A stretch of DNA of 64,000 nt from Bacteroidota bacterium (GTDB taxonomy: Bacteria; Bacteroidota; Bacteroidia; UBA7662; CANHCV01). A program made the position numbers and the translations under genes. The stretch is from assembly GCA_947459245.1 (NCBI GenBank), contig CANHCV010000002.1, forward strand, positions 6,217 to 70,216. Reading direction: 5' to 3'. The number at the start of each line of letters is the position of its first letter. Position 1 is the stretch's first letter. Shown here piece by piece: positions 1 through 64,000 of the stretch. A model generated the notes under the pieces. That model saw nothing but the letters and a program-made list of their open reading frames with translations, was not told where the DNA came from and searched no databases.

Positions 1-3000
1 AGGCGGAATTCCCGATTTCAACGTTTCTACTCTTCCCCTTGCTCAACGTGCTAATTTTCCATCTCGCCCTACTTTACCGGGGAACAATACCGGTGTTTCG
101 GGATATTATACCCCGGTAACCTACCAAGGGGCGTACAGTTTTCCATCGAACCAAGTGCCTGCAATTGCACCCGATACGCTGAAGATGACCACAAATACTG
201 GTGAGATTAGCTTTACTCCAACCAACCAAGGTGGTTTCGTAGTTGCCATTGAGTGCTTGGAATACCGGGTGGATCGCATTAACAATGTTACCACCTACTT
301 GGGTTCTACCCGACGTGATTTGCAATTCTTTTTTGATGCAAGTTGCACCGGGAATACAGCTCCCCAGGTTTTTGTAACCGATAGTTTTACCCTTCAAGTT
401 GGAGATACCCTCGACTTTAACGCCGTAGGGATTGATTTTGACCCCTCCCGCGACACGGTGATCATGAGTATTTCAGGCGATATTGTTGGAACCGGATCCG
501 GAAAAGCTTCCGTAACCATTACCCCAGGGCCAAGTCAAGCCATCATGAACGTGCGTTGGATTCCAACGTGCTCCTTCGCTCGAACTGCTCCGTACTTCTT
601 AATCATTACTGCTAAGGATAGTATTTGTGCCGTTACCCAAAAAACGGTTTATATTCGAGTACTACCGAAAGACATTATTCTTCCCCCCAGTTTACGCTGT
701 GCGGCTGTTTTAGGAGATGATTCCATCTCCCTTTCGTGGGTTCGAACCACTTCAGCATCAGCTGATTTTGGGAAGTATTACATTTATCGGAACCTGAATG
801 GTGGAGCTTTTTCACTGATTGATTCCATCCCCTCAAGAACTACGCAAACCTATTTGGATCGTAATGTTTCATTGGCAGATCAAAGCAATGTTTATGGGTA
901 TTTCATGGTGTCTGTAAATAATTGCGGCGAACCTGGATTAACGAGCGATACCATTTTTTCAATTTTACCCTTGGTTCAAAAAATTAGCAGTACCCAATTT
1001 CGGGTCACCTGGAATGAATTGACCACTGCCATCGGTAAAAGGTATGGAAAAATTTACAGGTTATACGAGGACCGAGGAACGGGTTATACGTTGGTACAAA
1101 CAGGAACTCAGCGATCCTTTGTTAGTTCAGGATGTGATTTCAGAATAAAGTACAAAGTAGAAACAACCGATAGCCAAACCACGTGCATTTCAAGTGGATT
1201 TTCTATTTGGAACGCTTTGAAAGATACCATTCGCCCAAGCACTCCTTCCATTACGTTGTTTTCCGTAGATGGAACAGGAAAATCTACAATTACCGTTCAA
1301 AAATCCGATAGCCTCGATGCCATTCGCTACCTGATTTATCGAAGTTCCAACGGTGGTGCGTATGTTCTCATCGATTCGGTCAATCAAACCGGTTTGGGCA
1401 CTTTTGTTTATCGCGATGCTTCCTCGAATCCTTCCTCCATCAAGTATTGCTACAAGGTGGCTGCTCGAGATTCCTGCGGTAATCTTAGTTTTCAATCTAC
1501 CGAAAATTGTGGAATTAAGTTAACGGGTATTCCTGGACACTTTTCTTCGGTATTAACGTGGACACCCTTTTCGAGTCCGTTGCTAAGCGGTTATGTTTTG
1601 CAACGTTGGAATGGCTCATTGTGGGTTACCATTGGTTCGTTTCCCACCACCCAACTGGGTTACGTAGACACTCCACGAGCATGTGGTATTTCCAACACCT
1701 ATCGGGTTTTTGGTACCTATGGCCCTTCCGATAGTTCATTCAGTAATTCGGTGGTGGTTACCCCCATCGACACGATCAAACCCATTTCTCCAAGATTGCT
1801 TTCGGTTTCTGCCATTTCCAATGATTCTGTTCAAGTTACCTTTTTTCGATCTCCCGATCCCCGGGTTAAACTGAGTCGTATTCAAGTAAGTACCAACGGT
1901 GGTGCTTTCTCCAATCTAACTTCATTTACCAATCCTACCACCGATACGTTAAGGTTCTGGCACGTGGGTTTGAACAATGCAGTGAATCAGTATTGTTACC
2001 GCGTTTTGGCTTTCGATTCGTGTTCAAATACCATTTCTGTTCCACTTGATACCCATTGTGTTACCCAACTTTCGGTAACGGGAGGAAGTCGATTGAATGC
2101 TTTAACATGGCCAAAATATCCTTTTTCCACAACCGATAGCGTTAGAATTGAACGGCAGGTTGGGACGAGTTGGACGAGATGGGCTCTTCTACCTGGAAGT
2201 GCAACCTCTTTCAACGATACCGGGATTGTATGTAATTCAACCATTACGTATCGGGTGATTTCGTTTTCTTCAAGCCTTTCGGCCATTTCTGTTATTCGTT
2301 CAGGGACGGTTTTCGATACCACTCGACCAGCATTGGCTTGGATCAATGGGATTTCATACCTCAACGATACGTTAACGCTGTTTTTCCCAACCCATTTTGA
2401 TGTGGCTGGGGTAAATATTTATTTTAAAACCAATGGTGGACCTCGCAGTTTATTGAGAAAATATTACAAGGTTAATTCTTCGAACATTCAAAAAGTAGCA
2501 TTACCCGCATTAACCTCCTCGGTAGATACCTTTGAATTCTCCATCACCACTTTCGATAGTTGTTCCGAATTGGAATCGGTTCAAAGTCCGTGGTATTTCC
2601 CCATTCACTTAAGGGGAACTGGAGGATCATACACCTCAAATTTATCGTTCAATGCCCCTGTTATTCCCTCCAACAATACACCCTCGTATACTCAAGTTAC
2701 TTTAGAAAGATTTTTGAGTCCACTTTTGGGATACCAAACCGTAAGAACCTTGACCAATATTGTTCCGGGTTTCAATTCAATCATTGATACGGTTCCAGAA
2801 TACATCATCAATCCTACCAACATCAACGATACCATTGATATTTTCTGTGGGCAAGGAATTCTTTACCGAATTTCTTATCTGGCCAATGTTCGTACTCCGA
2901 CGTTAGTCTATTCGAATGAAATAGAAACCTTCCCCATCGATACGTTTTATCCGAACAACGTAAACATCATTTATCTGTCGACCAAAGGAACGGATTCCAT

Positions 3001-6000
3001 TGAGGTTCAATGGAAGAAACACATTCGCCCATCGGTAACCAAGTATGTGGTTTACATTTCTCAAAATGGTGGTCCGTTTGTTTCTGTTGATACCGTTTTG
3101 AACAATTTGCCTTTTGTTTATTTCAAAAGGTACGGAAGATACAATATGACCAATACCCAAATTTCTGTTCGTATTGCAGCTTTCGACTCTTGTTCTGGTA
3201 AATGGTCGAGAAATTTTGAAACCCATACCCATTCTTTCCTTACTGGAACATCTCTAGCGGGAAGAAAAACTGCCGTTTTAAATTGGCGCTCTTATCGCGG
3301 TTATGTGCCTGGATTCCGCTACAAAATTATTCGGATGGATCCAGCCAATGGGGTGTCATCCGTTATTGCCAATGTACTGGATACGTTTTATACCGATACC
3401 ACCATGGCTTGTAACAACCCCATTAACTATACCATTTTTATTGATGAGATCAATGGAGATGGAGGATCGGGGTACACCAACACCATTACCTTAATTGGAA
3501 CAGATACCATTGCTCCAAACAAACCCATGATCAATAGCGTATCGGTGCGAGGTTTGAATCGGATTGAAATTTATCCCAATACCAATTTCCAAGACATCGA
3601 TAGTTTCGAGGTTTTTGGGAGAACGAAATTTGGAACATGGTCATCGCTCGGATTTTATAAAGCACAACCCGTGATTTCGGTGAATTTGTCGCCAACGATG
3701 GATTCTATTTTATGCATTCGAATGGTTGGCTTGGATTCTTGTGCAAATAACCGTTCTGTGCCATCCGATGAACATTGTATGATTCAATTAACAGGATCGC
3801 CCCAAAATCTTTCGAACCAATTGAATTGGTCGGCCTATTCGGGTATTTCCACCAACAACAAAATACACATTGTTCAAGAATTGATTTCCGGCGTTTGGCA
3901 AAATATCGATACCACCCTTTCCAATCAACTTCAATACACCCATCTGAATTTACCTTGCGGAATTGAAAAAACGTACCGCATTATGTATTTCGATACCATC
4001 TCATCCGTTTTTTCGTATTCGGATACGATTTCACTCACCCCATTTGACGTTACTCGCCCAAACAAACCATCCATCAACATAGCTACCGTAGTTGATCAGA
4101 ATACCATTTTCATTCGATGGAATGCAAGCACTTCCCCTGACGTGAATCGTTACGAGTTGTGGAAATCGCCATTGGGTACCAATAACTGGGTTTTGGACCA
4201 ATTGGCTTTCTACCGAGATTCGGCTTGGGTTACCGGAAATACCGTTGATACCATTTGGTCTTTCCGTTTGGTGGCCATTGATAGTTGCGGAAACAACCGA
4301 AGTGATACTTCCTTGGTGCAAACGGTTGCAAATATTCAAGGCATTGCCCAAAATTTACAACTTACCCTGTTCCTCAGTAATTACCGCTCAACAAGCCAAT
4401 ATTCGATGACCTTGGAAGAATATAGTCCGGTGAACGGTTGGATTGGTTCGACCACTAAAACGGGATTAACCGATACACTTGTTATCACGAATTTACCTTG
4501 TAACCAGCCATTCACGTACCGATTGGTGATTCAAGATTCGTTGGGGAATACGGTGAGCTATTCCGACTCCATCCAAGTTGTTCCTTTTGATACGATTACT
4601 CCCATTCAACCGGTTATTGAGTATTTAAGCACCAATGGGGTTGATTCCATTTCTCTTTCTTGGAGCGCAAGTCGGTCTTTGAATATTAAAAACTACCACA
4701 TTTACGGCGCTCCATACGGTACTCCCATAGCTTTTTTAGATTCTGTTCCCGATACGGTTCTGAATTATTCATTTTTGGCGAATAATGTTAATTCCCCTTG
4801 GGTCATTTATGTTCTTGCAAAAAATTATTGCAATGAAAAATTATCCGTATTTGAAGATTCTGTTGTAACGTATCATCCATTCCTTTCTCAAACAGGTTGT
4901 GATAAATCCATTCAATTGGATTGGTCCTTGGGGAAATTTGAATTTTTTATTGGAAATGATAGCATTGATGTTTACCGAGGCACGTCATTCAATACCCTAT
5001 CCCTGTTTCAAACCCTTGCACCCGGTACAGTGAATTTTGTTGATACCTCGGTTCGCTTTGGGACCAGGGTTTATTACCAAATCAAGGTCAATTCAGCAAA
5101 TTACCGGGATTATTCGCTTTCTTTTGTTTCAAACGACAGCATCGTTCCTTTGCCGATTCCTAGTATTATTTTAACTTCGGTACTTAAAACAGATCCAACC
5201 AATGGAAGCATTGAAGTAAAATGGAATTCAGTTCAAACAATTCCTTTTTCAAAATCGGTTAATCTTTACACCTCTACCACCATCAATGGCCCAAAAACCT
5301 TATTGGGTAGATTCTCGAGAACCGATAGCTTTTTTGTTTGGAATGGTATCAATACCGAAACCCAATCGTATTACTTCTTTGCTTATTTAGAAGATTCCTG
5401 CGGATTTGTTTCGGAATCCAATGCACCGCATCGCGATATCGATTTCTCGGTGAACAATGCTCAACTGGTGAATCAGATGAGTTGGAATCATTACGAAGGG
5501 GTTCCGGTTACTTCCTATCAGATCGAAGTATTGAACGGGACCACTTGGAATGTTTTTGATGTGGTGAGCAGTAGTCAAAATAGCTATACCCGATTCCCAG
5601 CGCCTTGTAACAACCAAATCACCTATCGTTTGGGTGCGATTTTGGCCAATGGATTGGTGAGTTATTCCGATACCGTTACCGTTCGGGTAATTGATAACAT
5701 TGTGCCCGATACGGCATTGATTTCACAAGCCACCGTTTTGAACGATTCGGTTGTTCAGCTTACCTTTTCCATGGCAGGAGCCGCAGATATTTATGGCTAC
5801 GCCATCCAGCAATCGATCAACGGTGGTCCCGCAACCACTGTTCAATTTGTTCCTCAAGGAACAATTGGTTCGGTGGTGACCATTTTCGATACCGTTAACA
5901 CCTTGAATAATCGTTTGTGTTATTCGGTACTTACCCAAGATAGCTGTTTGAACGTTTCGAAAGGCGATGATTTCTGTGTTATTCAGTTGGAAGGCCTTGC

Positions 6001-9000
6001 CGAAAACCTTCAAAATACGCTTCGTTGGAGGCCTTTTGCCGGTTACCCCATTCAAACGTATGAGGTGGCTGAATGGAATGGAGCTGCATGGAACACCATC
6101 GCCACCCAAAACGGAAATGATACCGATTTTGTACACGCTCCCCTCAATTGCAATCAAACCCGCCAATACCGAATCAAAGGATTGAGCAGCAATCCCGCGC
6201 TCTTTACTTTTTCAGATACCCTTCATTTGACTCCTTTCGACACCGTTCCGCCCGTGGCTCCAACCATCACAGGGGCTTCCGTTATTGCCAACGGAAGCAT
6301 TCAATTGGATTGGTCTCCCGTTGGAGGTGATGTGCGTTCCTATGAAGTGTGGATGAAAACAAGCGGAGTTTCTACTTTCACGAGCATGGGAGTGATTGGT
6401 CCGATTACCACTTTCCGAGCTACCGGTTTGAATACCCTCGATTCTTCCTATTGCTTTTACCTGATTGCCTTGGACACTTGTGCGGCCAATCGTTCCGTTC
6501 CTAGCACCGTTCATTGCGTTTCTCAACTTCGAGGAGTTGCTCAGAACCTTCAAAATACCCTAACCTGGAATGTTTATTCAGGAGTAAATCCTTTAAATAC
6601 CAAAGTTCAAATTTTCCAAGGCACTTGGAGCGATTTTGATTCCCTTTCTGGACTTGCCTCCAGCTATGTTCACGACAGTTTGCCTTGCCGTGTTCCCGTT
6701 ACCTACCGTTTGAAAATGGAACTTCCCAATGGATACCCTTCCTATTCCGATTCCATTACCCTCACGCCGTTTGATACCATTCCGCCAACTCAACCCACCA
6801 TTTTGAGGGCATCGGTTCTTTCCAGTTCTTCGGTTCAGCTCACCTGGGCACAAGGAAATGCCGATATTGGAAATTACGAAATTTGGGTAAAAGCTGCCAA
6901 TCAATCCACGTTTACTTTGGCCCAAACCGTTGGTGCAGTAACCACAGGAATTGTTTCCGGATTGAATACCACCGATAGTTCCTATTGCTTCCGTTTGGTT
7001 GCTTTGGATACCTGCTCCAATAACCGCTCTCCGTTCTCGGTGGATGAATGCGCCATGCAATTGCAAGGAGTTGCGCAGAACCTCCAAACTACGTTGAATT
7101 GGAATGCCTACAGTACCGTTTCTGGTCCGGTTAAATACTACGTTCAACGTCTTCAAGGAGGATTGTGGGGGAATGTTGATAGTACCGTTAATTTCACCAG
7201 TTACATTCATTTTAATGTACCGTGTTTAACCCCCATTCATTACCGAATCATGGCGGTTTATCCAGTGGCCGATACTTCGTTTTCAGACACCATTATTTTG
7301 GTTCCGTTCGATACCATCAAGCCATTGGCCACCTTGTTGAACAGCGCTTCCGTACAAGAAGATGGATCGATCACGGTGCGCTGGAATACATCTTCTAGCC
7401 CCGATGTTCGATTCCATGATGTTTACCGAGCTCCCATCGGCTCAACCGCATTCGTTTTGGTAGGAACCGCCACCGATGTTGACACCTTTAACGACGCTAC
7501 CGTTCCCAATGCAGGAACCCAGCGCTACACCTATCAAGTTGTGGCCATCGATTCGTGTAACCTGAACAACCGATCCATCGAATCCAATCCGCAAACGACC
7601 TTCAACCTTTCTGTAAGCAGTGGAGCCTGCCAACCAGCGGTAACCTTGAAATGGACGTCGTATTCTACGTTCACCAACGGTTTGTTGCGCTATCGAGTTT
7701 GGAGAAGCGCCGGTGGTCCTTGGACGTTGGTCGATTCCGTTTCGGCTTCCGATACCGACTTCATCGATTATACGGTTAATCCTCGATTCTCCTATTGCTA
7801 TCAAGTAGAAGCCGTTTCAAATGGCCAAACCTATTTAGCTACTTCCGACACTTCTTGTCAGGTTCCTCGACTTTACCCGAACCCGAACCCAACAACCATG
7901 TTCGGCATTACCACCACCGTTACAGGGGTAGCCAACGGGCAATCGAAAATTACCTGGAACCGATTCCCATTGAACGATTCTTTGGCGAGGGGATACGTGG
8001 TTTACCACAGCACCACCGGTGTTTGGCCCTATACACCCATCGCTACCGTTTCTCGTCCAAACGATACGGTTTTCTTCCACAACAACATCAATACAGCCGA
8101 TTCAATTCATTATTACACGGTGAAAGTGATCGATACCTGTGGAGCACAATCCGATTCTGCTGCACCATTCCGAACCATTAACTTGAATCTAACCATTGGC
8201 AATGGTGCCATGGTGTTGGATTGGTTACCGGTTTTGAATGATACCGTAAGCGGTTATGAAATTGAACGATCTTCCAATGGTTTGGCATTGGTACCCATCA
8301 CCATTTTATCGCCAACCACCACCCAATACATCGATAGTGCTGTTTCTTGTGGAACCCGTTACAGTTATCGCGTGAAAGGGTTGTATTCGTTGAAACCCAA
8401 TTTCACAACCTTCTCCGATAGCGTTTCTGGAATTGCAAGAGATACCATTCCACCAGATATTTCTGTAGTTGAAAAAGCCACCGTTTCTGTTCCCAATCGA
8501 AACGGTCAAATCGAATTGAGCTTCTACAGCCCAACCCAACAAAACCGAAGCGGTTACAACATTTACCGTAAAACTGGAAATGGAGCATGGTCATTGTTGA
8601 GAACATTCAATACTACCGCATTTGGATTAATCACGACCACCGATTTTGGGGTGAATACCTTGGATAGCACCTACCAATACCGCCTAAGCAGTTTGGATAG
8701 TTGCGGCAATGAATCGCAATTCGGCGAAATTCACAGTCCTTCCAACATTTCGGTTACCGCCGTAAGCCAAGCCAATAACATTTCATGGTCGGCTTACCTC
8801 GGATTTGATTCGTTGATTTATCGCATTGAAAGAAGCATCAATGGGGGGAATTTCCAATTCTTCTACGATCTTCAAGGAACATCTTATGTCGATTCATCGA
8901 TCAAATGCGATACGCAATACACCTATCGGGTTAAAGTGTACGACATTCAAAACCCAACCGTTATTTCTTTGAGCGATACAGCAACGGTGATTGGGATCGA

Positions 9001-10396
9001 TTTAACCGCTCCTGCTACTCCGGTGCTGGGCGTTGTTTCGGTAATCAATACCAATCCGTTCGGTGGAACCGTTCAAGTTAATTTTGCCAACAGCACCTCC
9101 ACCGACGTTCGTTTCCACATCCTCGAAAGACGTACTGCCAATTCTGCGAATTGGAGCGTTCGAGCTCGAATTCCTGCCGGAGGAGCAACCATCTTCAACG
9201 ATTTTGGAAATACTTCCGACAGCATTTATGTGTATCGAGTTTACGCCATCGATACCTGCGGAAACGTTTCTGCATTCTCTGCCCAACACGCTTTCGTTCA
9301 TTTGGAAACAACGCCGTTGAATGAATCGATGCAGTTGAATTGGTCGCGTTACGTTGGTTTCCCTGTTGGAAAATATGATGTAGTTCGCGATGGAAATGTG
9401 ATTGCTTCTTTCTTAGGAGGAAACGACACCAGCATGATCGATACGCAATTGATTTGTACTCAAACCTACCAATATTTCATTCGAACCTATGGGTTGGATC
9501 AATTAACCACATCCCTTTCGAACGTAGAGAACAACTCGCCCTTCGATACCACCGCTCCTTTGAATACCTATTTGCAGGTCGCTTCCGTTGAACGCGGAGA
9601 TGCTTCCAACAAAATTACCTTCCGTGCAAGTACTTCTTTTGATGTGCGCACGTATCAAATTTGGAGAAGAACCAATGGACTTGGTGCGCCAGTTGTGGTT
9701 TACCAAACCACGAATCCCGTTGTTGGATTTACTACGGTCATCGATTCGTTGAACGTGAAGGCCGATGCAGAATCTTATTGCTACAGCATTGTTGCTTTCG
9801 ACTATTGCGGAAACCAAAGTCCTGAAAGCAATTTGGGCTGTACCATGTTGGCAAAAGCCACGTATTCCAAATTGAAATCGACCATCACCTGGACGCCCTA
9901 CAGCCAGTGGTGGGCTGGAGTTGACCACTACGAAGTGGAACGTACCACCGATGGAACCAACTGGATTCAGGTTGCCAATGTGCCCACCTCCGTGAATAAA
10001 TTTATTGATGAAGATTTGCCCGCTGATGCCGGCCAACTTTGTTACCGCGTTATGGCCGTTGAAACTCCTGGCAATTTCAATGAAAAATCGTACTCCAATA
10101 CTGCTTGCGTGGTTCCCGAACCCGTGGTTCATATCCCAACAGCATTTTCACCTGGAACTTCTGCTGGATTGAATGATAATTTCGGACCGGTTGCGGCCTT
10201 CTACGATCAATTTGAATTGACCATTTTCAACCGTTGGGGTGAAAAAATCTTTGAAGGAAAATCGAAAAACGATCGTTGGGACGGAAAACACAAAGGTGAA
10301 TTGGTTCAAACCGGCCTTTATGTTTACCAATTGATTGTGTACGATTTCAACGGTAAACCTTACCGATTCCAGGGAACTCTTTCGGTGGTACGATGA
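1..10396 (+). CDS. Giant cell-surface adhesin-like protein (more than 3400 aa in the window, 5' end outside it). It is built of tandem FN3/Ig-like beta-sandwich domain pairs and ends in a T9SS type-B C-terminal sorting domain (the gliding-motility-associated CTD).
   Basis: The reading frame is open from position 2 with no upstream stop. The ORF-track M at 155 is internal. The C-terminus reads AFSPGTSAGLNDNF...IFNRWGEKIFEG...WDGKHKGE...GLYVYQLIVYDF, which matches the type-B CTD (TIGR04131-like) consensus FSPNGDGxND...fnRwG...WdG...GvY.Y. A module of about 180 aa recurs many times (...LTPFDTxxP... CYRVxAxDSCxNxS ... NLQNTLxWxxY ... YSDxxxLTPFDT). Confidence 0.85.
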   Translation, partial: GGIPDFNVSTLPLAQRANFPSRPTLPGNNTGVSGYYTPVTYQGAYSFPSNQVPAIAPDTLKMTTNTGEISFTPTNQGGFVVAIECLEYRVDRINNVTTYLGSTRRDLQFFFDASCTGNTAPQVFVTDSFTLQVGDTLDFNAVGIDFDPSRDTVIMSISGDIVGTGSGKASVTITPGPSQAIMNVRWIPTCSFARTAPYFLIITAKDSICAVTQKTVYIRVLPKDIILPPSLRCAAVLGDDSISLSWVRTTSASADFGKYYIYRNLNGGAFSLIDSIPSRTTQTYLDRNVSLADQSNVYGYFMVSVNNCGEPGLTSDTIFSILPLVQKISSTQFRVTWNELTTAIGKRYGKIYRLYEDRGTGYTLVQTGTQRSFVSSGCDFRIKYKVETTDSQTTCISSGFSIWNALKDTIRPSTPSITLFSVDGTGKSTITVQKSDSLDAIRYLIYRSSNGGAYVLIDSVNQTGLGTFVYRDASSNPSSIKYCYKVAARDSCGNLSFQSTENCGIKLTGIPGHFSSVLTWTPFSSPLLSGYVLQRWNGSLWVTIGSFPTTQLGYVDTPRACGISNTYRVFGTYGPSDSSFSNSVVVTPIDTIKPISPRLLSVSAISNDSVQVTFFRSPDPRVKLSRIQVSTNGGAFSNLTSFTNPTTDTLRFWHVGLNNAVNQYCYRVLAFDSCSNTISVPLDTHCVTQLSVTGGSRLNALTWPKYPFSTTDSVRIERQVGTSWTRWALLPGSATSFNDTGIVCNSTITYRVISFSSSLSAISVIRSGTVFDTTRPALAWINGISYLNDTLTLFFPTHFDVAGVNIYFKTNGGPRSLLRKYYKVNSSNIQKVALPALTSSVDTFEFSITTFDSCSELESVQSPWYFPIHLRGTGGSYTSNLSFNAPVIPSNNTPSYTQVTLERFLSPLLGYQTVRTLTNIVPGFNSIIDTVPEYIINPTNINDTIDIFCGQGILYRISYLANVRTPTLVYSNEIETFPIDTFYPNNVNIIYLSTKGTDSIEVQWKKHIRPSVTKYVVYISQNGGPFVSVDTVLNNLPFVYFKRYGRYNMTNTQISVRIAAFDSCSGKWSRNFETHTHSFLTGTSLAGRKTAVLNWRSYRGYVPGFRYKIIRMDPANGVSSVIANVLDTFYTDTTMACNNPINYTIFIDEINGDGGSGYTNTITLIGTDTIAPNKPMINSVSVRGLNRIEIYPNTNFQDIDSFEVFGRTKFGTWSSLGFYKAQPVISVNLSPTMDSILCIRMVGLDSCANNRSVPSDEHCMIQLTGSPQNLSNQLNWSAYSGISTNNKIHIVQELISGVWQNIDTTLSNQLQYTHLNLPCGIEKTYRIMYFDTISSVFSYSDTISLTPFDVTRPNKPSINIATVVDQNTIFIRWNASTSPDVNRYELWKSPLGTNNWVLDQLAFYRDSAWVTGNTVDTIWSFRLVAIDSCGNNRSDTSLVQTVANIQGIAQNLQLTLFLSNYRSTSQYSMTLEEYSPVNGWIGSTTKTGLTDTLVITNLPCNQPFTYRLVIQDSLGNTVSYSDSIQVVPFDTITPIQPVIEYLSTNGVDSISLSWSASRSLNIKNYHIYGAPYGTPIAFLDSVPDTVLNYSFLANNVNSPWVIYVLAKNYCNEKLSVFEDSVVTYHPFLSQTGCDKSIQLDWSLGKFEFFIGNDSIDVYRGTSFNTLSLFQTLAPGTVNFVDTSVRFGTRVYYQIKVNSANYRDYSLSFVSNDSIVPLPIPSIILTSVLKTDPTNGSIEVKWNSVQTIPFSKSVNLYTSTTINGPKTLLGRFSRTDSFFVWNGINTETQSYYFFAYLEDSCGFVSESNAPHRDIDFSVNNAQLVNQMSWNHYEGVPVTSYQIEVLNGTTWNVFDVVSSSQNSYTRFPAPCNNQITYRLGAILANGLVSYSDTVTVRVIDNIVPDTALISQATVLNDSVVQLTFSMAGAADIYGYAIQQSINGGPATTVQFVPQGTIGSVVTIFDTVNTLNNRLCYSVLTQDSCLNVSKGDDFCVIQLEGLAENLQNTLRWRPFAGYPIQTYEVAEWNGAAWNTIATQNGNDTDFVHAPLNCNQTRQYRIKGLSSNPALFTFSDTLHLTPFDTVPPVAPTITGASVIANGSIQLDWSPVGGDVRSYEVWMKTSGVSTFTSMGVIGPITTFRATGLNTLDSSYCFYLIALDTCAANRSVPSTVHCVSQLRGVAQNLQNTLTWNVYSGVNPLNTKVQIFQGTWSDFDSLSGLASSYVHDSLPCRVPVTYRLKMELPNGYPSYSDSITLTPFDTIPPTQPTILRASVLSSSSVQLTWAQGNADIGNYEIWVKAANQSTFTLAQTVGAVTTGIVSGLNTTDSSYCFRLVALDTCSNNRSPFSVDECAMQLQGVAQNLQTTLNWNAYSTVSGPVKYYVQRLQGGLWGNVDSTVNFTSYIHFNVPCLTPIHYRIMAVYPVADTSFSDTIILVPFDTIKPLATLLNSASVQEDGSITVRWNTSSSPDVRFHDVYRAPIGSTAFVLVGTATDVDTFNDATVPNAGTQRYTYQVVAIDSCNLNNRSIESNPQTTFNLSVSSGACQPAVTLKWTSYSTFTNGLLRYRVWRSAGGPWTLVDSVSASDTDFIDYTVNPRFSYCYQVEAVSNGQTYLATSDTSCQVPRLYPNPNPTTMFGITTTVTGVANGQSKITWNRFPLNDSLARGYVVYHSTTGVWPYTPIATVSRPNDTVFFHNNINTADSIHYYTVKVIDTCGAQSDSAAPFRTINLNLTIGNGAMVLDWLPVLNDTVSGYEIERSSNGLALVPITILSPTTTQYIDSAVSCGTRYSYRVKGLYSLKPNFTTFSDSVSGIARDTIPPDISVVEKATVSVPNRNGQIELSFYSPTQQNRSGYNIYRKTGNGAWSLLRTFNTTAFGLITTTDFGVNTLDSTYQYRLSSLDSCGNESQFGEIHSPSNISVTAVSQANNISWSAYLGFDSLIYRIERSINGGNFQFFYDLQGTSYVDSSIKCDTQYTYRVKVYDIQNPTVISLSDTATVIGIDLTAPATPVLGVVSVINTNPFGGTVQVNFANSTSTDVRFHILERRTANSANWSVRARIPAGGATIFNDFGNTSDSIYVYRVYAIDTCGNVSAFSAQHAFVHLETTPLNESMQLNWSRYVGFPVGKYDVVRDGNVIASFLGGNDTSMIDTQLICTQTYQYFIRTYGLDQLTTSLSNVENNSPFDTTAPLNTYLQVASVERGDASNKITFRASTSFDVRTYQIWRRTNGLGAPVVVYQTTNPVVGFTTVIDSLNVKADAESYCYSIVAFDYCGNQSPESNLGCTMLAKATYSKLKSTITWTPYSQWWAGVDHYEVERTTDGTNWIQVANVPTSVNKFIDEDLPADAGQLCYRVMAVETPGNFNEKSYSNTACVVPEPVVHIPTAFSPGTSAGLNDNFGPVAAFYDQFELTIFNRWGEKIFEGKSKNDRWDGKHKGELVQTGLYVYQLIVYDFNGKPYRFQGTLSVVR
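660..9600 (+). repeat. In-frame tandem coding repeats, about 17 units of roughly 535-600 bp (about 180 aa each, two beta-sandwich domains per unit), inside the giant adhesin gene
   Basis: The unit-boundary motif (T/P)PFDT(I/V)xP recurs at about 1222, 1775, 2318, 2931, 3493, 4039, 4580, 5133, 5693, 6230, 6765, 7303, 7860, 8440, 8998 and 9540. Paralogous stretches are recognisable at the DNA level, for example ggagttgctcagaaccttcaaaatac at about 6535 versus ggagttgcgcagaacctccaaactac at about 7070. Confidence 0.7.
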
Positions 10397-11232
10397 AAAT
10401 TATCATCGCAGGAGGAACCGGATTTGTTGGTCGAGCTTTGGCGAAAGAACTCCAAGCGAAACAACACCGCGTTGAAATCATTTCTCGAAAAACCCATGGA
10501 AATTGGGATTCAGCCGATGCGCTGGATCCCAATTTTTTTTTAGAGGCCGATGTCGTAATTAATTTGGCAGGAGCTGGAATTGCCGACCGTCGTTGGTCTG
10601 CCGAACGAAAATCGGAAATCATTCAATCTCGGGTGCAGACCACCCAAAAATGGGTGAATCTTTTGCAACACACATCGCGTCCAATAACGTTCATCCAAGC
10701 ATCAGCGGTTGGGTATTACGGAAGTGAAATTCACCTTCCACCCGCCGATGAAGAAACCTCACCCGGCAACGATTTTCTGTCGGAAGTATGTGTGAAATGG
10801 GAGGCACCGTTGGCATCTCTTTCCAATCCAAACGTTCGGTGGTGCATCACTCGCTTTGGGGTGGTAACCGATGAAGGGGGAGGAGCGGTGAAAAAAATGT
10901 TGCCTTTGTTCCGCCTTGGTTTTGGCTCGGCGGTTGCCCCGGGCAAACAGTGGATGAACCCGGTTTCCTTGGCCTCGGTGGTAAATGTTTTGATCCAACT
11001 GATTCAGCGCCCCGAGTATTCAGGGGTTTTCAATGTGGTTCAACCGCAAAATTATACGGCCGAAGGATTCGCGAAGCAATTGGGAAGAAAACTAAATCGG
11101 CCGGTTTGGTTTCCCAAAGTACCCGCTTGGTTGATGCGGTTGGTTTTTGGAGAAATGGCCGATGTATTGGTAAAAGGTAGAAAAGTGAAGTCCAAAAGAC
11201 TTCCTTCTTCCTGGTTTATTGATCCATTTTAA
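10393..11232 (+). CDS. NAD-dependent epimerase/dehydratase of the TIGR01777 / YfcH (SDR39U1, DUF1731-containing) family
   Basis: N-terminal Rossmann motif MKIIIAGGTGFVGRAL and overall YfcH-like architecture of about 280 aa. The ATG overlaps the TGA stop of the giant adhesin gene (ATGA at 10393-10396). Confidence 0.8.
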   Translation: MKIIIAGGTGFVGRALAKELQAKQHRVEIISRKTHGNWDSADALDPNFFLEADVVINLAGAGIADRRWSAERKSEIIQSRVQTTQKWVNLLQHTSRPITFIQASAVGYYGSEIHLPPADEETSPGNDFLSEVCVKWEAPLASLSNPNVRWCITRFGVVTDEGGGAVKKMLPLFRLGFGSAVAPGKQWMNPVSLASVVNVLIQLIQRPEYSGVFNVVQPQNYTAEGFAKQLGRKLNRPVWFPKVPAWLMRLVFGEMADVLVKGRKVKSKRLPSSWFIDPF

Positions 11233-11990
11233 TGCGCTTCCAATAATTTTTGAGCAAAAACATCGGGCAACTCAGTTTGCCGGATGGCAGCAGCAGCCTT
11301 ATCAACTGGATATTCAAAGCGTTGAAATTCAACCTTGAAGCTGTTTTCGTTGGAATAGGGAAGGGTAACATCCAAATCTAAAATCACATAGCCGCCGCGA
11401 GGGTCTCCGTCCTTGGGTTTTCCTACACTCCCCAAATTGATGGCGTGAAACCTTTTTTCTTCAGAAAATAAGGTGCGATGGTAAGGAATATGGGTATGTC
11501 CGAAACACATCACATCGCAATGAGATTGCTCGAAAATGCGGATTAAACTTTTCTCTTCCCGATCTTCAAACAAATATTCATTCACCTTGCGCGGACTCCC
11601 GTGCACCAACATCATTCGTTTGGATTCATCCGCAAACGGCAAGTCCAGGTGAATGTGTTGTGGAAGTTGCCGCAAATATTTCCGCTCTTCGTTGCCAATA
11701 TTGGCATTGGTGAAGGCGATGGATTTGGCTCCATTGGCGCGGTCTTCATCGGTTTTATAAGCGCATCCGCAATCGTCGCTGTTTAATCCCACTCCAACGT
11801 CGTAATTCCCAGCGATGCAGGGAATTTTTCTTTTTCGAATTTCTTGAACAACTTCATTGGGCCAAGGGGCATAACCAACCAAATCGCCTAGGCAGTACCA
11901 AGCATCAATATTTTGTTCCTCAACATGTTGGAAAAAGGCCTGCAAGGCAGGAAGATTGGCGTGAATATCGCTGAAAAGGGCTATTCTCAT
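11229..11990 (-). CDS. Calcineurin-like metallophosphoesterase (YfcE/MPP family)
   Basis: Motifs [17 protein letters not shown] and GHTH are typical of metallophosphatases. The ATG overlaps the acr3 stop (ATGA at 11987-11990). Confidence 0.75.
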
Positions 11991-13036
11991 GAGAAGTATT
12001 TCTTTTTAAACCAAAAACTCAAATTCACCAAAAGAATGAGGGCAGGCACTTCAATCAATGGACCAATCACGCCAACAAAAGCCTCTCCAGAGTGAATACC
12101 AAAAACTCCTACCGCCACGGCAATAGCGAGTTCAAAATTGTTTCCCGTGGCGGTGAATGCGATGGAGGCCGAACGCGAGTAATCTGCTCCGTAAAATTTT
12201 CCAACAAAAAAACTTACCACGAACATGATGAGGAAATATAGAACGAGTGGGATGGATACTTTGATAACGTCGAAAGGAATTTCTACGACCGATTTGCCCT
12301 TGAGGGAAAACATGTAAACGATGGTAAGAAGAAGGGCAACCAACGTAATCGGCGAAATTTTTGGTAGAAATTCCTGTTGGTACCAGCTTTCCCCATTGAA
12401 ACGAATCATGAGTTTTCTCAAAAAGTAACCAACCACAAAGGGAATGCCGAGGTAAATTCCCACCGATGTAGCGACATCAAGCATGGGTATTTGGACGGAA
12501 TCGGAAGATATTCCCAATCCATTCAAAAGAACATCCGTAAAAAAGTAAGTATAAACCGAATAGAGTAAAACCTGAAAAATGCTGTTCAACGCAACCAACC
12601 CCGCGGCATATTCTCGATTCCCTTCCGCCAAATCGTTCCACACCACCACCATGGCAATGCACCGAGCTAACCCAATGAGAATAAGTCCAACCATGTAATG
12701 CGGTTGGTCCGATAAAAAGAGAACGGCCAAACCAAACATTAAAATGGGACCAATAATCCAGTTGAGGAGAAGGGATGCGAGAAGTACTTTTTTATTGGAA
12801 AAAACCTTTCCCATTTCCTCGTAACGCACTTTCGCCAAAGGCGGAATCATCATAAGGATAAGGCCGATGGCCAAAGGAATGTTGGTAGATGTTCCTTCTG
12901 AGGAAGAGAAATAAACGGAATTTTGAGGGATGATGTTCCCCAGAAAAATTCCCAATCCCATGGCTAAGAAAATCCAAAGGGTTAGGAAACGATCAAGAAA
13001 GCCGAGTTTTTTTCGTTGCGAATGAGTGGTTTCCAT
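11987..13036 (-). CDS. acr3: Arsenite efflux transporter of the ACR3 family
   Basis: A polytopic membrane protein of 349 aa carrying the ACR3 signature [18 protein letters not shown] (conserved Cys). It lies directly downstream of arsR. Confidence 0.9.
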
Positions 13037-13042
13037 GGAGGG

Positions 13043-13384
13043 TTAGCATTTTTTCTTTTTGATCTGTTTGGCCGCATCTTTGAAAAAATCCCTCAAATCC
13101 TTGAAGATTTCCCGATTCAAGCAATAACAAACCGAGGTACCCGAAACGGTGCCTTGAATGATTCCCACCTGTTTTAATTCCCGAAGGTGTTGGGAAATGG
13201 TGGCTTGGGCCAATGGAAGTTTAATCACCAGGTCTCCGCAAATGCAGGTTTCCTGTTCGAGAAGATATTGAACAATGGCCAAACGAGCGGGATGGCCAAG
13301 CGCTTTTAGTAGATTTGCCCGATCAACCAATTCAGAATCAAACGGCTCTGTTTTCGTAATTCCCATAATGTTGCTTTGATGCAA
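13043..13384 (-). CDS. arsR: ArsR-family metalloregulator
   Basis: HTH signature LAIVQYLLEQETCICGDLV, equivalent to the ELCVCDL As(III)-binding motif. It is followed by acr3. Confidence 0.85.
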   Translation of the reverse strand: MHQSNIMGITKTEPFDSELVDRANLLKALGHPARLAIVQYLLEQETCICGDLVIKLPLAQATISQHLRELKQVGIIQGTVSGTSVCYCLNREIFKDLRDFFKDAAKQIKKKKC

Positions 13385-13437
13385 TATTACGATGGAATAA
13401 AGATTTAGAGAACACTCTTTTTGGAATTAAGAAAAAA

Positions 13438-14085
13438 TTAATGATTTGAGATGCGGTAGCGGAGGTATTTGATGGGAATTCCCATGGCCAAAAACTTGGT
13501 TTCAAAAACGGTTTTGATGGAAAGGATATCATCAACAAAAGATTCTTGGTACAAATCTTTGGTGAGTACGTCGATGGTATAGCCGCGCTCTTGGGCAACC
13601 TCTACTGAAAAATCAAAAAGCATTTCGTTGTCGGTTTTTAAATGGACGATGGCTTCTTTTTTCAGGAATTGGGTGTAAAGGTCCAACATCCGGTTGGAGG
13701 TTAACCGTTTGCTGATTTTTGATTTTTTAGGCTGTGGATCGGGGAAAGTGATCCAAATCTCACTGATTTCTTCGGGTGCGAAATAGGTATTGATCTTTTC
13801 AATTTGCGTTCGAAGGAAAGCAACATTTTCAAGTCCTTGCTCTTGGGATTGGGTTGCTCCATGCCACATCCGTGCACCTTTAATGTCGATCCCAATGAAA
13901 TTCTTCTCGGGAAAACGTTGCGCGAGGCCAATGGTATACGTGCCGGTTCCGCAACCGACTTCGAGCACGATGGGGTTTTCGTTTTTAAAGAAGGTGTTCC
14001 ACGTGCCCGCAACGTTTTCTGGATATTCGAAAACATGCCGCATTTCTTTCATTTCGGCAAAGTGCTTGAGTTTTCTTCGAGACAT
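13438..14085 (-). CDS. trmB: tRNA (guanine46-N7)-methyltransferase
   Basis: SAM-binding motif LEVGCGTG and TrmB-like length and conservation (NFIGIDIKG, ISEIWITFPDP). Confidence 0.85.
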   Translation of the reverse strand: MSRRKLKHFAEMKEMRHVFEYPENVAGTWNTFFKNENPIVLEVGCGTGTYTIGLAQRFPEKNFIGIDIKGARMWHGATQSQEQGLENVAFLRTQIEKINTYFAPEEISEIWITFPDPQPKKSKISKRLTSNRMLDLYTQFLKKEAIVHLKTDNEMLFDFSVEVAQERGYTIDVLTKDLYQESFVDDILSIKTVFETKFLAMGIPIKYLRYRISNH

Positions 14086-14091
14086 ATTGGT

Positions 14092-14120
14092 AAAAAAAAA
14101 TCCCGCATGTGCGGGATTGT
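14092..14120 (-). terminator. Rho-independent terminator downstream of tRNA-Val, readable in both directions
   Basis: Perfect palindrome tcccgcatgtgcggga at 14104-14119, followed on the minus strand by a T9 run (plus-strand A9 at 14092-14100). Confidence 0.5.
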
Positions 14121-14122
14121 TG

Positions 14123-14197
14123 TGGGAGCTAAGGGATTCGAACCCCTGACCCTCTGCTTGTAAGGCAGATGCTCTGAACCAGCTGAGCTAAGCTCCC
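14123..14197 (-). tRNA. tRNA-Val (anticodon TAC)
   Basis: The reverse complement GGGAGCTTAGCTCAGCTGGTTCAGAGCATCTGCCTTACAAGCAGAGGGTCAGGGGTTCGAATCCCTTAGCTCCCA folds as a cloverleaf. It has a D-loop AGCTCAGCTGG, an anticodon loop CTTACAA and a T-loop GGTTCGAATCC. Confidence 0.85.
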
Positions 14198-14301
14198 TTG
14201 TGTTTGGGACTGCAAATATGAAACAAAATTTTAAAAAAAACAAGACGCTAAAATTTTTTTTTTCGCCTAATTTTACCTTAACTCAAGTAAACCAACAGCC
14301 T

Positions 14302-14763
14302 ATGCAAAAAATGCTACACATTTTTTTCCTTTTCTTTCTTCTAATGGGCTGCAATAACGCTAATCAGGCGGATGCGGAGTACTTTAGTGAAGAGCTGGAA
14401 TCATCAGCGGAGATCGATTCGCCGTTGGTAACAAGAGACCAAACCATTCAAAAGGTAACCGCAAATCAATTGGTTCAAATGCTTGCACTGGATAAGGCCT
14501 ATTTAATCGATAGCCGTTCTGTTGAGGAATACAACGAAAAAAGAATTGGCAATGCCATTCATTTCAATATCGACCAAAAAGAAGAAGCGGAATCGAAGTT
14601 TAAAAGTTTAGATCAAACCCGAACGTTTTACATCTACGGTAAAAATGAAGCTCAAATTCAGAATTTGGGGAAATGGCTCATCAAACAAGGTGTAAATCAG
14701 GTTTACATTTTAGACGGTGGCCTTCAAGCCTGGGAGGAAGCTCAACTTCCTACGATTCATTGA
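14302..14763 (+). CDS. Rhodanese-domain lipoprotein
   Basis: Lipoprotein signal peptide MQKMLHIFFLFFLLMGC. The C-terminal rhodanese fold reads YLIDSRSVEEYNEKRIGNAIHFNI...FYIYGKNEAQ. The ORF-track start at 14200 is probably an upstream extension. Confidence 0.65.
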   Translation: MQKMLHIFFLFFLLMGCNNANQADAEYFSEELESSAEIDSPLVTRDQTIQKVTANQLVQMLALDKAYLIDSRSVEEYNEKRIGNAIHFNIDQKEEAESKFKSLDQTRTFYIYGKNEAQIQNLGKWLIKQGVNQVYILDGGLQAWEEAQLPTIH

Positions 14764-14995
14764 TCTGAATTTGTTCGGAAATTTTGTTCTGAAGCTCGCT
14801 AATTTCTTGTTCTGTTACTGGGATTTCATTCATCTTTTTTGCCATGAACGACCGAAATGCTGTTTCAAATTCGTAAATGCAACGGCAATCCTGGCAACCG
14901 TTTACGTGCTTCAAAAGTAATTCTGTTTGTTCGTTGTTGGCTTCGCCATCCAAATAAAGTTGGATCAAATGAAGCAAGGTTTTACAGTCCATCAT
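14750..14995 (-). CDS. Zinc-finger (zf-HC2) anti-sigma factor
   Basis: H-x3-C...C-x2-C arrangement (HLIQLYLDGE...CQDCRC). It lies directly downstream of the ECF sigma factor gene and overlaps it by 14 bp. Confidence 0.6.
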   Translation of the reverse strand: MMDCKTLLHLIQLYLDGEANNEQTELLLKHVNGCQDCRCIYEFETAFRSFMAKKMNEIPVTEQEISELQNKISEQIQINES

Positions 14996-15620
14996 CTTCG
15001 TCTTCGGTTTTAAATCCTAGGCCTTTGGCGTATGCCGTTAGTTGTTTTTTGAGGTGATTTCTAGCTCGGTGCAAACGGCTTCGAACGGTTCCAATTGGTA
15101 CTTTGAAAATTGCGGCCAATTCTTCGTAGGAAAATCCCTCTAAATCGGCCAATAAAAACGTCATTCGGTAATCTGCCGGCAGCGAATTGATGGCCATGGT
15201 CATTTCATCTCCGATTAATTGACCGAAAATTTCCGTACTTAGGTTTTGAGCGTGCATGGTAATCTGCCCGTCTTCGTCGCCCGTTTCTTCTTCCAAAGCA
15301 TCGTATCCCGAGAAAGTGGCTTCTTTGCTTTTCTTTCGGTAGAAGGAATAAAACTCATTTTTGAGAATTTTAAAGAGCCAGGCCTTCGCGTTCGTGCCTT
15401 CTTCGAAATAATGCATGAAACGAAAGGCCTTGATGAAGGTTTCTTGAACCAAGTCTTGAGCAAGGTCTTCTTCCTTTACCAAAGTCTTTGCGAACCGAAG
15501 CAAGGCACCCAAATGAGGATAAAATTCTCGCTCAAAACGGTGTTTCCTGAGTTGGATTTCCTGCTCCGTAAGCTGGGGTTTTTCTTGAAACCCTTCTTCC
15601 AATTCAAAATTGTCTTCCAT
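14982..15620 (-). CDS. ECF-subfamily RNA polymerase sigma-70 factor
   Basis: Sigma70 region 2 (LVQETFIKAFR) and region 4 (SYEELAAIFKVPIGTVRSRLHRAR). Confidence 0.85.
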   Translation of the reverse strand: MEDNFELEEGFQEKPQLTEQEIQLRKHRFEREFYPHLGALLRFAKTLVKEEDLAQDLVQETFIKAFRFMHYFEEGTNAKAWLFKILKNEFYSFYRKKSKEATFSGYDALEEETGDEDGQITMHAQNLSTEIFGQLIGDEMTMAINSLPADYRMTFLLADLEGFSYEELAAIFKVPIGTVRSRLHRARNHLKKQLTAYAKGLGFKTEDEDDGL

Positions 15621-15656
15621 AAAAAAAGTCCCGCTCGAGAGCGGGACAAATCTAGT

Positions 15657-17390
15657 TTATTTTTTTGGACTTGTAGTAGGTGTTTTTGCCTTACCTGTTT
15701 TTGGGTCTACCGGTTTACCACCTTTTGGATCTGTGGCTGGGGTATTCCCTTTAGCAGGAACCGTTTGTTTTCTGCTTGTTCCTTGGAAATTAATGATTCG
15801 CTGAGCGGTGCTGTTCATCGGATCTAAGGCTAAAACCTTGGCCGCAAATTCTTTGGCCATTGGAATGTTATCCTTCTGAACGTTGTAGGTCATCAAATAA
15901 CTCAAGGCATCTTGTTGATCTTTCTTGAACTTGGATTTATCTGCTGTTGATGTATCAACCATCATCAAGAATTGCTTGAAGAAGGTTGTTGCTTCAGCAA
16001 ATTGAAGGGCGGTATCGGTTTGAGCATTCGTTTTTGCACGCCACAAATAACCCAAATAGGCTTCAGGTTTAGCAGCAATAACCTTAGAGAAAGCAGAATC
16101 TGCAGAAACAAAATTTTTCGCAAAATAGTAAGCACGGCCAACAGTAAAGTAATCGGCAGCCGACACTTTAGGAAGGTAGGAGTTTTTGGTTTCGAATGCC
16201 ATGGCCGCATCGTTGTAACGACGGGCTTTGTTGTACACATCACCAATCTCACCCCAAAGTTCGGTGCGCTTGGTAGAATCCAAAGAAATGGCTTTTTTGA
16301 AGCTTTCAACGGCTGCATCAACATTGCCGGTTTTGGCATTGATTCTTCCAGAATACTCGTAATCGTTAACAATGATTTTACTAGAGTTTGCCTTAGAGAA
16401 AAATAGGTTAATGTTTTGTAGTGCAGCGTTGAATAAGCTATCGCCTTCTTCTTTGGAAGCAGCTTTTTTACCTTGTTCGAAATTTCCGTAAGCGATCAAA
16501 CGGTAAAGAATAGGGTTCGAAGCATCTACTTTTTGAATCTTCACAATCTCTTGGTTGGCCTTTTCGTAATCATCGCTCAAGAATAAAAATGAAGCATAGC
16601 GGGTTTCGGCCTCAATGGTCACGTCGGCAATCTGAAGGTAGGTGTTGTAATTTTCGGCAGCGGCCTTGTACTTTTTAGCTTGAAATTCCAATTCTCCGAG
16701 GCCGCGGTAGGCTGGAGCATATTGCATGTCTTTGTTGATGGACTGCTCGTAAGCAGCTTTGGAATCGCTGTAGTTTTTGTTGCGGAAGAAAATTTCTCCA
16801 ATGCGCTCGTGTGGGCGACCGGAAGACGGATTCATCAATGCAGCATCTTCGTAATTGTTAACGGCAGCACCACCGGAATCTGGGAACGTCATGTAATAAT
16901 CGCCCCAAGCCATCTTCACTTCAAAATCGTCTTTCTTGGCCAATTTTGCGCGATTCAAATAGTTCCAAGCCGCATCGGTGTTTCTCGCTTTTTCTGAATA
17001 TAAAGCACGAGCTGCCTCGGTAAGAACTTTTACGTTTTTGGCTTCCAACTTTACGGCTACCGCCATTTCGGTGGATAAAGCCATGGCGTCTCCGCCATTT
17101 TTCAATTTCATTTGAATTTGTCCAATTTTTGGAAGAGCCTTTTTCGGATTTGCAGCTACTCCAAGGTCGAAACAAATGCTGGCCGAATCGAATTGCTCGG
17201 TTGCTTGGTACACTTTACCTAAGTAGAAGTAAATTTCGGCGTCGTTGCCTTTTCCAATTAATCCTTTCAATTGATTTTTAGCTTCATTGAAACGGTGGGA
17301 ATACAAGGCATTCAAGCCTTCGTTCAAACTTTGTGCGGATGCGGCAACGATGCTCATCAACGCGACGAATGAAAAGAGAATTTTTTTCAC
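15657..17390 (-). CDS. Secreted tetratricopeptide-repeat protein with a Lys/Pro-rich C-terminal tail
   Basis: Signal peptide MKKILFSFVALMSIVAASAQ. Multiple TPR-like A/Y/L-rich helical repeats. The tail reads PAKGNTPATDPKGGKPVDPKTGKAKTPTTSPKK. Confidence 0.75.
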   Translation of the reverse strand: MKKILFSFVALMSIVAASAQSLNEGLNALYSHRFNEAKNQLKGLIGKGNDAEIYFYLGKVYQATEQFDSASICFDLGVAANPKKALPKIGQIQMKLKNGGDAMALSTEMAVAVKLEAKNVKVLTEAARALYSEKARNTDAAWNYLNRAKLAKKDDFEVKMAWGDYYMTFPDSGGAAVNNYEDAALMNPSSGRPHERIGEIFFRNKNYSDSKAAYEQSINKDMQYAPAYRGLGELEFQAKKYKAAAENYNTYLQIADVTIEAETRYASFLFLSDDYEKANQEIVKIQKVDASNPILYRLIAYGNFEQGKKAASKEEGDSLFNAALQNINLFFSKANSSKIIVNDYEYSGRINAKTGNVDAAVESFKKAISLDSTKRTELWGEIGDVYNKARRYNDAAMAFETKNSYLPKVSAADYFTVGRAYYFAKNFVSADSAFSKVIAAKPEAYLGYLWRAKTNAQTDTALQFAEATTFFKQFLMMVDTSTADKSKFKKDQQDALSYLMTYNVQKDNIPMAKEFAAKVLALDPMNSTAQRIINFQGTSRKQTVPAKGNTPATDPKGGKPVDPKTGKAKTPTTSPKK

Positions 17391-17394
17391 GGAT

Positions 17395-18327
17395 TTATTG
17401 TTTTATACTTTGAATTCGAATGTTTTGGGTGGCGGGTAATAGGCCAGATTTTAGGAAAATAAGTTGGCCTTTGGGCCCCGCCATGTAGGCATTGAAGCCC
17501 AAGGCCAAACCGGCATACGATTGGCGGGAAATGGCGAAAACTTCACGGGTAAATGGATATTTTTTCTGAGCCATGTACGCTTGAAAGGGTTGATACCCTT
17601 CTCCTCGATCGCGGCTAACTTCGGTAGCGGCAATTTCAGCAACTTTAATTTTTGAAAGAAAAGAAACCATTTGGGGATCGTCTGGATCGCAAACCCAACT
17701 CACCGGAATAACACCCAACGAATTGGGATGTTCGGCTACCCAGTCAATCACTTTTTGGTAATCTTGTGTTGCCGTTATGGTTGATGGAAAATCTTTCTTT
17801 CCCAAAAACAAATCTTTTAAGGTTCGGGCGCTGCTTCCGCCAGCGTTATCCATCACCAATTGAATTTTCCCCGTTTTTTTTCCTTTTGCCACATCTTTCC
17901 AATCGGTGATTTCTCCTGTAACGATTTGACGAATTTCGTCGTAGGTGAGGCAGGTATCTGCAATGGAAGGATGAAGGAGAAAAGCCAAGGCATCGTAGGC
18001 CAGAGGTGTAACCTTAGGAACAACCTTAATGCTGCGGAGGTATTTTTCTTCTTGAGCCGATAGGCGTCGACTTGAAATGATCACCTTGGCGGAATCGTTG
18101 ATGAATTGTTTCCAAGATTCTACTTCAGTGAGGTATTTTACCCGAACGTCGGCATACGGATATTGAACAGTAAATGCTCGAATTTCAGAATCGACAATCG
18201 GTTGGTAAGCCGCATCGGCAACAACCGAAAGAACTCCCGAAGTGGGGGTATCAGACGGTTGATTCGTCTTTTCTCCGTTGGAGCAGGCTGCTCCGATAAG
18301 GAGTAAAAGGATTCCGAGCTTACGCAT
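17395..18327 (-). CDS. PstS-like phosphate-binding (type 2 periplasmic-binding fold) lipoprotein
   Basis: Lipoprotein signal MRKLGILLLLIGAAC and PBP-fold conservation. It sits in the conserved Bacteroidota tonB-exbBD neighbourhood. Confidence 0.7.
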   Translation of the reverse strand: MRKLGILLLLIGAACSNGEKTNQPSDTPTSGVLSVVADAAYQPIVDSEIRAFTVQYPYADVRVKYLTEVESWKQFINDSAKVIISSRRLSAQEEKYLRSIKVVPKVTPLAYDALAFLLHPSIADTCLTYDEIRQIVTGEITDWKDVAKGKKTGKIQLVMDNAGGSSARTLKDLFLGKKDFPSTITATQDYQKVIDWVAEHPNSLGVIPVSWVCDPDDPQMVSFLSKIKVAEIAATEVSRDRGEGYQPFQAYMAQKKYPFTREVFAISRQSYAGLALGFNAYMAGPKGQLIFLKSGLLPATQNIRIQSIKQ

Positions 18328-18535
18328 TTTCTTTTTTATTTTTCAAACGAATCCATCGAAAGATGGACATTCCAACACAGGCAGCTCCCAAAAAGTAGGC
18401 CAATTTGGGTTGAGCAAATTTGGAGGCCGAAACCAGACAGAAGATTCCGATTCCAGCATAGGCCACAATGGCCAGCCAAAGAAAAAGCCGGGACACCCGA
18501 CGAAAGCTTTTCGTAGTTGATCCCGGCTCTTTCAA
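18320..18535 (-). CDS. Small two-helix membrane protein (hypothetical)
   Basis: A 71-aa ORF that exactly fills the gap between tonB and the PstS-like gene, with two hydrophobic stretches (LFLWLAIVAYAGIGIFCLV and LAYFLGAACVGMSIF). Confidence 0.35.
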   Translation of the reverse strand: MKEPGSTTKSFRRVSRLFLWLAIVAYAGIGIFCLVSASKFAQPKLAYFLGAACVGMSIFRWIRLKNKKENA

Positions 18536-18541
18536 GTGGAT

Positions 18542-19360
18542 TTATTCTTTAATTCCGAATCGGAATGGTAGGTTAATCAATACCGAAACGGCTTTACCGT
18601 TTTGTTTACCTGCAGACCAGTTGGGCATCTTTTTGATGGCCGACATGGAAGCTTCATCCAACAAAGGGTGAACCTTACGAACCACGTGGGCATCTTTGAT
18701 ATCGCCGGTGCGATCTACGGTGAACTGAACGATAACGGTACCGTCGATGCCGTTTTCACGGGCAGCGGCAGGGTAGGGAGTGTTTTTCAACAACCATTCG
18801 TTCAAAGCTTCTTCTCCACCTGGGAATCGAGGCATTTGTTCAACCGACATGAAGGGCTTATCGTCTTCACCATCGTCGATGATGTCTTTGTCTCCGTTTC
18901 CAGTATCGTCCAAAAGCGATAAATCAACGCCACGATCGGGATCTCCTTGTTGGTTTTTGGTAGAAATATCTACGTCTTTCAACTCGTCGATTTCCTTGAT
19001 CATGTTTTCTTCGTTCACTTGGTTATCGTCAACGATTTCGGGTGGGGTGTAGGCCACGGTTGTTTTCAACGGTGGTGGTGGTTCGAATTCGGGTTCTTCG
19101 GGCTTTTGCTCTTCTGGTTCTTGAACGTCAACCACTTCAGCATCGGTTTTTACCACTACTTCTTCTTTGAACCGTTCTTTGATGGCCGCAATGATGGCGG
19201 GTGCAAGAATAGCCAGAACGAAGAGGGAAACCGAAACAGCTAAAGCAACTCCAGCATTTTTTCCTCGACCTTTTCGAATTTGGTAGGCTCCGTATTCTTT
19301 GTTTTTCCCTTCGAATACGAGATCGCTCCAATCTTTGTCAAATATGTCGTTTCCGATCAT
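18542..19360 (-). CDS. tonB: Energy transducer TonB
   Basis: N-terminal anchor, a Pro/Glu-rich spacer (EPEEQKPEEPEFEPPPP) and a C-terminal TonB domain (MPRFPGGEEAL...GTVIVQFTVDRTG). Confidence 0.85.
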   Translation of the reverse strand: MIGNDIFDKDWSDLVFEGKNKEYGAYQIRKGRGKNAGVALAVSVSLFVLAILAPAIIAAIKERFKEEVVVKTDAEVVDVQEPEEQKPEEPEFEPPPPLKTTVAYTPPEIVDDNQVNEENMIKEIDELKDVDISTKNQQGDPDRGVDLSLLDDTGNGDKDIIDDGEDDKPFMSVEQMPRFPGGEEALNEWLLKNTPYPAAARENGIDGTVIVQFTVDRTGDIKDAHVVRKVHPLLDEASMSAIKKMPNWSAGKQNGKAVSVLINLPFRFGIKE

Positions 19361-19362
19361 GA

Positions 19363-19998
19363 TTACTTCAGGTTTTTAGCGGTTAGCATGGCTTTTTCTT
19401 GATCGTTGAGATCAACAATAGCGTATTTACCAATTTCGCAAATGTTCAATTCATCTACAATGTCCACCAAATTTTTGTACTTGGAGTTATCCGTTGCTTT
19501 AATCAACATGGTGGTAGCGAGTTTTTCGCCTTTGATTCCTGAAATTTCTTTGCGAAGCGCTTCCATTTGTGCCGCCGAAGGGTTGTTTGGAAGTTTTGAT
19601 TTCGCAGCTTTGATTTTAGAAATCCAAGGGGCCTGCTTGGCCAAAAGCACATCGCGAATGCCGCCGCTTGCAGCGAATGACGATACTTTGATGCTATCGG
19701 CTACGGCAGGGGTGTTTCCTTCGTAGTAATAAACCTTACCAAATTCACCGAGAATAACGGTGATCGCTGAACTTTCAGCTACTTTGGTTTGGTCATCTTG
19801 TTTTACTTTTTCTTTTGAGGGTAAATTAACCTCCATGGTTTGCGGTTTGCTCATGGTGGTGGTAAGCATGAAGAACGTAATCAACAAGAAACCTAAATCC
19901 ACCATGGGGGTGAAATCGATTCGGGTTGACTGTTTCTTCCCTTTGGGTTTACCACCTTTGTGTTTGCCACCGCCATCGCCGCCTAATTCTGCTGCCAT
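19363..19998 (-). CDS. exbD: Biopolymer transport protein ExbD/TolR
   Basis: ExbD signature TPMVDLGFLLITFFMLTT. Confidence 0.85.
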   Translation of the reverse strand: MAAELGGDGGGKHKGGKPKGKKQSTRIDFTPMVDLGFLLITFFMLTTTMSKPQTMEVNLPSKEKVKQDDQTKVAESSAITVILGEFGKVYYYEGNTPAVADSIKVSSFAASGGIRDVLLAKQAPWISKIKAAKSKLPNNPSAAQMEALRKEISGIKGEKLATTMLIKATDNSKYKNLVDIVDELNICEIGKYAIVDLNDQEKAMLTAKNLK

Positions 19999-20016
19999 TT
20001 TCTTGTTTTTATGGGG

Positions 20017-20625
20017 TTAAACATTCGGGCGTTTCTCCAAACTGGTCACAAAATTGAATTTGTTGACCTTTTTTTCTTGGAAGATGTCGAAAACGCGCTT
20101 CACTACTGGATAGTTTGTTTCACGATCGCCTTTGATCACCGCTTGATATTCGGGATTAGAAAGGCGAGCGAACCAAATCCAATCAGCTAACTGATTATTG
20201 GTTGAATCGATGGGAATTCCAGGGGAATTTTTATCGTACTCGGTGCGTTCGGTATTCGACCAATTGAGGTATTCTTTCAATTTGGTCACAGGCATACCGA
20301 TGGTTTGAAGATTGGAGAACGTTTCCTTTTCGTCTTCGGAAAAGTTGATTTTGTATTTCTGTCCTAACTTGCCTAACAAATCTTTTCGATAGGTTGGTCC
20401 GTCACAATTGAAGAATACACGGCCCTTTACATCAACCAAAACTTGCATCATGTTGGATTCCATCAATTTTTCTTCAGAAACCGAAGATGGGGTATCCACC
20501 ATCACAGGCTCGTCTGGTTTAAATTGAGTGGTTAGAATGAAAAAGGTCAACAGAAGGAAGGCCACGTCGGTCATTGCCGTCATGTCTACTGCTGTGCTTT
20601 TTCTAGGTACTTTAACCTTTGGCAT
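20017..20625 (-). CDS. exbD: Biopolymer transport protein ExbD/TolR (second paralogue)
   Basis: ExbD signature MTAMTDVAFLLLTFFILTT. Confidence 0.85.
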   Translation of the reverse strand: MPKVKVPRKSTAVDMTAMTDVAFLLLTFFILTTQFKPDEPVMVDTPSSVSEEKLMESNMMQVLVDVKGRVFFNCDGPTYRKDLLGKLGQKYKINFSEDEKETFSNLQTIGMPVTKLKEYLNWSNTERTEYDKNSPGIPIDSTNNQLADWIWFARLSNPEYQAVIKGDRETNYPVVKRVFDIFQEKKVNKFNFVTSLEKRPNV

Positions 20626-20645
20626 GGTGAAGTGTGGTTAAAGGA

Positions 20646-21461
20646 TTACTTATTGTTAGCTGCAAACGTTTGAACAATGCTGAATCCAGCTTCTTCAATC
20701 GCGTAAGTTAATTTATCGATGCGGGTAGTGAACAAGTTGTACATGATGATAGCAATCGCTGAAGTTGCAATACCAACGGCAGTATTAACAAGTGCTTCAG
20801 AAATCGCATTCGCTAACTCACCAGAATCGTTGGTTTCTCCCAAGCTACCGAATGCCTTGATCATACCAATTACCGTTCCTAAAAGAGCGATCAAGGTACC
20901 GATGTTCGAAATTGTGGAGATGACCACCAAATTCTTTTCCAAACCTGGCAATTCCAAGGTTGTAGCTTCTTCCAATTCTTTTTGAATGGCCAACATCTTT
21001 TGTTCTTTGTCCATTTTATCTTCGGTCATCATCACCTGGTATTTGTGCAAACCGGCTTGTACCACGTTCGCCAAAGAACCACCTTGCTTATCGCATTCAG
21101 CAATGGCTTCAGCAATTTTACCTTCGCCCAACAACTTCTGGATTACGCGAACGAATGCATCATTGCCTTTTTTACCAGAAGATTTGGTAAGCGCCAAAAA
21201 TCTTTCAAATGAGAAAGTAAATACCAACAAGAATAAGGTCATCAACAAGGGTACAATGAATCCACCTTTGTAAACGATACCGAAATAATCACCGGGCATT
21301 GGTTTGTTGGAATTGATTCCACCTTCAAAGTGTGAACCGTCTCCAAATACCGTATGGAAGATGATTTCACAAACGATTAGGGCTACTGGAATTACCAAGT
21401 AAGCGAAAATGGTTGCTCCGTTTCCAGACTTTTGTTTTTTTGCTGCGTTTTGAGTGCTCAT
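20646..21461 (-). CDS. exbB: MotA/TolQ/ExbB proton-channel protein
   Basis: Conserved C-terminal TM region ...ISNIGTLIALLGTVIGMIKAFGSL...GIATSAIAIIMYN. The ATG at 21459-21461 is the likely start. The ORF-track start at 21521 is a TTG. Confidence 0.85.
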   Translation of the reverse strand: MSTQNAAKKQKSGNGATIFAYLVIPVALIVCEIIFHTVFGDGSHFEGGINSNKPMPGDYFGIVYKGGFIVPLLMTLFLLVFTFSFERFLALTKSSGKKGNDAFVRVIQKLLGEGKIAEAIAECDKQGGSLANVVQAGLHKYQVMMTEDKMDKEQKMLAIQKELEEATTLELPGLEKNLVVISTISNIGTLIALLGTVIGMIKAFGSLGETNDSGELANAISEALVNTAVGIATSAIAIIMYNLFTTRIDKLTYAIEEAGFSIVQTFAANNK

Positions 21462-21585
21462 TTTTTGTGTTTTTTGTAGTTTTTTCAAAATTTTGCCCAA
21501 AAATAAGTTTTTTTGACTCAATCACCTAACCTTTTTGGCGTCGATTCAAAAAATTATCTTTAGGTTAACGACGGCGGGTTTCGCC

Positions 21586-22755
21586 TTATTCCATAAGGGC
21601 GTAAAAAATAGAATCGCCTCCTTCCTTCCATTTCCACGAATAATTTTGGAAGATGAGCGATAAACCCAAGGAATTTTGCATGAATTCAACGATTTTTTCA
21701 TTTTCTTCTTCGAAGATGGAGCAAGTGACGTACATCAATTTTCCATTTTTTTCGAGGTGCTTTGACAAATTGGTGACAATTCTTTTTTGCCTTTCGGCGT
21801 GTTCGTTGAGTTTTTCAACCGTGAAATTGGACAAATGTTGCGGACTCCGAAGCCAAGTTCCGCTTCCGCTGCAAGGAACATCGGCCAAAATGAAATCGAA
21901 TTTCGAAGGCAGCGGGTTTTCTTCCTCCCAATTTTTAGTCAATATTTCAATGTTCTTGGAATGATTCCCCAAGCGTCCGCGGTAAGAACGAAGGATGTTT
22001 TCGCGTACATCGGTAGCGGTGAGATCAATGTTGGGGTTTGCTTCCAACAGCAAGAGCGATTTTCCTCCACTGGCGCAACAAGCATCCAAAACGGTTTGGC
22101 CGTTTTCCAATTTGGGCAATTCTTCCGCCCACGATTGAACGGCCAAATCCATCACCTCAAACCTTCCCGGTGCCCATCCTGGGGCATTTTCCATGGCCTT
22201 CGATTTTTTCAAAGTCAGGGTCTTCCCCTCTACGTTTTCCAAAACGCCTTCTTTTTCTAACCAAGCGGCAAATCCAAACTTTCCCGGCTGCATCTGACGA
22301 ACAAAGACTTTTCGGGGTGCAAAAAATCCTGCTTTCCAATCCAAGCCATCCAGTGCAGGCGAAAGGGAATGAGGGAAAAGGGGATTGGATGCCCAAACGG
22401 ACGATTCCCAACTCTTTTGGGGGTATTCCGAATTCCAAATGGAAAAGGCAACGGTGCAGGCTTCTTGCCAAGATAAATCGGCCAAAGCGTGCCTTAATCG
22501 GAGAGTACCGTACACCAAATCCTGAAAAACCTTCCGGTCTTTGCTTCCCATTTCGGGATGTTGTTTCGTGAAATTTTTCACTTGAAGCTCAAGCGGGGTG
22601 TCGGAATCGAGGGATTCTAGAAAAGAAGAAGCCCGAAGGATGCGTTTTTGTAAAATGGGATTATCGGTTCCTTCGGGAAATGCCATGCGGTGTAATTTGA
22701 AGCAATTGTACGTGTTTGTTGGAGTAATTAGCAGGAGTTTCAACCACCAATTCAA
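21586..22755 (-). CDS. NOL1/NOP2/Sun-family rRNA cytosine-C5 methyltransferase (RsmB-like). The start codon is uncertain.
   Basis: SAM-MTase motifs VLDACCASGGKS and DFILADVPCSGSGT. The 5' end overlaps the upstream gene, so the start is probably an internal Met. Confidence 0.7.
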   Translation of the reverse strand: MNWWLKLLLITPTNTYNCFKLHRMAFPEGTDNPILQKRILRASSFLESLDSDTPLELQVKNFTKQHPEMGSKDRKVFQDLVYGTLRLRHALADLSWQEACTVAFSIWNSEYPQKSWESSVWASNPLFPHSLSPALDGLDWKAGFFAPRKVFVRQMQPGKFGFAAWLEKEGVLENVEGKTLTLKKSKAMENAPGWAPGRFEVMDLAVQSWAEELPKLENGQTVLDACCASGGKSLLLLEANPNIDLTATDVRENILRSYRGRLGNHSKNIEILTKNWEEENPLPSKFDFILADVPCSGSGTWLRSPQHLSNFTVEKLNEHAERQKRIVTNLSKHLEKNGKLMYVTCSIFEEENEKIVEFMQNSLGLSLIFQNYSWKWKEGGDSIFYALME

Positions 22756-23698
22756 AGTCGTTCACCAATCGTTTTTTATCGGGATCGGTGAGGTGTAAAT
22801 CGAAATCGTTGGGGTATTTTAAGAGCAGCGTTCCCCAGAAAATTCCCGCATCGAAGCCGCGGTAAGCGAAATCGTGAGGATCGGTGAAGTAGCGTTCTTG
22901 GTATAATTTTCGGAACCACATCAAATCGCTGCGTTGGTAGTCTACAAACTTTTCACTGGTGTACAACAGCTGTACTTTTTGGAACAATTCCGCGTCGATG
23001 GAGCCGAAATTCATCCAATTGGGAAGCCCAACCACCACCACCGTATAGGCATCTGCCAATCCTTGAATTCGGTTTAAGGCATTGGCCACAAAACTTTGAT
23101 CGGCGCTGGGAACCAAAATGTAATTGATCATTCCCTTCTTCAATTTTCCTTCCAAAGGAAAACCCGTTAAATCGGTCCGTACCAATTCAGGAATCGTATC
23201 GAAACCGGCTACGTGCAACTCATCTTTCCACACTTCCAAGATTTTCTTTTCTTGAGGTTTGTTGCGGTGCAACAACAGCAGGTTTTTTTTGCCTGGAACT
23301 TGAAAGAGGTAGGAAGACATGGCCGCCAAGTGTTCCCGCATGGGCGCATTGAATTCGATGCGGGCGGCCCCATTTTTTTTCCCGGTAAAGAAGAACACTT
23401 TTCCTTGTTTGCTCAAAATCATCTCCACTTCCGTCCACGGTTTCATGGGTGCAATGGAATCGCCTTCCAATTCTTCATCAGCAACATCCAATTTGATGTC
23501 CAAACCTTGGTTGGCTAGGGAATCTAAGGCCAATTTTAATCCTTGGTAGAAGGCCAAGCCGGGAGTAGATTTCGGGCTCAACGAATCTCCTTTTTGCAAA
23601 TCGAGGTACAAAGGAGCCCGCAAAACCATGCGCAATTGAGCGGTGGATTTCCAAGAAACACAAATGGCCAAAGCCGCGAAAATAAAGGTCTTCATCAT
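22661..23698 (-). CDS. Hypothetical secreted protein
   Basis: A 345-aa ORF with a signal peptide MMKTFIFAALAICVSWKSTAQ. No family was recognised confidently. Confidence 0.5.
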   Translation of the reverse strand: MMKTFIFAALAICVSWKSTAQLRMVLRAPLYLDLQKGDSLSPKSTPGLAFYQGLKLALDSLANQGLDIKLDVADEELEGDSIAPMKPWTEVEMILSKQGKVFFFTGKKNGAARIEFNAPMREHLAAMSSYLFQVPGKKNLLLLHRNKPQEKKILEVWKDELHVAGFDTIPELVRTDLTGFPLEGKLKKGMINYILVPSADQSFVANALNRIQGLADAYTVVVVGLPNWMNFGSIDAELFQKVQLLYTSEKFVDYQRSDLMWFRKLYQERYFTDPHDFAYRGFDAGIFWGTLLLKYPNDFDLHLTDPDKKRLVNDFELVVETPANYSNKHVQLLQITPHGISRRNR

Positions 23699-24180
23699 GA
23701 GGTAAATTCCTTTCCAAAGGTACGTTGAAGATCGGCTAGGATTTCTCGAACCAACGAAGATTCGTACCCTTTGGTGTTCATGTACTTGTGAATTTTGGAT
23801 TCTTTTTCCAATGGTTTTTCTCCAAAGAGGGAAGCGTGCTTCTTTTGAATGAGTTTTTCAGCGGTTTTGTAATAATCGTCGAGGTCGATTTCTTTTAATC
23901 CCAGGGCAATGTTTTCTGGGGAGATGCCCTTTTCTTGCAGGGCTTTTCTGATTTTCATTTTGCCCCAATGTTTGATTCGGAATTTTCCACCTGAAAAGGC
24001 TTGGGCAAAACGAAGGTCGTTTTGGAAGTTTTGTTCTTGGAGCGATTTGGCAACGATGAGGATGCTCTCGTAGGTAGCGTCAAGGGTTTCTAACTTTTGG
24101 GTGACTTCCTTGTAGGATCGTTCTTGGCGGCTGCACCAAAGCGCCAAACGCTTGAAGAGTTTTTTATCTTCCTCTTTCAA
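23695..24180 (-). CDS. recX: Regulatory protein RecX
   Basis: About 160 aa, helical, with RecX-like repeats (LALWCSRQERSYKEV..., ...KIRKALQEKGIS...). Confidence 0.7.
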   Translation of the reverse strand: MKEEDKKLFKRLALWCSRQERSYKEVTQKLETLDATYESILIVAKSLQEQNFQNDLRFAQAFSGGKFRIKHWGKMKIRKALQEKGISPENIALGLKEIDLDDYYKTAEKLIQKKHASLFGEKPLEKESKIHKYMNTKGYESSLVREILADLQRTFGKEFTS

Positions 24181-24181
24181 A

Positions 24182-24763
24182 TCATTGCAATTTGTAAGAA
24201 ATAGGCAATCGCATGACGGTATTTACCGCTTTTCCATTTTGCATTCCAGGCGTCCATTTCGGCATTTTCTTGATGGTTTTCAAAGCAGCATTGGATAAAA
24301 TTGGGCTAGGACTTTTTAAAACGGTAAAATTGCCACAAACTCCTGTACTGTAAACATTAAATTGAACAAAAACGCGTCCTTCAATGCCTTGTTCTTTTGC
24401 TTCCTCAGGGTATTCGAGGTTCTTTTGAAGCCAAGCCATCAGGGCATTTTGTCCGCCCGGGAACTCCGGCATCTGTTCAGCAATTTGAAGAACTTCTTGA
24501 TTGGAGGTGTCTTGAGGCGAGGTGGCTGATCCTTCCGTTGGAACTTGTTCCTTGGGAAATTCAATCGGTTTTGCGTCATCGATGAGTAGGATTTCCTGTG
24601 GTTTTGGAGGATCCATGATGTTTTCAGGTGGAGGTCCAGGCACTTCGGTTACCACCATGGTTTTTGATGGTGTTCCTACCATTAGTTTTTCTAAAGGGTC
24701 ATTCTTGTGGCTTTTACATCCGAAAATCAACGGAAGAAAGGCAATGCAGACAAACTTTACCAT
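24182..24763 (-). CDS. TonB C-terminal-domain lipoprotein (TonB family)
   Basis: Lipobox LPLIFGC, a Pro-rich linker and a C-terminal TonB fold (MPEFPGGQNALMAWLQKNLEYP...GRVFVQFNV). Confidence 0.7.
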   Translation of the reverse strand: MVKFVCIAFLPLIFGCKSHKNDPLEKLMVGTPSKTMVVTEVPGPPPENIMDPPKPQEILLIDDAKPIEFPKEQVPTEGSATSPQDTSNQEVLQIAEQMPEFPGGQNALMAWLQKNLEYPEEAKEQGIEGRVFVQFNVYSTGVCGNFTVLKSPSPILSNAALKTIKKMPKWTPGMQNGKAVNTVMRLPISYKLQ

Positions 24764-25800
24764 ACAAACTTCAATTGAGGATATTTGGCTAAACTATCCA
24801 AGTTGGATACTTCCCGGAAAGTGGGAGATTGCAGATAATAATTGGCATCGATTCCGGTATCTTTCAAATTGGTTGGAATGCGAATGCGGCTGGAGAAAAT
24901 ACCGGCCGTGGGATTCCCTTTTTTACTAACAATGTTGGTGAATGAAGGTCGATCTTGAACGATGGAAGTACTGGGCTGATTGATGTTGATGAAGGTAGCC
25001 AAATCTTGTCCTCCAACGTGAACGATGAATTCAATCCCTTTGAGTTGGCGATTGATCGTATCGATTTTTGGAAGGGATTGATTGAGAAATTCAATGATCT
25101 CCAACCCATTCAAAGAATAGGTGAACAAGCCCGCAGAATTGATGAATAAGTTTTTGTAGATGGTGTAATCTACATATTTGAATTCGTTGGTTTGGGTGGG
25201 TTGATCGGGATCGTACTGGGTGTAGTGCACGCGAGCGGTCATTTCGTGAATTTTACCGTTGGCGGGGGTGGTGAATTTGATGTTGTTGGTTTTTCGACTC
25301 ATGCGAATAACCCCCGGAATGCGAGCGGGTTCACTGAGGGCAAAATTGTTCACCATTTTGGTTTCGGAAGTAACCTCATCGCCCGATGGCGTAATGGCAA
25401 CCACTTTGTACATTTTGGTAACATCCAAACGTGCTTGGGTTTTGTAAAGAACTTGGTACTTGTTGCCGAAGAAACCGGAATCTTTAGGAACGGTACGGTC
25501 TTCTTCCAAAGGGAAACTGCGACTTAAAATCCAATTGTTGCCCGATAAAGCGTACTCTTCCAAACGCGCATTGAGGTTGGGGTAGTAAAGTGAATCTTCC
25601 ACTTTTGCCCCTACCGAAGCACCCGTTTTAGGGTCCAAATACCCTTTGGTAATGCGGAAAAAATGAACCGAATCGTTGGCGTTCAAAAGGCCCCAAACGG
25701 AGGTAACTTCTTTCCAATCTGCCGCAATTTTCAAATCGTTGTTGCAAGAAGAAAACAGGCTAGCGATTAAAAAGATGGCCAAAAAGTTTTTCAAAAATTT
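24757..25800 (-). CDS. Hypothetical lipoprotein
   Basis: The lipoprotein signal MKFLKNFLAIFLIASLFSSC begins at an internal Met. The ORF-track start at 25905 would overlap the divergent GGGPS gene. Confidence 0.5.
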   Translation of the reverse strand, partial: KFLKNFLAIFLIASLFSSCNNDLKIAADWKEVTSVWGLLNANDSVHFFRITKGYLDPKTGASVGAKVEDSLYYPNLNARLEEYALSGNNWILSRSFPLEEDRTVPKDSGFFGNKYQVLYKTQARLDVTKMYKVVAITPSGDEVTSETKMVNNFALSEPARIPGVIRMSRKTNNIKFTTPANGKIHEMTARVHYTQYDPDQPTQTNEFKYVDYTIYKNLFINSAGLFTYSLNGLEIIEFLNQSLPKIDTINRQLKGIEFIVHVGGQDLATFININQPSTSIVQDRPSFTNIVSKKGNPTAGIFSSRIRIPTNLKDTGIDANYYLQSPTFREVSNLDSLAKYPQLKFVW

Positions 25801-25870
25801 CATCAGCATAACGACAAAGATAAGCCGAGAATGTTGCAATAAAATGCAAAATTTGTTGCACCTTTGTAAC

Positions 25871-26620
25871 ATGTCTGCCATTTTAAACCACCTTGCGCAA
25901 CTCAAAGAAAATCAAGAGTCCGAATTGGTGGTTTTAATCGACCCCGACAAATCCGAGCAGAAAGCCATTCACCGATTGGTGGAAGGTTGTTTGCAAGCTC
26001 AAATTTCCACCCTTTTGATCGGCGGAAGTTATGTTCCACAAGGGAAAACCGAGCAATTGCTGAAGTGGATCAAAGAAGTTTCTACCGATGTGCAATTGGT
26101 GCTTTTCCCCGGTCACCCCGATCAAATTTCTTCCCAAGCAGATGCTTTATTGTTGCTTTCTTTGCTCTCCGGAAGAAATCCCGATTACCTCATTGGCCAC
26201 CATGTTCAATCGGCCAATCGCCTTCGTGAAAGCGGCTTGGATTTAATTCCCACTGCGTACATTTTGATCGATGGAGGGAAAACCACGGCGGTTCAATACA
26301 TCAGCAATACCCAACCTATCCCGCCCCAAGAAATTGCGTTGGCCTGTTCTACGGCTCTTGCCGGCGAACAATTGGGAATGAAATTGGTGTACATGGATGC
26401 CGGCAGTGGAGCGTTGTTGCCCATTCCAACCGAATTGATCGAGGAAGTGAGCAAAACCACGGCTCTTCCTTTGGTGGTTGGAGGCGGAATGCGCACCCCA
26501 CGAGAACTACAAGATCGAGCCATTGCCGGTGCGCAATGGTTGGTGGTTGGTAACGCCCTCGAAAAAGACCCGGATCTTCTTCAAGAAATGGCCTTGGCCA
26601 TCCCTCAGCGTACCCGTTAA
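25871..26620 (+). CDS. Geranylgeranylglyceryl / heptaprenylglyceryl phosphate synthase family protein (PcrB/GGGPS homologue)
   Basis: TIM-barrel GGGPS signatures (LLIGGSY..., YMDAGSGA..., VVGGGMRTP). The ATG at 25871 removes the overlap with the divergent upstream gene. Confidence 0.75.
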   Translation: MSAILNHLAQLKENQESELVVLIDPDKSEQKAIHRLVEGCLQAQISTLLIGGSYVPQGKTEQLLKWIKEVSTDVQLVLFPGHPDQISSQADALLLLSLLSGRNPDYLIGHHVQSANRLRESGLDLIPTAYILIDGGKTTAVQYISNTQPIPPQEIALACSTALAGEQLGMKLVYMDAGSGALLPIPTELIEEVSKTTALPLVVGGGMRTPRELQDRAIAGAQWLVVGNALEKDPDLLQEMALAIPQRTR

Positions 26621-28866
26621 CGCCGCTTGATCAGCAATTTGGATCCCTTATTTTTCCACTGGATAAAGTACAAACCTTCGGGAATTCCACCCACTTCCAA
26701 TTGAGCCGATTCCCCCAAAGGAATCTCCCATGAATGAATGAGTTGACCGGTGAGATTGAACAGGTTGATGGGCGCTTTCGGCCCTTGGGGTTGAATGATT
26801 TCTACTCGATCGGTGGCCGGATTTGGGAATAATTGAAGTGGAGTTACCTCTTGTTTTGGGAGTTGTTTGGTGCTTAAAGAACCCGCACGATTCCTTAAAC
26901 CAATGATTCCTCCATTGTTGGTGCCTAAAATCAAATCGGGAAGCGAATCTCCATTCCAATCGGCAACGGCCATGCGGAAACCATCTCCAAAATCGGCCTC
27001 ATCCACCGAGGCACCGCCCAACGAATTGGAGTAATAAAAAACAGAATCGTAGCGGTGCAAAATCGTATCGAAAATGTTATCAAACAAAATCAAGCGACCA
27101 CCCATTTCACCCACGGCCAAATCCCACTTTCCATCGGCATTGAAATCGGCCAAACGTGGGGTCGTTCTCGCCGGAAAAATGCTGTTCAAATCCAATCCAC
27201 CAAGGGTATCCGGCGCATTGGCTTGAAAAATGGGTGCGGTTTTCGTACCGGTATTTCGGTAGTAAAATACATGTCCATCAATGTCTCCCGAAATCAAATC
27301 CAACAACCCATCTTTATCTACATCAATCAATTGTGGAGCTGCATCGTAACCCAATTGGATGTTTTGAAAGGTGTCATTCTGCAAGGTGAATTCCACTTTT
27401 CCAGCAACCAAAGACCCGGAATAATATTCAATCAAGCCACTCGAATTTCCTGCCAATAAATCGGGAATGGAATCTCCATTCAAATCTCCGAACGTTGGAA
27501 TGAGATTCTTTCTGTTCGTTTGACCGATGATGTTGGAATAATTGGTATCCAGCCAATGGTAGCCGGTTGCCCCATATTCCAAAAGTTGAAGCGCTGCTTT
27601 GTTGTTCGCATTTTGAGTAAAGATGAATAGATCCAAATCCCCATCACGGTCGTAATCCAAAAATTCTGGAGATGACCACCAAGGAAAGTCGAGCATAGAA
27701 GCCGGAAACCAATTGGTTTCGCGCAAGGTAAATGTTTCTGGAGACGTAGGCGATACAGCGGTGTTTTCGTAATACCATCTACTGTTGTACCCCTTCGATT
27801 TGTTGTCGAATGGGTTCACCACCAAATCCATTTTTCCATCTTGGTTCACGTCCACTCGGCTAGCATGCGGGTAAATGGACCCTTTGTAAGGAATTTGATA
27901 ATTGGGGAAAGACGTATCCAATCCACAACCCATCGAATCTACACCGGTTAAAGAGGAATTTTGGATAAAAATCAAATTGGGATAAGAAATGTCGGAAAGT
28001 AAAATATCGTATTTCCCATCTTTATTTTGGTCGAAAATGGTGAGTGTTCCTCCCGAGTGAGTGGTTTTTTCGGGTTTTTCTTCTTGGGCGCGAAGTCCGC
28101 ATGGGCAAGACCGTGAGGTGTCACGGAAACAATTGGCATCCAAGCAGAGTCGAAGGTCATTGGTGATGAAACTTTCTTGAAACCGGCCCCAACAATTGGA
28201 TGAAATGAGAAAATCAAGGGTGTCGCGCCGGTTATACCGATCCATGCTCAAGTTTTTGTACCAAATGATGGATGGCGAAAAAATTTCCCATGCCAAAACA
28301 TCTACATCCCCATCGCCATCAATGTCAACCACCTCAGCATTGTCGGTGGCATTCACGTACATGTTGGTAGGGAAGGGTGAAAACTGAGTTTTAACAGGAA
28401 TGGCTGCGGTTTTTAACGTAAAGATGGGATAGGCATTTCCGGCCGGGGTGGTGTTCCGAAATAGTTTGGTTTCTCCGTTGTTGTTGGTGAAAAGATCCAA
28501 CCGCCCGTCTCCATCGTAGTCGGCAAAATCTACCCAATCTTGTACGAAAGGGAAGAATTTTTGATACTGAGGAGCAAATTCGTATTGGGTTTGCCCACCC
28601 ATGTTTCGGTTGAGGTAAACCGAAAGGATGGAATCTTGCTTTTCAAAACTGACGATATCTTGAGACCCATCTCCGTTAACATCCATGTTGAAAAACTGAT
28701 TGCAGGTTGCCCCACCGTTCCAAGCCGCTTGGAGAAACAAACCGGAGGTATCGAATACCGGAAGTGGCGCTACTCGATCAAACAAAAAAGGAAACCGCCC
28801 CGATTGCGCCACTAAGAATTGAGAAAACAAGAGTAGAAATGCCGATAAAAAGAGTCGCTTCTGCAT
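26617..28866 (-). CDS. FG-GAP / VCBS-repeat beta-propeller protein with a T9SS type-A C-terminal sorting domain
   Basis: Many D-x-D-G-D / FG-GAP-like repeats (DVNGDGSQD, DYDGDGRLD, DIDGDGDVD, DYDRDGDLD...). The C-terminus is a Por_Secre_tail (LQLFPNPATDRVEI...LYFIQWKNKGS). Confidence 0.8.
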   Translation of the reverse strand: MQKRLFLSAFLLLFSQFLVAQSGRFPFLFDRVAPLPVFDTSGLFLQAAWNGGATCNQFFNMDVNGDGSQDIVSFEKQDSILSVYLNRNMGGQTQYEFAPQYQKFFPFVQDWVDFADYDGDGRLDLFTNNNGETKLFRNTTPAGNAYPIFTLKTAAIPVKTQFSPFPTNMYVNATDNAEVVDIDGDGDVDVLAWEIFSPSIIWYKNLSMDRYNRRDTLDFLISSNCWGRFQESFITNDLRLCLDANCFRDTSRSCPCGLRAQEEKPEKTTHSGGTLTIFDQNKDGKYDILLSDISYPNLIFIQNSSLTGVDSMGCGLDTSFPNYQIPYKGSIYPHASRVDVNQDGKMDLVVNPFDNKSKGYNSRWYYENTAVSPTSPETFTLRETNWFPASMLDFPWWSSPEFLDYDRDGDLDLFIFTQNANNKAALQLLEYGATGYHWLDTNYSNIIGQTNRKNLIPTFGDLNGDSIPDLLAGNSSGLIEYYSGSLVAGKVEFTLQNDTFQNIQLGYDAAPQLIDVDKDGLLDLISGDIDGHVFYYRNTGTKTAPIFQANAPDTLGGLDLNSIFPARTTPRLADFNADGKWDLAVGEMGGRLILFDNIFDTILHRYDSVFYYSNSLGGASVDEADFGDGFRMAVADWNGDSLPDLILGTNNGGIIGLRNRAGSLSTKQLPKQEVTPLQLFPNPATDRVEIIQPQGPKAPINLFNLTGQLIHSWEIPLGESAQLEVGGIPEGLYFIQWKNKGSKLLIKRR

Positions 28867-28931
28867 AAAATCAAAATTACATGGAAAGTTGTTCCTTGAA
28901 ACGTAATTTTGGAAAAAATAATTGTCACAAT

Positions 28932-30152
28932 ATGAAGATTTTAAAAGTCCTGTCCGTATTTCTCATCTTGTTCAGCATGTCTGAAACCGTTTTAACCAAT
29001 TCGGGTGGAGCTCCAAGTGGATACACCGGTGCCCCAGGAGAAGGGAACTGTACCAATTGCCACTACGGCACCGTGAACGGCGGAAGTGGAAGCCTAACCA
29101 TCAGCATTGCAGGTAATCCATCCACGTATGTCCCTGGCCAATCGTACGATGTAACCGTTTATGTTCGCGATCCTTTGGCCAATAAATTTGGATTTCAAGC
29201 CACGGCAGTTCGCAATTCCAATAACCAAGGGGCTGGAACCATGAGCGCAGGAAGTTTTAACCAAATTTCCGTTTCCAGCAGCAGTGGTAAATCGTATGCC
29301 AACCACAATACCTCCCCTGGAATTGTTCAATTTGGTCGCCGTTGGACGTTCGTGTGGACGGCTCCAGCAGCAGGAACAGGTGCAGTAACCATTTACGCTT
29401 CAGGGAATGTTGCCAATAACGATAGATCTACTTCGGGCGACGAAATTTATACCAACAACCTTACCATCAACGAGGCGGTAACTTCCACACCTCCGGTGAT
29501 TTCCTCTACTACGGTTACCGCCTGCCAAGGAGATACCATCCGTTTGCAACAAACCACCACTCAATCCATCACCTGGTTTTTCAATGGAGTAATTACCTCT
29601 CAAACCTCCAATAACTTTTCGGCCACCCAATCGGGCAATTACTACGCAGTGAATGGGAATGGCGATTCTTCCAACCACATTCGTTTGGTTTTTAATCCCA
29701 AACCTGCCGTTCCAACCGTTTCTCAAACCGGACAAGGGGTATTGGTTTCGAGTTCCAACTCGGGCAATCAATGGTACTTCAACGGGGCTCCCATTGCCGG
29801 TTCAAACGGCCCATCCATCACCATTTCTTCGGGTGGAGTTTATTGGGTAACCACTACCAATAGCTTCGGTTGCAGCAGTACTTCTCAGCCATTTTATTCG
29901 GCTTTGGGTGCAAAAGGTGGCGTTTCAACATCTCCAAAATTGTACCCAAATCCATCTTCTACCCCAACGTTGGACTTAGGAACCTGGGAGAAGGCAGAAG
30001 TAATGATTTGGGATGCTCAAGGGAAAGTTGTCTTTAGAAAGAATGGAGCTTCAGGATCTTTGGTTTTGCCTGAATTGTTTGCCGGTATTTATACCATTGA
30101 AGTTCGATCCAATAACGTAATTTGGAAGCAAAAATGGATCAACCCATCATAA
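28932..30152 (+). CDS. Secreted T9SS type-A cargo protein with an N-terminal CXXCH-containing (reeler-like?) domain
   Basis: Signal peptide MKILKVLSVFLILFSMSE. The motif GAPSGYTGAPGEGNCTNCH lies immediately after the signal peptide. The C-terminus is a Por_Secre_tail (KLYPNPSSTPTLDL...GIYTIEVRSN). Confidence 0.75.
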   Translation: MKILKVLSVFLILFSMSETVLTNSGGAPSGYTGAPGEGNCTNCHYGTVNGGSGSLTISIAGNPSTYVPGQSYDVTVYVRDPLANKFGFQATAVRNSNNQGAGTMSAGSFNQISVSSSSGKSYANHNTSPGIVQFGRRWTFVWTAPAAGTGAVTIYASGNVANNDRSTSGDEIYTNNLTINEAVTSTPPVISSTTVTACQGDTIRLQQTTTQSITWFFNGVITSQTSNNFSATQSGNYYAVNGNGDSSNHIRLVFNPKPAVPTVSQTGQGVLVSSSNSGNQWYFNGAPIAGSNGPSITISSGGVYWVTTTNSFGCSSTSQPFYSALGAKGGVSTSPKLYPNPSSTPTLDLGTWEKAEVMIWDAQGKVVFRKNGASGSLVLPELFAGIYTIEVRSNNVIWKQKWINPS

Positions 30153-30661
30153 AACCCATCGATGCCGAAATGCCGGAATATTACCGGTATTACGTTGGCC
30201 TGGTTGCTGAAAACAATTTGCTGGATGGGTTGAAGGCAGCCTCCTTGCTATGGGATGAATTGCTGCAATCGGTAAGCATGGAGCAGTTTCATTTTCGATA
30301 TGCCGATGGAAAATGGTCGATGGCCGAGGTGCTGATGCACATGATGGATACCGAACGAATCTTTGCTTACCGGGCTTTTCGCTGTTCAAGAATGGATGCG
30401 ACCGTTTTGCCCGGATTCGATGAAAATCATTTCATCGCTCACGCCAATGGGGAAATGAACCTAGCTACCCCGCAGCAATGGGGTAAGATGCATCGGAATT
30501 TGCGCGCTGTTACCATCGATTTATTTGAAGGAATGCCATTAGCGGGGTTGAATTTTTTCGGAAATGCCAATGGCCTTTCGGTTTCTGCCAGGGCTTTGGG
30601 CTTTATGATCGTGGGTCATGATTTGCACCATTTGAAGGTTATTCGAGAAAGATATCTTTGA
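30134..30661 (+). CDS. DinB/YfiT-family protein (DinB_2 four-helix bundle)
   Basis: Conserved His residues in ...EVLMHMMDTERIF... and ...MIVGHDLHHL... over about 175 aa. Confidence 0.7.
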   Translation: MDQPIIKPIDAEMPEYYRYYVGLVAENNLLDGLKAASLLWDELLQSVSMEQFHFRYADGKWSMAEVLMHMMDTERIFAYRAFRCSRMDATVLPGFDENHFIAHANGEMNLATPQQWGKMHRNLRAVTIDLFEGMPLAGLNFFGNANGLSVSARALGFMIVGHDLHHLKVIRERYL

Positions 30662-30672
30662 TGCAGATCACC

Positions 30673-30704
30673 AAAAAAGGGGCAGCTTCAGCTGCCCCTT
30701 TTTT
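30673..30704. terminator. Bidirectional rho-independent terminator between two convergent genes
   Basis: The sequence aaaaaaGGGGCAGCttcaGCTGCCCCtttttt has an 8-bp perfect stem flanked by an A-run and a T-run. Confidence 0.65.
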
Positions 30705-30718
30705 GGTGGGATAATGAA

Positions 30719-31297
30719 TTATTTCCCCCATTGAAATTCACCCAATTCCATCACTACAGCACGAAGTGACAATTGAATATCGGCTTTGATGCGCGTGGTT
30801 GAGGGATGATCTCTTCGGAGCATTCCTCTACCTGAAATTTCGATGGAAGGCTTTTCCGCGTAGGGAAGCAAATCATCCGAAGAAATGTAGGAAGGCTGAA
30901 AAAACTTGGAGTTCAAAGGAACCGCACTTTCGCCGGCTAATTTAATGAGTGGCAAATTCTCAGCTTCCCCATACATTTCAAACGATTCTAAATCGTCGAA
31001 CGTTTGATCTTCTGGAAATTCCGTTGAGAGGGTCACCGCGTTCACCCCAATGAATTCGATGTTTTCCTTGTTCAAGTTATTGGTTCTACAGAAATCAGCC
31101 AAATCAATATTGATTGATTTTTTTGCTTCAATGGTTTCGCCGGCATTTTTAGGCGGCACATCGAAATAAATGGTGGCCATGTTGTAATTCACATTGGCGG
31201 TTACATTCTGTTTGTTGCAAGAGGTGAACGACCAGCCTAGGATCACCGCACCCAATAGTAGCATTTGTTTCATTTGTTTTTCGTTTTGATGAAACAA
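30719..31297 (-). CDS. Hypothetical lipoprotein
   Basis: Lipobox ...ILGWSFTSC. No family was recognised. Confidence 0.5.
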   Translation of the reverse strand: MFHQNEKQMKQMLLLGAVILGWSFTSCNKQNVTANVNYNMATIYFDVPPKNAGETIEAKKSINIDLADFCRTNNLNKENIEFIGVNAVTLSTEFPEDQTFDDLESFEMYGEAENLPLIKLAGESAVPLNSKFFQPSYISSDDLLPYAEKPSIEISGRGMLRRDHPSTTRIKADIQLSLRAVVMELGEFQWGK

Positions 31298-31520
31298 ATC
31301 TGAACAACATTTTTCATTAAAAAAAACGAGTGAAAAAATGCAAAGGATTTTTCAGGTCGTGATTTAAATTAATGGTGCAAAAAGAAACAAAAATGTTAAA
31401 AAACTGAAGTAATTGAGCCTGAAATTACGGAATAAACGGGATTTTCTGCCCATTAATGCGCATAAAAGTAGAAAAAAGAGATATTTATTACTTGGTTCGA
31501 TTCGCGATGAAACGAAGGAA

Positions 31521-32414
31521 TTAAAACTTATAGTTTAATCCTAATCCTAGAACTTGAGAGAATTGAATCTTGGTATCTTGATCAATATCTCTTATGATGA
31601 TGATGCTTCCAGTGAATCGCAACCACTTGTTGATTTTGTAGGTGAGTAAGATGTCTACCCGGTGATCGAAAACCTTGGGTTGGGAAATTTGCTGGTAAGA
31701 AACGAATCCCTGGTAACGGCCTTTAAAGGAAAGCTGCTTAATGATGTCTTTGTCAACGCTTACCTGAAGCTGCATGCCCACTTCGTTGCGAATTCTCTCG
31801 CCTTTGGGAACCCCGTACCTCAACGTATCGGTTAAGCCATACACTTCTTCGTTGATCACCATCGACTGTTTCAGGGCCAATAAACCCATTCGGGCGTTCA
31901 AGATTTGCGCTTTTTTGTACTGAAGTCCAATCGCTTCGGTTAAATAACCCGGAGCTAAAAAGGAGGAAATGAACTTTCTGCTGCTGGCGTAATCGAAACC
32001 GGGGCTGAATTGAGAAACCAAATTCAATGATGCGAATCCCATCCACCGTTGATTGATTTCGTGGCTGTAGTTTCCATCTACATAAATCAAATCCTGGGTT
32101 TTTCGAACGAATGAATCAACCACGTTTTTTTGAAGTCCAAACCTAAAATCACCCGTAAAAGTGGCACTCATGGTTTTCTTTTTGTACAAGGCCTTGGTGA
32201 TGAAAACCGTATTTCCGGCTAAGTTGTTCACCCCTCCAGACTTCCAGTTTCTTGAAAAGTAGGATTGGTTTCCGCTTAAGGAATACTCATTGGTCCAAGT
32301 CCAATATTTTTCCGGCAGGGTGGTGGGCAAGGGTTTGGATGTAGATTGCGCCAACCCCTTGAAATGAAAGAATCCGAAAATGGACAAAAAGATTATTCCG
32401 ACTTTTTTTTCCAT
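31521..32414 (-). CDS. Outer-membrane beta-barrel protein (DUF3078-like)
   Basis: Signal peptide plus alternating amphipathic beta-strands ending in a C-terminal aromatic residue (...LGLGLNYKF). Confidence 0.5.
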   Translation of the reverse strand: MEKKVGIIFLSIFGFFHFKGLAQSTSKPLPTTLPEKYWTWTNEYSLSGNQSYFSRNWKSGGVNNLAGNTVFITKALYKKKTMSATFTGDFRFGLQKNVVDSFVRKTQDLIYVDGNYSHEINQRWMGFASLNLVSQFSPGFDYASSRKFISSFLAPGYLTEAIGLQYKKAQILNARMGLLALKQSMVINEEVYGLTDTLRYGVPKGERIRNEVGMQLQVSVDKDIIKQLSFKGRYQGFVSYQQISQPKVFDHRVDILLTYKINKWLRFTGSIIIIRDIDQDTKIQFSQVLGLGLNYKF

Positions 32415-34735
32415 TGAAATCTTCGGATCTTTTTGATGGAGCCAAACGAATAAATCAACGCAGGAAGCAGAATCAAATTGGACAGCATCGAAACCAAAAT
32501 GGTGGTACTGGTTAACATCCCTAAGGCCACTGTGCCTTCAAATTGGGAAGCTCCGAAAATAGCAAAACCAAAGAAAATGATGATGGAGGTGTAGATCATT
32601 CCACTGCCGGTTTCTTTCAACGCAACCAAAACAGTTGTTCTAATATCCCAATCGTGGCGTTCAATTTCTTGTCGGTATTTGACCAAAAAGTGGGTGGTGC
32701 AATCCACCGCAATCCCCAACGCAATGGAAAAGACCAGAACCGTGGACGGTTTCAACGGAATACCAGAGAATCCCATAAATCCAGCCACCCACAACATGGG
32801 GAGCGTATTGGGAATAAGGGAAATGATGAGCAAGCGAAAGCTTCGGAACAACGGAAGCATTACCAACGCGATCAAAATGTAACTCTGCCAAATGCTGGAA
32901 TTCAAACTGTCGATCAAGTACTGATTCCCTTTTAGAAACACCACACTCGAGCCCGTTACGGTTACTTTAACGTTGGTGTCTTTGATGATGGAATCGATTT
33001 TCGGACGAACTTTTCCGACAATTTCTTTCATTTTGGTAGTTCCAACGTCGGCCATTTTGAAGGAAAGGCGAATGATGGAACGGGTACTATCGGTAAATGC
33101 TGAAGCAATTTTACCTCCTGGTCCACCGCCTCGCATGCTTCGGTACATGATGGGCAAAATGAAATTGCGTTCCATTCCAGTGAATAAGGAATACTCTGAA
33201 GGATCGCCTCCTCGGTAGGCTTGTCGGCAAGCTTTCATCACTTCCACCAAGGAAACGGGACGGGCAAAACTGGAATCTTCCATCACCACTTGCTGAATTT
33301 GCTCGGCAATTTCCAAATTGGTCTGGTCCAAGGCTCCGTTGGGCTCACCGGTTTCAACCAAAATCTCGAACGGCATCAAGCCGTGAAAATGCTTTTCAAA
33401 AAACTTTAAGTCGGTATAAAGAACATCGTCGTGAGGAATATCATCCACCAAATAACTCAGTGGTTTTAACATCGTCATCCCCCATAACCCAATGATGGTG
33501 AGGACCGTTACTCCCGCATAAATCGCTTTTCGATAAGTGAATGCCCATTTTCCGAACAATTCCACAAAATAATTCACCGTTTTATTCTCCAGGTGATCGG
33601 TTTGCTTCGAACTCGGTGGAGGTAAAAAACTGTAAATGGCAGGAACCATGATCAAACTCGAAAGGAAAATGAGCATGACGTTCAATGCCGAAATCAATCC
33701 GAATTCAACCAAAATGCTGGAACCGGTCGTCATGAAAACCCCAAAACCAATGGCTGTCGTGAAATTGGCGATGAAAGTACTGGCGCCAATTTTCTCCACT
33801 ACCCGCGTTAATGCCAGAATTTTATTTCCGTGTTTGGTGTATTCGATGTGGTATTTATTCAGCAGATAAATGCAATTTGGAACGCCAATCACCACAATCA
33901 ATGGCGGAATTAATCCGGTAAGAATGGTGATTTTGTAGTCGAACATCACAATCGTCCCCATGGTCCAAATTCCACCCAAAAGAACAATGACTGTGGGGAT
34001 GATCACCGCTAAAAACGAACGGAAGAAAAACCACAGCAAAATGGAGGTTACCGCTACCGAAAGAATGGAGAAGAGGTACAACTCGTTTTTCACTTTGGTG
34101 GCGAAAATGGTCCGCACCAAGGGTAGGCCCGAATAGTGCAACTCCACTTCCTGTTCTTTTTCAAACTGTTTCGCCCACTCCATGATTCGGTCGCACACTT
34201 CAATGCGCTGTTTGCTGTCCAAAACCTTGCGGTCTAGACCAATGGCAATCAAGGTGCTCGATGATGCAGAATCGTACACCAATCCTTCAAAGAATTTATT
34301 GGCCATGACCTTTTGTCGAATGGTATCCACCTCTTGTTGAGATCGCGGCAATTCGGTGCAGATTTTGGCAATTTTGAATTTCTTTGCCGCGGTATCCAAC
34401 TCAATGTTGTACAAATCGGCCAAAGAAACCATGTCGGTTACGCCTGGAATTTTTTTGATGTGCTGGCTCAGTTGGTACCAGTCGTTGAAAAATTCTTGTT
34501 CAAAAATGCGAGGGGTTTGAACGCCCACAACAATCACGTTTCCGTCGTTCCCAAAATATTTGATGAACTTATCGAAGTTTTTGTATTCGGGATCATTCGG
34601 AGGGACAATGCGCGATTTTTCGTACGATAATTCCACTTTCGACGCCAAATACGCGGTGTACCCGGTGAAAAGCGCAATAATGATCAGCAAGGTCCACCGA
34701 TTCCGGAGGATGAATTTCGAGAATTTAAACCACAT
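32393..34735 (-). CDS. MMPL / RND-superfamily transporter (HpnN-like, with sterol-sensing-type domains)
   Basis: A 780-aa protein with two 6-TM bundles and two large extracytoplasmic loops, which is the MMPL-family architecture. Confidence 0.8.
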   Translation of the reverse strand: MWFKFSKFILRNRWTLLIIIALFTGYTAYLASKVELSYEKSRIVPPNDPEYKNFDKFIKYFGNDGNVIVVGVQTPRIFEQEFFNDWYQLSQHIKKIPGVTDMVSLADLYNIELDTAAKKFKIAKICTELPRSQQEVDTIRQKVMANKFFEGLVYDSASSSTLIAIGLDRKVLDSKQRIEVCDRIMEWAKQFEKEQEVELHYSGLPLVRTIFATKVKNELYLFSILSVAVTSILLWFFFRSFLAVIIPTVIVLLGGIWTMGTIVMFDYKITILTGLIPPLIVVIGVPNCIYLLNKYHIEYTKHGNKILALTRVVEKIGASTFIANFTTAIGFGVFMTTGSSILVEFGLISALNVMLIFLSSLIMVPAIYSFLPPPSSKQTDHLENKTVNYFVELFGKWAFTYRKAIYAGVTVLTIIGLWGMTMLKPLSYLVDDIPHDDVLYTDLKFFEKHFHGLMPFEILVETGEPNGALDQTNLEIAEQIQQVVMEDSSFARPVSLVEVMKACRQAYRGGDPSEYSLFTGMERNFILPIMYRSMRGGGPGGKIASAFTDSTRSIIRLSFKMADVGTTKMKEIVGKVRPKIDSIIKDTNVKVTVTGSSVVFLKGNQYLIDSLNSSIWQSYILIALVMLPLFRSFRLLIISLIPNTLPMLWVAGFMGFSGIPLKPSTVLVFSIALGIAVDCTTHFLVKYRQEIERHDWDIRTTVLVALKETGSGMIYTSIIIFFGFAIFGASQFEGTVALGMLTSTTILVSMLSNLILLPALIYSFGSIKKIRRFQWKKKSE

Positions 34736-34737
34736 GA

Positions 34738-36138
34738 TTAAATGTGAATAGCGCGGTTATCGGTCGCGGCTAAACAAGCTTCTTTAAATGATTCTGTAAA
34801 TGTGGGGTGAGCATGGCTCATTCGGGTAATGTCTTCTGCAGATGCGCGGAACTCCATCGCAACCACCGCTTCAGCAATCATATCGGCCACCCGAGGGCCG
34901 ATCATGTGAACGCCTAAAATTTCATCGGTCGTTTTATCGGCCAACACCTTCACCACTCCGTCGGTATCCATCGAAGCGCGCGCTCTTCCGCTGGCTTTGA
35001 AAGGGAAAGAACCCACTTTGTAAGCGCGTCCTTGCTTTTTCAATTCCTCTTCGGTGTGCCCAACGGCAGCTACTTCGGGCCAGGTATAAACCACACCTGG
35101 AATCAACAAATAATTGATGTGCGGCTTTTGGCCAGCAATCGTTTCAGCAACAAAAGTTCCTTCTTCTTCGGCTTTGTGGGCCAACATGGCACCGCGAACG
35201 ACATCTCCAACGGCATAAATGCCCGGAACAGAGGTTTGCAAATGATCATCAACCAATACTCGGCCACGCTCGTCGGTGGTTAAACCGATATTTTCAAGGC
35301 CAAGCCCTTCGGTGTAAGCTTTTCTTCCAACCGAAACCAAGCAATAATCGGCTTTGATTTCTACCTTTTCATTGGTTTTCATGTTTTCGGCTACCACGGA
35401 AACGGTTTTACCCTTTACGCTGGCCGATTCTACTTTGTGCCCCAAGAAGAATTCAAACCCAAGTTTTTCCAAACTTTTCTTCAATTCTTTGCCCATGGTG
35501 GCATCCATGGTTGGAATGATGGATCCCATGTATTCAACCACCGAAACTTTGGCGCCCAAACGAGCATAAACCGATCCCAATTCCATGCCAATAACACCGC
35601 CACCAATCACAATCATGTGCTTGGGAACCTCGGGCAAATTCAAGGCCTCCGTGGAAGTGATGATTCGTTTTTTATCGATGTCGAGTCCGGGCAACGAAGC
35701 GGGCTTCGATCCGGTTGCGATGATGGTATTTTTGGTGGTGATGGTTTTGGTTTCAGCATCACCTTTGATTTGAATGGTGTTTTTATCGATGAAAGATCCC
35801 CAACCTTGGAAAACGGTTACCTTGTTTTTTTTCATCAAAAACTGAATGCCGTCGCAAGTTTGTTGAACCACTTCATTCTTGCGGTTAATCATTTGACCCA
35901 GGTTAACTTTCAAATTCGAAAGTTCAATTCCATGGGTTGAAAACGTATGCGCAGCATTGTGGTAATGTTCGGAACTGTCGAGCATGGCCTTGGAAGGAAT
36001 ACATCCAACATTGAGACAGGTACCACCAAGGGTGGAATACTTTTCAATGAGTGCGGTTTTCAAACCCAACTGAGCGCAGCGAATGGCCGCAACATATCCT
36101 CCAGGACCGGAGCCAATAACGGTTACATCAAATTCCAT
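34738..36138 (-). CDS. lpdA: Dihydrolipoyl dehydrogenase
   Basis: FAD-binding motif GSGPGGYVAAI and the redox-active disulfide GGTCLNVGCIPSK. Confidence 0.9.
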   Translation of the reverse strand: MEFDVTVIGSGPGGYVAAIRCAQLGLKTALIEKYSTLGGTCLNVGCIPSKAMLDSSEHYHNAAHTFSTHGIELSNLKVNLGQMINRKNEVVQQTCDGIQFLMKKNKVTVFQGWGSFIDKNTIQIKGDAETKTITTKNTIIATGSKPASLPGLDIDKKRIITSTEALNLPEVPKHMIVIGGGVIGMELGSVYARLGAKVSVVEYMGSIIPTMDATMGKELKKSLEKLGFEFFLGHKVESASVKGKTVSVVAENMKTNEKVEIKADYCLVSVGRKAYTEGLGLENIGLTTDERGRVLVDDHLQTSVPGIYAVGDVVRGAMLAHKAEEEGTFVAETIAGQKPHINYLLIPGVVYTWPEVAAVGHTEEELKKQGRAYKVGSFPFKASGRARASMDTDGVVKVLADKTTDEILGVHMIGPRVADMIAEAVVAMEFRASAEDITRMSHAHPTFTESFKEACLAATDNRAIHI

Positions 36139-36214
36139 GATAAAAATCTTTCTACAAAAATACCCAATTATTTTGGGCTTCCCTAATTTTGGCTCAATTC
36201 CTTAACTTGCATCC

Positions 36215-37177
36215 GTGAAAAAAGGACTCCTCTTAGCATTTTTTTTCAGCTTGACCTTGGGCTTCCATCCAGAAATGAATGCCTGGGGTTTTCATGCTCA
36301 TAAAATGATCAATCGGTATGCGGTTTTTACGCTCCCAACCGAATTGTTTGGCTTCTACAAAAAGAACATCGATTACATCACCGAACACGCGGTAGATCCC
36401 GATAAGCGTCGTTATGCTATTTTGGAAGAGGGACCTCGACATTTTATTGATATTGATCACTACGGAAGCTATCCTTTCCCTGAACTGCCTCGGGTTTGGG
36501 AAAAGGCCGTGGCTAAATTTTCCGAAGATACCTTGATCGAATACGGCATTGTTCCTTGGAATACCTACAAAGTTTACCGCCAATTGGTGTGGGCATTTTC
36601 TCAGAAAAACGTGGGGCGGATCCTCAAGCTTTCCGCCGACCTCGGGCATTACATCGGTGATGCGCACGTTCCCTTGCACGCCACCAAAAACTACAACGGG
36701 CAATTCACCAATCAGGAAGGCATTCATGGCCTATTGGAATCGCGGTTGCCCGAATTGTTTGCTGCCGACTACGATTTTTTTGTGGGAAAAGCAGAATTCG
36801 TAGATAAACCGCAAGAAGCCATTTGGAATGCCGTTCTGGGCAGCGCAAAATTGGTAGATACCGTGTTTTCTTCCGAAAGAATGACCGGGAAAAGCGTTTC
36901 TCCCCAAGCAAAATATGCTTTCGAAACCAAGGGGAGAACCGTTGCAAAACAGTATTCGAAGGCATATTCTTCCGATTTTCATGCCCGTTTAGGAAGCCTG
37001 GTGGAAGACCGAATGAAATCGTCGATTGTGTTATTGGGAAGTTTGTGGTACTCGGCTTGGGTGGAAGGCGGGCAGCCGAATTTGGATCAATTGGCAGGAA
37101 TTCCAGAGAAGGAAGATATCGTTGCCGATTCGGCTTTTCGAGAAGGGAAAATCAAAGGACGAATCGAAGCCGATTAA
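36215..37177 (+). CDS. Zinc-dependent phospholipase C / S1-P1 nuclease-superfamily protein
   Basis: Signal peptide followed by the mature N-terminal WGFHAHKMI motif, plus His/Asp-rich zinc-ligand motifs (HFIDIDHYG, GDAHVPLHAT). Confidence 0.6.
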   Translation: MKKGLLLAFFFSLTLGFHPEMNAWGFHAHKMINRYAVFTLPTELFGFYKKNIDYITEHAVDPDKRRYAILEEGPRHFIDIDHYGSYPFPELPRVWEKAVAKFSEDTLIEYGIVPWNTYKVYRQLVWAFSQKNVGRILKLSADLGHYIGDAHVPLHATKNYNGQFTNQEGIHGLLESRLPELFAADYDFFVGKAEFVDKPQEAIWNAVLGSAKLVDTVFSSERMTGKSVSPQAKYAFETKGRTVAKQYSKAYSSDFHARLGSLVEDRMKSSIVLLGSLWYSAWVEGGQPNLDQLAGIPEKEDIVADSAFREGKIKGRIEAD

Positions 37178-37238
37178 TTGCAATTTCCGTCCAAATCGCA
37201 GGAATTTCCAGAGGTCGAAGGTTCGTTTTGGACGGATT
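37162..37238. repeat. Left copy of a 77-bp direct repeat flanking the VapBC insertion
   Basis: Identical to 38073-38149 at 75 of 77 positions. It contains the genuine stop of the nuclease-like gene and an orphan copy of the dsbA 3' end. Confidence 0.9.
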
Positions 37239-37291
37239 CTCAGACGGATGAAAGGGCACCTATTGTCAATTTTGCAAAAATAACCACCTGT

Positions 37292-37324
37292 TTACACGTG
37301 CTTATTTACCAAATTTTACACGTG
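37292..37324 (+). promoter_or_regulatory. Putative vapBC promoter/operator: two direct copies of TTACACGTG, each containing the CACGTG palindrome, 24 bp apart
   Basis: tTTACACGTGcttatttaccaaatTTTACACGTGtt lies 40-75 bp upstream of the vapB ATG. Confidence 0.4.
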
Positions 37325-37365
37325 TTACTTGAATCTTTTTCTAACTTTGTGAAAAGACGAACCTC

Positions 37366-37614
37366 ATGAATACAAAACTTACGCTTACCATTGATCATTC
37401 CATCATTGAGAAGGCAAAACGTTATGCACGAGAACAAGAGAGAAGCCTATCCGACTTAATAGAGAATTATCTTAGGGCATTGACCAATGAAAATGCGGTG
37501 GATGACGAAGTTTTGAGTCCCACCATCGAGCAATTGCGTGGTTCATTTAAAATGCCTAAGGATTTTGATTACAAAAAAGAACTCACAGATAGCTTAACAA
37601 AAAAGTTTCTTTGA
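37366..37614 (+). CDS. vapB: VapB-like antitoxin of a type II toxin-antitoxin system
   Basis: An 82-aa protein. The N-terminal KLTLTIDHSIIEKAKRYAREQERSLSDLIENYL is RHH/Phd-like. Its stop lies 2 nt before the PIN-gene ATG. Confidence 0.65.
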   Translation: MNTKLTLTIDHSIIEKAKRYAREQERSLSDLIENYLRALTNENAVDDEVLSPTIEQLRGSFKMPKDFDYKKELTDSLTKKFL

Positions 37615-37616
37615 TC

Positions 37617-38039
37617 ATGAACAAGATCTTCATTGATACGGATGTTATACTTGACTTCTTTTTTGATAGAAAGCCATTTTCTGATGATGCCACTAAGCTT
37701 TTCATTTTATGTGAAAAAAAGATTGTTACTGGTTTCGTAACCCCCGTAATTCTAAGCAATGTGTATTATCTTTTGAGAAAAACTGCAAAACATGAGAAGG
37801 TCATTGAGAAGTTAAAAATGCTCATCAATTTGATCGAAATAGTGACAATTAATAAGGCTACGATTTTAGAAGCTCTAAATTCGGAATTCAAAGATTTTGA
37901 AGATGCATTGCAGAATTATTCTGCACAACACGACAAAGACATTCAAGTCATTGTGACAAGAAACGTCAAAGATTTTAAAGAAAGTCGTTTGTCGGTCATG
38001 ACTCCAGAAACATATTTGAGGATAGGAAACGTCTTCTAG
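37617..38039 (+). CDS. vapC: PIN-domain ribonuclease toxin VapC
   Basis: N-terminal IFIDTDVILDFF with the catalytic Asp, plus downstream acidic residues (NSEFKDFEDALQ..., VTRNVKDF). The ORF-track start at 37611 is a TTG and the ATG is at 37617. Confidence 0.8.
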   Translation: MNKIFIDTDVILDFFFDRKPFSDDATKLFILCEKKIVTGFVTPVILSNVYYLLRKTAKHEKVIEKLKMLINLIEIVTINKATILEALNSEFKDFEDALQNYSAQHDKDIQVIVTRNVKDFKESRLSVMTPETYLRIGNVF

Positions 38040-38072
38040 CAGGAACCAAACTGTTTTAAGGTTAGTTCTCTC

Positions 38073-38149
38073 AATCGAAGCCGATTAATTGCAATTTCCG
38101 TCCAAATCGCAGGAATTTCCAGGGGTTGAAGGTTCGTTTTGGACGGATT
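38073..38149. repeat. Right copy of the 77-bp direct repeat
   Basis: See the left copy. This copy carries the functional dsbA 3' end and an orphan copy of the nuclease-like gene's last codons. Confidence 0.9.
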
Positions 38150-38789
38150 TCCACTCTCCGAACGATTGGCGCAAAGCGCCGGCAAAAACCGAGGCGTCTT
38201 GGGCGCCAGAAACTACGTACTTGTCGTTGAAAACGAAGTGGGGAACGCCCCGAACTCCAACATTTTTCGCTTCGTATTGATCCTGAATCACGTCGTTGGA
38301 ATAAACATCGGATTCGAATAACTCCTGAATTTCAGAATCGGAGATGCCTAAATTCGCACCAATTTCCGAGATAACCTTGGTGTCATCGATGTTTTTTCCT
38401 TCGGAAAAATGGGCCAAAAACAACGCTTCTTCGCAGGCGTGCTGCACGTTCCATTTTTTGGCCAAGTGGCTTAACCGATGAGCTAAAAAGGAATTGGCAA
38501 TCACTTGTCGATCGAAATGCATGGCAATCCCCACCTCTTTGGCCATTTCCGAAACCCGTTGAATCATGGATCGAACGTGTTCCATTGGCATTCCTTTTTC
38601 CTCGGAAAGGTAGTGGTAAATGGACGCTTCAAGATTGGTTTCCAAATCGGGATTCAATTGATAGCTTTTCCAAATGATTTGGATGTTGTCTTTGAATTCC
38701 AAGGATTGTAACGCTTGCTCCAATTTTCGCTTACCAATGTAGCAAAACGGGCACATCACATCGCTCCAAATCTCTACTTTCATGTCCAA
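38085..38789 (-). CDS. DsbA-family thiol-disulfide oxidoreductase (FrnE-like)
   Basis: Thioredoxin-fold active site CPFCY in MKVEIWSDVMCPFCYIGK. Length 234 aa. Confidence 0.8.
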   Translation of the reverse strand: MDMKVEIWSDVMCPFCYIGKRKLEQALQSLEFKDNIQIIWKSYQLNPDLETNLEASIYHYLSEEKGMPMEHVRSMIQRVSEMAKEVGIAMHFDRQVIANSFLAHRLSHLAKKWNVQHACEEALFLAHFSEGKNIDDTKVISEIGANLGISDSEIQELFESDVYSNDVIQDQYEAKNVGVRGVPHFVFNDKYVVSGAQDASVFAGALRQSFGEWKSVQNEPSTPGNSCDLDGNCN

Positions 38790-40502
38790 TTATCTTCCCA
38801 TGGAAACCAAAAACTCTTCGTTGCTGATGGTGCCTTTCATTTGCGACAACAAGAATTCCATGGCTTCGGTGTTGCTCATGTCGTTCAAGTGGTTGCGAAG
38901 GATGTACATGCGTTGAAGTACTTCTTTGCGGTGCAACAAATCGTCGCGTCGGGTGGAAGAGGTCATCACGTCGATGGCAGGATAGATGCGGCGGTTCGAA
39001 AGTTTACGATCGAGCTGCAATTCCATGTTTCCGGTTCCTTTGAATTCCTCGAAAATTACTTCATCCATTTTACTTCCGGTGTCGATCAACGCCGTGGCAA
39101 TGATGGTAAGAGAACCGCCGTTTTCGATGTTACGAGCAGCTCCAAAAAATCGCTTGGGTTTGTGCAAGGCATTGGCGTCAACCCCACCCGAAAGAATCTT
39201 TCCGGATGCAGGAGCAACGGTATTGTAAGCCCTTGCCAATCGCGTAATGGAATCCAAAAGAATCACTACATCGTGTCCGCTTTCCACCATTCTTTTGGCT
39301 TTTTCGAGCACCATGCTGGCAACTTTTACGTGTTTATCGGCCGGTTCGTCGAAGGTAGAAGCGATCACTTCTCCTTTTACGCTTCGGGCCATATCGGTTA
39401 CTTCTTCTGGTCGTTCGTCGATCAAAAGAACAATCATGTAGGTTTCGGGATGGTTGCGGGCGATGGCGTTGGCCACGCTTTTTAGAAGCATGGTTTTACC
39501 CGTTTTGGGTTGCGCTACAATGAGTCCGCGCTGCCCTTTTCCGATGGGAGAAAAAAGGTCGAGAATGCGACAAGAATAATCGTTCGCCTGATCGGCTAAG
39601 TTGAATTTTTCGTCGGGGAAAACCGGGGTTAAGTAATCGAAAGGAACACGTTCCCGTACTTCTGTAGGGTTTTTCCCATTGATGCTATCAACGCGTACCA
39701 GAGCAAAATAACGTTCTCCTTCTTTGGGTGGACGCAATGAACCTACTACCGTATCGCCCGTTTTTAGTCCGTAATTGCGGATTTGGTTCGGGGAAACGTA
39801 CACATCATCGGGAGAGGAAAGGTAATTATAATCGGAGGAACGCATGAAGCCGTAGCCTTCCGACATGATTTCCACCACGCCTTCGTGCATGATGAGGTTA
39901 TCGAAATTGTATTGATCCAGGGCGTGGTTTTTGGGACCATTATTGCGTTGGGGATGTTGGTGTTGGTGATGCGGATGTGGTCGCGACTCTGGATTATTCT
40001 CCGTTGGGTTTTGATCGGATTTTGGTTCTTGTTGTTTGCCTTCCGGACGTGGAGAAAATCCGCGGTTTTCCCGATTTTCCTGTGGTTTACGCTCTTCAGA
40101 TTTGGGTAAATCGGAAGGGTTCCTGGGACGTTTTTCGAATCGATTGGGGCGTTTTTCAGGGGTTCCTTCAGATGCTGCTACTTCCGAAGTGGTAGGAGCC
40201 TCTGAAACCGGAGTGGCTGGAACGGTTACCTCCTCTTTATCCATTCTCCTTCTTTTCGTTGTTTTTTCGATTCCTGCTTCTGCAGCAGGTTTTTCATCCG
40301 AAAAAAGAGTGGGTTTTTCTTCTTTGGAGAAACGTGAACGTTTGGGCTTTTCTTCTGCTGGTGCTGGTGCGGTGCTTTTGTTTCCAGAAATGGCTTCAAT
40401 CAAAGCATCTTTTTTAAGAGAGAAGAAATTCTCCAAGTTCAATTCATCCGCAATGATTCTCAAATCTTTGAGAGATTTCGCTTTTAAATCATTTAAATTC
40501 AA
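38790..40502 (-). CDS. rho: Transcription termination factor Rho with a long low-complexity N-terminal insertion
   Basis: The C-terminal RecA-type ATPase ([20 protein letters not shown], Walker A) and the OB/CSD region are conserved. About 230 aa of K/E/P/R-rich sequence, including [10 protein letters not shown], lies between the N-terminal helix and the CSD. Confidence 0.9.
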
Positions 40503-40651
40503 TCCAAAAAATTTTAGGAGTAGGTGGAAAACAGGAAATTAATTGATGGAAGGACTCCAAAAGAAATGCACCGAAAATGGCGCTTGGAGAAATCCGACGT
40601 GCAATGATACAACGGAAAAAGGAATTTCGACCAATATTGACAAAAATCTTT

Positions 40652-41797
40652 TTAAAAAGCTTCATTCACACGGACATACCATCCAGAACCGCCTTCGCGG
40701 TTGATGGCATAATCCAATCGAAGGATGGTTCGACTTCCTTCGGAGACCTTGTAGCGAAGTCCAATTCCTCCGGCAATTTTCCAGGGAGAATTGCCAAAGT
40801 TTTTCCAGGTTTCGCCCACTTGCCCGGCTGAGGCGAAAGCTTGAAAGCCGAATTGATTGGGGAAGGTGTGTCGAATTTCCGCTTGTGCGGCTGCGTAGGA
40901 ATAATCGCGGTAACGACCGCGGAAATAGCCGCGAAGGATTCGATCGCCACCCAGGGTGGGAATGAATTGGAAGGCGGCTCCCTTGGAGGTTTGATCCAAG
41001 TAAAGCTGGGTTGCGAGCACGGTTTGGGAACGAAGAAGGGGAGTAGCCCAGCGCAGGTCGGTTCGAATTCGGGTGAAAGGATGGGTGTTCGCACCGTTGT
41101 TGGCTGCGTTGAGGTATTGAACCTCCCAAAACCAACCCGAACTTTGAACAAATTGATGGTCGCGGGTATCGATGATGCTGCTGAGTCCAATCGCAAGGTT
41201 TTTACTGCCTTCGGCTCCAGGAGCGGTGCGATTGGCCAAGGCGCCATTTCCGGAAATGACCGAGATATTCCTCAAATCGTAGTACCAGCCAATTCCTCCC
41301 AAATAACAATTTTTCCGCCATTGCCATTGCGCTTGTTGGAACCAAAAAGAGCGTTGAAATCGAAACGTTTCCAAATCCGATTCCCGTTGATTTCCGCCAA
41401 TCCCATAGTATTTGTCGTAAAAATCATCCACATTGATGTTTCCACGAAGAAAGATTTTCCCCTTAGCAAAGAGTAGATGATGGTTCAACTCCAACAAGGT
41501 CTGTTTTTTTGTGGTATGAATGAGTGAGAGGTAAATGGTTGAAAACCTTTTTTTGGTCGAATCAACGTACTCGATAGGGTTGAAACGGTACAAGGTTCCC
41601 AAACCAAATGCAGCCCCATTTTCAGGCGTGCGATAGAAAACCGGTGTTGGGAAAATATGCAAACTGTCGGGCGCAGGAAGCCATTTTGGGTAGGGAATAA
41701 CCCCTTGGGTAAATCCGAAAAGAGGAAACAACAAAACCAAGATGAAGGAGCAAAATCTTATGCCCATACCTTGGTTCCTTCCGTGCAATTGGTGCAA
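40652..41797 (-). CDS. Outer-membrane beta-barrel protein (Omp85/BamA-barrel-like). The start is probably the internal Met at 41767.
   Basis: Signal peptide MGIRFCSFILVLLFPLFGFTQ, amphipathic beta-strands and a C-terminal aromatic-rich end (...GWYVRVNEAF). Confidence 0.5.
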   Translation of the reverse strand: MHQLHGRNQGMGIRFCSFILVLLFPLFGFTQGVIPYPKWLPAPDSLHIFPTPVFYRTPENGAAFGLGTLYRFNPIEYVDSTKKRFSTIYLSLIHTTKKQTLLELNHHLLFAKGKIFLRGNINVDDFYDKYYGIGGNQRESDLETFRFQRSFWFQQAQWQWRKNCYLGGIGWYYDLRNISVISGNGALANRTAPGAEGSKNLAIGLSSIIDTRDHQFVQSSGWFWEVQYLNAANNGANTHPFTRIRTDLRWATPLLRSQTVLATQLYLDQTSKGAAFQFIPTLGGDRILRGYFRGRYRDYSYAAAQAEIRHTFPNQFGFQAFASAGQVGETWKNFGNSPWKIAGGIGLRYKVSEGSRTILRLDYAINREGGSGWYVRVNEAF

Positions 41798-42882
41798 ATG
41801 TCGATTTCTGATCGGGATTTAATGATGGATTTTCGGAACGACTGGTAGGAAGGGCCTTTCCATACTTCTTTAAAGGTGTTGTTTTTCACTTGCCCCAATT
41901 TGTGGCTTGCATCTTTATCAAAACAACAGGGCACCACCCAGCCGTCCCAGGTAATTACTGCACTGTGCCAAAGTCGCCAACAATGATTGATGAGGGTATT
42001 TTTGATGGAATACGACCCGTCTTTGTTTTTTCGATATCGGCTAAACTTTTCATTTTTTGGAATGAGGGGTGAGCCGTGCTGATAATCGTAAATCTGAGCC
42101 GTTTTAAATTTTACTTCATCCACGCCCAACGAATTTGCCAATTGAACTACTTCCTCCATTTGGTGTTCGTTGGGGCCCACCACCAAGAATTGAAAAATGA
42201 TGGTTGGGGTGGCAGATTTGAGTTTTTTTCGGGCTTCGATGAGGTTTTTCGTTCCCTCGATCACTTGAGAAAGGTTTCCTTCTTTTCGGTATTGCTCGTA
42301 CACCTCTTGGGTGGTCCCATCGATGGAAATGATGCAACGATCGAGCCCACTTTGAACGGTTTTTTCCGCAGTTTCGGGGTCGAAAAAGTGGGCATTGGTG
42401 GAGGTAGCGGTGTAAACGCCTTGGGAATGCGCTTTCCGAATCATTTCCAACAATTGTTTGTTCAGGAAGGGTTCTCCTTGAAAGTAAAAAATGAGGTAAG
42501 AAAGCGATGGAGCGAGCTCTTGAAGAACGGTATCGAAAAAATCGGACTTTAAATTGCCCTGATCTCGGGTGAACGAACGCAGGCCGCTGGGGCATTCAGG
42601 GCAACGAAGGTTGCAAGCCGTGGTGGGTTCGATGGAAATGGAAATGGGGTTTCCCCAGTGGATGGGTTTTTTAAGGGCTTTGGAAAGCAGGTAGGAAACG
42701 ACCACGAGGAACATGTTCCAAACACGACGTGGAGTTTGTTTGGAAATCCACCGAATTGAATCTTTCCAATTTTTCACCCGGTAAAGGTACGATGGGAAAC
42801 CCTGAAAAATTTGTTTCTTTGCAAAGTGAAACGCATCTTGTTTTTCGGAATGATGTTTTGGGTTTTGGGCGTTTCCGCCCAA
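41758..42882 (-). CDS. Radical SAM enzyme with a C-terminal SPASM / auxiliary-cluster Cys motif. The start is uncertain.
   Basis: The CxxxCxxC triad reads CNLRCPEC. There is a C-terminal Cys cluster (VVPCCFDKD...ICTNCTEG). The 5' end overlaps a divergent gene, so an internal Met around 42714 is more likely. Confidence 0.75.
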   Translation of the reverse strand: MGGNAQNPKHHSEKQDAFHFAKKQIFQGFPSYLYRVKNWKDSIRWISKQTPRRVWNMFLVVVSYLLSKALKKPIHWGNPISISIEPTTACNLRCPECPSGLRSFTRDQGNLKSDFFDTVLQELAPSLSYLIFYFQGEPFLNKQLLEMIRKAHSQGVYTATSTNAHFFDPETAEKTVQSGLDRCIISIDGTTQEVYEQYRKEGNLSQVIEGTKNLIEARKKLKSATPTIIFQFLVVGPNEHQMEEVVQLANSLGVDEVKFKTAQIYDYQHGSPLIPKNEKFSRYRKNKDGSYSIKNTLINHCWRLWHSAVITWDGWVVPCCFDKDASHKLGQVKNNTFKEVWKGPSYQSFRKSIIKSRSEIDICTNCTEGTKVWA

Positions 42883-43689
42883 ACGGTCGATTCTTCTCGG
42901 GTCGATTCCTTATCGGTGACCGATTCTTTGTTGGTTATGGAACCCGTTCAAGAAGCTAAGGTTGAGGATACCTTATTGGAGCCAACGTATTGGAATTTGA
43001 AGGAGAAGAAGGTGGAGATGAAAGCCGTTCGCGTTCCTCCTGGCAACCGCACGGGCTATTTTATTTGGGCCTTGATGTCGCTCTTGTTGGGGGTGATCGG
43101 GTATTGGATGAACGAGGTCTATTTCAACAAAATTGGATATTCATTGATCAATGTTCGGTTTGCCGAGGAGTTTTTTAGGGATTACAAGAAACGACTATCG
43201 GTGGGGTTATTGAATTTGGATTTGAGTTGGGTGATTGGTTTTTCCATTTGGATCGATTATTTTTTAATTTCGAGAGGCATTGAATTTCCATTGGTGGCTC
43301 TGGTAGGAATCGTTGGTGGAGTTTATTGGATGAAGCGGCAATGGATTTGGATCTTGGGGAAAGCTACGCGAATGGATGATACGGGCGAGTATTATTTGTT
43401 TTCGTTGTTCAATTATTTTCGTTGGATTGCGCCGTTGTTGGGGGTTTGTTCTTTATTCTTGGTGTTTTTCAATCAGGAAAAATGGATGAATTGGGGTGGA
43501 ATTCGTTTGGAGGAAATTATTTTTTGGGCGATTCCATTTTTTTGGGCCATTTCCTTTGTTTTTCGGTTGTTTCGGGTTTTGTTTCGGTTTACATCGAAGG
43601 GAGTTGGTGTTTTCTTGCGTTTTCTTTTTTACTTTTGCGTTTTGGAAATTATTCCAACCTTGGTTTTGATTAAATGGTTTTGGAGATGA
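42850..43689 (+). CDS. DUF4271-like polytopic membrane protein
   Basis: Signal/TM segment MMFWVLGVSAQ followed by multiple TM helices. Its stop overlaps the hemD ATG (ATGA at 43686-43689). The ORF-track start at 42811 is a TTG. Confidence 0.55.
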   Translation: MMFWVLGVSAQTVDSSRVDSLSVTDSLLVMEPVQEAKVEDTLLEPTYWNLKEKKVEMKAVRVPPGNRTGYFIWALMSLLLGVIGYWMNEVYFNKIGYSLINVRFAEEFFRDYKKRLSVGLLNLDLSWVIGFSIWIDYFLISRGIEFPLVALVGIVGGVYWMKRQWIWILGKATRMDDTGEYYLFSLFNYFRWIAPLLGVCSLFLVFFNQEKWMNWGGIRLEEIIFWAIPFFWAISFVFRLFRVLFRFTSKGVGVFLRFLFYFCVLEIIPTLVLIKWFWR

Positions 43690-44438
43690 GTAAACCGAAT
43701 CCGGTTCGTAGCGTATTAATTGCCCAACCTGCACCTGAAGCAGCGAATCCCTATCAGGGGATCATCGATCGCTTCAAGTTGAAGGTTGATTTTCGGGCAT
43801 TTCACCACGTTGAAGGGATTTCAGCGAAAGATTTTCGGAAGCAGAAGATCGAGATTAAGGATTACAACGCTATTGTATTTACAAGTAAGAATTCCATCGA
43901 CCATTTCTTTCGTTTGTGTGGGGATTTCAAGCACGAAATGCCCATTGATGCAAAATATTTTTGCACGAGCGAGGCCATTGCGCTGTACATGCAGAAATAC
44001 ATTCAGATGCGGAAGCGCAAAGTGTTTTTCGGCAAGGGAAGTTTGAACGACATTCTTCCATACTTTCAAAGGCACAAAGCAGAGAAGTTTTTGATGCCGA
44101 TTTCGGAACAATCGTTGAGCGACTTCAATCTGACCTTCGAAACGGCGGGAATCGATTTAACCAAGGCCATCATGTTCAAAACCGCCATCAGCGATTTGAG
44201 TGATTTGGCGGATGTTAAATACGACGTTCTGTGTTTTTTTAGTCCCACTGGAATTGAATCGTTGTTTAAGAACTTCCCAGATTTTAAACAAGAGAAAACA
44301 AGAATTTCGGTTTTTGGCCCAACCACCCGCAAGTCTGCCGAAGATAACCAGTTGGTTGTAAATGTTTACGCCCCAGAACCCGGTGTTCCGAGCATGGCAA
44401 AAGCCATCGAAAATTACATTCTTTCTTTAGGGAAGTAA
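43686..44438 (+). CDS. hemD: Uroporphyrinogen-III synthase
   Basis: HemD fold of about 250 aa (NAIVFTSKNSIDHFF... and VLCFFSPTGIESLF). Confidence 0.7.
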   Translation: MSKPNPVRSVLIAQPAPEAANPYQGIIDRFKLKVDFRAFHHVEGISAKDFRKQKIEIKDYNAIVFTSKNSIDHFFRLCGDFKHEMPIDAKYFCTSEAIALYMQKYIQMRKRKVFFGKGSLNDILPYFQRHKAEKFLMPISEQSLSDFNLTFETAGIDLTKAIMFKTAISDLSDLADVKYDVLCFFSPTGIESLFKNFPDFKQEKTRISVFGPTTRKSAEDNQLVVNVYAPEPGVPSMAKAIENYILSLGK

Positions 44439-44526
44439 GGCAAATTTTCAGAAAAAATCTTTCCACTTTTTTTTCTATCGGGAAAATCATCTATCTTAGC
44501 ACACCTTCCAACTAAAGAAAAACCAA

Positions 44527-45480
44527 ATGAGAAAGGTTACCCTCCTCTTATTCGTTGCTGTTGCTTCCATGATTTCCACTGTGGGTTTCGCCCAACAGGA
44601 CTGGAAATTCAATCAATATGCCCTCAATGGCATGGGTTTTAATCCGGCCTTTACCGGTTTAGGAACCAACATTTCTGCTACCGGTTTGTACCGGAATCAA
44701 TACATGGGATTAGCGGATTTCAATCCGACCTCGAGAAATTTTAACATTCACTCCAAAGTGAACAAGGTAAAAGGAGGTTTGGGCTTAAATATTCTAGACG
44801 ACGAATACGGTTTAGAAAAGTTTACCGGGGTTTATTTGTCGTATGCTTACCACAAAGACAATGTTTTGCCTTTCGAAGGAACCCTTTCTGCTGGAATTAG
44901 TGTTGGAATGCTTCAAATCTCAAGTCAGTTCAGTAAACTAAATCCCAGAACCAACCCTGATCCAATTTTGGTAACTTCAGATATCAGTGGTTTTGGATTA
45001 GATGTAAATGCAGGGTTGCTGTTTACCGCACCCAATTATTATGTTGGAATTTCTGCAACACACCTAACCAATCCAAATGTAGAGTTGCAAAACAATGCTT
45101 CCGTGAACATGCAACCCCACTTATTTATTACTGGTGGTTACACGTACAAGCTCAACGAAAAAATTAATTTGATGCCTTCAGTTTTGATCAAGTCAATTGT
45201 GAAAAAATCCCAATTTGATTTTTCGACCATTGGGATGTATTCCAACAAGTATTGGGGTGGACTTGGGTATTCCACTTCCGATGCAATTTACTTGTTGGCT
45301 GGAGGTTATTTAAAAGGAAATCAATCAGATGGAGGATTGAAATTAGGAGTTTCTTACGGTGCTACCATGAATAAGTTGGGCAGCATTGGAGGACGAAACA
45401 GCGTTGAGGCGATGTTGGGTTACAACTTCAAAATTCAAATTCCTGTTAAAATTCCACCTACCGACCCCATATTTCATTGA
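44527..45480 (+). CDS. porP: PorP/SprF-family T9SS outer-membrane protein
   Basis: Signal peptide, then QQDWKFNQYALNGMGFNPAFTG, which is the PorP/SprF family N-terminal signature. It is a beta-barrel of about 315 aa located immediately upstream of gldK. Confidence 0.8.
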   Translation: MRKVTLLLFVAVASMISTVGFAQQDWKFNQYALNGMGFNPAFTGLGTNISATGLYRNQYMGLADFNPTSRNFNIHSKVNKVKGGLGLNILDDEYGLEKFTGVYLSYAYHKDNVLPFEGTLSAGISVGMLQISSQFSKLNPRTNPDPILVTSDISGFGLDVNAGLLFTAPNYYVGISATHLTNPNVELQNNASVNMQPHLFITGGYTYKLNEKINLMPSVLIKSIVKKSQFDFSTIGMYSNKYWGGLGYSTSDAIYLLAGGYLKGNQSDGGLKLGVSYGATMNKLGSIGGRNSVEAMLGYNFKIQIPVKIPPTDPIFH

Positions 45481-45553
45481 TAGTTGGAGTTTTTGTTTTG
45501 TATTTTTCCACTCTGTTAAAAACATCGATCACTAGTAGTTGTAAATGATACTT

Positions 45554-46798
45554 ATGAAGAGACTTGCTCTTTTTTCTTTAACGCTTTTCGGCATGGTTGC
45601 CTTAAGCAGTTGTGGTGGCTCCGGAAATGGGGAGCTTATCGGGGTACAAGGTCGTGAGGCCTATTTCCCAGGAGAACCTTATGGAATGGTATTTGTACCA
45701 CAAGGAAATTTCCAGGCTGGGCAAAGCGATCAGGACGTGATGTTCTCGCTTAATGCGCCTACCAAAACCGTTTCAGTTGGAGCGTTCTATATGGATGAAA
45801 CTGAAATTACGAACAACGAGTACCGTCAGTTCGTTCAATGGGTTGCAGATTCCATCGCTCATACCAAATTGAACCACATCAAAGAAGGTCCTGCCGGTGA
45901 AAAGTTCATCGATTGGGAACAAGAAATTAAGTGGAACGATGAGGCGTTGAAAGACATGTTCTATGCTGGCGATGACCAAGTATTCGGAAAACAAGAATTG
46001 GATGTTCGCAAGTTGACCTATTTGTACCAGTGGTACGATTTGAACAATGCTGCTCATAACAAGGATGTAACTGCAAAACGCAACAAGTTCATTGTTCGCG
46101 ATTCGGTTTACGTTTATCCTGATACGCTTTGTTGGACTCGCGATTTCGCGTACAGCTACAACGAGCCGATGACTCAGAACTATTACAGCCACCCAGCTTA
46201 CGATGATTATCCTGTCGTTGGTGTGAACTGGAATCAGGCAAATGCTTTCTGCTCTTGGAGAACCGACTATGTGAATACCTTCCGTCGTGAAAACAAAGAG
46301 GTTGAAGCCCCACCGTACCACTTGCCAACAGAATGGCAATTTGAATACGCTGCTCGTGGTGGTTTGAATACTTCTCCTTATCCTTGGGGTGGTCCTTACA
46401 TCCGTAACGATAAAGGATGTTTCTTGGCTAACTTCAAACCCGGCCGTGGTAACTACACCGATGATGGTGGTCACTACACCGTTAAAGTTTACAGCTACAA
46501 TCCTAACGATTTCGGACTTTATAACATGTCTGGTAACGTTGCTGAGTGGACCCTTACTTCTTACGAAGAATCTGTTTACAGCACCGTTCACGATATGAAT
46601 CCAGATTTCCGTTACCAGCGCAAAAAAGGAGACGACATTGTTCGCACTCGTAAAGTTATCCGCGGTGGATCTTGGAAAGATGCTGCTCACATGTTGCGCG
46701 TTTCTACCCGCGACTTTGAATACCAAGACACTTCCAAAAGTTACATTGGCTTCCGTTGTATCCAAGATTTCTTGGGCCGTTCCATGGAAGACTTTTAA
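45554..46798 (+). CDS. gldK: Gliding motility / T9SS lipoprotein GldK (PorK) with an FGE-sulfatase-like domain
   Basis: Lipobox LALFSLTLFGMVALSSC and the SUMF1/FGE-fold motif RGGSWKDAAHMLRVSTR. It is followed by gldLMN. Confidence 0.9.
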   Translation: MKRLALFSLTLFGMVALSSCGGSGNGELIGVQGREAYFPGEPYGMVFVPQGNFQAGQSDQDVMFSLNAPTKTVSVGAFYMDETEITNNEYRQFVQWVADSIAHTKLNHIKEGPAGEKFIDWEQEIKWNDEALKDMFYAGDDQVFGKQELDVRKLTYLYQWYDLNNAAHNKDVTAKRNKFIVRDSVYVYPDTLCWTRDFAYSYNEPMTQNYYSHPAYDDYPVVGVNWNQANAFCSWRTDYVNTFRRENKEVEAPPYHLPTEWQFEYAARGGLNTSPYPWGGPYIRNDKGCFLANFKPGRGNYTDDGGHYTVKVYSYNPNDFGLYNMSGNVAEWTLTSYEESVYSTVHDMNPDFRYQRKKGDDIVRTRKVIRGGSWKDAAHMLRVSTRDFEYQDTSKSYIGFRCIQDFLGRSMEDF

Positions 46799-46852
46799 TC
46801 AGAGAAATAACAAATAAAAAAATAAAAAGTAAAACATTTAAAACACAAAACT

Positions 46853-47515
46853 ATGTCAGGTGGTAATTTCATGACTTCCAAAAAAGGAAAAACAATCTTA
46901 GGATATGCATATGCCTGGGGTGCTGCGGTAGTAATCTTGGGTGCGTTATTCAAAATCATGCACTGGAAAGGCGCTTCTGAAATGTTAATTATTGGTATGG
47001 GTACTGAGGCGGTTATCTTCTTCGTTTCTGCTTTCGAACCTGTACACATGGAAATCGATTGGTCTTTGGTTTATCCTGAATTGAAAGGTTCTGGAGCTGA
47101 TCCATCCAAGAAATCAAAATCAGTAACTGAGCAATTGGATGACATGCTTGGCAAGTCTAAAGTTGGAACTGAATTGATCGATTCTTTAGGAAAAGGAATG
47201 ACCAACTTGAGCGATACCGTTGGAAAAATGTCGAAATTGGGTGATGCTTCTGTAGCAACTCAAGAGTTTTCTACCAACGTTAAAACTGCAGCTGGTTCTG
47301 TTTCTGCTTTCAACAACATTACCGTTGAAGCTGGTGGAAAAATTTCTGAAATGACCAAAGCTTACGGTGGTGTTGCTAACTCTATCGCTACTTTGAACGC
47401 TGCTGCTGCTGATGCAGAAGTGTACAAAGCAGAGTTGAGCAAGTTGACTTCTAACTTGAAGAACTTGAACAACATCTACGGCGGTATGTTGTCTGCAATG
47501 ACCGGTAATAAATAA
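46853..47515 (+). CDS. gldL: Gliding motility / T9SS protein GldL (PorL)
   Basis: Two N-terminal TM helices (GAAVVILGALFKIMHWKG, LIIGMGTEAVIFFVSAF) and a cytoplasmic coiled region. About 220 aa. Confidence 0.9.
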   Translation: MSGGNFMTSKKGKTILGYAYAWGAAVVILGALFKIMHWKGASEMLIIGMGTEAVIFFVSAFEPVHMEIDWSLVYPELKGSGADPSKKSKSVTEQLDDMLGKSKVGTELIDSLGKGMTNLSDTVGKMSKLGDASVATQEFSTNVKTAAGSVSAFNNITVEAGGKISEMTKAYGGVANSIATLNAAAADAEVYKAELSKLTSNLKNLNNIYGGMLSAMTGNK

Positions 47516-47554
47516 TTTTAATCCAACACATTTTAATCAAATAAACTTGTAACT

Positions 47555-49144
47555 ATGGCAGGTGGTAATGTTTCACCGCGTCAGAAGATGATCAACATGA
47601 TGTATCTCGTGTTGACCGCCCTCTTGGCGCTTCAGGTTTCAAGTGAGGTGTTGGCTGCGTTCTTTCGCATCAATAACTCCTTGAGTTCCTCTAACGTAAA
47701 TACCGTATCTAAAATTGATGCGCTTTACGACAAATTTGAATCCGAATACAAAAAGAATCCAGCGAAAGTTGAGAAGTTTTACACCAAAGCAAAAGACGCA
47801 AAATCTGCAGTAGAAGAAGCTTTAAAAGTTATTTCTGAATACCGCGATAAGCTGATCGATTTGGCTGGTAACGTAAACGGTAAACACGATGCTGGTGACC
47901 ACAAAGACGAGGATATTACCAAGTCTTGGATGGGTGAATCCAACATCGACGTTGGTCCAGTATTGTTCATTGGTCCCAATGGACGTACCAAAGACGGTGA
48001 CCGTTTGGAAAACACCATTCGCGACGTTCGCAAGAAGTTGATCGCTTTGGTTGGAGAACAGAACAAAGGCTTGGTGAAAATCGAAGAGCCTGTAGGTTTG
48101 CCTGCTTCTAAGGATCAACCCAAAAAATCTTGGTTGGAAGCCAACTTCCAATCCATGCCTTTGGCCGGTATCGTTACCTTGATGACCAAATTTGAATCAG
48201 ATTTGCGCAACTCTCAATCTGAAATCGTTGCCTTCTTGTTGGGTGATATCGATGCATTGGACATCAAAGTAAACAAATTGGAAGCTAAGGTTATCGCAAA
48301 ATCTACTTATATCCTTCAGGGTGGTAAGTACGAAGCTGAAGTAATTGTAGCTGCATTTGACTCGACTGCTCAACCAAAAGCATACGTTGGTGGAAGCTTG
48401 TTGAAAAACGAAGGCGGAAAATCAATGTACTCTTCTGGAGCTACTGCAGCTGGAGTTAAGAAGTACGAAGGTTACGTAGAATTCCCAGATCCAAAGTCTC
48501 CAACCGGTATCGCCAAACTTCCATTCAAAGCTGAATACGAAGTGGGTGCTCCTACCGCTGCGGTTTCTCCCGATAACATGAACGTATTCTACATTGGTGT
48601 AGATAACCCAGTTACTATTTCTGCATCTGGAGTTTCTGCGAACTCTTTGAAACCTCAATTGGTAGGTGATGGAACCATCACTTCAACCGGTCCTGGTAAA
48701 TTCATGGTTCGCGTTTCTGGCCCTGCAGTTAAAGACAAAAAAGTTGTTGTTAAAGTAATCGGTCAAGTTGATGGCAAGCCACGTGAAATGGGTGCTGCTG
48801 AATTCCGAGTAAAGGCAATTCCTCTTCCTACTGCGAAAGTTGGTGCGGTTGAACCTACAGCTCCAGTAACCAAAGTAGCGCTTACTTCTCAATCTGGACT
48901 TACTGCTACTCCACTTGGATTCGATTTCGCTGTTAAATACAACGTAACTGAATATCAGTTCTATGCTTTCATCCCAGGAAAAGGTAAAGCAGTTGTTGAT
49001 GTTAAAGGTGCTGCACTTTCCGGTGAAGTAAAAAATACCATCAGCATTCTTCCCGCTGGTTCCTCCGTTGTTTTCCGTAACATCAAAGCAACTGGTCCTG
49101 ATGGCGTGAAATCATTGCTTCCATTAACCTATGAAATCAAGTAA
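47555..49144 (+). CDS. gldM: Gliding motility / T9SS protein GldM (PorM)
   Basis: N-terminal signature MAGGNVSPRQKMINMMYLVLTALLALQVSSEVL and a periplasmic multi-domain stalk of about 530 aa. Confidence 0.9.
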   Translation: MAGGNVSPRQKMINMMYLVLTALLALQVSSEVLAAFFRINNSLSSSNVNTVSKIDALYDKFESEYKKNPAKVEKFYTKAKDAKSAVEEALKVISEYRDKLIDLAGNVNGKHDAGDHKDEDITKSWMGESNIDVGPVLFIGPNGRTKDGDRLENTIRDVRKKLIALVGEQNKGLVKIEEPVGLPASKDQPKKSWLEANFQSMPLAGIVTLMTKFESDLRNSQSEIVAFLLGDIDALDIKVNKLEAKVIAKSTYILQGGKYEAEVIVAAFDSTAQPKAYVGGSLLKNEGGKSMYSSGATAAGVKKYEGYVEFPDPKSPTGIAKLPFKAEYEVGAPTAAVSPDNMNVFYIGVDNPVTISASGVSANSLKPQLVGDGTITSTGPGKFMVRVSGPAVKDKKVVVKVIGQVDGKPREMGAAEFRVKAIPLPTAKVGAVEPTAPVTKVALTSQSGLTATPLGFDFAVKYNVTEYQFYAFIPGKGKAVVDVKGAALSGEVKNTISILPAGSSVVFRNIKATGPDGVKSLLPLTYEIK

Positions 49145-49148
49145 TCTT

Positions 49149-50132
49149 ATGAAAAAGGTTATCCTATTGTTAGCAGTTGTTGGTATGTTTTCTTCTTTTG
49201 ATGCTATGGCTCAAAAAAAGAAAAAGAAACCAGCTCCTAAAAAACCAACCACAACTCAAACTACTCCCGTAGTTGAAACGCCAGCAGCTCCTCCTGCACC
49301 AAAAATTGATCCGGCAGATGTTCGTCCAAAAGTTGGACAAGCTAATCCAAACATCAAAGTGGTTGATGGAGGTTTCGAACGCCGTTCAGCTTCAGCTAAA
49401 GGAGCCATTGATCTTCCACAATTGCGTGAGAGTGATATCATTTGGTCTAAAGTTGTTTACCGTCAGATCGATTTGAAAGAGAAACAAAATTTGCCTTTGG
49501 CTTATAAAGGAAATCAACAAAAGAAGGATTTTCGCCTTCAGTTGATGGAATTGATGAAGTCTGGTAAATTGGAAGGATTCATCTTCGGTCGTTTGTTCGC
49601 TGATTATGCTGTAGAATTGGATGATTCTCAGGTGATGAGTAAAAACAACGTACTTAGCCAAGTAAACATCAAGGAAGTTATTCCTGTGGATGAAGACGGT
49701 GATGGTACCGCTGAAAGCTCAAAAGACACCTTGATTCCAATTGATGCTGATAAAATTACTGCTCTTCGTGTTAAAGAAGAATGGTATTTCGACAAGCAGT
49801 ACGGTCGTTTCGATGTTCGTATCGTAGCTATTGCTCCTTGTTACCGTAACCCTTCAGGTGATGGATACATCACCATCGCTTGGGTTTATTATCCAGCTCT
49901 TCGTCCTTTCATTTCTACTACCGAAATGATTTGCTGGCAGAACGATAATGCTAAAATTACTTTTGATGATTTCTTCATCAAGCGTTTGTTCTCCTCTGTT
50001 ATTTACCGCGAGGTTGAAGTAGGCGATCGTAACATTGAACAGTACACAGGTCCTGGTACTGCAGCTTTGAAAGAAGCCGATAAAATCAAAAACAAAATCA
50101 TCGATTGGGAACAATCGTTGTGGGAATATTGA
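49149..50132 (+). CDS. gldN: Gliding motility / T9SS protein GldN (PorN)
   Basis: Signal peptide MKKVILLLAVVGMFSSFDAMAQ at an ATG 5 bp after the gldM stop. Length and position are GldN-like. Confidence 0.85.
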   Translation: MKKVILLLAVVGMFSSFDAMAQKKKKKPAPKKPTTTQTTPVVETPAAPPAPKIDPADVRPKVGQANPNIKVVDGGFERRSASAKGAIDLPQLRESDIIWSKVVYRQIDLKEKQNLPLAYKGNQQKKDFRLQLMELMKSGKLEGFIFGRLFADYAVELDDSQVMSKNNVLSQVNIKEVIPVDEDGDGTAESSKDTLIPIDADKITALRVKEEWYFDKQYGRFDVRIVAIAPCYRNPSGDGYITIAWVYYPALRPFISTTEMICWQNDNAKITFDDFFIKRLFSSVIYREVEVGDRNIEQYTGPGTAALKEADKIKNKIIDWEQSLWEY

Positions 50133-50147
50133 TCCCAATTTTGTCCT

Positions 50148-50181
50148 AATAAAAAAGCCCTGTCGAAAGATAGGGCTTTTT
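50148..50181. terminator. Bidirectional rho-independent terminator between gldN and ssrA
   Basis: The sequence aaaaaaGCCCTGTCgaaaGATAGGGCtttttta forms a stem (with one G-U pair) flanked by an A-run and a T-run. Confidence 0.6.
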
Positions 50182-50184
50182 TAT

Positions 50185-50552
50185 TGGTGGACCCGGAGGG
50201 AGTCGAACCCTCGTCCGGAGCTGATCTTCACAGGCGATCTACATGCTTAGTTGCATCTTGCTTTTCGTGAATGAACCGGCAATGCAACGGCCTACTCATT
50301 CCTTATCCCTTTGATCTCGGAACCTTTAAGGGCGTGGAAGTTCCTATCTCCTGCATACTGGACCCGGTCGACCCGCCGGCAGGAGCCATGGGCAGGTGCG
50401 TAGGGTACTAGTGCGTTAATCCTAGATTAAGCAGCTAGTGCGTAGTTGTTGTTGCCAGTTAAAGGCTGAAGGTTCAGATTAACGTGCATTTCCAACAAGG
50501 CACGGCATGCACACAAGCAAAGGCGTCAACCCGTCGATTCCGGTCGGGCCCC
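50185..50552 (-). ncRNA. ssrA: Transfer-messenger RNA (tmRNA, ssrA), about 368 nt
   Basis: On the minus strand the 5' end reads GGGGCCCGACCGGAATCGACGGG. The tag reading frame reads ...GNNNYALAA* (stop at plus 50427-50429). The 3' end reads GGACGAGGGTTCGACTCCCTCCGGGTCCACCA, giving a T-arm, a G3-U wobble in the acceptor stem and a CCA end. Confidence 0.85.
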
Positions 50553-50607
50553 GTTTGAGTGTGTTAATTCAAAAACCTTGCAAAGGTAACCCGTTCCAAA
50601 ATTTTTT

Positions 50608-51210
50608 TTAGAAAAGCTTTTGCTGATTTTCTGGTAGTAGGCGGAAACTCTTCCGATGGATTTCGGTTGGCCCTAACTGTTGAATGGCTTTACGGTGTTC
50701 AATGGTAGGATAACCCATGTTTGTTTTCCAGTTGTATTGTGGATGTAAATCATGGTATTCCTCCATGATTCGATCTCTTTCTGTTTTTGCCAAAATACTT
50801 GCCGCACTGATGGCCGCTACCAATGCATCCCCTTTTACAACCGTTTGATGCGGCCAATTTCGGAAAGGTTTAAACCGATTTCCATCCACCAAAATGATGT
50901 CGGGTGTTTCTTTAACTTTTTCCAATGCTTTGTGCATCGCTAAAACGGATGCCCACAGGATATTGTGCTCGTCGATTTCTTCAGGGCTGCAAATCCCAAC
51001 GCCGAAAGCTACAGCTTGCTCTTCAATTAAAGTGCGTAACCGATTTCGATTCTTTTTATTCACCACTTTGGAATCCGTAAGGTTCGGTAAATCGTACTTT
51101 TCGGGTAACCAAACGGCTGCTGCAACGACCGGTCCTGCCAAACAACCTCTTCCCGCTTCGTCGCAGCCAACATGCCTCCACGAAATTCCATGTTCTTCAA
51201 TCCAACTCAT
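50608..51210 (-). CDS. rnhB: Ribonuclease HII
   Basis: Motif GCDEAGRGCLAGPVVAAAV together with DSK and ILVDG catalytic motifs. Confidence 0.85.
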   Translation of the reverse strand: MSWIEEHGISWRHVGCDEAGRGCLAGPVVAAAVWLPEKYDLPNLTDSKVVNKKNRNRLRTLIEEQAVAFGVGICSPEEIDEHNILWASVLAMHKALEKVKETPDIILVDGNRFKPFRNWPHQTVVKGDALVAAISAASILAKTERDRIMEEYHDLHPQYNWKTNMGYPTIEHRKAIQQLGPTEIHRKSFRLLPENQQKLF

Positions 51211-51920
51211 GACTTCCCGTCGTATTCGTACATGGCCATGTGGCCAACGCCTTTCATTACAAAAACATGGGTACTAGGGATGCATTTTGCGGTTTCCTCT
51301 ACCTGCCATGGTTCTATGCTTTCATCTTCTGTTCCTACAAAGAATAGAGCTCGGTTGTTTAGTTTGGAAAGAAATTCAGTTCGGTCGGGGCGATCCCTCA
51401 TCGATAAACTGGCTTGGATAACTGTTTCTGGTCGTATGCTTTGAGCACGTTGTTTTAATAACTCGGTAACCGATTGGAATTTTTCCCGATTTGCAGGGGC
51501 AAACAAATTCCGATGGAAACCATCCAGGAATAAAGCTGTACCTTTTTCTTTAACCAAATCAATCAATCGGGTGCGGTTTTGTTGCTTCATTACGCCATCG
51601 GCTGCAGCATGGCTATTGATGAGCCAGAATTCGGTAATTCTTGATTCCTGTTGTTCTGCCATGGCTAAACCGATGTAACCGCCCATGCTGTGGCCGGCAA
51701 TGGCAAGGTGATGGATGTTCATCCCATCGATCCATTGCCACAATTCTTTGGCTTCTTCTTCGATTCCTAAAAAATCTTCGTTCACCCTTCTTCCAAATCC
51801 TCCTAGATCTGGGGCTAAGATTCGGTATTTCTTGCTCCAATTGGCCAATTGAGGTTCCCAAATTCTGGAATCTTCCATGAATCCATGAATGAGCAACAAG
51901 TAAGGGCGTTGGTCTTCCAT
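51207..51920 (-). CDS. Alpha/beta-fold hydrolase
   Basis: Motifs LLLIHGF and the nucleophile elbow GHSMGG. Confidence 0.75.
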   Translation of the reverse strand: MEDQRPYLLLIHGFMEDSRIWEPQLANWSKKYRILAPDLGGFGRRVNEDFLGIEEEAKELWQWIDGMNIHHLAIAGHSMGGYIGLAMAEQQESRITEFWLINSHAAADGVMKQQNRTRLIDLVKEKGTALFLDGFHRNLFAPANREKFQSVTELLKQRAQSIRPETVIQASLSMRDRPDRTEFLSKLNNRALFFVGTEDESIEPWQVEETAKCIPSTHVFVMKGVGHMAMYEYDGKS

Positions 51921-53206
51921 CAGGGGCGAATTTTTAACTGCTGTCCTAACCGGAGCGAAGCATTGGTTAAACCGTTTCGTTTCAAAAGATCATCTACTTT
52001 TATTCCATATTTTTTGGAGATGGAGTAAGCGGTTTCACCTTGGAGTACGGTATGGAATTCGGGTAACAAAAGGGAAGGTCGTTCAGTTGAAACGGTATCG
52101 ATGGGTTTGATTGGGACAATAACTTTCTTTGGAAGGGTGTCGGTGGGTGGACCGCTGATGCTGCTCGGTTTTTTTACGATGGTATCACCGGGTTGGTATT
52201 TGGGAGTAGAATCGATTTTGGGTTGAAGTTGAATTTTCCGTTGTTCTATATCGTTGGAGCTGCGTGTTTTCGGTGTTTCATCGGTTTTTTTTCGCAGGAA
52301 AAGGATGGTTCCTTCCGCCGGTTCCTGACCTTCTTCCAAGTGGTTCTTTCTTCGCAGCGAATTCAACCGAATGCCGTGCAGCTGAGAAATTTGCCATAAG
52401 GTTTCCGTTGCACCTACTTTGTGGTAAGGTGTTCGAGCTTTTCTTCGTTTGGGTTTCAAATACACCACTTCTCCGGGCTCGAACAAGAATTTTTCTTTGG
52501 GCAAATCGTTGTATTTGTAAATCTGCCAGGGCATCATCTGAAACTTATCGGCTACACTTAGAGGGCCCTCATCGTTTTTCTGAACGGCATACGCATCGAT
52601 TTCATTGTATTTGATGATTTGTTTCACCACTTTTTCATCCAAGTGTTGTTTTGGAATGGGCTTCGAATGCTGAACCAAGTTTTTTAAACCGTTTTCATCC
52701 ACCAAATCGTATTGCATCAATTGCAGTTTCTCAATCAAATCGATGAGCAATTGAGCGTAATTGGGATTGGTGGCGTACCCTGCTTTTTTAAGCCCCAGGG
52801 CCCAACTTCGGTAATCTGTTTTATTGAGATCGAACAAAAAAGCGTACCGTGGACGCGTTCTTAAAAAATTACTATGGTCGGTAAAACTTTCTTCTGCACT
52901 GCCGTAAACCCGAAAACATTCCCCAATGGTATCGTCGTCCATGTAAATTTTTGGGCCTTTCCAATCCTTGTGGCATTTGATGCCGAAGTGATTTTTAGCC
53001 TCAGTAGCTAATTGGGAGTTGCCCGAACTCGACTCTAGAATGCCTTGCGCCAAGGTGATGGAAGCCGGTACTCCGGTTCTGATCATTTCCGAAATGGCGA
53101 TGGTCTTGTATTTTTCGATGTATTGTTCTTTGGTTTGACGGGTATTGACTTGAGCTGATGCCAAGCCCCAATAGAACAATCCTAAAAATAGAAAAAGGTG
53201 TTTCAT
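51920..53206 (-). CDS. Peptidoglycan hydrolase: GH73 N-acetylglucosaminidase (FlgJ-like) domain plus two LysM domains
   Basis: Signal peptide. The GH73 motif reads ...SITLAQGILESSSG...HFGIK. Two LysM repeats are present (YHKVGATETLWQISQLHGI... and HTVLQGETAYSISKKYGIKVDDLL). Confidence 0.75.
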   Translation of the reverse strand: MKHLFLFLGLFYWGLASAQVNTRQTKEQYIEKYKTIAISEMIRTGVPASITLAQGILESSSGNSQLATEAKNHFGIKCHKDWKGPKIYMDDDTIGECFRVYGSAEESFTDHSNFLRTRPRYAFLFDLNKTDYRSWALGLKKAGYATNPNYAQLLIDLIEKLQLMQYDLVDENGLKNLVQHSKPIPKQHLDEKVVKQIIKYNEIDAYAVQKNDEGPLSVADKFQMMPWQIYKYNDLPKEKFLFEPGEVVYLKPKRRKARTPYHKVGATETLWQISQLHGIRLNSLRRKNHLEEGQEPAEGTILFLRKKTDETPKTRSSNDIEQRKIQLQPKIDSTPKYQPGDTIVKKPSSISGPPTDTLPKKVIVPIKPIDTVSTERPSLLLPEFHTVLQGETAYSISKKYGIKVDDLLKRNGLTNASLRLGQQLKIRP

Positions 53207-53838
53207 TTTTTTTGAATCAAGGTAAGTCCGTCCCTAAGGGGTAAAATTACGGAAGTCACTCGGGAATCTTCGGCAATTTTTTGATTGAATTGGCGAAGGG
53301 TTACGGCATCTTTTTGTTGGTTGGTGGGATCGGCCACGGTGCCGTACCAAAGCACGTTGTCAACGATGATTAGCCCACCGGAACGCAGCAAAACCAATGC
53401 TGCCTCATAATAGGCATCGTATTGCTGCTTTTCGGCATCAATGAAAATCAAGTCAAAGATTTCGGAGCTTTCTTTCATCCACAACAATGCATCTCCACAA
53501 TGAAAAGAAATTCGGTTCGATTCGGGATATTCCTGCAAGAGGCGTTGGGCTTTCACCCAATGCTCCTCGTTTTTTTCCAAGGTAATCACTCGTCCGTTTT
53601 CTCCAACACCAAACGCAAACGCAAGGGCGCTCTGTCCGGTAAACGTTCCTACATCCAAAACATTGCGAGCGCCCATCAATTGGGCCATGAGTCGAAGGAA
53701 TTGGGCCTGCCCCACATCCGAAACCATGTGGCCGTACACCATTTCCCATTGGCTTTTTTTCCAAAGTTTTCGAAAAGCTTCGGGGGCATCCCCAACGTGT
53801 GCGTCGAGGTAGTTTTCAATGGAAGAATGAAGAATCAT
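53203..53838 (-). CDS. Class I SAM-dependent O-methyltransferase (family 3, CCoAOMT-like)
   Basis: Motif NVLDVGTFTGQSAL followed by DLIFIDAEKQQY. Confidence 0.8.
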   Translation of the reverse strand: MILHSSIENYLDAHVGDAPEAFRKLWKKSQWEMVYGHMVSDVGQAQFLRLMAQLMGARNVLDVGTFTGQSALAFAFGVGENGRVITLEKNEEHWVKAQRLLQEYPESNRISFHCGDALLWMKESSEIFDLIFIDAEKQQYDAYYEAALVLLRSGGLIIVDNVLWYGTVADPTNQQKDAVTLRQFNQKIAEDSRVTSVILPLRDGLTLIQKK

Positions 53839-55064
53839 GCCTCAGGAAAATAAGTGAGTCGACTTAACCGATTGGGATGAATTTGATCGTTTGCGCAAGC
53901 CAAAAGATCAGCAGAAGTTATGGCATCGATGGCTTTGAATACCTCATCCAAAGAATCGATCCGACCAAAATCAAGGAGGTTTTTCGCTAATGCTGCAATG
54001 AGCCCTTGTCGGCTTTCCTCTCCCATCAGAACTTTGCTTTTGAATTGGGTTTTGAAGCGGTGCAATTCGCCGGTTGAAAGGGCTTTGGTGCACAACTTCA
54101 TCAACTCTTTATCGATCAGTCCTTCAATTTTTGAGGCGTATTTAGGGTCGGAGCTGAAAAAGATGTTGAACAATCCGGCGTCGGTCATGGGGTTGTATTG
54201 CGCCTCAATCTGGTAAACCAGTCCTACTTTTTCGCGGATGTTCAAGTTGAGTCGGGAATTGGCGTTATCTCCTCCCAAAATAGCGGTGAGGAGCAGCATG
54301 GGAATGCGTTGAGATTCGGCAGCAGAAAACGCCAATGCGCCCAAATTCTTATAAACTTGCTGGCAGTTTTTGGCTTCTTGAATTTGGAATGGGGTATCCT
54401 TTTGAAAAGCTTTTCGCTTCGGAGCCGCACCAGTAGGCATGTATTCCAAATATCTTTCAACCGCAGCAACCACTTTGCTCAACGGCCAATTGCCGGAATA
54501 GGCCAAAACCGAATTTTCGGCGGTGAAGTAGTTGCGATGAAAACTTGCAACCATTTCGGTATGGAAGCGGGTTACCGAATGTTCGGTTCCTAAAATGTTG
54601 GTTCCCAAAGGAGTTCCTGCAAACAACTTTTCTTCAAAAACATCGAAGATTTGCTCGTCGGGACTGTCTTGGTACAAGTGGATTTCATCGATCACCACCG
54701 ATTTTTCTTTTTCCAATTCTTTGGATGGAAAGGTAGAAAAAAAGTACTGATCGAGCAGTAAATCCAATGCTTTTCGGGTATGTGGATCGATGAAGGAAGC
54801 GTACAAACAAAGTTTTTCTTTGGTGGTGTAAGCATTTACTTCCCCTCCAACCTCATCGAGGTAGGTGTTCACTTTGTGGGCCGATCGTTTTTGGGTACCT
54901 TTAAAAAGGAGGTGCTCGGTGAAATGCGCCAAACCGTTCTCGTGTTCGTTTTTTTCATCGCGGGTACCCACGTTTCCAACCAACGCCCAGTGGCCTACTT
55001 GGGTATGTTTGATGCGTTGGTGAACCAGTTGCAATCCGTTAGTGAAGCGATGAATGTGAATCAT
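53835..55064 (-). CDS. M16-family (pitrilysin/insulinase) zinc peptidase
   Basis: Inverted zinc motif HxxEH in GLAHFTEHLLFKGT. Length 409 aa. Confidence 0.85.
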   Translation of the reverse strand: MIHIHRFTNGLQLVHQRIKHTQVGHWALVGNVGTRDEKNEHENGLAHFTEHLLFKGTQKRSAHKVNTYLDEVGGEVNAYTTKEKLCLYASFIDPHTRKALDLLLDQYFFSTFPSKELEKEKSVVIDEIHLYQDSPDEQIFDVFEEKLFAGTPLGTNILGTEHSVTRFHTEMVASFHRNYFTAENSVLAYSGNWPLSKVVAAVERYLEYMPTGAAPKRKAFQKDTPFQIQEAKNCQQVYKNLGALAFSAAESQRIPMLLLTAILGGDNANSRLNLNIREKVGLVYQIEAQYNPMTDAGLFNIFFSSDPKYASKIEGLIDKELMKLCTKALSTGELHRFKTQFKSKVLMGEESRQGLIAALAKNLLDFGRIDSLDEVFKAIDAITSADLLACANDQIHPNRLSRLTYFPEA

Positions 55065-55103
55065 AAGGCAAAGGTACGTTGGATCCTCGGATGGGTATGG
55101 AAA

Positions 55104-55436
55104 TTACTTAAAAAGCTCTTCCGGATTCCAGAAATGGTTATGAAAATCGACGATTTGGTTATCAACGATTTTTAATCCCTCGTTTTTCAATCGGTCTTCC
55201 ATTTCGGTAGGGGAGGAGAAGTGCATTTTCCCGCTCAGCAATCCGTTTCGATTCACCACCCGATGGGCGGGAACATCGGCAAATGCATGGCTGGCGTTCA
55301 TGGCGTAACCAACGGTTCTGGCGCTGCGGGGGTGCCCTAAAAACGAAGCGATGGCGCCGTAAGAGGTTACCCTTCCTGGTGGAATTTGACGAACCACTTC
55401 CCAAACCTGCTCAAAAAAATCGGAACTTGAACTCAT
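55104..55436 (-). CDS. Alkyltransferase-like (ATL) / MGMT-family DNA-binding protein with the active-site Cys replaced by Ala
   Basis: MGMT C-terminal helix-turn-helix and active-site region WEVVRQIPPGRVTSYGAIA...VPAHRVVN, with PAHRV in place of the canonical PCHRV. The ATG at 55434-55436 (start MSSSSDFF) gives about 110 aa. Confidence 0.65.
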   Translation of the reverse strand: MSSSSDFFEQVWEVVRQIPPGRVTSYGAIASFLGHPRSARTVGYAMNASHAFADVPAHRVVNRNGLLSGKMHFSSPTEMEDRLKNEGLKIVDNQIVDFHNHFWNPEELFK

Positions 55437-55633
55437 CGGGTGCATTTCACCACCATCACCACCAAACAAAGGAGGAACATAATGATGCTAATTTTATTGA
55501 TGCCGTGCATCACTTTTAAGTTCACGTTTCGGCTTTTTTTGGCTCCCGGGCGAAAGATATCTACCCAATAACTCAGGAATCCAGACTTTCGGTAATTTTG
55601 TTGATTTTCGGGGGTGTTGTTTTGCTTTTCCAT
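55433..55633 (-). CDS. Small tail-anchored membrane protein (hypothetical, 66 aa)
   Basis: It fills the rodA-ATL gap exactly. Its stop overlaps the ATL ATG (ATGA at 55433-55436). It has a polar N-terminus and a C-terminal TM helix IIMFLLCLVVMVV. Confidence 0.4.
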   Translation of the reverse strand: MEKQNNTPENQQNYRKSGFLSYWVDIFRPGAKKSRNVNLKVMHGINKISIIMFLLCLVVMVVKCTR

Positions 55634-55662
55634 GTTTTTATAACAATGAATTCAACGGAAAG

Positions 55663-56928
55663 TTAGCGCATGGTACTTCTCATTCCAGCATCCATCCGTA
55701 AAAGAATTGCCATTAAAATGGAAAACGCCCAAAGTGATGAACCTCCGTAACTGATGAATGGGAGCGGAATACCAATTACAGGAAGAATTCCCATGGTCAT
55801 TCCCAGGTTGATGAGTACGTGGAAAAAGATGATGGATGCAACGCCATAAGCGTAGATTCGGCCGAATTTGGTGGGCATCCTTTCGCCAATGTGGATGATT
55901 CGGAATAGCAAAAGTCCAAACAGAATGATGAGCACGGTACTTCCCACAAACCCCCATTCCTCTCCAATGGTACAAAAAATAAAATCGGTGGTTTGTTCCG
56001 GAACGTAATCGAATTTGGTTTGGGTTCCATTGAGCCAACCTTTGCCTAAAAATCCACCCGAACCGATAGCGATGAGGGATTGGTTAACGTTGTATCCCGC
56101 ACCGGAAGGGTCTTCAATTTTACCCAACAGCAACAGGATGCGGGTTTTTTGGTGCTCTTGCAAAATGTGTTCGAAGGCGTACTGAACGCCATAAATAATG
56201 GCTGTAGATGCCGCCGTCCAGGTGATGGCGGTAATGCTGGCTTGTTTTTTACGGCGGGAAAAAAGCACGTAAAGCATCATGAAAACACCCACCGAGCCGT
56301 ACAAATAAGGAGCTGGAATAAGAATGGATAGCACAATAGCGGCGATGGTTGCCAACCCCAAGACCAAGTAGATGATGCTCAATCCTTCCCGTTGAAGCAC
56401 GAAAATGAAACTGGCGTACACCAAGGCCGAACCCGTATCTCGGGAAAGAATGATGAGGAAGGCCGGCACCAAAATGATGAATGCAGAAATGAGCTGGGTG
56501 GTTTGGTTCTCAAGCCGAACATCGTAACTGGAGAGGTAGCTGGCAACCATCAAGCAGGTGGCTAACTTGGCAAATTCTCCAGGCTGAAGCCCTACGGGTC
56601 CGATTTGGATCCATGCTTTGGCACCGTTTACCTCTTTTCCCAGGAAAATGGTTGCGACCAGAATCCCGATCATGATGATGTACGAGATGGAGGCCATTCC
56701 TTCGAAAAGCCGGTAATCCATGGAGAAGAGTACCACGAATAAAAAAACGGAAGTAAGAATCCAAACGGCTTGTCGGCCGGCGGCGTGTTCCCAATTGAAT
56801 GGCCCTCCCATTTGGGGGCTGTACACGGCGGCATGAATGGCAACCCAGCCAATCAAGACCAATGCCAGCATGAGGATCAGCGTTGGGCGATCGATGTACT
56901 TGAAAGGGTTTTCCTGTTTACCGGCCAT
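55663..56928 (-). CDS. rodA: Peptidoglycan glycosyltransferase RodA (SEDS family)
   Basis: A 10-TM SEDS protein with the motifs ...QPGEFAKLA... and ...ISYGGSS.... It sits in the mre/mrd operon. Confidence 0.9.
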   Translation of the reverse strand: MAGKQENPFKYIDRPTLILMLALVLIGWVAIHAAVYSPQMGGPFNWEHAAGRQAVWILTSVFLFVVLFSMDYRLFEGMASISYIIMIGILVATIFLGKEVNGAKAWIQIGPVGLQPGEFAKLATCLMVASYLSSYDVRLENQTTQLISAFIILVPAFLIILSRDTGSALVYASFIFVLQREGLSIIYLVLGLATIAAIVLSILIPAPYLYGSVGVFMMLYVLFSRRKKQASITAITWTAASTAIIYGVQYAFEHILQEHQKTRILLLLGKIEDPSGAGYNVNQSLIAIGSGGFLGKGWLNGTQTKFDYVPEQTTDFIFCTIGEEWGFVGSTVLIILFGLLLFRIIHIGERMPTKFGRIYAYGVASIIFFHVLINLGMTMGILPVIGIPLPFISYGGSSLWAFSILMAILLRMDAGMRSTMR

Positions 56929-58826
56929 ACCGCTTGGGGTTTTAAGGTGTCTGTTGGAGTGGGTTTAGGCTTTTCACCGTTTTCCCCTGGCTTCGTTGCT
57001 GGAGGATTTGGGTTCACGTAGCCAGGATATTTGTGAAGCAACGAACCTTCCAACATCCGCTTTTCCAATGCGGGCCGAGAGATGGAATCGTGCAAGTATT
57101 TTTCGATGAGCAATGAGCTGATGGGAGCGGCCCAAGTGGCCCCAAATCCTGCGTTTTCTACGTAAGTAGCGATAGCAATTTTGGGGTTATCTTTTGGGGC
57201 AAAAGCAATGAAAATGGAGTGATCTTCCCCATGAGGATTTTCAGCGGTTCCTGTTTTTCCGCACATGGAAACTCCTGGAATTTTGGCGATGGTTCCCGTT
57301 CCTCCTTCGATTACTTTTTCCATCGCATCCACCAAATAATTGAAGTATTCTTGTTGTACCCCGGTTTGGTGTTTTTCAACCTTGTTTTTGGGACTTTTTC
57401 GAATAATGTGAGGGGTGAAATAATGTCCGCGATTAGCAATAGCACACGCGTAATTGGCCATTTGAATGGGCGAAACCCCCAATTCTCCCTGACCAATGGC
57501 CAAACTTAAAATGGTAGCTCCCCTCCATCTCCAACCTTTGTTCACCTTGTCGTAAAACTCAGCCGTTGGTAAATTTCCTTTTACCTCTCCCGGTAAATCA
57601 ATGCCGGTTTTTTTGCCAATTCCGAAACGTTGAACGGCGGCGTACCAATCTTTGTAATTGCGGTCTACTTGGTTATCGCGATCAATCAACCGCAGAAAAA
57701 CGTTGCAATAATAGGCATTGCAGCTGGTTTGAATGGAAAATTCAAAATCAACCGGAGAGCGGTGGGCGTGGCAACCCACGTGAATGGCTCCGTTGTATCC
57801 GCCGAAACAGTTAAACGTGGTGTGCACATCAATAACGCCACGCTGCAAACCGATCAGGCCATTGATGGCCTTGAAGGTTGATCCTGGAGGGTAACTCGCC
57901 CCTTTGATGGGTCGATTAAACAAGGGTTTTAGCGGATCTTTGGCGAGAGAAGCAAAGGTTTTGCCTCGATTTCTTCCGACCAACTTATTGGGATCGAAAG
58001 TGGGTGCGCTCACAAAACAAAGGACTTCACCGGTGGATGGATCGATGGCAACAACAGATCCAATTTTGTTGGTCATTAACCTTTCTGCATAGGTTTGGAG
58101 TTCAATATCGAGGGACGTTTGAAGGTTTTCACCTGCTTTTGCCGCTACGTCTTCCTCACCATCTTTGTAACGTCCTTGCGGCCTTCCTTTCACATCGAAA
58201 TACTGATAGGAAATGCCTTTTACGCCCCTTAACCGTTCCTCGTATTCCTTCTCAATTCCAGTAATGCCCACATAATCACCCGGATTGTAGTATTGGCTCG
58301 CATCTTTGTCCAACTGCTCTTGGTTGATCTCCCCCAAGTACCCAAAAATTTGTCCGCCACTGCCATAGGGATAATTTCGGGTGTACGTTTTTTCAGCGTA
58401 GAATTGAGGGAAATGGTAAAGGCCTTCTTGAACTTTTGCATATTCTTCAACGCTCAACTGGGAAATGAAGATTTGCGGACGGTACATGCTAAAACCAACC
58501 TGTTTCCGAAGTTCGGCCATGCGTTTGCTGAAGAATTCGGGTTCGAGGTCCATCAATCGACAAAAGGTGATGGAATCGAATTCAACGGGTAAATTTTTAG
58601 GAACGAATTTGATGTCGAAAAAGGGGCGATTGATCACCATTAACTTCCCTTTTCGGTCGATGAGGCTTCCCCGCGCGGGTCGGATGATGAGTTTTTTAAT
58701 GGCGTTGTTTCGCGCGGCTTCAATGTAAGAAGAATCAATGACTTGGATGTAAAATAGGCGGCCAACGAACACCGTGAACACGGTAATGATGAACACCATC
58801 AATACTACCCGATTGTAGCTGTTCAT
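56877..58826 (-). CDS. mrdA: Penicillin-binding protein 2 (peptidoglycan D,D-transpeptidase)
   Basis: Active-site motifs STFK, SCN and KTGT. There is an N-terminal anchor and the gene is in the mre/mrd operon. Confidence 0.9.
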   Translation of the reverse strand: MNSYNRVVLMVFIITVFTVFVGRLFYIQVIDSSYIEAARNNAIKKLIIRPARGSLIDRKGKLMVINRPFFDIKFVPKNLPVEFDSITFCRLMDLEPEFFSKRMAELRKQVGFSMYRPQIFISQLSVEEYAKVQEGLYHFPQFYAEKTYTRNYPYGSGGQIFGYLGEINQEQLDKDASQYYNPGDYVGITGIEKEYEERLRGVKGISYQYFDVKGRPQGRYKDGEEDVAAKAGENLQTSLDIELQTYAERLMTNKIGSVVAIDPSTGEVLCFVSAPTFDPNKLVGRNRGKTFASLAKDPLKPLFNRPIKGASYPPGSTFKAINGLIGLQRGVIDVHTTFNCFGGYNGAIHVGCHAHRSPVDFEFSIQTSCNAYYCNVFLRLIDRDNQVDRNYKDWYAAVQRFGIGKKTGIDLPGEVKGNLPTAEFYDKVNKGWRWRGATILSLAIGQGELGVSPIQMANYACAIANRGHYFTPHIIRKSPKNKVEKHQTGVQQEYFNYLVDAMEKVIEGGTGTIAKIPGVSMCGKTGTAENPHGEDHSIFIAFAPKDNPKIAIATYVENAGFGATWAAPISSLLIEKYLHDSISRPALEKRMLEGSLLHKYPGYVNPNPPATKPGENGEKPKPTPTDTLKPQAVWPVNRKTLSSTSIAQR

Positions 58827-59347
58827 CTTGCTTTATTTTTTCGGAAGGCCGAAGGAAAATAACGAAGGATGAAGACCAAAATTCCGGTAAAAAAGGCATT
58901 GATCGTTCCGTAATACAAAACAGAGGGAGTTTTTCCAAGGTCCAAATACTCTACAGAAAACAAAAAGATTTGGTGAGCCCAAATCAACGGAAGCGCATAC
59001 AATAGGAATTGGCCGGCAGTAAGTTGATCGGGACCGTGTGCGCCAACTTCGTCGCCTTGTTCCCGCTGATTCAAGGTGTTCAACCACAATGGTGCGATGA
59101 ATCCGAGGAAAACGGCCGAAGACGTATGTATTCCTGCCGAATCGCCGAAGGCATCGATGGCGTAACCGGCCGCAAAGCCGAGGAGGATGTGCACAAAATG
59201 CGGCCATTCCCGGGGAAGTAACAACAAGAAGTACACGTAAATGGAAGGGTTCACGAAAGCCAGGGCATCAACCCGGTCGAGTACAAACGTCTGCAAGAAA
59301 AACACCAGCAGAAAACGCCACAACTGAAGAAAAATGATTCTACTCAC
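58823..59347 (-). CDS. mreD: Rod shape-determining protein MreD
   Basis: Small polytopic membrane protein directly downstream of mreC. Confidence 0.75.
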   Translation of the reverse strand: MSRIIFLQLWRFLLVFFLQTFVLDRVDALAFVNPSIYVYFLLLLPREWPHFVHILLGFAAGYAIDAFGDSAGIHTSSAVFLGFIAPLWLNTLNQREQGDEVGAHGPDQLTAGQFLLYALPLIWAHQIFLFSVEYLDLGKTPSVLYYGTINAFFTGILVFILRYFPSAFRKNKAR

Positions 59348-60173
59348 GAACGGTTGGTTTACTGGTTTCGTCCAATTTTTTAAGTTCTTCCTTGTAAAGG
59401 TTCCTAACTACATACACGTAACTCAACTTGCCTAAGTCTTCAAAGTAACGCACTTTGAGTTGGTAATTCCCTTCTTCACCACCTTTGAAAACGGCCGTTA
59501 CTTTGCCCACCGGGAAATCAACCGGATAGGAAGAATAATAGTCGGCTACCACGGTGTCTCCTTTGCGCACTTTTTCGTATCCCGGAATGTCGTTCAACGT
59601 TCCTTCGTTGAAATCGTCCCCGTCCCACGTCATGGTTGCAATGTGGTTGGATCGTTTGATTCGTGCGGGAAAACGATAATCGATATTGATGACAGGAACC
59701 ACGGTGGCGAATTTTGGAGAAACGGCAACCACTTTTCCAACCACCCCTTTGTTTCCAATTACGGCATCATCTACCCGAATTCCTGCCAAGGCACCTTGGT
59801 CGATGGTGAATCGATTTTGTTTTTCATGAAGTGAAACCCGAATCAATCGAGCTGCAATAAAATCGTATTGTTGTTTACCACTATCAACCCGATGGACCAA
59901 GGAAGCGGTATCGAACCTTTTGGACGATAGCAATAGGTTTTTAAGACGAGCATTTTCTTCGGCCAATTGTCGATTTACACGACCTAGTTCTACGTATTCG
60001 GTGATTTCAGTTTCCCAAGAACGGAACTGCCCAACGATTTCGCTGCTTCCTTGAACAAAAATGGAATCGTGGTACAATCGATCTTTTCTCAATTGGCTAA
60101 CACAAACAATTTCCAGTATGAGAAAAACCAGGAAAGGGTGGTAGCGCAGAATGAGAAAAAGGATCAGCCGCAC
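59340..60173 (-). CDS. mreC: Rod shape-determining protein MreC
   Basis: N-terminal TM helix, a coiled coil and a C-terminal beta-domain. It lies between mreB and mreD. Confidence 0.85.
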   Translation of the reverse strand: MRLILFLILRYHPFLVFLILEIVCVSQLRKDRLYHDSIFVQGSSEIVGQFRSWETEITEYVELGRVNRQLAEENARLKNLLLSSKRFDTASLVHRVDSGKQQYDFIAARLIRVSLHEKQNRFTIDQGALAGIRVDDAVIGNKGVVGKVVAVSPKFATVVPVINIDYRFPARIKRSNHIATMTWDGDDFNEGTLNDIPGYEKVRKGDTVVADYYSSYPVDFPVGKVTAVFKGGEEGNYQLKVRYFEDLGKLSYVYVVRNLYKEELKKLDETSKPTVRE

Positions 60174-60175
60174 GC

Positions 60176-61213
60176 TTAACCGTTTTTAGTCATCAAGAAA
60201 CTAAAGTTATTGATATTTTTCAGGGCGATTCCGGTCCCGCAAACCACGGCTTTCAACGGATCTTCGGCAACGTGAACCACCAATTTGGTTTTCTGCGCAA
60301 TTCGTTTATCGAGTCCACGCAGCAACGCGCCTCCACCGGTGAGGTAAATTCCCGTTTCGAAAATATCGGAGGAAAGTTCTGGAGGAGTAATTTCCAAAGC
60401 CTTCAATACCGCCGTTTCAATTTTTCGGATGGATTTGTCCAAAGCGTGGGCGATTTCGGAATAGTTGACTTTGATTTGTCGCGGAGTACCCGTGATCAAA
60501 TCGCGGCCAGAAACAGCATAATCCGGCGGCGGATTATCCAACTCTGGGATGGCCGCGCCCACGTTGATTTTGATTTGTTCGGCGGTGCGCTCCCCAATCA
60601 AAATTTTATGTTCGGTGCGGATGTAATCCAAAATGTCTTGGGTGAATTGGTCACCGGCGGTGCGCACCGATTGGTCGCAAACAATGCCGGCTAAGGCAAT
60701 AACCGCAATTTCGGAAGTTCCCCCGCCGATATCGATGATCATGTTGCCTTTCGGTTCCTCCACGTCGATTCCCATCCCAACGGCTGCTGCCATCGGCTCG
60801 TGAATCAAGTACACTTCTTTGGCGCCAGCATGTTCAGCAGAATCAATAACCGCACGTTTTTCCACCTCGGTAATTCCCGATGGAATGCAAATAACCATGC
60901 GCATGGGCGGTTTAAACAACCGCTTGCTTCCCTTGAAAATCAAATCAATCATGCCGCGAATCATGGCTTCGGCATGCGTAAAGTCGGCAATAACACCGTC
61001 GCGCAGCGGGCGAATCGTTTTGATTCCCTCGTGCGCCTTTCCGTGCATCTGCATCGCCTGACGGCCAATGGCAATCACTTTGTTCGTGCGTTGATCCACC
61101 GCCACAATCGACGGTTCGTCAATCACAATTTTATCTTTATGGATAATGAGGGTATTTGCTGTACCCAAATCAATCGCAATTTCTTGCGTGAAAAAGTCAA
61201 AAAGGCCTGCCAT
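60176..61213 (-). CDS. mreB: Rod shape-determining actin homologue MreB
   Basis: Motifs IDLGTANTLI, MIIDIGGGTSE and TGGGALL. Confidence 0.95.
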   Translation of the reverse strand: MAGLFDFFTQEIAIDLGTANTLIIHKDKIVIDEPSIVAVDQRTNKVIAIGRQAMQMHGKAHEGIKTIRPLRDGVIADFTHAEAMIRGMIDLIFKGSKRLFKPPMRMVICIPSGITEVEKRAVIDSAEHAGAKEVYLIHEPMAAAVGMGIDVEEPKGNMIIDIGGGTSEIAVIALAGIVCDQSVRTAGDQFTQDILDYIRTEHKILIGERTAEQIKINVGAAIPELDNPPPDYAVSGRDLITGTPRQIKVNYSEIAHALDKSIRKIETAVLKALEITPPELSSDIFETGIYLTGGGALLRGLDKRIAQKTKLVVHVAEDPLKAVVCGTGIALKNINNFSFLMTKNG

Positions 61214-61235
61214 GTTTAATCCGCGTTGTAACCAA

Positions 61236-61243
61236 CAAAATTA
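61236..61243 (-). promoter_or_regulatory. Candidate Bacteroidota sigma-A -7 element (TAnnTTTG) upstream of mreB
   Basis: The minus-strand sequence TAATTTTG lies about 25 nt upstream of the mreB ATG. Confidence 0.3.
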
Positions 61244-61347
61244 AATCAAAATCAGTCGCTTTCGGTCGTTTGTGAATAAAAAAAATTTGAAATCCAAAAT
61301 TGCCCTTTTTTCAAATTAAAATGCTGAAAAAGAACGGATTAGATAAG

Positions 61348-61947
61348 TTATTGAAATCCCATTTTCTTTTCCCACTCGGCCGCCTCTGGCGGACTCAGTA
61401 ACTTTTCCGATTGGATGATTTTTCCGGAAGAAACGACTTGTTGAATCATCACCTTTTCACCCATCTTCCGAATGAAAAACGTATCCATGGGCTGGGTAGC
61501 GTTTCCGTAGAAATAATCCGACTCCTCCCAGTGGTTTTTTTGGTAAGCGATTTTTTTGCGAACCCGATTATTTTCATCTAAAAACTCGATGTTTCCCTGA
61601 TGGGTTTTCTTCAGAAAGATGCGGAATGGTTTGAATCCGGAATATTTTTCCGTCACTTTCCATTCCTTTTGAAGGGGTTTTCCTTGCATTTCACTCCTCC
61701 ATCCTTCTTTCTCTTTCCATTGCTTCTCCCACGCGTATTGACTTCCCCAATAAGCGAAAACGGCGTGACCCACGGCTACCACAAAAAGTTGAAGGAAAGC
61801 AAAAAATAGGAATAACTTTTTCGCTTTTTGAAATTCTGATTTTTGGTTTTTTCGTTCGTAGAAATACGACCAAATCACTCCAATGACCAGCAAAACAAAG
61901 GCGATTTGAAAAGCCAAATTGTAGTCGGAAAGTTTTACCAGAATCAT
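61348..61947 (-). CDS. Hypothetical membrane-anchored protein
   Basis: The start is probably MILVKL..., whose ATG overlaps the mfd stop (ATGA at 61944-61947). There is one N-terminal TM helix (FQIAFVLLVIGVIWSYF). Confidence 0.5.
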   Translation of the reverse strand: MILVKLSDYNLAFQIAFVLLVIGVIWSYFYERKNQKSEFQKAKKLFLFFAFLQLFVVAVGHAVFAYWGSQYAWEKQWKEKEGWRSEMQGKPLQKEWKVTEKYSGFKPFRIFLKKTHQGNIEFLDENNRVRKKIAYQKNHWEESDYFYGNATQPMDTFFIRKMGEKVMIQQVVSSGKIIQSEKLLSPPEAAEWEKKMGFQ

Positions 61948-64000
61948 GCAGTTGTTTGAAGAATGTCTTGCAAAAGTACAAAGGCTTCTCGCAATTGATG
62001 AACCATTTGCCACTCCAATTGAATGCTTTCTCCCTTTTGTTTGAATTGCATTTTCTCGGGATGTTGTTGTGCCCACGCCAAGATTTGACCAAAAATGGGG
62101 CTTTGGTAAAAGCGTTCCACGTTTCCGGCTACCAAATGTCCCCGCATTTTGCTGTTTTTGAGAACCAATTTCTCAATTCCCAGCTGTTTCGCCAGCCTCC
62201 TCAAACGAATGACTTCCAACAAATTAAGCCCAGCTTTTGGCATGGGTCCAAAACGGTCTTCCAATTTCTTTTTGTAGGCTTCAATGCTCTCGTCGCTCTC
62301 ATCCAAATTATCCAATTCCATGTACATGGCCAACCTTTCGGTGGTGTTGTTTACGTAATTTTCGGGCAAAAACGCGTCGATTTCGGCTTCTACTTGGCAA
62401 TCGCGAACAAACGGACGATCGGGTTGATCTTGGAACAAATCCTTGAATTCCTCGTGTTTCAGTTCCTCTACCGCTTCATCCAAAATCTTGTGGTACATCT
62501 CAAAACCAATTTCGCTGATGAAACCGCTTTGCTCTCCGCCCAACAAATTCCCCGCTCCCCGAATGTCGAGGTCTTTCATGGCCACGTTGAAGCCGCTTCC
62601 AAGGTCGCTGAATTCTTCAATGGCTTTCAAGCGGCGGCGCGCCTCGTTAGAGAGTGACCTGAATGATGGCACAATTAAATAACAAAACGCTTTGGCATTG
62701 CTTCGGCCTACTCGTCCCCGCATTTGATGCAAATCGCTCAGGCCGAAATTTTGGGCCTCGTTTATGATGATGGTATTGGCATTGCTGATGTCGAGCCCGC
62801 TTTCAATAATGTTGGTAGCAACTAAAATATCGAACGCTCCATCCATGAAAGCCATCAAGGTTTCTTCCAAAGCGTCGCCTTCCATTTGCCCATGGCCCAC
62901 ACAAATGCGGGCTTCGGGAACCAATTTTTTAAGGAAAGCCGCAATCTCTTGGATGTTTTTTACCCGGTTGTGTACGAAAAATACTTGCCCATCCCGTGCC
63001 AATTCGAAACGAATGGCATCCCGAATTTTCTCTTCATTCGAAAAAAATGAACTTTTCCCATGTTCGTTCGAACTCATTAACTCGGTAGAAACCGGCTGAC
63101 GATTCGGAGGTGGAGTATTGATCACCGAAAAATCCCGAGCACCCATCAACGAAAATTGCAAGGTTCTTGGGATGGGCGTAGCGGTTAATGTTAACGTATC
63201 TACATTCACCCGGAACGACTTCAATTTTTCCTTTACCGAAACACCAAATTTTTGCTCTTCGTCAATAATCAAAAGTCCTAAATCTTTGAACTTTACATTC
63301 TTACTAACAATGGCGTGCGTTCCAATCACAATATCTACTTTGCCGTTTTCCAAAGCTGCATATACTTCTTTGGTTTCTTTGGTAGAGCGGAAACGATTCA
63401 AATAATCAACCTTCACCGGGAAATCGGCCAATCGTTCCGAGAAGGTTCGGTAGTGTTGGAAGGCCAATAACGTGGTTGGAACCAAAACGGCCACCTGTTT
63501 TCCGTCGCAAGCGGCTTTAAAGGCTGCTCGTATGGCCACTTCCGTTTTTCCGAATCCAACGTCTCCACACACCAAGCGGTCCATCGGCATTTCTTTTTCC
63601 ATATCGGTTTTTACCGCTTGGATGGCCTTGGCCTGATCGGGTGTTTCTTCGTAAATGAAGTTCGATTCCAATTCGTACAGCAAATAATTATCGGGACCAA
63701 AAGCGAAACCTTTTTGAGCCCTTCGCTTAGCATACAGAAGGATAAGGTCTTTGGCGATATCCTTGACCTTCGATTTCGTTTTGGTTTTTAATTTCTCCCA
63801 AGCATCGGAACCCAGTTTGTTCAATTTGGGGTCGGCATTTTCACTTCCGCTGTATTTGCTGATTTTGTGCAAAGAGCTGATGCTCACGTACAATAAATCG
63901 TTGTCGCGGTACAACAAGCGAACGGCTTCTTGCAGTTTTCCTTGTACTTCCAGTTTCTCCAATCCGTCGTACCGGCCGATGCCGTGATCGATGTGCACTA
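61944..64000 (-). CDS. mfd: Transcription-repair coupling factor Mfd (C-terminal roughly 685 aa; the 5' part lies beyond the window)
   Basis: Superfamily-2 helicase motifs (GDVGFGKTEVA, DEEQKFG, QMRGRVGRS) and a TRG/C-terminal domain. The ORF is open to the window edge. Confidence 0.9.
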   Translation of the reverse strand, partial: VHIDHGIGRYDGLEKLEVQGKLQEAVRLLYRDNDLLYVSISSLHKISKYSGSENADPKLNKLGSDAWEKLKTKTKSKVKDIAKDLILLYAKRRAQKGFAFGPDNYLLYELESNFIYEETPDQAKAIQAVKTDMEKEMPMDRLVCGDVGFGKTEVAIRAAFKAACDGKQVAVLVPTTLLAFQHYRTFSERLADFPVKVDYLNRFRSTKETKEVYAALENGKVDIVIGTHAIVSKNVKFKDLGLLIIDEEQKFGVSVKEKLKSFRVNVDTLTLTATPIPRTLQFSLMGARDFSVINTPPPNRQPVSTELMSSNEHGKSSFFSNEEKIRDAIRFELARDGQVFFVHNRVKNIQEIAAFLKKLVPEARICVGHGQMEGDALEETLMAFMDGAFDILVATNIIESGLDISNANTIIINEAQNFGLSDLHQMRGRVGRSNAKAFCYLIVPSFRSLSNEARRRLKAIEEFSDLGSGFNVAMKDLDIRGAGNLLGGEQSGFISEIGFEMYHKILDEAVEELKHEEFKDLFQDQPDRPFVRDCQVEAEIDAFLPENYVNNTTERLAMYMELDNLDESDESIEAYKKKLEDRFGPMPKAGLNLLEVIRLRRLAKQLGIEKLVLKNSKMRGHLVAGNVERFYQSPIFGQILAWAQQHPEKMQFKQKGESIQLEWQMVHQLREAFVLLQDILQTTA

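Follow-up and report, generated by a model that had tools for sequence, protein, structure and literature searches.

Solitary chromosomal toxin–antitoxin (TA) islets are described from Escherichia coli, in which ccdO157 lies between folA and apaH and further TA pairs occupy the relA-mazG and dinB-yafP intervals (Fraikin et al. 2020, PMC7167474). That review notes that the way in which TA systems pass from host to host and become integrated 'remain[s] unelucidated' (PMC7167474). The locus described here resembles such islets in holding a two-gene module with its own promoter between housekeeping genes, present or absent among close relatives, at a conserved location, with no adjacent mobility genes and with parts that decay over time. 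It differs from them in being bracketed by a 158-bp duplication of the ends of the target genes that keeps two overlapping convergent genes intact, and a literature search for TA cassettes flanked by target duplications found no such footprint described.

A second point of comparison is provided by e14 and phage 21 of E. coli, which insert in the 3′ end of icd and supply a replacement 3′ end. As in those elements, the repeats of the present locus correspond to a duplicated gene 3′ end of ~150–165 bp, the target gene is functional and an orphan 3′ fragment lies at the far side. Unlike them, the insert is shorter than 1 kb, has no integrase and consists of a TA operon only. In addition, its repeat copies exchange sequence and decay, and the boundaries of foreign sequence in a relative that carries the cassette (L095) lie off the repeat.

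Integron gene cassettes, among them TA cassettes of sedentary chromosomal integrons (PMC13108822, PMC4889954), appear to share with the present one a small discrete unit, a sharp 5′ boundary at G|TT (the bar marking the boundary), inverse-complementary end motifs and an own promoter, and related copies in L086 and L103 stand, like integron arrays, in arrays separated by long repeats. In contrast to integron cassettes, the flanking repeats of the locus are host coding sequence and not attC, defined here as an imperfect hairpin of ~57–141 nt with R′′/L′′/L′/R′ boxes at the cassette 3′ end; integron cassettes are moreover bounded at the G|TT within a GTTRRRY core that is complementary to an RYYYAAC core.

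The comparisons reported below favour, with a probability of roughly 75%, an old TA islet that arose together with a 158-bp duplication and was then shaped by decay with homogenization of the orphan copy and by exchange through homologous recombination.

Organization of the locus

The locus lies in a 64-kb stretch of DNA that was analysed as a whole and is called here the window (Table 1). Two direct repeats flank an insert of 834 bp (37239–38072); on alignment they match at 75 of 77 positions, with mismatches at 37212 and 37216, upholding the near-identity claimed in a preliminary description of this DNA. The first 50 nt of the repeat occur exactly twice in the window (none expected in shuffles), which holds no further long direct repeat of comparable quality. 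The same arrangement is found in five independent assemblies (ENA, JGI, NCBI, Logan) and several lineages, which rules out an assembly artefact. A 921-bp Logan contig (L002) was considered as a circular form and rejected, being a unitig broken at the repeat.

The + strand nuclease-like gene matches Pfam PF00882 with an E value of 1.8e-5, slightly under the curated cutoff, and its homologues are named S1/P1 nuclease or zinc-dependent phospholipase C in their sources; identity to L004 and L005 is 95%. The gene ends in ...GCCGATTAA, its final 16 nt lying inside the left repeat copy, and the remainder of that copy (37178–37238) duplicates, as an untranslatable orphan, the terminal 61 nt at the 3′ side of dsbA. 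On the opposite side, the dsbA-like gene encodes its C-terminal CDLDGNCN tail within the repeat, and its stop lies inside the TTAA of the right copy, the same TTAA as that of the nuclease stop, so that the two stops overlap. Exactly the same overlapping-stop junction is present in the empty-site relative L005, which, with the open reading frames (ORFs), confirms the convergent arrangement proposed earlier. Both genes are intact because the gene ends are duplicated, and the orphan dsbA fragment and orphan nuclease codons expected on the left and right, respectively, are there. The proposal that the insertion duplicates both gene ends is correct in that both ends are present, but the duplication is strongly asymmetric, and is in effect one of the dsbA 3′ end: it extends 147 nt into dsbA versus only 10–11 nt beyond the dsbA stop codon, with 11–12 orphan nuclease bases on the dsbA side.

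Within the repeat of the window lies an inverted repeat of 10 bp (TCCGTCCAAA...TTTGGACGGA; minus-strand z = −3.5), which is specific to the window lineage. No known RNA, tRNA target or intrinsic terminator was found in the repeat, with no Rfam match and no tRNA nearby.

As stated in the preliminary description, no integrase or transposase is encoded nearby: the annotated ±10 kb and 30 further large ORFs of the window, other than a 3413-aa ORF and the ORF at 61944–63998, contain no such domain, a few ORFs having no Pfam match at all. Neither an integrase gene nor a fragment of one lies within the insert, and no plasmid or phage vehicle was found, matches in PLSDB and INPHARED all being below 40% identity. 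Compared with known classes of mobile element, the locus shows the direct repeats rebuilding the 3′ end of a target gene that are typical of integrative elements, without a recombinase gene; set against insertion sequences and transposons, which have terminal inverted repeats and a short target-site duplication of fixed length, it has no transposase and a duplication of 158 bp.

Table 1. Features of the locus, in window coordinates
Feature	Position	Strand	Basis or content
Nuclease-like gene (zinc-dependent phospholipase C / S1-P1 nuclease family, signal peptide)	36215..37177	+	Intact ORF
Left repeat copy	37162..37238	.	Nuclease 3′ end (to 37177) and orphan dsbA 3′ copy
Decayed distal remnant of an older, longer left copy	37239..37292	.	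Local alignment to the L095 left copy
Promoter and putative operator region	37291..37349	+	Elements common to cassettes at unrelated loci (alignments)
Antitoxin gene, vapB-like, DUF6364, 82 aa	37366..37614	+	Pfam PF19891, E 5e-26
Toxin gene, vapC-like, PIN_3, 140 aa	37617..38039	+	Pfam PF13470, E 1.7e-18
Locus-specific cassette 3′ flank with small hairpin (GGAAC...GTTCT)	38040..38072	+	Fold; cross-lineage comparison
Right repeat copy	38073..38149	.	Orphan nuclease codons 38073–38084, TTAA 38085–38088, functional dsbA 3′ end
Full 158-bp unit (TCGA...GTTGAAA)	38075..38232	.	Defined from L005 and L095; window coordinates read from sequence
dsbA-like gene (DSBA/FrnE-type thioredoxin fold)	38085..38783	-	Intact; Pfam PF01323, E 3.4e-40

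The cassette and its relatives at unrelated loci

The insert comprises a DUF6364 gene, a PIN_3 gene and their promoter, and only ~160 nt of it are non-coding (the remnant of a decayed repeat copy, the promoter with its putative operator and a 33-nt 3′ flank). Judged from its Pfam domains (67.9 bits for PIN_3, against a cutoff of 27) and upstream elements, it is a VapBC-type (DUF6364 + PIN_3) type II TA cassette with its own promoter between two convergent genes, as had been proposed. NCBIfam has no model for either protein. The antitoxin gene ends 2 nt upstream of the ATG of the co-oriented toxin gene, and the pairing of DUF6364 with PIN_3, of which more than 4000 homologues are known, is kept at every locus examined. 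Toxin residues D7, E33, D93, D96 and D119 do not vary among 14 homologues (66–100% identity) and, by their position, would be assigned to the PIN catalytic quartet; no solved structure close enough to the toxin by sequence was found.

Upstream of the antitoxin gene, the promoter region displays two conserved TTTACACGTG boxes (CACGTG at 37295–37300 and 37319–37324) and a TAACTTTG motif (37342–37349), all of which recur in cassettes at unrelated loci; the motif may be a promoter element of the −7 type found in Bacteroidetes. On the 3′ side, similarity to the cassettes of other loci ends at the vapC stop codon. The hairpin of the 3′ flank that follows is not better than shuffles (z = −0.76), and an apparent covariation in the hairpin after vapC (CTAAC/GTTAG versus CTAGC/GCTAG) was discarded, all four combinations being found among related sequences.

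Copies at unrelated loci (L086, L087, L089, L111 and L103) all begin sharply at G|TTAGCGGAAATCACC and close with CCGCTAAC. The two termini common to the family, G|TTAGCGG and CCGCTAAC, are exactly inverse-complementary to each other. The left junction of the main locus aligns on the same GTT column as the family 5′ end, and the bases that follow have diverged. In L086, on ctg28238 of ERZ26867466, the cassette is followed by an imperfect hairpin repeat of 125 nt, starting with CGCTAAC and ending with ..GGAACG|TTA, and the gene of an IS110-family transposase adjoins the upstream repeat copy. The flanking repeats in L086 (125 nt) and in L103, on k119_12652 of ERZ27284606 (206–370 nt), resemble repeat elements and not target duplications. 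Cassettes at four other loci have no flanking repeats, which means that the family does not constantly carry a long duplication at its flanks; L087, L089, L104–L106 and L111 have none, and the idea of long repeats as a hallmark of the family is unsupported. Short duplications flanking the copies at other loci were likewise absent.

Age of the insertion and selection on the cassette

Orthologous cassettes occupy the same site in L004, L085, L095, L096 and L100–L102, representing at least three other lineages of an uncultured clade, and both junctions are homologous: on the right, ..GTTCTCTC followed by 14–16 nt of nuclease tail, and on the left, ..GTCGTTGAAA|GGAAGAATGTTTGAC. Between the window and these other lineages, dS values are 0.39–0.68 for the cassette and 0.56–0.64 for the nuclease gene, and nucleotide identities run in parallel (88.6–89.6% for the cassette and 84–87% for the nuclease 3′ end). 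The dN/dS ratios against orthologues (0.12–0.15 for the antitoxin and 0.05–0.07 for the toxin) show that the cassette is under purifying selection and that both of its genes are maintained. Same-site cassettes in several lineages, divergence equal to that of the flanks and purifying selection together show that the insertion is old and that the cassette entered an ancestor of an uncultured Bacteroidota clade.

The notion of a recent arrival is thereby refuted, orthologues with the same junctions being present in several species-level lineages and the synonymous divergence of the cassette equalling that of the flanking gene. The low GC content of the insert, estimated beforehand and computed here at 35% versus ~46% (0.351, against 0.463 for the nuclease gene, 0.451 for dsbA and 0.442 for the 64-kb window), is ruled out as a sign of recency, since in every host examined the cassette has a higher AT content than the DNA around it and the composition is a family property.

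Given the few taxa of the tree, (window, (filled lineages, L005)), a gain followed by a loss and two gains are equally parsimonious. L091 was considered as an outgroup; it is the only more distant relative found and cannot polarize the character, because the gene downstream of its nuclease gene (83% identical) is not dsbA.

The 158-bp unit and decay of the orphan copy

The 77 bp repeated in the window do not give the size of the original duplication, but its surviving part. In the relatives, the duplication spans 158 bp: 14 nt from the end of the nuclease gene, the shared TTAA among them, and a further 144 nt from the 3′ end of dsbA. Only the right-hand copy of this unit is complete in the window, the left one being reduced to positions 1–75, with 2 matching bases before them and a decayed remnant after them. 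A local alignment of the remnant with the distal stretch of the left copy in L095 scores 22, a value reached by only 4 of 2000 shuffles, and 46 positions of the distal unit are missing from the remnant. Its best-kept stretch (37244–37260, ACGGATGAAAGGGCACC) matches the dsbA sequence of the relatives and not that of the window itself.

The state of the left copy varies among the relatives. It is intact in L095, where the distal 83 nt agree at every position with the empty site of L005 (83/83), while the right, functional copy matches that site at 71/83 positions and is of a foreign type. An 11-nt deletion in the left copy is common to L004, L096 and L100, and L085 shows a further deletion, 53 of the 83 distal positions being gaps. 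Comparison of these aligned copies shows that the orphan copy erodes through lineage-specific deletions and is, by the same reading, partly re-homogenized. Indeed, at unit positions 44–75 the two copies of the window are identical at 30 of 32 positions and share at most 62% identity with the copy that other lineages have on the right or as their only one. Within-genome gene conversion and import from an empty-site relative account equally well for the 77 bp of the window.

Empty site and exchange between genomes

An empty-site allele in relatives had been named beforehand as a check on the insertion, and L005 provides it: this genome has no cassette and a single copy of the unit. Over 6.4 kb, its identity to L095, a filled genome, reaches 97.9%, and the excess mismatches between the two are confined to the right copy and ~200 nt of dsbA. 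The VapC protein is identical in L095, L096 and L097, whose left and right copies are configured differently; L097 carries the 'left-type' deletion of 11 nt in its right, functional copy. Divergence distributed in this way about the cassette is consistent with exchange through homologous recombination.

The present polymorphism fits either a circle re-entering by homology or plain homologous exchange, and no circular form of the cassette was seen. The preliminary description had offered three mechanisms, a trans-acting recombinase, a circular TA mini-cassette and replication slippage; the second, with re-entry by homology, fits the polymorphism of today, and none of the three is proven for the origin of the locus. 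Among the sampled lineages, no allele has the duplication without the cassette, L005 with its single copy being the sole cassette-free allele.

History of the locus

According to the history favoured here, the cassette entered an ancestor of the clade in an event that left two 158-bp copies flanking it and both genes intact. As the comparisons show, purifying selection has since kept the cassette, the orphan copy has lost sequence by lineage-specific deletions, and the two copies, as well as copies of different genomes, have exchanged sequence. In the window lineage, a deletion probably took out the middle of the orphan copy, and the part up to the breakpoint would then have been overwritten by the dsbA-type sequence of the lineage itself. 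Near-identity of the repeats would thus stop where homology stops. Present-day gain and loss, to judge from the mosaic alleles, are best explained by RecA-type homologous recombination, for which the repeats and the genes beside them can supply the homology. A filled or an empty allele could be imported from a relative, or a ~0.9-kb circle with one repeat copy could be excised and re-enter.

For the founding event, we tentatively propose that a recombinase supplied in trans delivered a discrete cassette to a GTT within dsbA, and that dsbA was then restored by duplication or repair, for which either a template switch or homology-facilitated repair may be responsible. Coincidence of the cassette 5′ end with the family-wide G|TT boundary speaks for delivery as a discrete unit. 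Against it stand the absence of a recombinase in the ORFs scanned and of an attC-sized site at the locus, as well as the fact that a conservative site-specific crossover alone does not create a 158-bp duplication, and the proposal accordingly stays doubtful.

The asymmetry of the duplication is what would be expected if the insert were the remnant or satellite of an integrase-type element that targeted the dsbA 3′ end and carried a replacement for it. The repeat copies would then be attL and attR, with an element-borne functional copy on the right and the displaced host 3′ end on the left, in line with the host-type left and foreign-type right copies of L095; all but the addictive TA pair would have been deleted later, or the integrase would have acted in trans. 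TA modules are generally known to stabilize integrated elements in many cases (Fraikin et al. 2020, PMC7167474). However, the insert and the scanned ORFs of the window hold no integrase gene or fragment, the ~160 nt of non-coding insert DNA are accounted for, and the foreign tract of L095 runs ~200 nt past the repeat into dsbA, which suits homologous import better than a clean att boundary. An origin from such an element is therefore considered unlikely.

An alternative that needs no recombinase, and corresponds to the 'replication slippage' of the earlier account, is one-step replicative template switching or microhomology-mediated break-induced repair. Having replicated the dsbA 3′ end, the growing strand would have switched to a different molecule, picked up the cassette there and rejoined the chromosome 158 bp short of its point of departure, so that the unit was copied twice. 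This would account for a long duplication of non-standard length, and flanking repeats of differing length do occur elsewhere (L086 and L103), though these resemble repeat elements. However, random switching does not predict a cassette 5′ end placed exactly at the family boundary of unrelated loci, and no clear microhomology is seen at the junctions of the best-preserved alleles. We consider this route improbable, much as we do the integrase remnant.

Capture of an integron-type cassette at a secondary GTT in dsbA by an integron-like integrase in trans, followed by homology-facilitated repair that restored dsbA and removed most of attC, appears less probable again. The inverse-complementary ends G|TTAGCGG and CCGCTAAC are like the R′ and R′′ cores of attC, the left junction of the main locus is at a GTT, and chromosomal integrons typically hold TA cassettes that bring a promoter with them (PMC13108822). 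The hairpin repeat of L086 with its neighbouring IS110-family transposase gene also suits an integron, since IS1111-type elements target attC sites; they target REP sequences as well (PMC11187229), and the repeat might just as well be an element of the REP or MITE kind. Against such a capture, the main locus has no attC-sized structure, only 33 nt separating the vapC stop from the repeat, and no IntI is encoded in the window ORFs scanned; in L087 and L089, the sequence after vapC folds no better than its shuffles; genomes of Bacteroidetes rarely contain integrons (PMC9024848); and the model requires two steps.

A tandem duplication of the gene-end overlap that came first and gave the cassette a non-coding landing pad, unrelated to the mechanism of insertion, would require no special insertion chemistry, and only a pre-duplicated site might tolerate insertion because overlapping convergent stops offer no neutral intergenic DNA, but this order of events is very unlikely given that no cassette-free duplicated allele occurs among the sampled lineages and that the cassette lies exactly at the boundary between the copies and not anywhere within them.

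The old islet with its 158-bp duplication, exchanged by homologous recombination, lends itself to a bolder and improbable extension. The DUF6364–PIN_3 pair might be a recombinase-less mobile cassette of Bacteroidota with ends G|TTAGCGG...CCGCTAAC, delivered in trans by an integron-like or other system, with the 158-bp duplication acting as a portable homology 'att' site through which a ~0.9-kb circle would re-enter the empty sites of related species by homologous recombination of the ordinary kind. If that were true, the locus would record both steps, the arrival and then the spread of solitary TA islets.

Four properties of the locus could make the integration of TA islets testable: a clean footprint, with filled and empty alleles in near-identical backgrounds, a long target duplication preserving two overlapping genes, a lineage series that shows decay and re-homogenization of an orphan copy, and a cassette family whose ends are sharply defined. 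The locus is a useful but not revolutionary footprint of TA cassettes entering and leaving chromosomes; its value is that of a good natural example and not of a new principle, because it concerns one locus in an uncultured clade. The arrangement also has a cost, in that sequence from the eroding orphan can be transferred back to the functional dsbA gene, as illustrated by the deletion in the functional copy of L097.

A repeat-flanked toxin-antitoxin cassette at the junction of two convergent genes

Re-alignment bears out the direct repeats of 77 bp, identical at 75 of 77 positions, that the preliminary description had reported at the ends of a nuclease-like and a dsbA-like gene (Table). The first 50 nt of this repeat occur exactly twice in the window and in none of 100 shuffles, and no comparable repeat was found elsewhere in the 64 kb. 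The nuclease-like gene ends in GCCGATTAA, and the stop codons of the two genes overlap, as had been proposed, in a shared TTAA. The 834-bp insert between the copies has a GC content of 0.351, against 0.463 (nuclease) and 0.451 (dsbA) in the flanking genes, in agreement with the lower value noted before. It carries a PIN-domain gene with the invariant acidic residues and an adjacent small antitoxin gene, which are sequence hallmarks of a VapBC-type type II toxin-antitoxin (TA) system, and putative operator-like repeats are conserved upstream of the antitoxin gene.

Coordinates of the features in the window
Feature	Coordinates	Strand	Length	Remarks
Open reading frame	155-10396	+	3413 aa	Internal 47-nt repeats about 540 nt apart (5975, 6515, 7049)
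Nuclease-like gene	36215-37177	+		Relative of zinc-dependent phospholipase C / S1-P1 nuclease; weak PF00882 match; homologues so named by sources
Left repeat copy	37162-37238		77 bp	
Near-invariant tract	37168-37204 (= 38079-38115)		~43 nt	GCCGATTAATTGCAATTTCCGTCCAAATCGCAGGAATTT
Repeat part with 10-bp inverted repeat	37186-37236 / 38097-38147			TCCGTCCAAA...TTTGGACGGA
Remnant of left copy	37244-37260			ACGGATGAAAGGGCACC
DUF6364 gene	inside insert		82 aa	E 5e-26
PIN_3 gene	inside insert		140 aa	E 1.7e-18; starts 2 nt after the DUF6364 gene
Right repeat copy	38073-38149		77 bp	
dsbA-like gene (DSBA family)	38085-38783	-		PF01323, E 3.4e-40; stop within the same TTAA, right copy
rho	38790-40502		570 aa	Long low-complexity insertion near the N-terminus

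The surroundings are of a housekeeping nature and include lpd, an MMPL transporter gene, rho, an Omp85-family gene, gldL/gldM/gldN, exbB/exbD/tonB, mreB/mreC, and PBP and RodA genes. The window corresponds to an ENA metagenome contig from a Bacteroidota organism. Domain scans of the annotated 10 kb on either side of the cassette and of 30 further large ORFs found no integrase or transposase domain, in line with the preliminary description; no tRNA gene was found near the cassette locus, and no Rfam family was matched. The repeat-flanked cassette is real and was correctly described at the sequence level. The event is older, however, and the duplicated unit larger than first thought, measuring 158 bp instead of 77 bp.

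Alleles in relatives and the decay of a 158-bp unit

A scan of one genome per species yielded two close relatives of the nuclease gene. The empty site, proposed earlier as a search target in relatives, was found in one of them, L005 (94% amino-acid identity), where the convergent nuclease and dsbA genes have overlapping stops in TTAA and no DNA between them. The other, L004 (95%), carries a related cassette at the same position. Further filled alleles (L084, L085, L095-L099 and L100-L102) came from metagenome contigs scanned for exact patterns and from look-ups of VapC variants. The right junction is common to all filled alleles (..GTTCTCTC followed by 14-16 nt of nuclease tail and TTAA...), and all except the window share a left junction in which ..TATTTGTCGTTGAAA is joined to GGAAGAATGTTTGAC..CACGT. 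Because the junctions are shared, the filled alleles reflect either one insertion event or a process precise at both ends. Short-read assemblies are often interrupted precisely at the two copies, stranding the cassette on its own contig of about 0.9 kb (L002, of 921 bp, and many VapC-bearing contigs below 2 kb), which automated pipelines could misread as a free or circular element.

L095 retains the whole left copy. One end, TCGAGG, lies 14 nt short of where the nuclease stop codon ends; the other, GTTGAAA, lies inside dsbA, 147 nt from the first base of the dsbA stop codon. The distal 83 nt of this copy match the empty L005 at 83/83 positions and the right copy of L095 at 71/83. An 11-nt deletion is common to the left copies of L004, L096 and L100, and a further deletion in L085 leaves gaps at 53 of the 83 distal positions. 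The window left copy tracks the right copy to unit position 75, lacks the next 46 positions and then retains a remnant alignable to the distal portion of the copy in relatives (score equalled by only 4 of 2000 shuffles). This remnant is like the relatives' dsbA sequence, ACGGATGAATCTTGGGCACC, and unlike the window's own functional copy, ACCGAGGCGTCTTGGGCGCC.

In the nuclease gene, the window lineage falls outside a group that unites the empty L005 with all other filled lineages (nucleotide identity 0.88-0.89 for window versus others, 0.947 for L004 versus L005). The window cassette is 88.6-89.6% identical to those of the other lineages; its dS (0.39-0.68) lies in the same range as that of the nuclease gene (0.56-0.64), and its dN/dS is 0.05-0.15. 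Evolution of the cassette under purifying selection therefore goes back about as far as the separation of its hosts. In each genome examined, its AT content exceeds that of the flanks, and low GC is a trait of the cassette family.

Homogenisation of the copies and exchange between genomes

Unit positions 44-75 encode a fast-evolving DsbA linker. Here the two window copies agree at 30 of 32 positions, while no other lineage has a right-hand or single copy that matches the window left copy at more than 62%. Chance could not have kept an orphan of the cassette's age in step with the functional gene, so its proximal part must have been overwritten by dsbA-type sequence of the window lineage. The source might have been the right copy, through conversion, or an empty-site relative, through import; excision followed by re-entry is a third possibility. 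Near-identity would end at 77 bp because the overwritten tract, by any of these routes, stops where homology stops, at the deletion breakpoint.

The filled L095 and the empty L005 differ at 134 of 6469 aligned positions, with the excess differences clustered in the right copy and in some 200 nt of dsbA adjoining it; further on, the two are nearly identical. This pattern fits a recombination tract extending past the repeat and does not fit a clean site-specific boundary. L095, L096 and L097 encode an identical VapC protein, yet their repeat copies differ: the left copy is intact in L095, and the 11-nt deletion lies on the left in L096 and on the right, in functional dsbA, in L097. Sequence thus passes from one copy to the other and from genome to genome. 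In L097 (751-790), the functional copy carries the deletion otherwise seen in orphan left copies. In L100-L102 a Gln-to-stop change shortens DsbA to 214 aa (L100:4398-4460), and the functional dsbA of L097 and of L100-L102 is without the conserved C-terminal CDLDGNCN tail, which suggests that sequence of the decaying orphan copy can pass back into the working gene by conversion. The locus recombines actively and is polymorphic for presence and absence. On the available tree, one gain and one loss are as parsimonious as two gains; the more distant L091 was of no help as an outgroup, its downstream gene being different.

The cassette family at other loci

VapC homologues number >4000 at E <= 1e-10, those named by source being mostly from Bacteroidota; among known plasmids and phages, none was found to carry a close cassette copy. 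Unrelated loci hold copies that are 82-86% identical (L086, L087/L088, L089/L090, L103, L104-L110, L111), that of L089/L090 between convergent genes. Homology between loci begins sharply after a G, at TTAGCGGAAATCACC, with vapB lying ~100 nt further on, and runs as far as the stop codon of vapC, CCGCTAAC. In L086, L087, L089, L111 and L103 these 8-nt end motifs are exact inverse complements, and the sequence outside them is unrelated. The left junction of the main locus falls on the same GTT column, which suggests that the cassette arrived there as the same discrete unit.

Flanking repeats are absent at L087, L089, L104-L106 and L111. In L086, a 4.2-Mb Bacteroidota genome (VapC 82% identical to the window's), hairpin-forming repeats of 125-129 nt (3266-3394 and 5419-5547; 96% identical) bracket an IS110-family gene (3411-4424) and vapBC. 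The copy after vapC starts at its stop (CGCTAAC...) and ends at ..GGAACG/TTA, the upstream copy directly adjoins the transposase gene, and the repeat forms a long imperfect hairpin with arms GCACACACCAGCAAAGCCAA and TTGGCTCTTCAGGTGTGTGC; its appearance suggests an IS target of the attC-like or REP-like kind. In L103 (2033-4628) the cassette adjoins tRNA-Arg(CCG), downstream of which three repeats (206-370 nt, 88-99% identical) stand between vapBC (VapC 86% identical to the window's) and another small cassette, whose two ORFs gave no Pfam matches; no recombinase was found on this 4.6-kb contig. Both arrays may recall integron-like or tandem-att structures.

Origin of the duplication

A conservative site-specific crossover at GTT would cut the last 49 codons off dsbA, so something restored them. 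One candidate is an integrase-type element that would have brought a substitute for the dsbA 3' end and shrunk afterwards to the TA pair; the long gene-end duplication is similar to what elements inserting at the 3' ends of genes leave behind. Alternatively, an integron-type cassette may have been captured at a secondary site with subsequent homology-facilitated repair, a double template switch may have made the duplication, or a tandem duplication may have pre-existed the cassette. Simple versions of all four are opposed by the lack of a recombinase, of an attC-sized site or of clean L095 boundaries. In favour of a directed event at dsbA are the unit's asymmetry and the cassette's canonical 5' end.

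Integron cassettes, integrase-bearing islands and transposons were each tested by their defining features; the main locus fails in all three cases and is not filed under any of them. The cassette behaves like the chromosomal TA islets of E. coli reviewed by Fraikin et al. (PMC7167474), who describe the mechanism of integration as unknown. The locus is a solitary TA islet with an unusually long target duplication and a well-resolved decay series.

Further sequence features

A perfect 10-bp inverted repeat spans the dsbA tail codons in the window repeat (fold z-score -3.5, minus strand); its 3' arm ends 2 bases before the 77-bp identity ends, and other lineages have a weaker version. The ~43 nt around the overlapping stops are near-invariant in every copy and lineage, orphan or functional, while the adjoining coding sequence differs by 11-20%. 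This tract holds the palindrome AATTGCAATT, and synonymous sites of the CDLDGNCN codons are also conserved; a constraint at the nucleotide level is possible. Elsewhere, the window contains one very long ORF with internal repeats, and the low-complexity insertion of Rho is rich in the residues E, K, P, Q and H; the 573-aa protein of L005 conserves it, with indels.

Follow-up and report, generated by a model that had tools for sequence, protein, structure and literature searches.

In the window, by which we refer to the whole analyzed stretch of 64,000 nucleotides, ORF calls and translations place a gene for a radical-SAM enzyme and a gene for an Omp85-type outer-membrane beta-barrel on the minus strand, with an overlap of 10 nt (Table 1). 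An overlapping pair of this kind had been noticed in an earlier, sequence-only reading of the DNA, and indeed both ORFs are present, with the stop codon of the radical-SAM gene lying inside the barrel ORF. Since many homologs exist for each of them, both can be regarded as real genes. For the signal-peptide barrel gene two starts had been offered (41797 or 41767), of which the ATG at 41767 is the most likely as judged from the translations, since close homologs open with MG[IVLM]RF. The start of the radical-SAM gene is most likely the predicted GTG at 42777, because homologs are approximately 340 aa long and their conserved N-terminus aligns from this codon; a start at TTG 42882 would add 35 unconserved residues and would create an overlap with a divergently oriented DUF4271 gene.

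Table 1. Features of the radical-SAM/barrel locus, given as window positions.
Feature	Position	Strand	Basis or detail
Radical-SAM open frame	41758-42882	-	374 aa counted from TTG 42882
Radical-SAM/Twitch enzyme gene (predicted type), 339 aa	41758-42777	-	most likely start GTG 42777; internal ATG 42714
CNLRCPEC, CX3CX2C motif (C55, C59, C62)	42592-42615	-	translation
Predicted Twitch-type (truncated SPASM) auxiliary-cluster domain	41773-41994	-	cysteines C266, C284, C285, C328, C331
Radical-SAM/barrel gene overlap, 10 nt	41758-41767	-	radical-SAM TAA 41760-41758; barrel ATG 41767-41765
Barrel open frame	40652-41797 (TTG) or 40652-41767 (ATG)	-	ORF call
Predicted POTRA-less ('noNterm') Omp85-family barrel gene, 371 aa	40652-41767	-	Pfam Omp85, AF2 model, Foldseek; most likely start ATG 41767
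Predicted Sec signal peptide of the barrel, MGIRFCSFILVLLFPLFGFTQG	41702-41767	-	sequence features; translation
RGY loop-6 motif, in LGGDRILRGYFRGRYRD (LRGYF)	40925-40933	-	translation
Spacer from barrel stop to rho start, 149 nt	40503-40651	-	terminator scan; no Rfam match

The pair is flanked by the DUF4271 gene, a HemD-like gene and rho in a tightly packed locus, and a gene for a GldK-like protein of the FGE-sulfatase family is found 2.8 kb from the radical-SAM gene. The spacer between the barrel gene and rho, which is probably the rho leader, shows DNA-level conservation that is limited to close relatives and contains a weak terminator-like hairpin (40583-40568). An Rfam search of positions 38000-45000 (E ≤ 1) yielded no riboswitch or other RNA, the sole match being a chance hit to Xist. 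A scan for sigma-70 promoters gave one match compared to 2.6 expected, with a scan model that is ill-suited to Bacteroidota promoters. A recent horizontal acquisition of the barrel gene was considered and rejected, as its GC and GC3 values match those of its neighbors; the composition of both genes is that of the surrounding ones and carries no trace of recent acquisition.

The assignment of the first gene to the radical-SAM enzymes is based on the Pfam Radical_SAM model (58.3 bits, cutoff 29.5) and on the CNLRCPEC motif that had already been pointed out and was located here. CX3CX2C motifs ligate the radical-SAM [4Fe-4S] cluster, and the three cysteines are unchanged in 91 out of 91 aligned members of the family. 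A partial TIM-barrel core fold and a GGE-like SAM-binding motif are present as well. In the AF2 model (pLDDT 83.5) two helices, together approximately 45 aa long, precede this core; a function of the N-terminal helix as membrane anchor was rejected by eye, as it is amphipathic, contains K/S/T/N/Q throughout the homologs and is confidently modelled. Neither an RRE/PqqD-like domain (Pfam) nor a signal peptide was found in the enzyme.

The C-terminal region had been described as Cys-rich and SPASM-like. This holds true insofar as the domain belongs to the SPASM family, with the shorter Pfam SPASM model being passed at 63.2 bits, but it corresponds to a truncated version: only five C-terminal cysteines are invariant in the family, the first of them 18 residues ahead of the second, and the region contains neither a CX2CX5CX3C motif nor the seven or eight cysteines of SPASM proper. 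The model TIGR04085 remained under its cutoff (26.1 bits vs. 27) and aligned at positions 5-65 of 93 only; the best-scoring model for the domain was NF033640 ('twitch domain'). Twitch domains are truncated SPASM domains with one auxiliary cluster and four cysteine ligands in the order C...C...CxxC (PMC9012708). Among solved structures, the closest one by sequence is BtrN, the 2-deoxy-scyllo-inosamine dehydrogenase of the butirosin pathway and founding Twitch-domain radical-SAM enzyme (PDB 4M7T, E 7.5e-19), and the profile of our enzyme places its PCC opposite PC and its CTNC/CxxC opposite CKNC of the BtrN Twitch domain. Based on the five invariant cysteines, the match to BtrN and the TIGR04085 score, the enzyme is classified as Twitch-type without a full SPASM domain, its cluster content being predicted from the cysteines. 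It shares only about 17-21% identity with BtrN, is longer (339 aa vs. approximately 250 aa) and possesses two additional N-terminal helices as well as an insert (residues about 228-262). Furthermore, BtrN is part of an antibiotic gene cluster, whereas the enzyme studied here is found phylum-wide as a stand-alone protein and has no aminocyclitol pathway genes nearby.

In the classification by HMMs, which had been suggested as a check, no NCBIfam model reached its cutoff. The best matches were TIGR04317 ('tungsten cofactor oxidoreductase radical SAM maturase') and TIGR04311, both putative metalloenzyme maturases defined in silico. To our knowledge, neither of these families has been characterized experimentally. 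The alignment to TIGR04317 is nearly full-length (ORF residues 82-367 of 374, model positions 6-314 of 349), however, the score falls far short (128 bits vs. 380) and no aldehyde:ferredoxin oxidoreductase gene is located nearby. The models for anSME, PqqE, MftC, AhbD/NirJ, MoaA, HpnH and sactisynthases were all far under cutoff. That the enzyme acts as an anSME-like maturase of neighboring FGE-sulfatase-family proteins of the GldK/GldJ type, or of sulfatases, appears very unlikely. The GldK-like gene in the window would suit such a role, as would the fact that anSME is both a fold and a sequence match of the enzyme. However, the anSME models scored 16-22 bits against cutoffs of 349-484 (e.g., TIGR03942 with 18 vs. 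349 and NF010321 with 21.7 vs. 441), and the cysteine census revealed a single set of auxiliary-cluster ligands, which leaves none for the second cluster of anSME. In addition, the gld cluster lies beside the radical-SAM gene in the window's clade only and is absent from this position in 80 other genomes.

The radical-SAM family comprises at least 8000 homolog protein clusters of approximately 340 aa that carry generic names only, and an ortholog is present in at least 598 species genomes. Identities of 58-66% are maintained across Cytophagales, Chitinophagales, Saprospiraceae, Flavobacteriales and Sphingobacteriales, with a mean column identity of 75%. Neither NCBIfam nor the searchable literature assigns a function to the family. 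A neighbor shared by the orthologs was not detected when 8 kb to the left and to the right of the gene were inspected in 80 loci, the commonest family occurring in 12 of them. TPR, Lnb-like and PD40 proteins were the commonest neighbor families, and all recurrent neighbors (TPR, Lnb-like, PD40/OmpA-like, inositol monophosphatase and RecX) are clade-specific. By these comparisons, the enzyme of the window is the local ortholog of a phylum-wide, strongly conserved, stand-alone and predicted housekeeping-like cytoplasmic enzyme, and the family appears to be an unstudied and near-universal one in Bacteroidota. The lack of a conserved neighbor within the phylum makes it probable that the enzyme acts on a ubiquitous cellular molecule rather than on a peptide encoded nearby.

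The same distribution bears on the question of whether the enzyme might act as a RiPP or peptide maturase whose precursor has gone unrecognized, for example a darobactin-like peptide directed against BamA, with the barrel serving as decoy or immunity BamA. It is generally known that darobactin is the product of a radical-SAM/SPASM enzyme and targets BamA, and the SPASM/Twitch structural group to which our enzyme belongs is rich in peptide maturases, with SuiB, SkfB, CteB and PqqE being among its fold matches. However, phylum-wide identities of 60-65% combined with ever-changing neighbors are not expected for a gene of a biosynthetic cluster, none of the named RiPP maturase models came near its cutoff, and the five C-terminal cysteines, the TIGR04085 score and the lack of an RRE domain speak against it as well. 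Small ORFs of 15-90 aa were searched between positions 38000 and 45600, including the divergent region 42715-42850 that had been singled out for such a check, and yielded neither Cys/Gly-rich sequences nor plausible precursors. The only small ORFs at the locus lie in the spacer ahead of rho or in the divergent promoter, and their apparent conservation is of the DNA-level type, since all frames are conserved and this among close relatives only. A scan for the darobactin-like W-x-W-x-K/R motif matched only within large genes or out-of-frame junk, and no such core was found in the small ORFs outside large genes. Thus, the locus and 2 kb on either side of it contain no precursor candidate of the kind a RiPP maturase would be expected to have, in accordance with the earlier impression that no short precursor ORF lies adjacent. 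The neighboring genes also include no companion peptidase or ABC exporter (ORF list, Pfam). Taking the barrel for a decoy of this kind is hence hardly credible, and the RiPP/maturase interpretation is largely refuted.

The second gene of the pair encodes a protein that is recognized by the Pfam Omp85 model with about 38 bits (37.9, cutoff 24), and NF047779 scored 68.8 bits compared to a cutoff of 200. Its AF2 model shows 16 strands at moderate confidence (pLDDT 69), and in a Foldseek search with this model the barrels of TamA, BamA and Sam50 were the top matches (E about 1e-10 to 1e-9), i.e., the nearest solved folds, with an E value of 3e-10 for the TamA barrel 4N74. An N-terminal helix of low pLDDT (residues 2-13) coincides with the predicted signal peptide, the first barrel strand starts right after it at residue 36, and no POTRA domain was matched by Pfam in the protein. 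A loop-6 motif of the form (V/I)RG(F/Y) is a hallmark of Omp85 barrels, and alignment A2 shows no variation at R279, G280 and Y281. The protein ends with ...VNEAF, and thus with a Phe. BamA and TamA likewise possess the RGY loop-6 motif and an aromatic residue at the C-terminus, but the protein has no POTRA domains and only 12-13% identity to them. Together with the NF047779 score, these differences make it unlikely that the protein is the essential BamA of the cell.

According to the structural model, the protein is a POTRA-less 'noNterm' Omp85 that is predicted to consist of signal peptide and barrel only. The noNterm class is defined by Omp85 barrels without a periplasmic N-terminal domain (Heinz & Lithgow 2014, PMC4104836), and its members resemble the barrel analyzed here in their 16 strands, the lack of POTRA or other periplasmic domains and their occurrence in Bacteroidota (PMC4104836; PMC11358297). 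Examples are LIC12252/12254/12258 from Leptospira and their Cytophagales orthologs (Bettin et al. 2024, PMC11358297). One noNterm subset is marked by DUF5982 (IPR046024), which was matched neither in the window's barrel nor in three relatives at E ≤ 1, with a copy of Pfam that may lack this model. Gene neighborhoods of noNterm Omp85s from Bacteroidetes vary (PMC11358297; PMC4104836), and a position directly behind a radical-SAM gene has no precedent in these reports. The description of the pair as a new combination is in line with the searchable literature, which contains no account of a radical-SAM/Omp85 pair.

Co-occurrence of the two genes in other genomes turned out to be a feature of one clade only. 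In a neighbor-joining tree of the radical-SAM enzyme, the loci with the pair fall into a single clade, made up of the window's relatives and one diverged lineage with different flanks. Within this clade the adjacency is still present where identity falls to 65% for the enzyme and 39% for the barrel. Start/stop overlaps of 4-13 nt also occur in the relatives L081, L085 and L087, the last of which retains pair and overlap though both flanks are wholly different. In other Bacteroidota, a barrel gene near the radical-SAM ortholog was found in none of 80 loci, neither by tblastn nor by profile HMM, and 76 of these barrel-free loci had at least 1.2 kb of sequence downstream of the radical-SAM gene. 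A word-indexed search retrieved only 10 relatives of the barrel, and more distant ones were collected by a metagenome scan with a 6-sequence barrel alignment. The radical-SAM gene was not located beside any of the distant relatives (0 of 21 loci; 26-33% identity, with 900 nt or more of sequence available upstream), and seven of these loci show another conserved upstream partner. Adjacency across independent lineages, as it would characterize a conserved system of enzyme and barrel, was therefore not observed.

The sequence-only reading had suggested that the pair may couple a periplasmic or outer-membrane substrate to a radical-SAM modification. This proposal largely fails: the enzyme is phylum-wide and has no barrel gene beside it in 80 of 80 loci, all 21 distant barrel relatives are without it as neighbor, and the enzyme itself has no signal peptide, RRE/PqqD-like domain or full SPASM domain. 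A well-characterized housekeeping enzyme or an unconserved pairing had been named as outcomes speaking against the proposal; the family is indeed housekeeping-like and the pairing limited to one clade, although the enzyme is not a well-characterized one.

Nevertheless, the retention of a 4-13 nt overlap over this divergence is more than a juxtaposition without meaning would lead one to expect, and it would fit with selection acting on co-expression. Should the genomes with the pair contain a further copy of the radical-SAM gene, the copy beside the barrel might be a specialized paralog. A functional link between enzyme and barrel inside the pair clade is improbable on the whole. It might take the form of a clade-specific module in which the cytoplasmic enzyme makes or modifies a lipid, glycan precursor or protein destined for the envelope, with the barrel, recruited to the housekeeping enzyme by this clade, inserting or exporting the product at the outer membrane; we consider this unlikely. 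Similarly doubtful is the idea that translational coupling of the two genes reflects barrel-dependent delivery or handling of a cytoplasmically modified, envelope-bound molecule. Such a module would be consistent with the same-strand adjacency and overlap throughout the clade, including L087 with its different flanks, with the co-transcription that the overlap implies, and with a barrel gene that is long resident by its composition. However, start/stop overlaps are generally known to be common in operons of unrelated genes, the enzyme occurs without the barrel in all 80 other genomes examined, and barrel relatives manage without the enzyme. Moreover, the two proteins belong to different compartments, and neither an inner-membrane transporter nor a periplasmic component is encoded beside the pair.

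We therefore favor the view that these are two independent genes for which co-transcription and translational coupling arose in a single lineage of Bacteroidota, a view to which we assign a probability of roughly 0.7, and the pair is most likely a lineage-specific co-transcribed juxtaposition. It does not constitute a RiPP or maturase system, nor does the radical-SAM enzyme have an obligate partner in the barrel. For the enzyme, the CX3CX2C cluster would cleave SAM and the resulting 5'-deoxyadenosyl radical would abstract a hydrogen atom from the substrate. The predicted single C-terminal auxiliary [4Fe-4S] cluster would be held by four cysteine ligands as in BtrN and, by analogy, would most plausibly accept the electron freed in a two-electron oxidation. 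The barrel protein, on its part, would be exported via Sec and then inserted into the outer membrane.

If the two genes did form a functional unit, this would be the first link of radical-SAM chemistry with an Omp85-family barrel and the first functional handle on the POTRA-less Omp85 class, yet the evidence argues against it. As the genes are adjacent in one lineage only, the locus has the appearance of an ordinary operon of local extent rather than of a novel RiPP or maturase system. Its remaining value lies in the very large, strongly conserved and stand-alone family of Twitch-type radical-SAM enzymes in Bacteroidota, which represents, in Flavobacterium or Cytophaga, a reasonable target for genetics.

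Two head-to-tail ORFs on the minus strand of the window, which stems from a Bacteroidota genome, encode a radical-SAM protein (rSAM) and, overlapping with it, an Omp85-type outer-membrane beta-barrel protein. The sequence-only reading had described two overlapping genes in this order, which Pfam searches and inspection of the sequence confirmed with small corrections. The stop codon TAA of the rSAM gene (41760-41758) falls within the barrel ORF, and both genes are almost certainly co-transcribed. For rSAM, the same reading had followed the frame up to 42882, but a start at TTG 42882 would add 35 unconserved residues as well as an overlap with the divergent DUF4271 gene. GTG 42777 fits the homologs of approximately 340 aa, whose conserved N-terminal residues D6, K13, T15, R18, and N21 align from this codon, so that a start at ATG 42714 would be too short. 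Of the two barrel starts considered before, ATG 41767, giving a 10-nt overlap with rSAM, is favored over TTG 41797, since close homologs of the barrel open with MG[IVLM]RF.

Features of the window in and around the overlapping gene pair
Feature	Position	Strand	Evidence or remark
rSAM ORF	stop 41758, frame open to TTG 42882	-	Pfam Radical_SAM 58.3 bits, SPASM 63.2 bits
CNLRCPEC motif of rSAM	42592-42615	-	sequence
rSAM residue 273 (Ala)	~41959-41961	-	
rSAM residue 335 (Thr)	~41773-41775	-	
Barrel ORF	40652 to TTG 41797 or ATG 41767	-	Pfam Omp85 38 bits
20-aa ORF	42774-42836		rejected as precursor
Spacer upstream of rho	40503-40651		149 nt
rho	38790-40502	-	570 aa
DUF4271 to GldL-like block	42811-47515 and beyond		
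DUF6364 gene	37366-37614	+	toxin-antitoxin-like pair
PIN_3 gene	37611-38039	+	toxin-antitoxin-like pair
Direct repeats, 77 nt	37162-37238 and 38073-38149		flank insertion; 97% identical
tmRNA gene	50185-50551	-	Rfam, 143.7 bits
tRNA gene	14123-14197	-	Rfam

The assignment of the second gene to an Omp85-like barrel with signal peptide held up. Sequence inspection predicts a Sec-type signal peptide, MGIRFCSFILVLLFPLFGFTQG, in the 371-aa protein, and the AF2 model, although of moderate confidence (pLDDT 69), contains 16 predicted strands, the first of which begins at residue 36, almost directly after the signal peptide. The Omp85 loop-6 motif RGY, located within LGGDRILRGYFRGRYRD, is invariant among relatives, the C-terminal end reads ...VNEAF, and Foldseek returned the barrels of TamA and BamA as well as Sam50 (E about 1e-10 to 1e-9). 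Neither the Pfam search nor the AF2 model revealed a POTRA domain. The protein is thus a member of the Omp85 superfamily, namely of the class lacking POTRA or other periplasmic N-terminal domains, called noNterm (Heinz and Lithgow, PMC4104836), and is neither BamA nor TamA; the DUF5982 signature, which marks one noNterm subset, gave no match in the window protein.

The C-terminal region of rSAM had been described as Cys-rich and SPASM-like. It does match the SPASM family in Pfam, but in an alignment of 91 family members only C266, C284, C285, C328, and C331 are invariant C-terminal cysteines, the CX2CX5CX3C element of the full SPASM domain is missing, and the SPASM model TIGR04085 gives 26.1 bits, below its cutoff of 27, over no more than the first two thirds of the model. 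The isolated domain had the 'twitch domain' model NF033640 as its top match, and a search of the family profile against all PDB sequences placed BtrN first (E 7.5e-19), the alignment extending over core and Twitch domain, with PCC matched to PC and CTNC to CKNC. The auxiliary cluster of BtrN has four Cys ligands, an arrangement which rSAM resembles. Judged from its sequence, the C-terminal domain is therefore of the Twitch type and falls outside the full SPASM definition. Additional cysteines occur at position 273 in 75% and at position 335 in 36% of the 91 members, where the window protein carries Ala and Thr, respectively; with as many as seven cysteines in the C-terminal part, some members might accommodate another auxiliary cluster, which is not possible in the clade of the window protein.

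In terms of classification, rSAM is outside every named family: besides the Pfam matches to Radical_SAM and SPASM, its top NCBIfam match was TIGR04317 with 128 bits (cutoff 380). The family itself is large, with at least 8000 protein candidates matching at E <= 1e-5, the best 120 of which are 318-402 aa long (mostly ~340) and are annotated in general terms only, for instance as 'SPASM domain-containing protein' or 'radical SAM protein'. With each species represented by one genome, a scan yielded at least 598 loci with 58-65% identity to the window protein, among them Roseivirga, Dyadobacter, Hymenobacter, Pontibacter, Chitinophaga, Lewinella, Saprospiraceae, Salibacter, and Sphingobacteriaceae. 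The mean column identity among 14 members of different orders was 75%, compared to 73-87% for Rho among closer relatives, and conservation of rSAM is accordingly at housekeeping level. No description of the family was found in the literature, the coverage of this search being incomplete.

The AF2 model of rSAM is good (pLDDT 83.5, pTM 0.85) but points to no specific function. Since only two helices of together ~45 residues precede its core, an RRE/PqqD-like leader-binding domain is lacking. The second of these helices was considered as a membrane span and rejected, being amphipathic and of too little hydrophobicity. In agreement with the sequence-only reading, no plausible precursor ORF was found beside rSAM by ORF and motif scans, including the divergent 42715-42850 region. 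The locus is tightly packed, non-coding DNA being limited to ~33-70 nt at the divergent promoter, assigned by sequence inspection, and 149 nt before rho, and these stretches contain no Cys/Gly-rich small ORFs. Small ORFs at the locus are kept in several overlapping frames alike and in close relatives only, so that it is the DNA that is conserved; the same applies to a 20-aa ORF in the region singled out by the sequence-only reading, which was rejected as precursor and is not Cys/Gly-rich. A scan for darobactin-type W-x-W-x-K/R motifs gave nothing usable, and Rfam yielded no match at the locus. Interpretations of rSAM as a RiPP, darobactin-like, or anSME-like enzyme are each highly improbable.

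Co-occurrence of the two genes in other genomes, which the sequence-only reading had itself named as a test, turned out to be confined to one clade. Of the rSAM loci, at least 598 in number, the best 80 were analyzed with flanks of up to 8 kb on either side, 76 of them extending 1.2 kb or more downstream of rSAM; neither tblastn (E <= 1e-5) nor a barrel-family profile HMM (E <= 1e-3) found a relative of the barrel in any of these 80. Sensitivity was adequate, as the same barrel query picks up relatives of 26-33% identity with E-values of 1e-25 to 1e-43. Conversely, rSAM adjoined none of the 21 distant barrel relatives (26-33% identity) with at least 900 nt upstream, namely L088 and 20 from a metagenome scan that yielded 36 loci. 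The order DUF4271, divergent rSAM and barrel, then rho recurs in L089-L091 (rSAM 90-91%, barrel 82% identity), L085/L086 (88 and 72%; overlap 10 nt), and L081-L083 (74 and 51%; overlap 13 nt), while L087 (65 and 39%; overlap 4 nt) has unrelated flanks with a holB-like gene upstream and Rv0495c-like, S21, and integrase genes downstream. In a quick neighbor-joining distance tree of 91 rSAM sequences, calculated without support values, the pair-bearing loci together make up a single clade, in which L087 branches deepest; its sister group consists of two Flavobacteriales loci without barrel. This is most simply explained by the two genes having come together once and then been inherited vertically. 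GC and GC3 of the barrel gene are in line with those of its neighbors, so that it is no recent arrival. We therefore consider the juxtaposition to be a lineage-specific operon arrangement (probability roughly 0.7), in preference to the previously proposed coupling of an rSAM modification to a periplasmic or outer-membrane substrate. A functional link within the pair-bearing clade is unlikely; what speaks for it is that the two genes still overlap in L087, where both flanks have been rearranged. Literature searches, incomplete in coverage, brought up no account of an rSAM-Omp85 pair.

Overall, rSAM has no conserved neighbor at all: in clustering of nearby ORFs the commonest family, itself clade-specific, occurred in 12 of 80 loci, and recurrent neighbors were TPR, Lnb-like, and PD40 proteins. 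In seven Saprospiraceae/Lewinellaceae loci (L007, L036, L041, L049, L061, L067, L075) the rSAM ortholog lies ~2.5-3.5 kb downstream of a PorP/SprF-like gene, in several of them with a PD40/OmpA-like 672-aa gene in between; L061 and four other loci carry a very large adhesin-like ORF further upstream. PorP/SprF is also found within 2 kb of rSAM in the window, so this proximity exists in two lineages; as each arrangement is clade-specific, it is probably a coincidence. On the barrel side, 7 of the 21 distant loci (L088, 5324-5998; L096, L098, L099, L101, L102, L105) have a conserved, small-barrel-like ORF of ~226 aa directly upstream on the same strand, with signal peptide and C-terminal Phe and in one case a weak DUF3575 match, so that a two-barrel gene pair may recur in this noNterm Omp85 subfamily.

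According to Pfam and NCBIfam, the pair is surrounded by PorP/SprF, GldK-like, GldL-like, rho, and dsbA-like genes and a DUF4271/HemD-like pair, with the full gldK-L-M-N cluster in close relatives. The order DUF4271, HemD-like, PorP/SprF, GldK-like, GldL-like is kept in the window's clade; DUF4271 and HemD-like genes overlap by 16 nt, and the latter (uroporphyrinogen-III synthase family) heads the gld/T9SS core cluster. Rho has an N-terminal low-complexity region of ~170 residues with a high content of P, E, K, Q, and H. The spacer upstream of its gene, whose DNA sequence is conserved among close relatives, contains a weak hairpin with a T-tract after it and may serve as leader or autoregulatory element of rho. 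A 911-bp insertion within 37162-38149 carries an AT-rich DUF6364/PIN_3 pair (GC 0.33-0.37 vs. 0.44 for the window); in the flanking repeats, the junction between the ends of the convergent Zn-phospholipase-C-like and dsbA-like genes is duplicated, and in L085/L086 these two genes abut without insert. This looks like a recent mobile toxin-antitoxin cassette insertion with target duplication. The tmRNA and tRNA genes were the only matches at Rfam gathering scores in the window.

The SAM-cluster motif of rSAM is canonical and its auxiliary cysteines, four or five in number, form a BtrN-like set; in its mode of action the protein would resemble Twitch-type radical-SAM enzymes such as BtrN. Following the example of BtrN and its relatives (review: PMC9012708), the presumably cytoplasmic protein would cleave SAM reductively and abstract a hydrogen atom from its substrate in a two-electron oxidation, the resulting electron going to the auxiliary cluster. 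The barrel would reside in the outer membrane, as a representative of the poorly understood noNterm proteins. Since rSAM is phylum-wide, stand-alone, and very highly conserved, its substrate is expected to be ubiquitous in the cell and not the product of a gene cluster. The two genes are further members of known protein classes in a lineage-specific arrangement, and the most useful outcome is the recognition of a Twitch radical-SAM protein that is apparently near-universal in Bacteroidota and has no assigned function.
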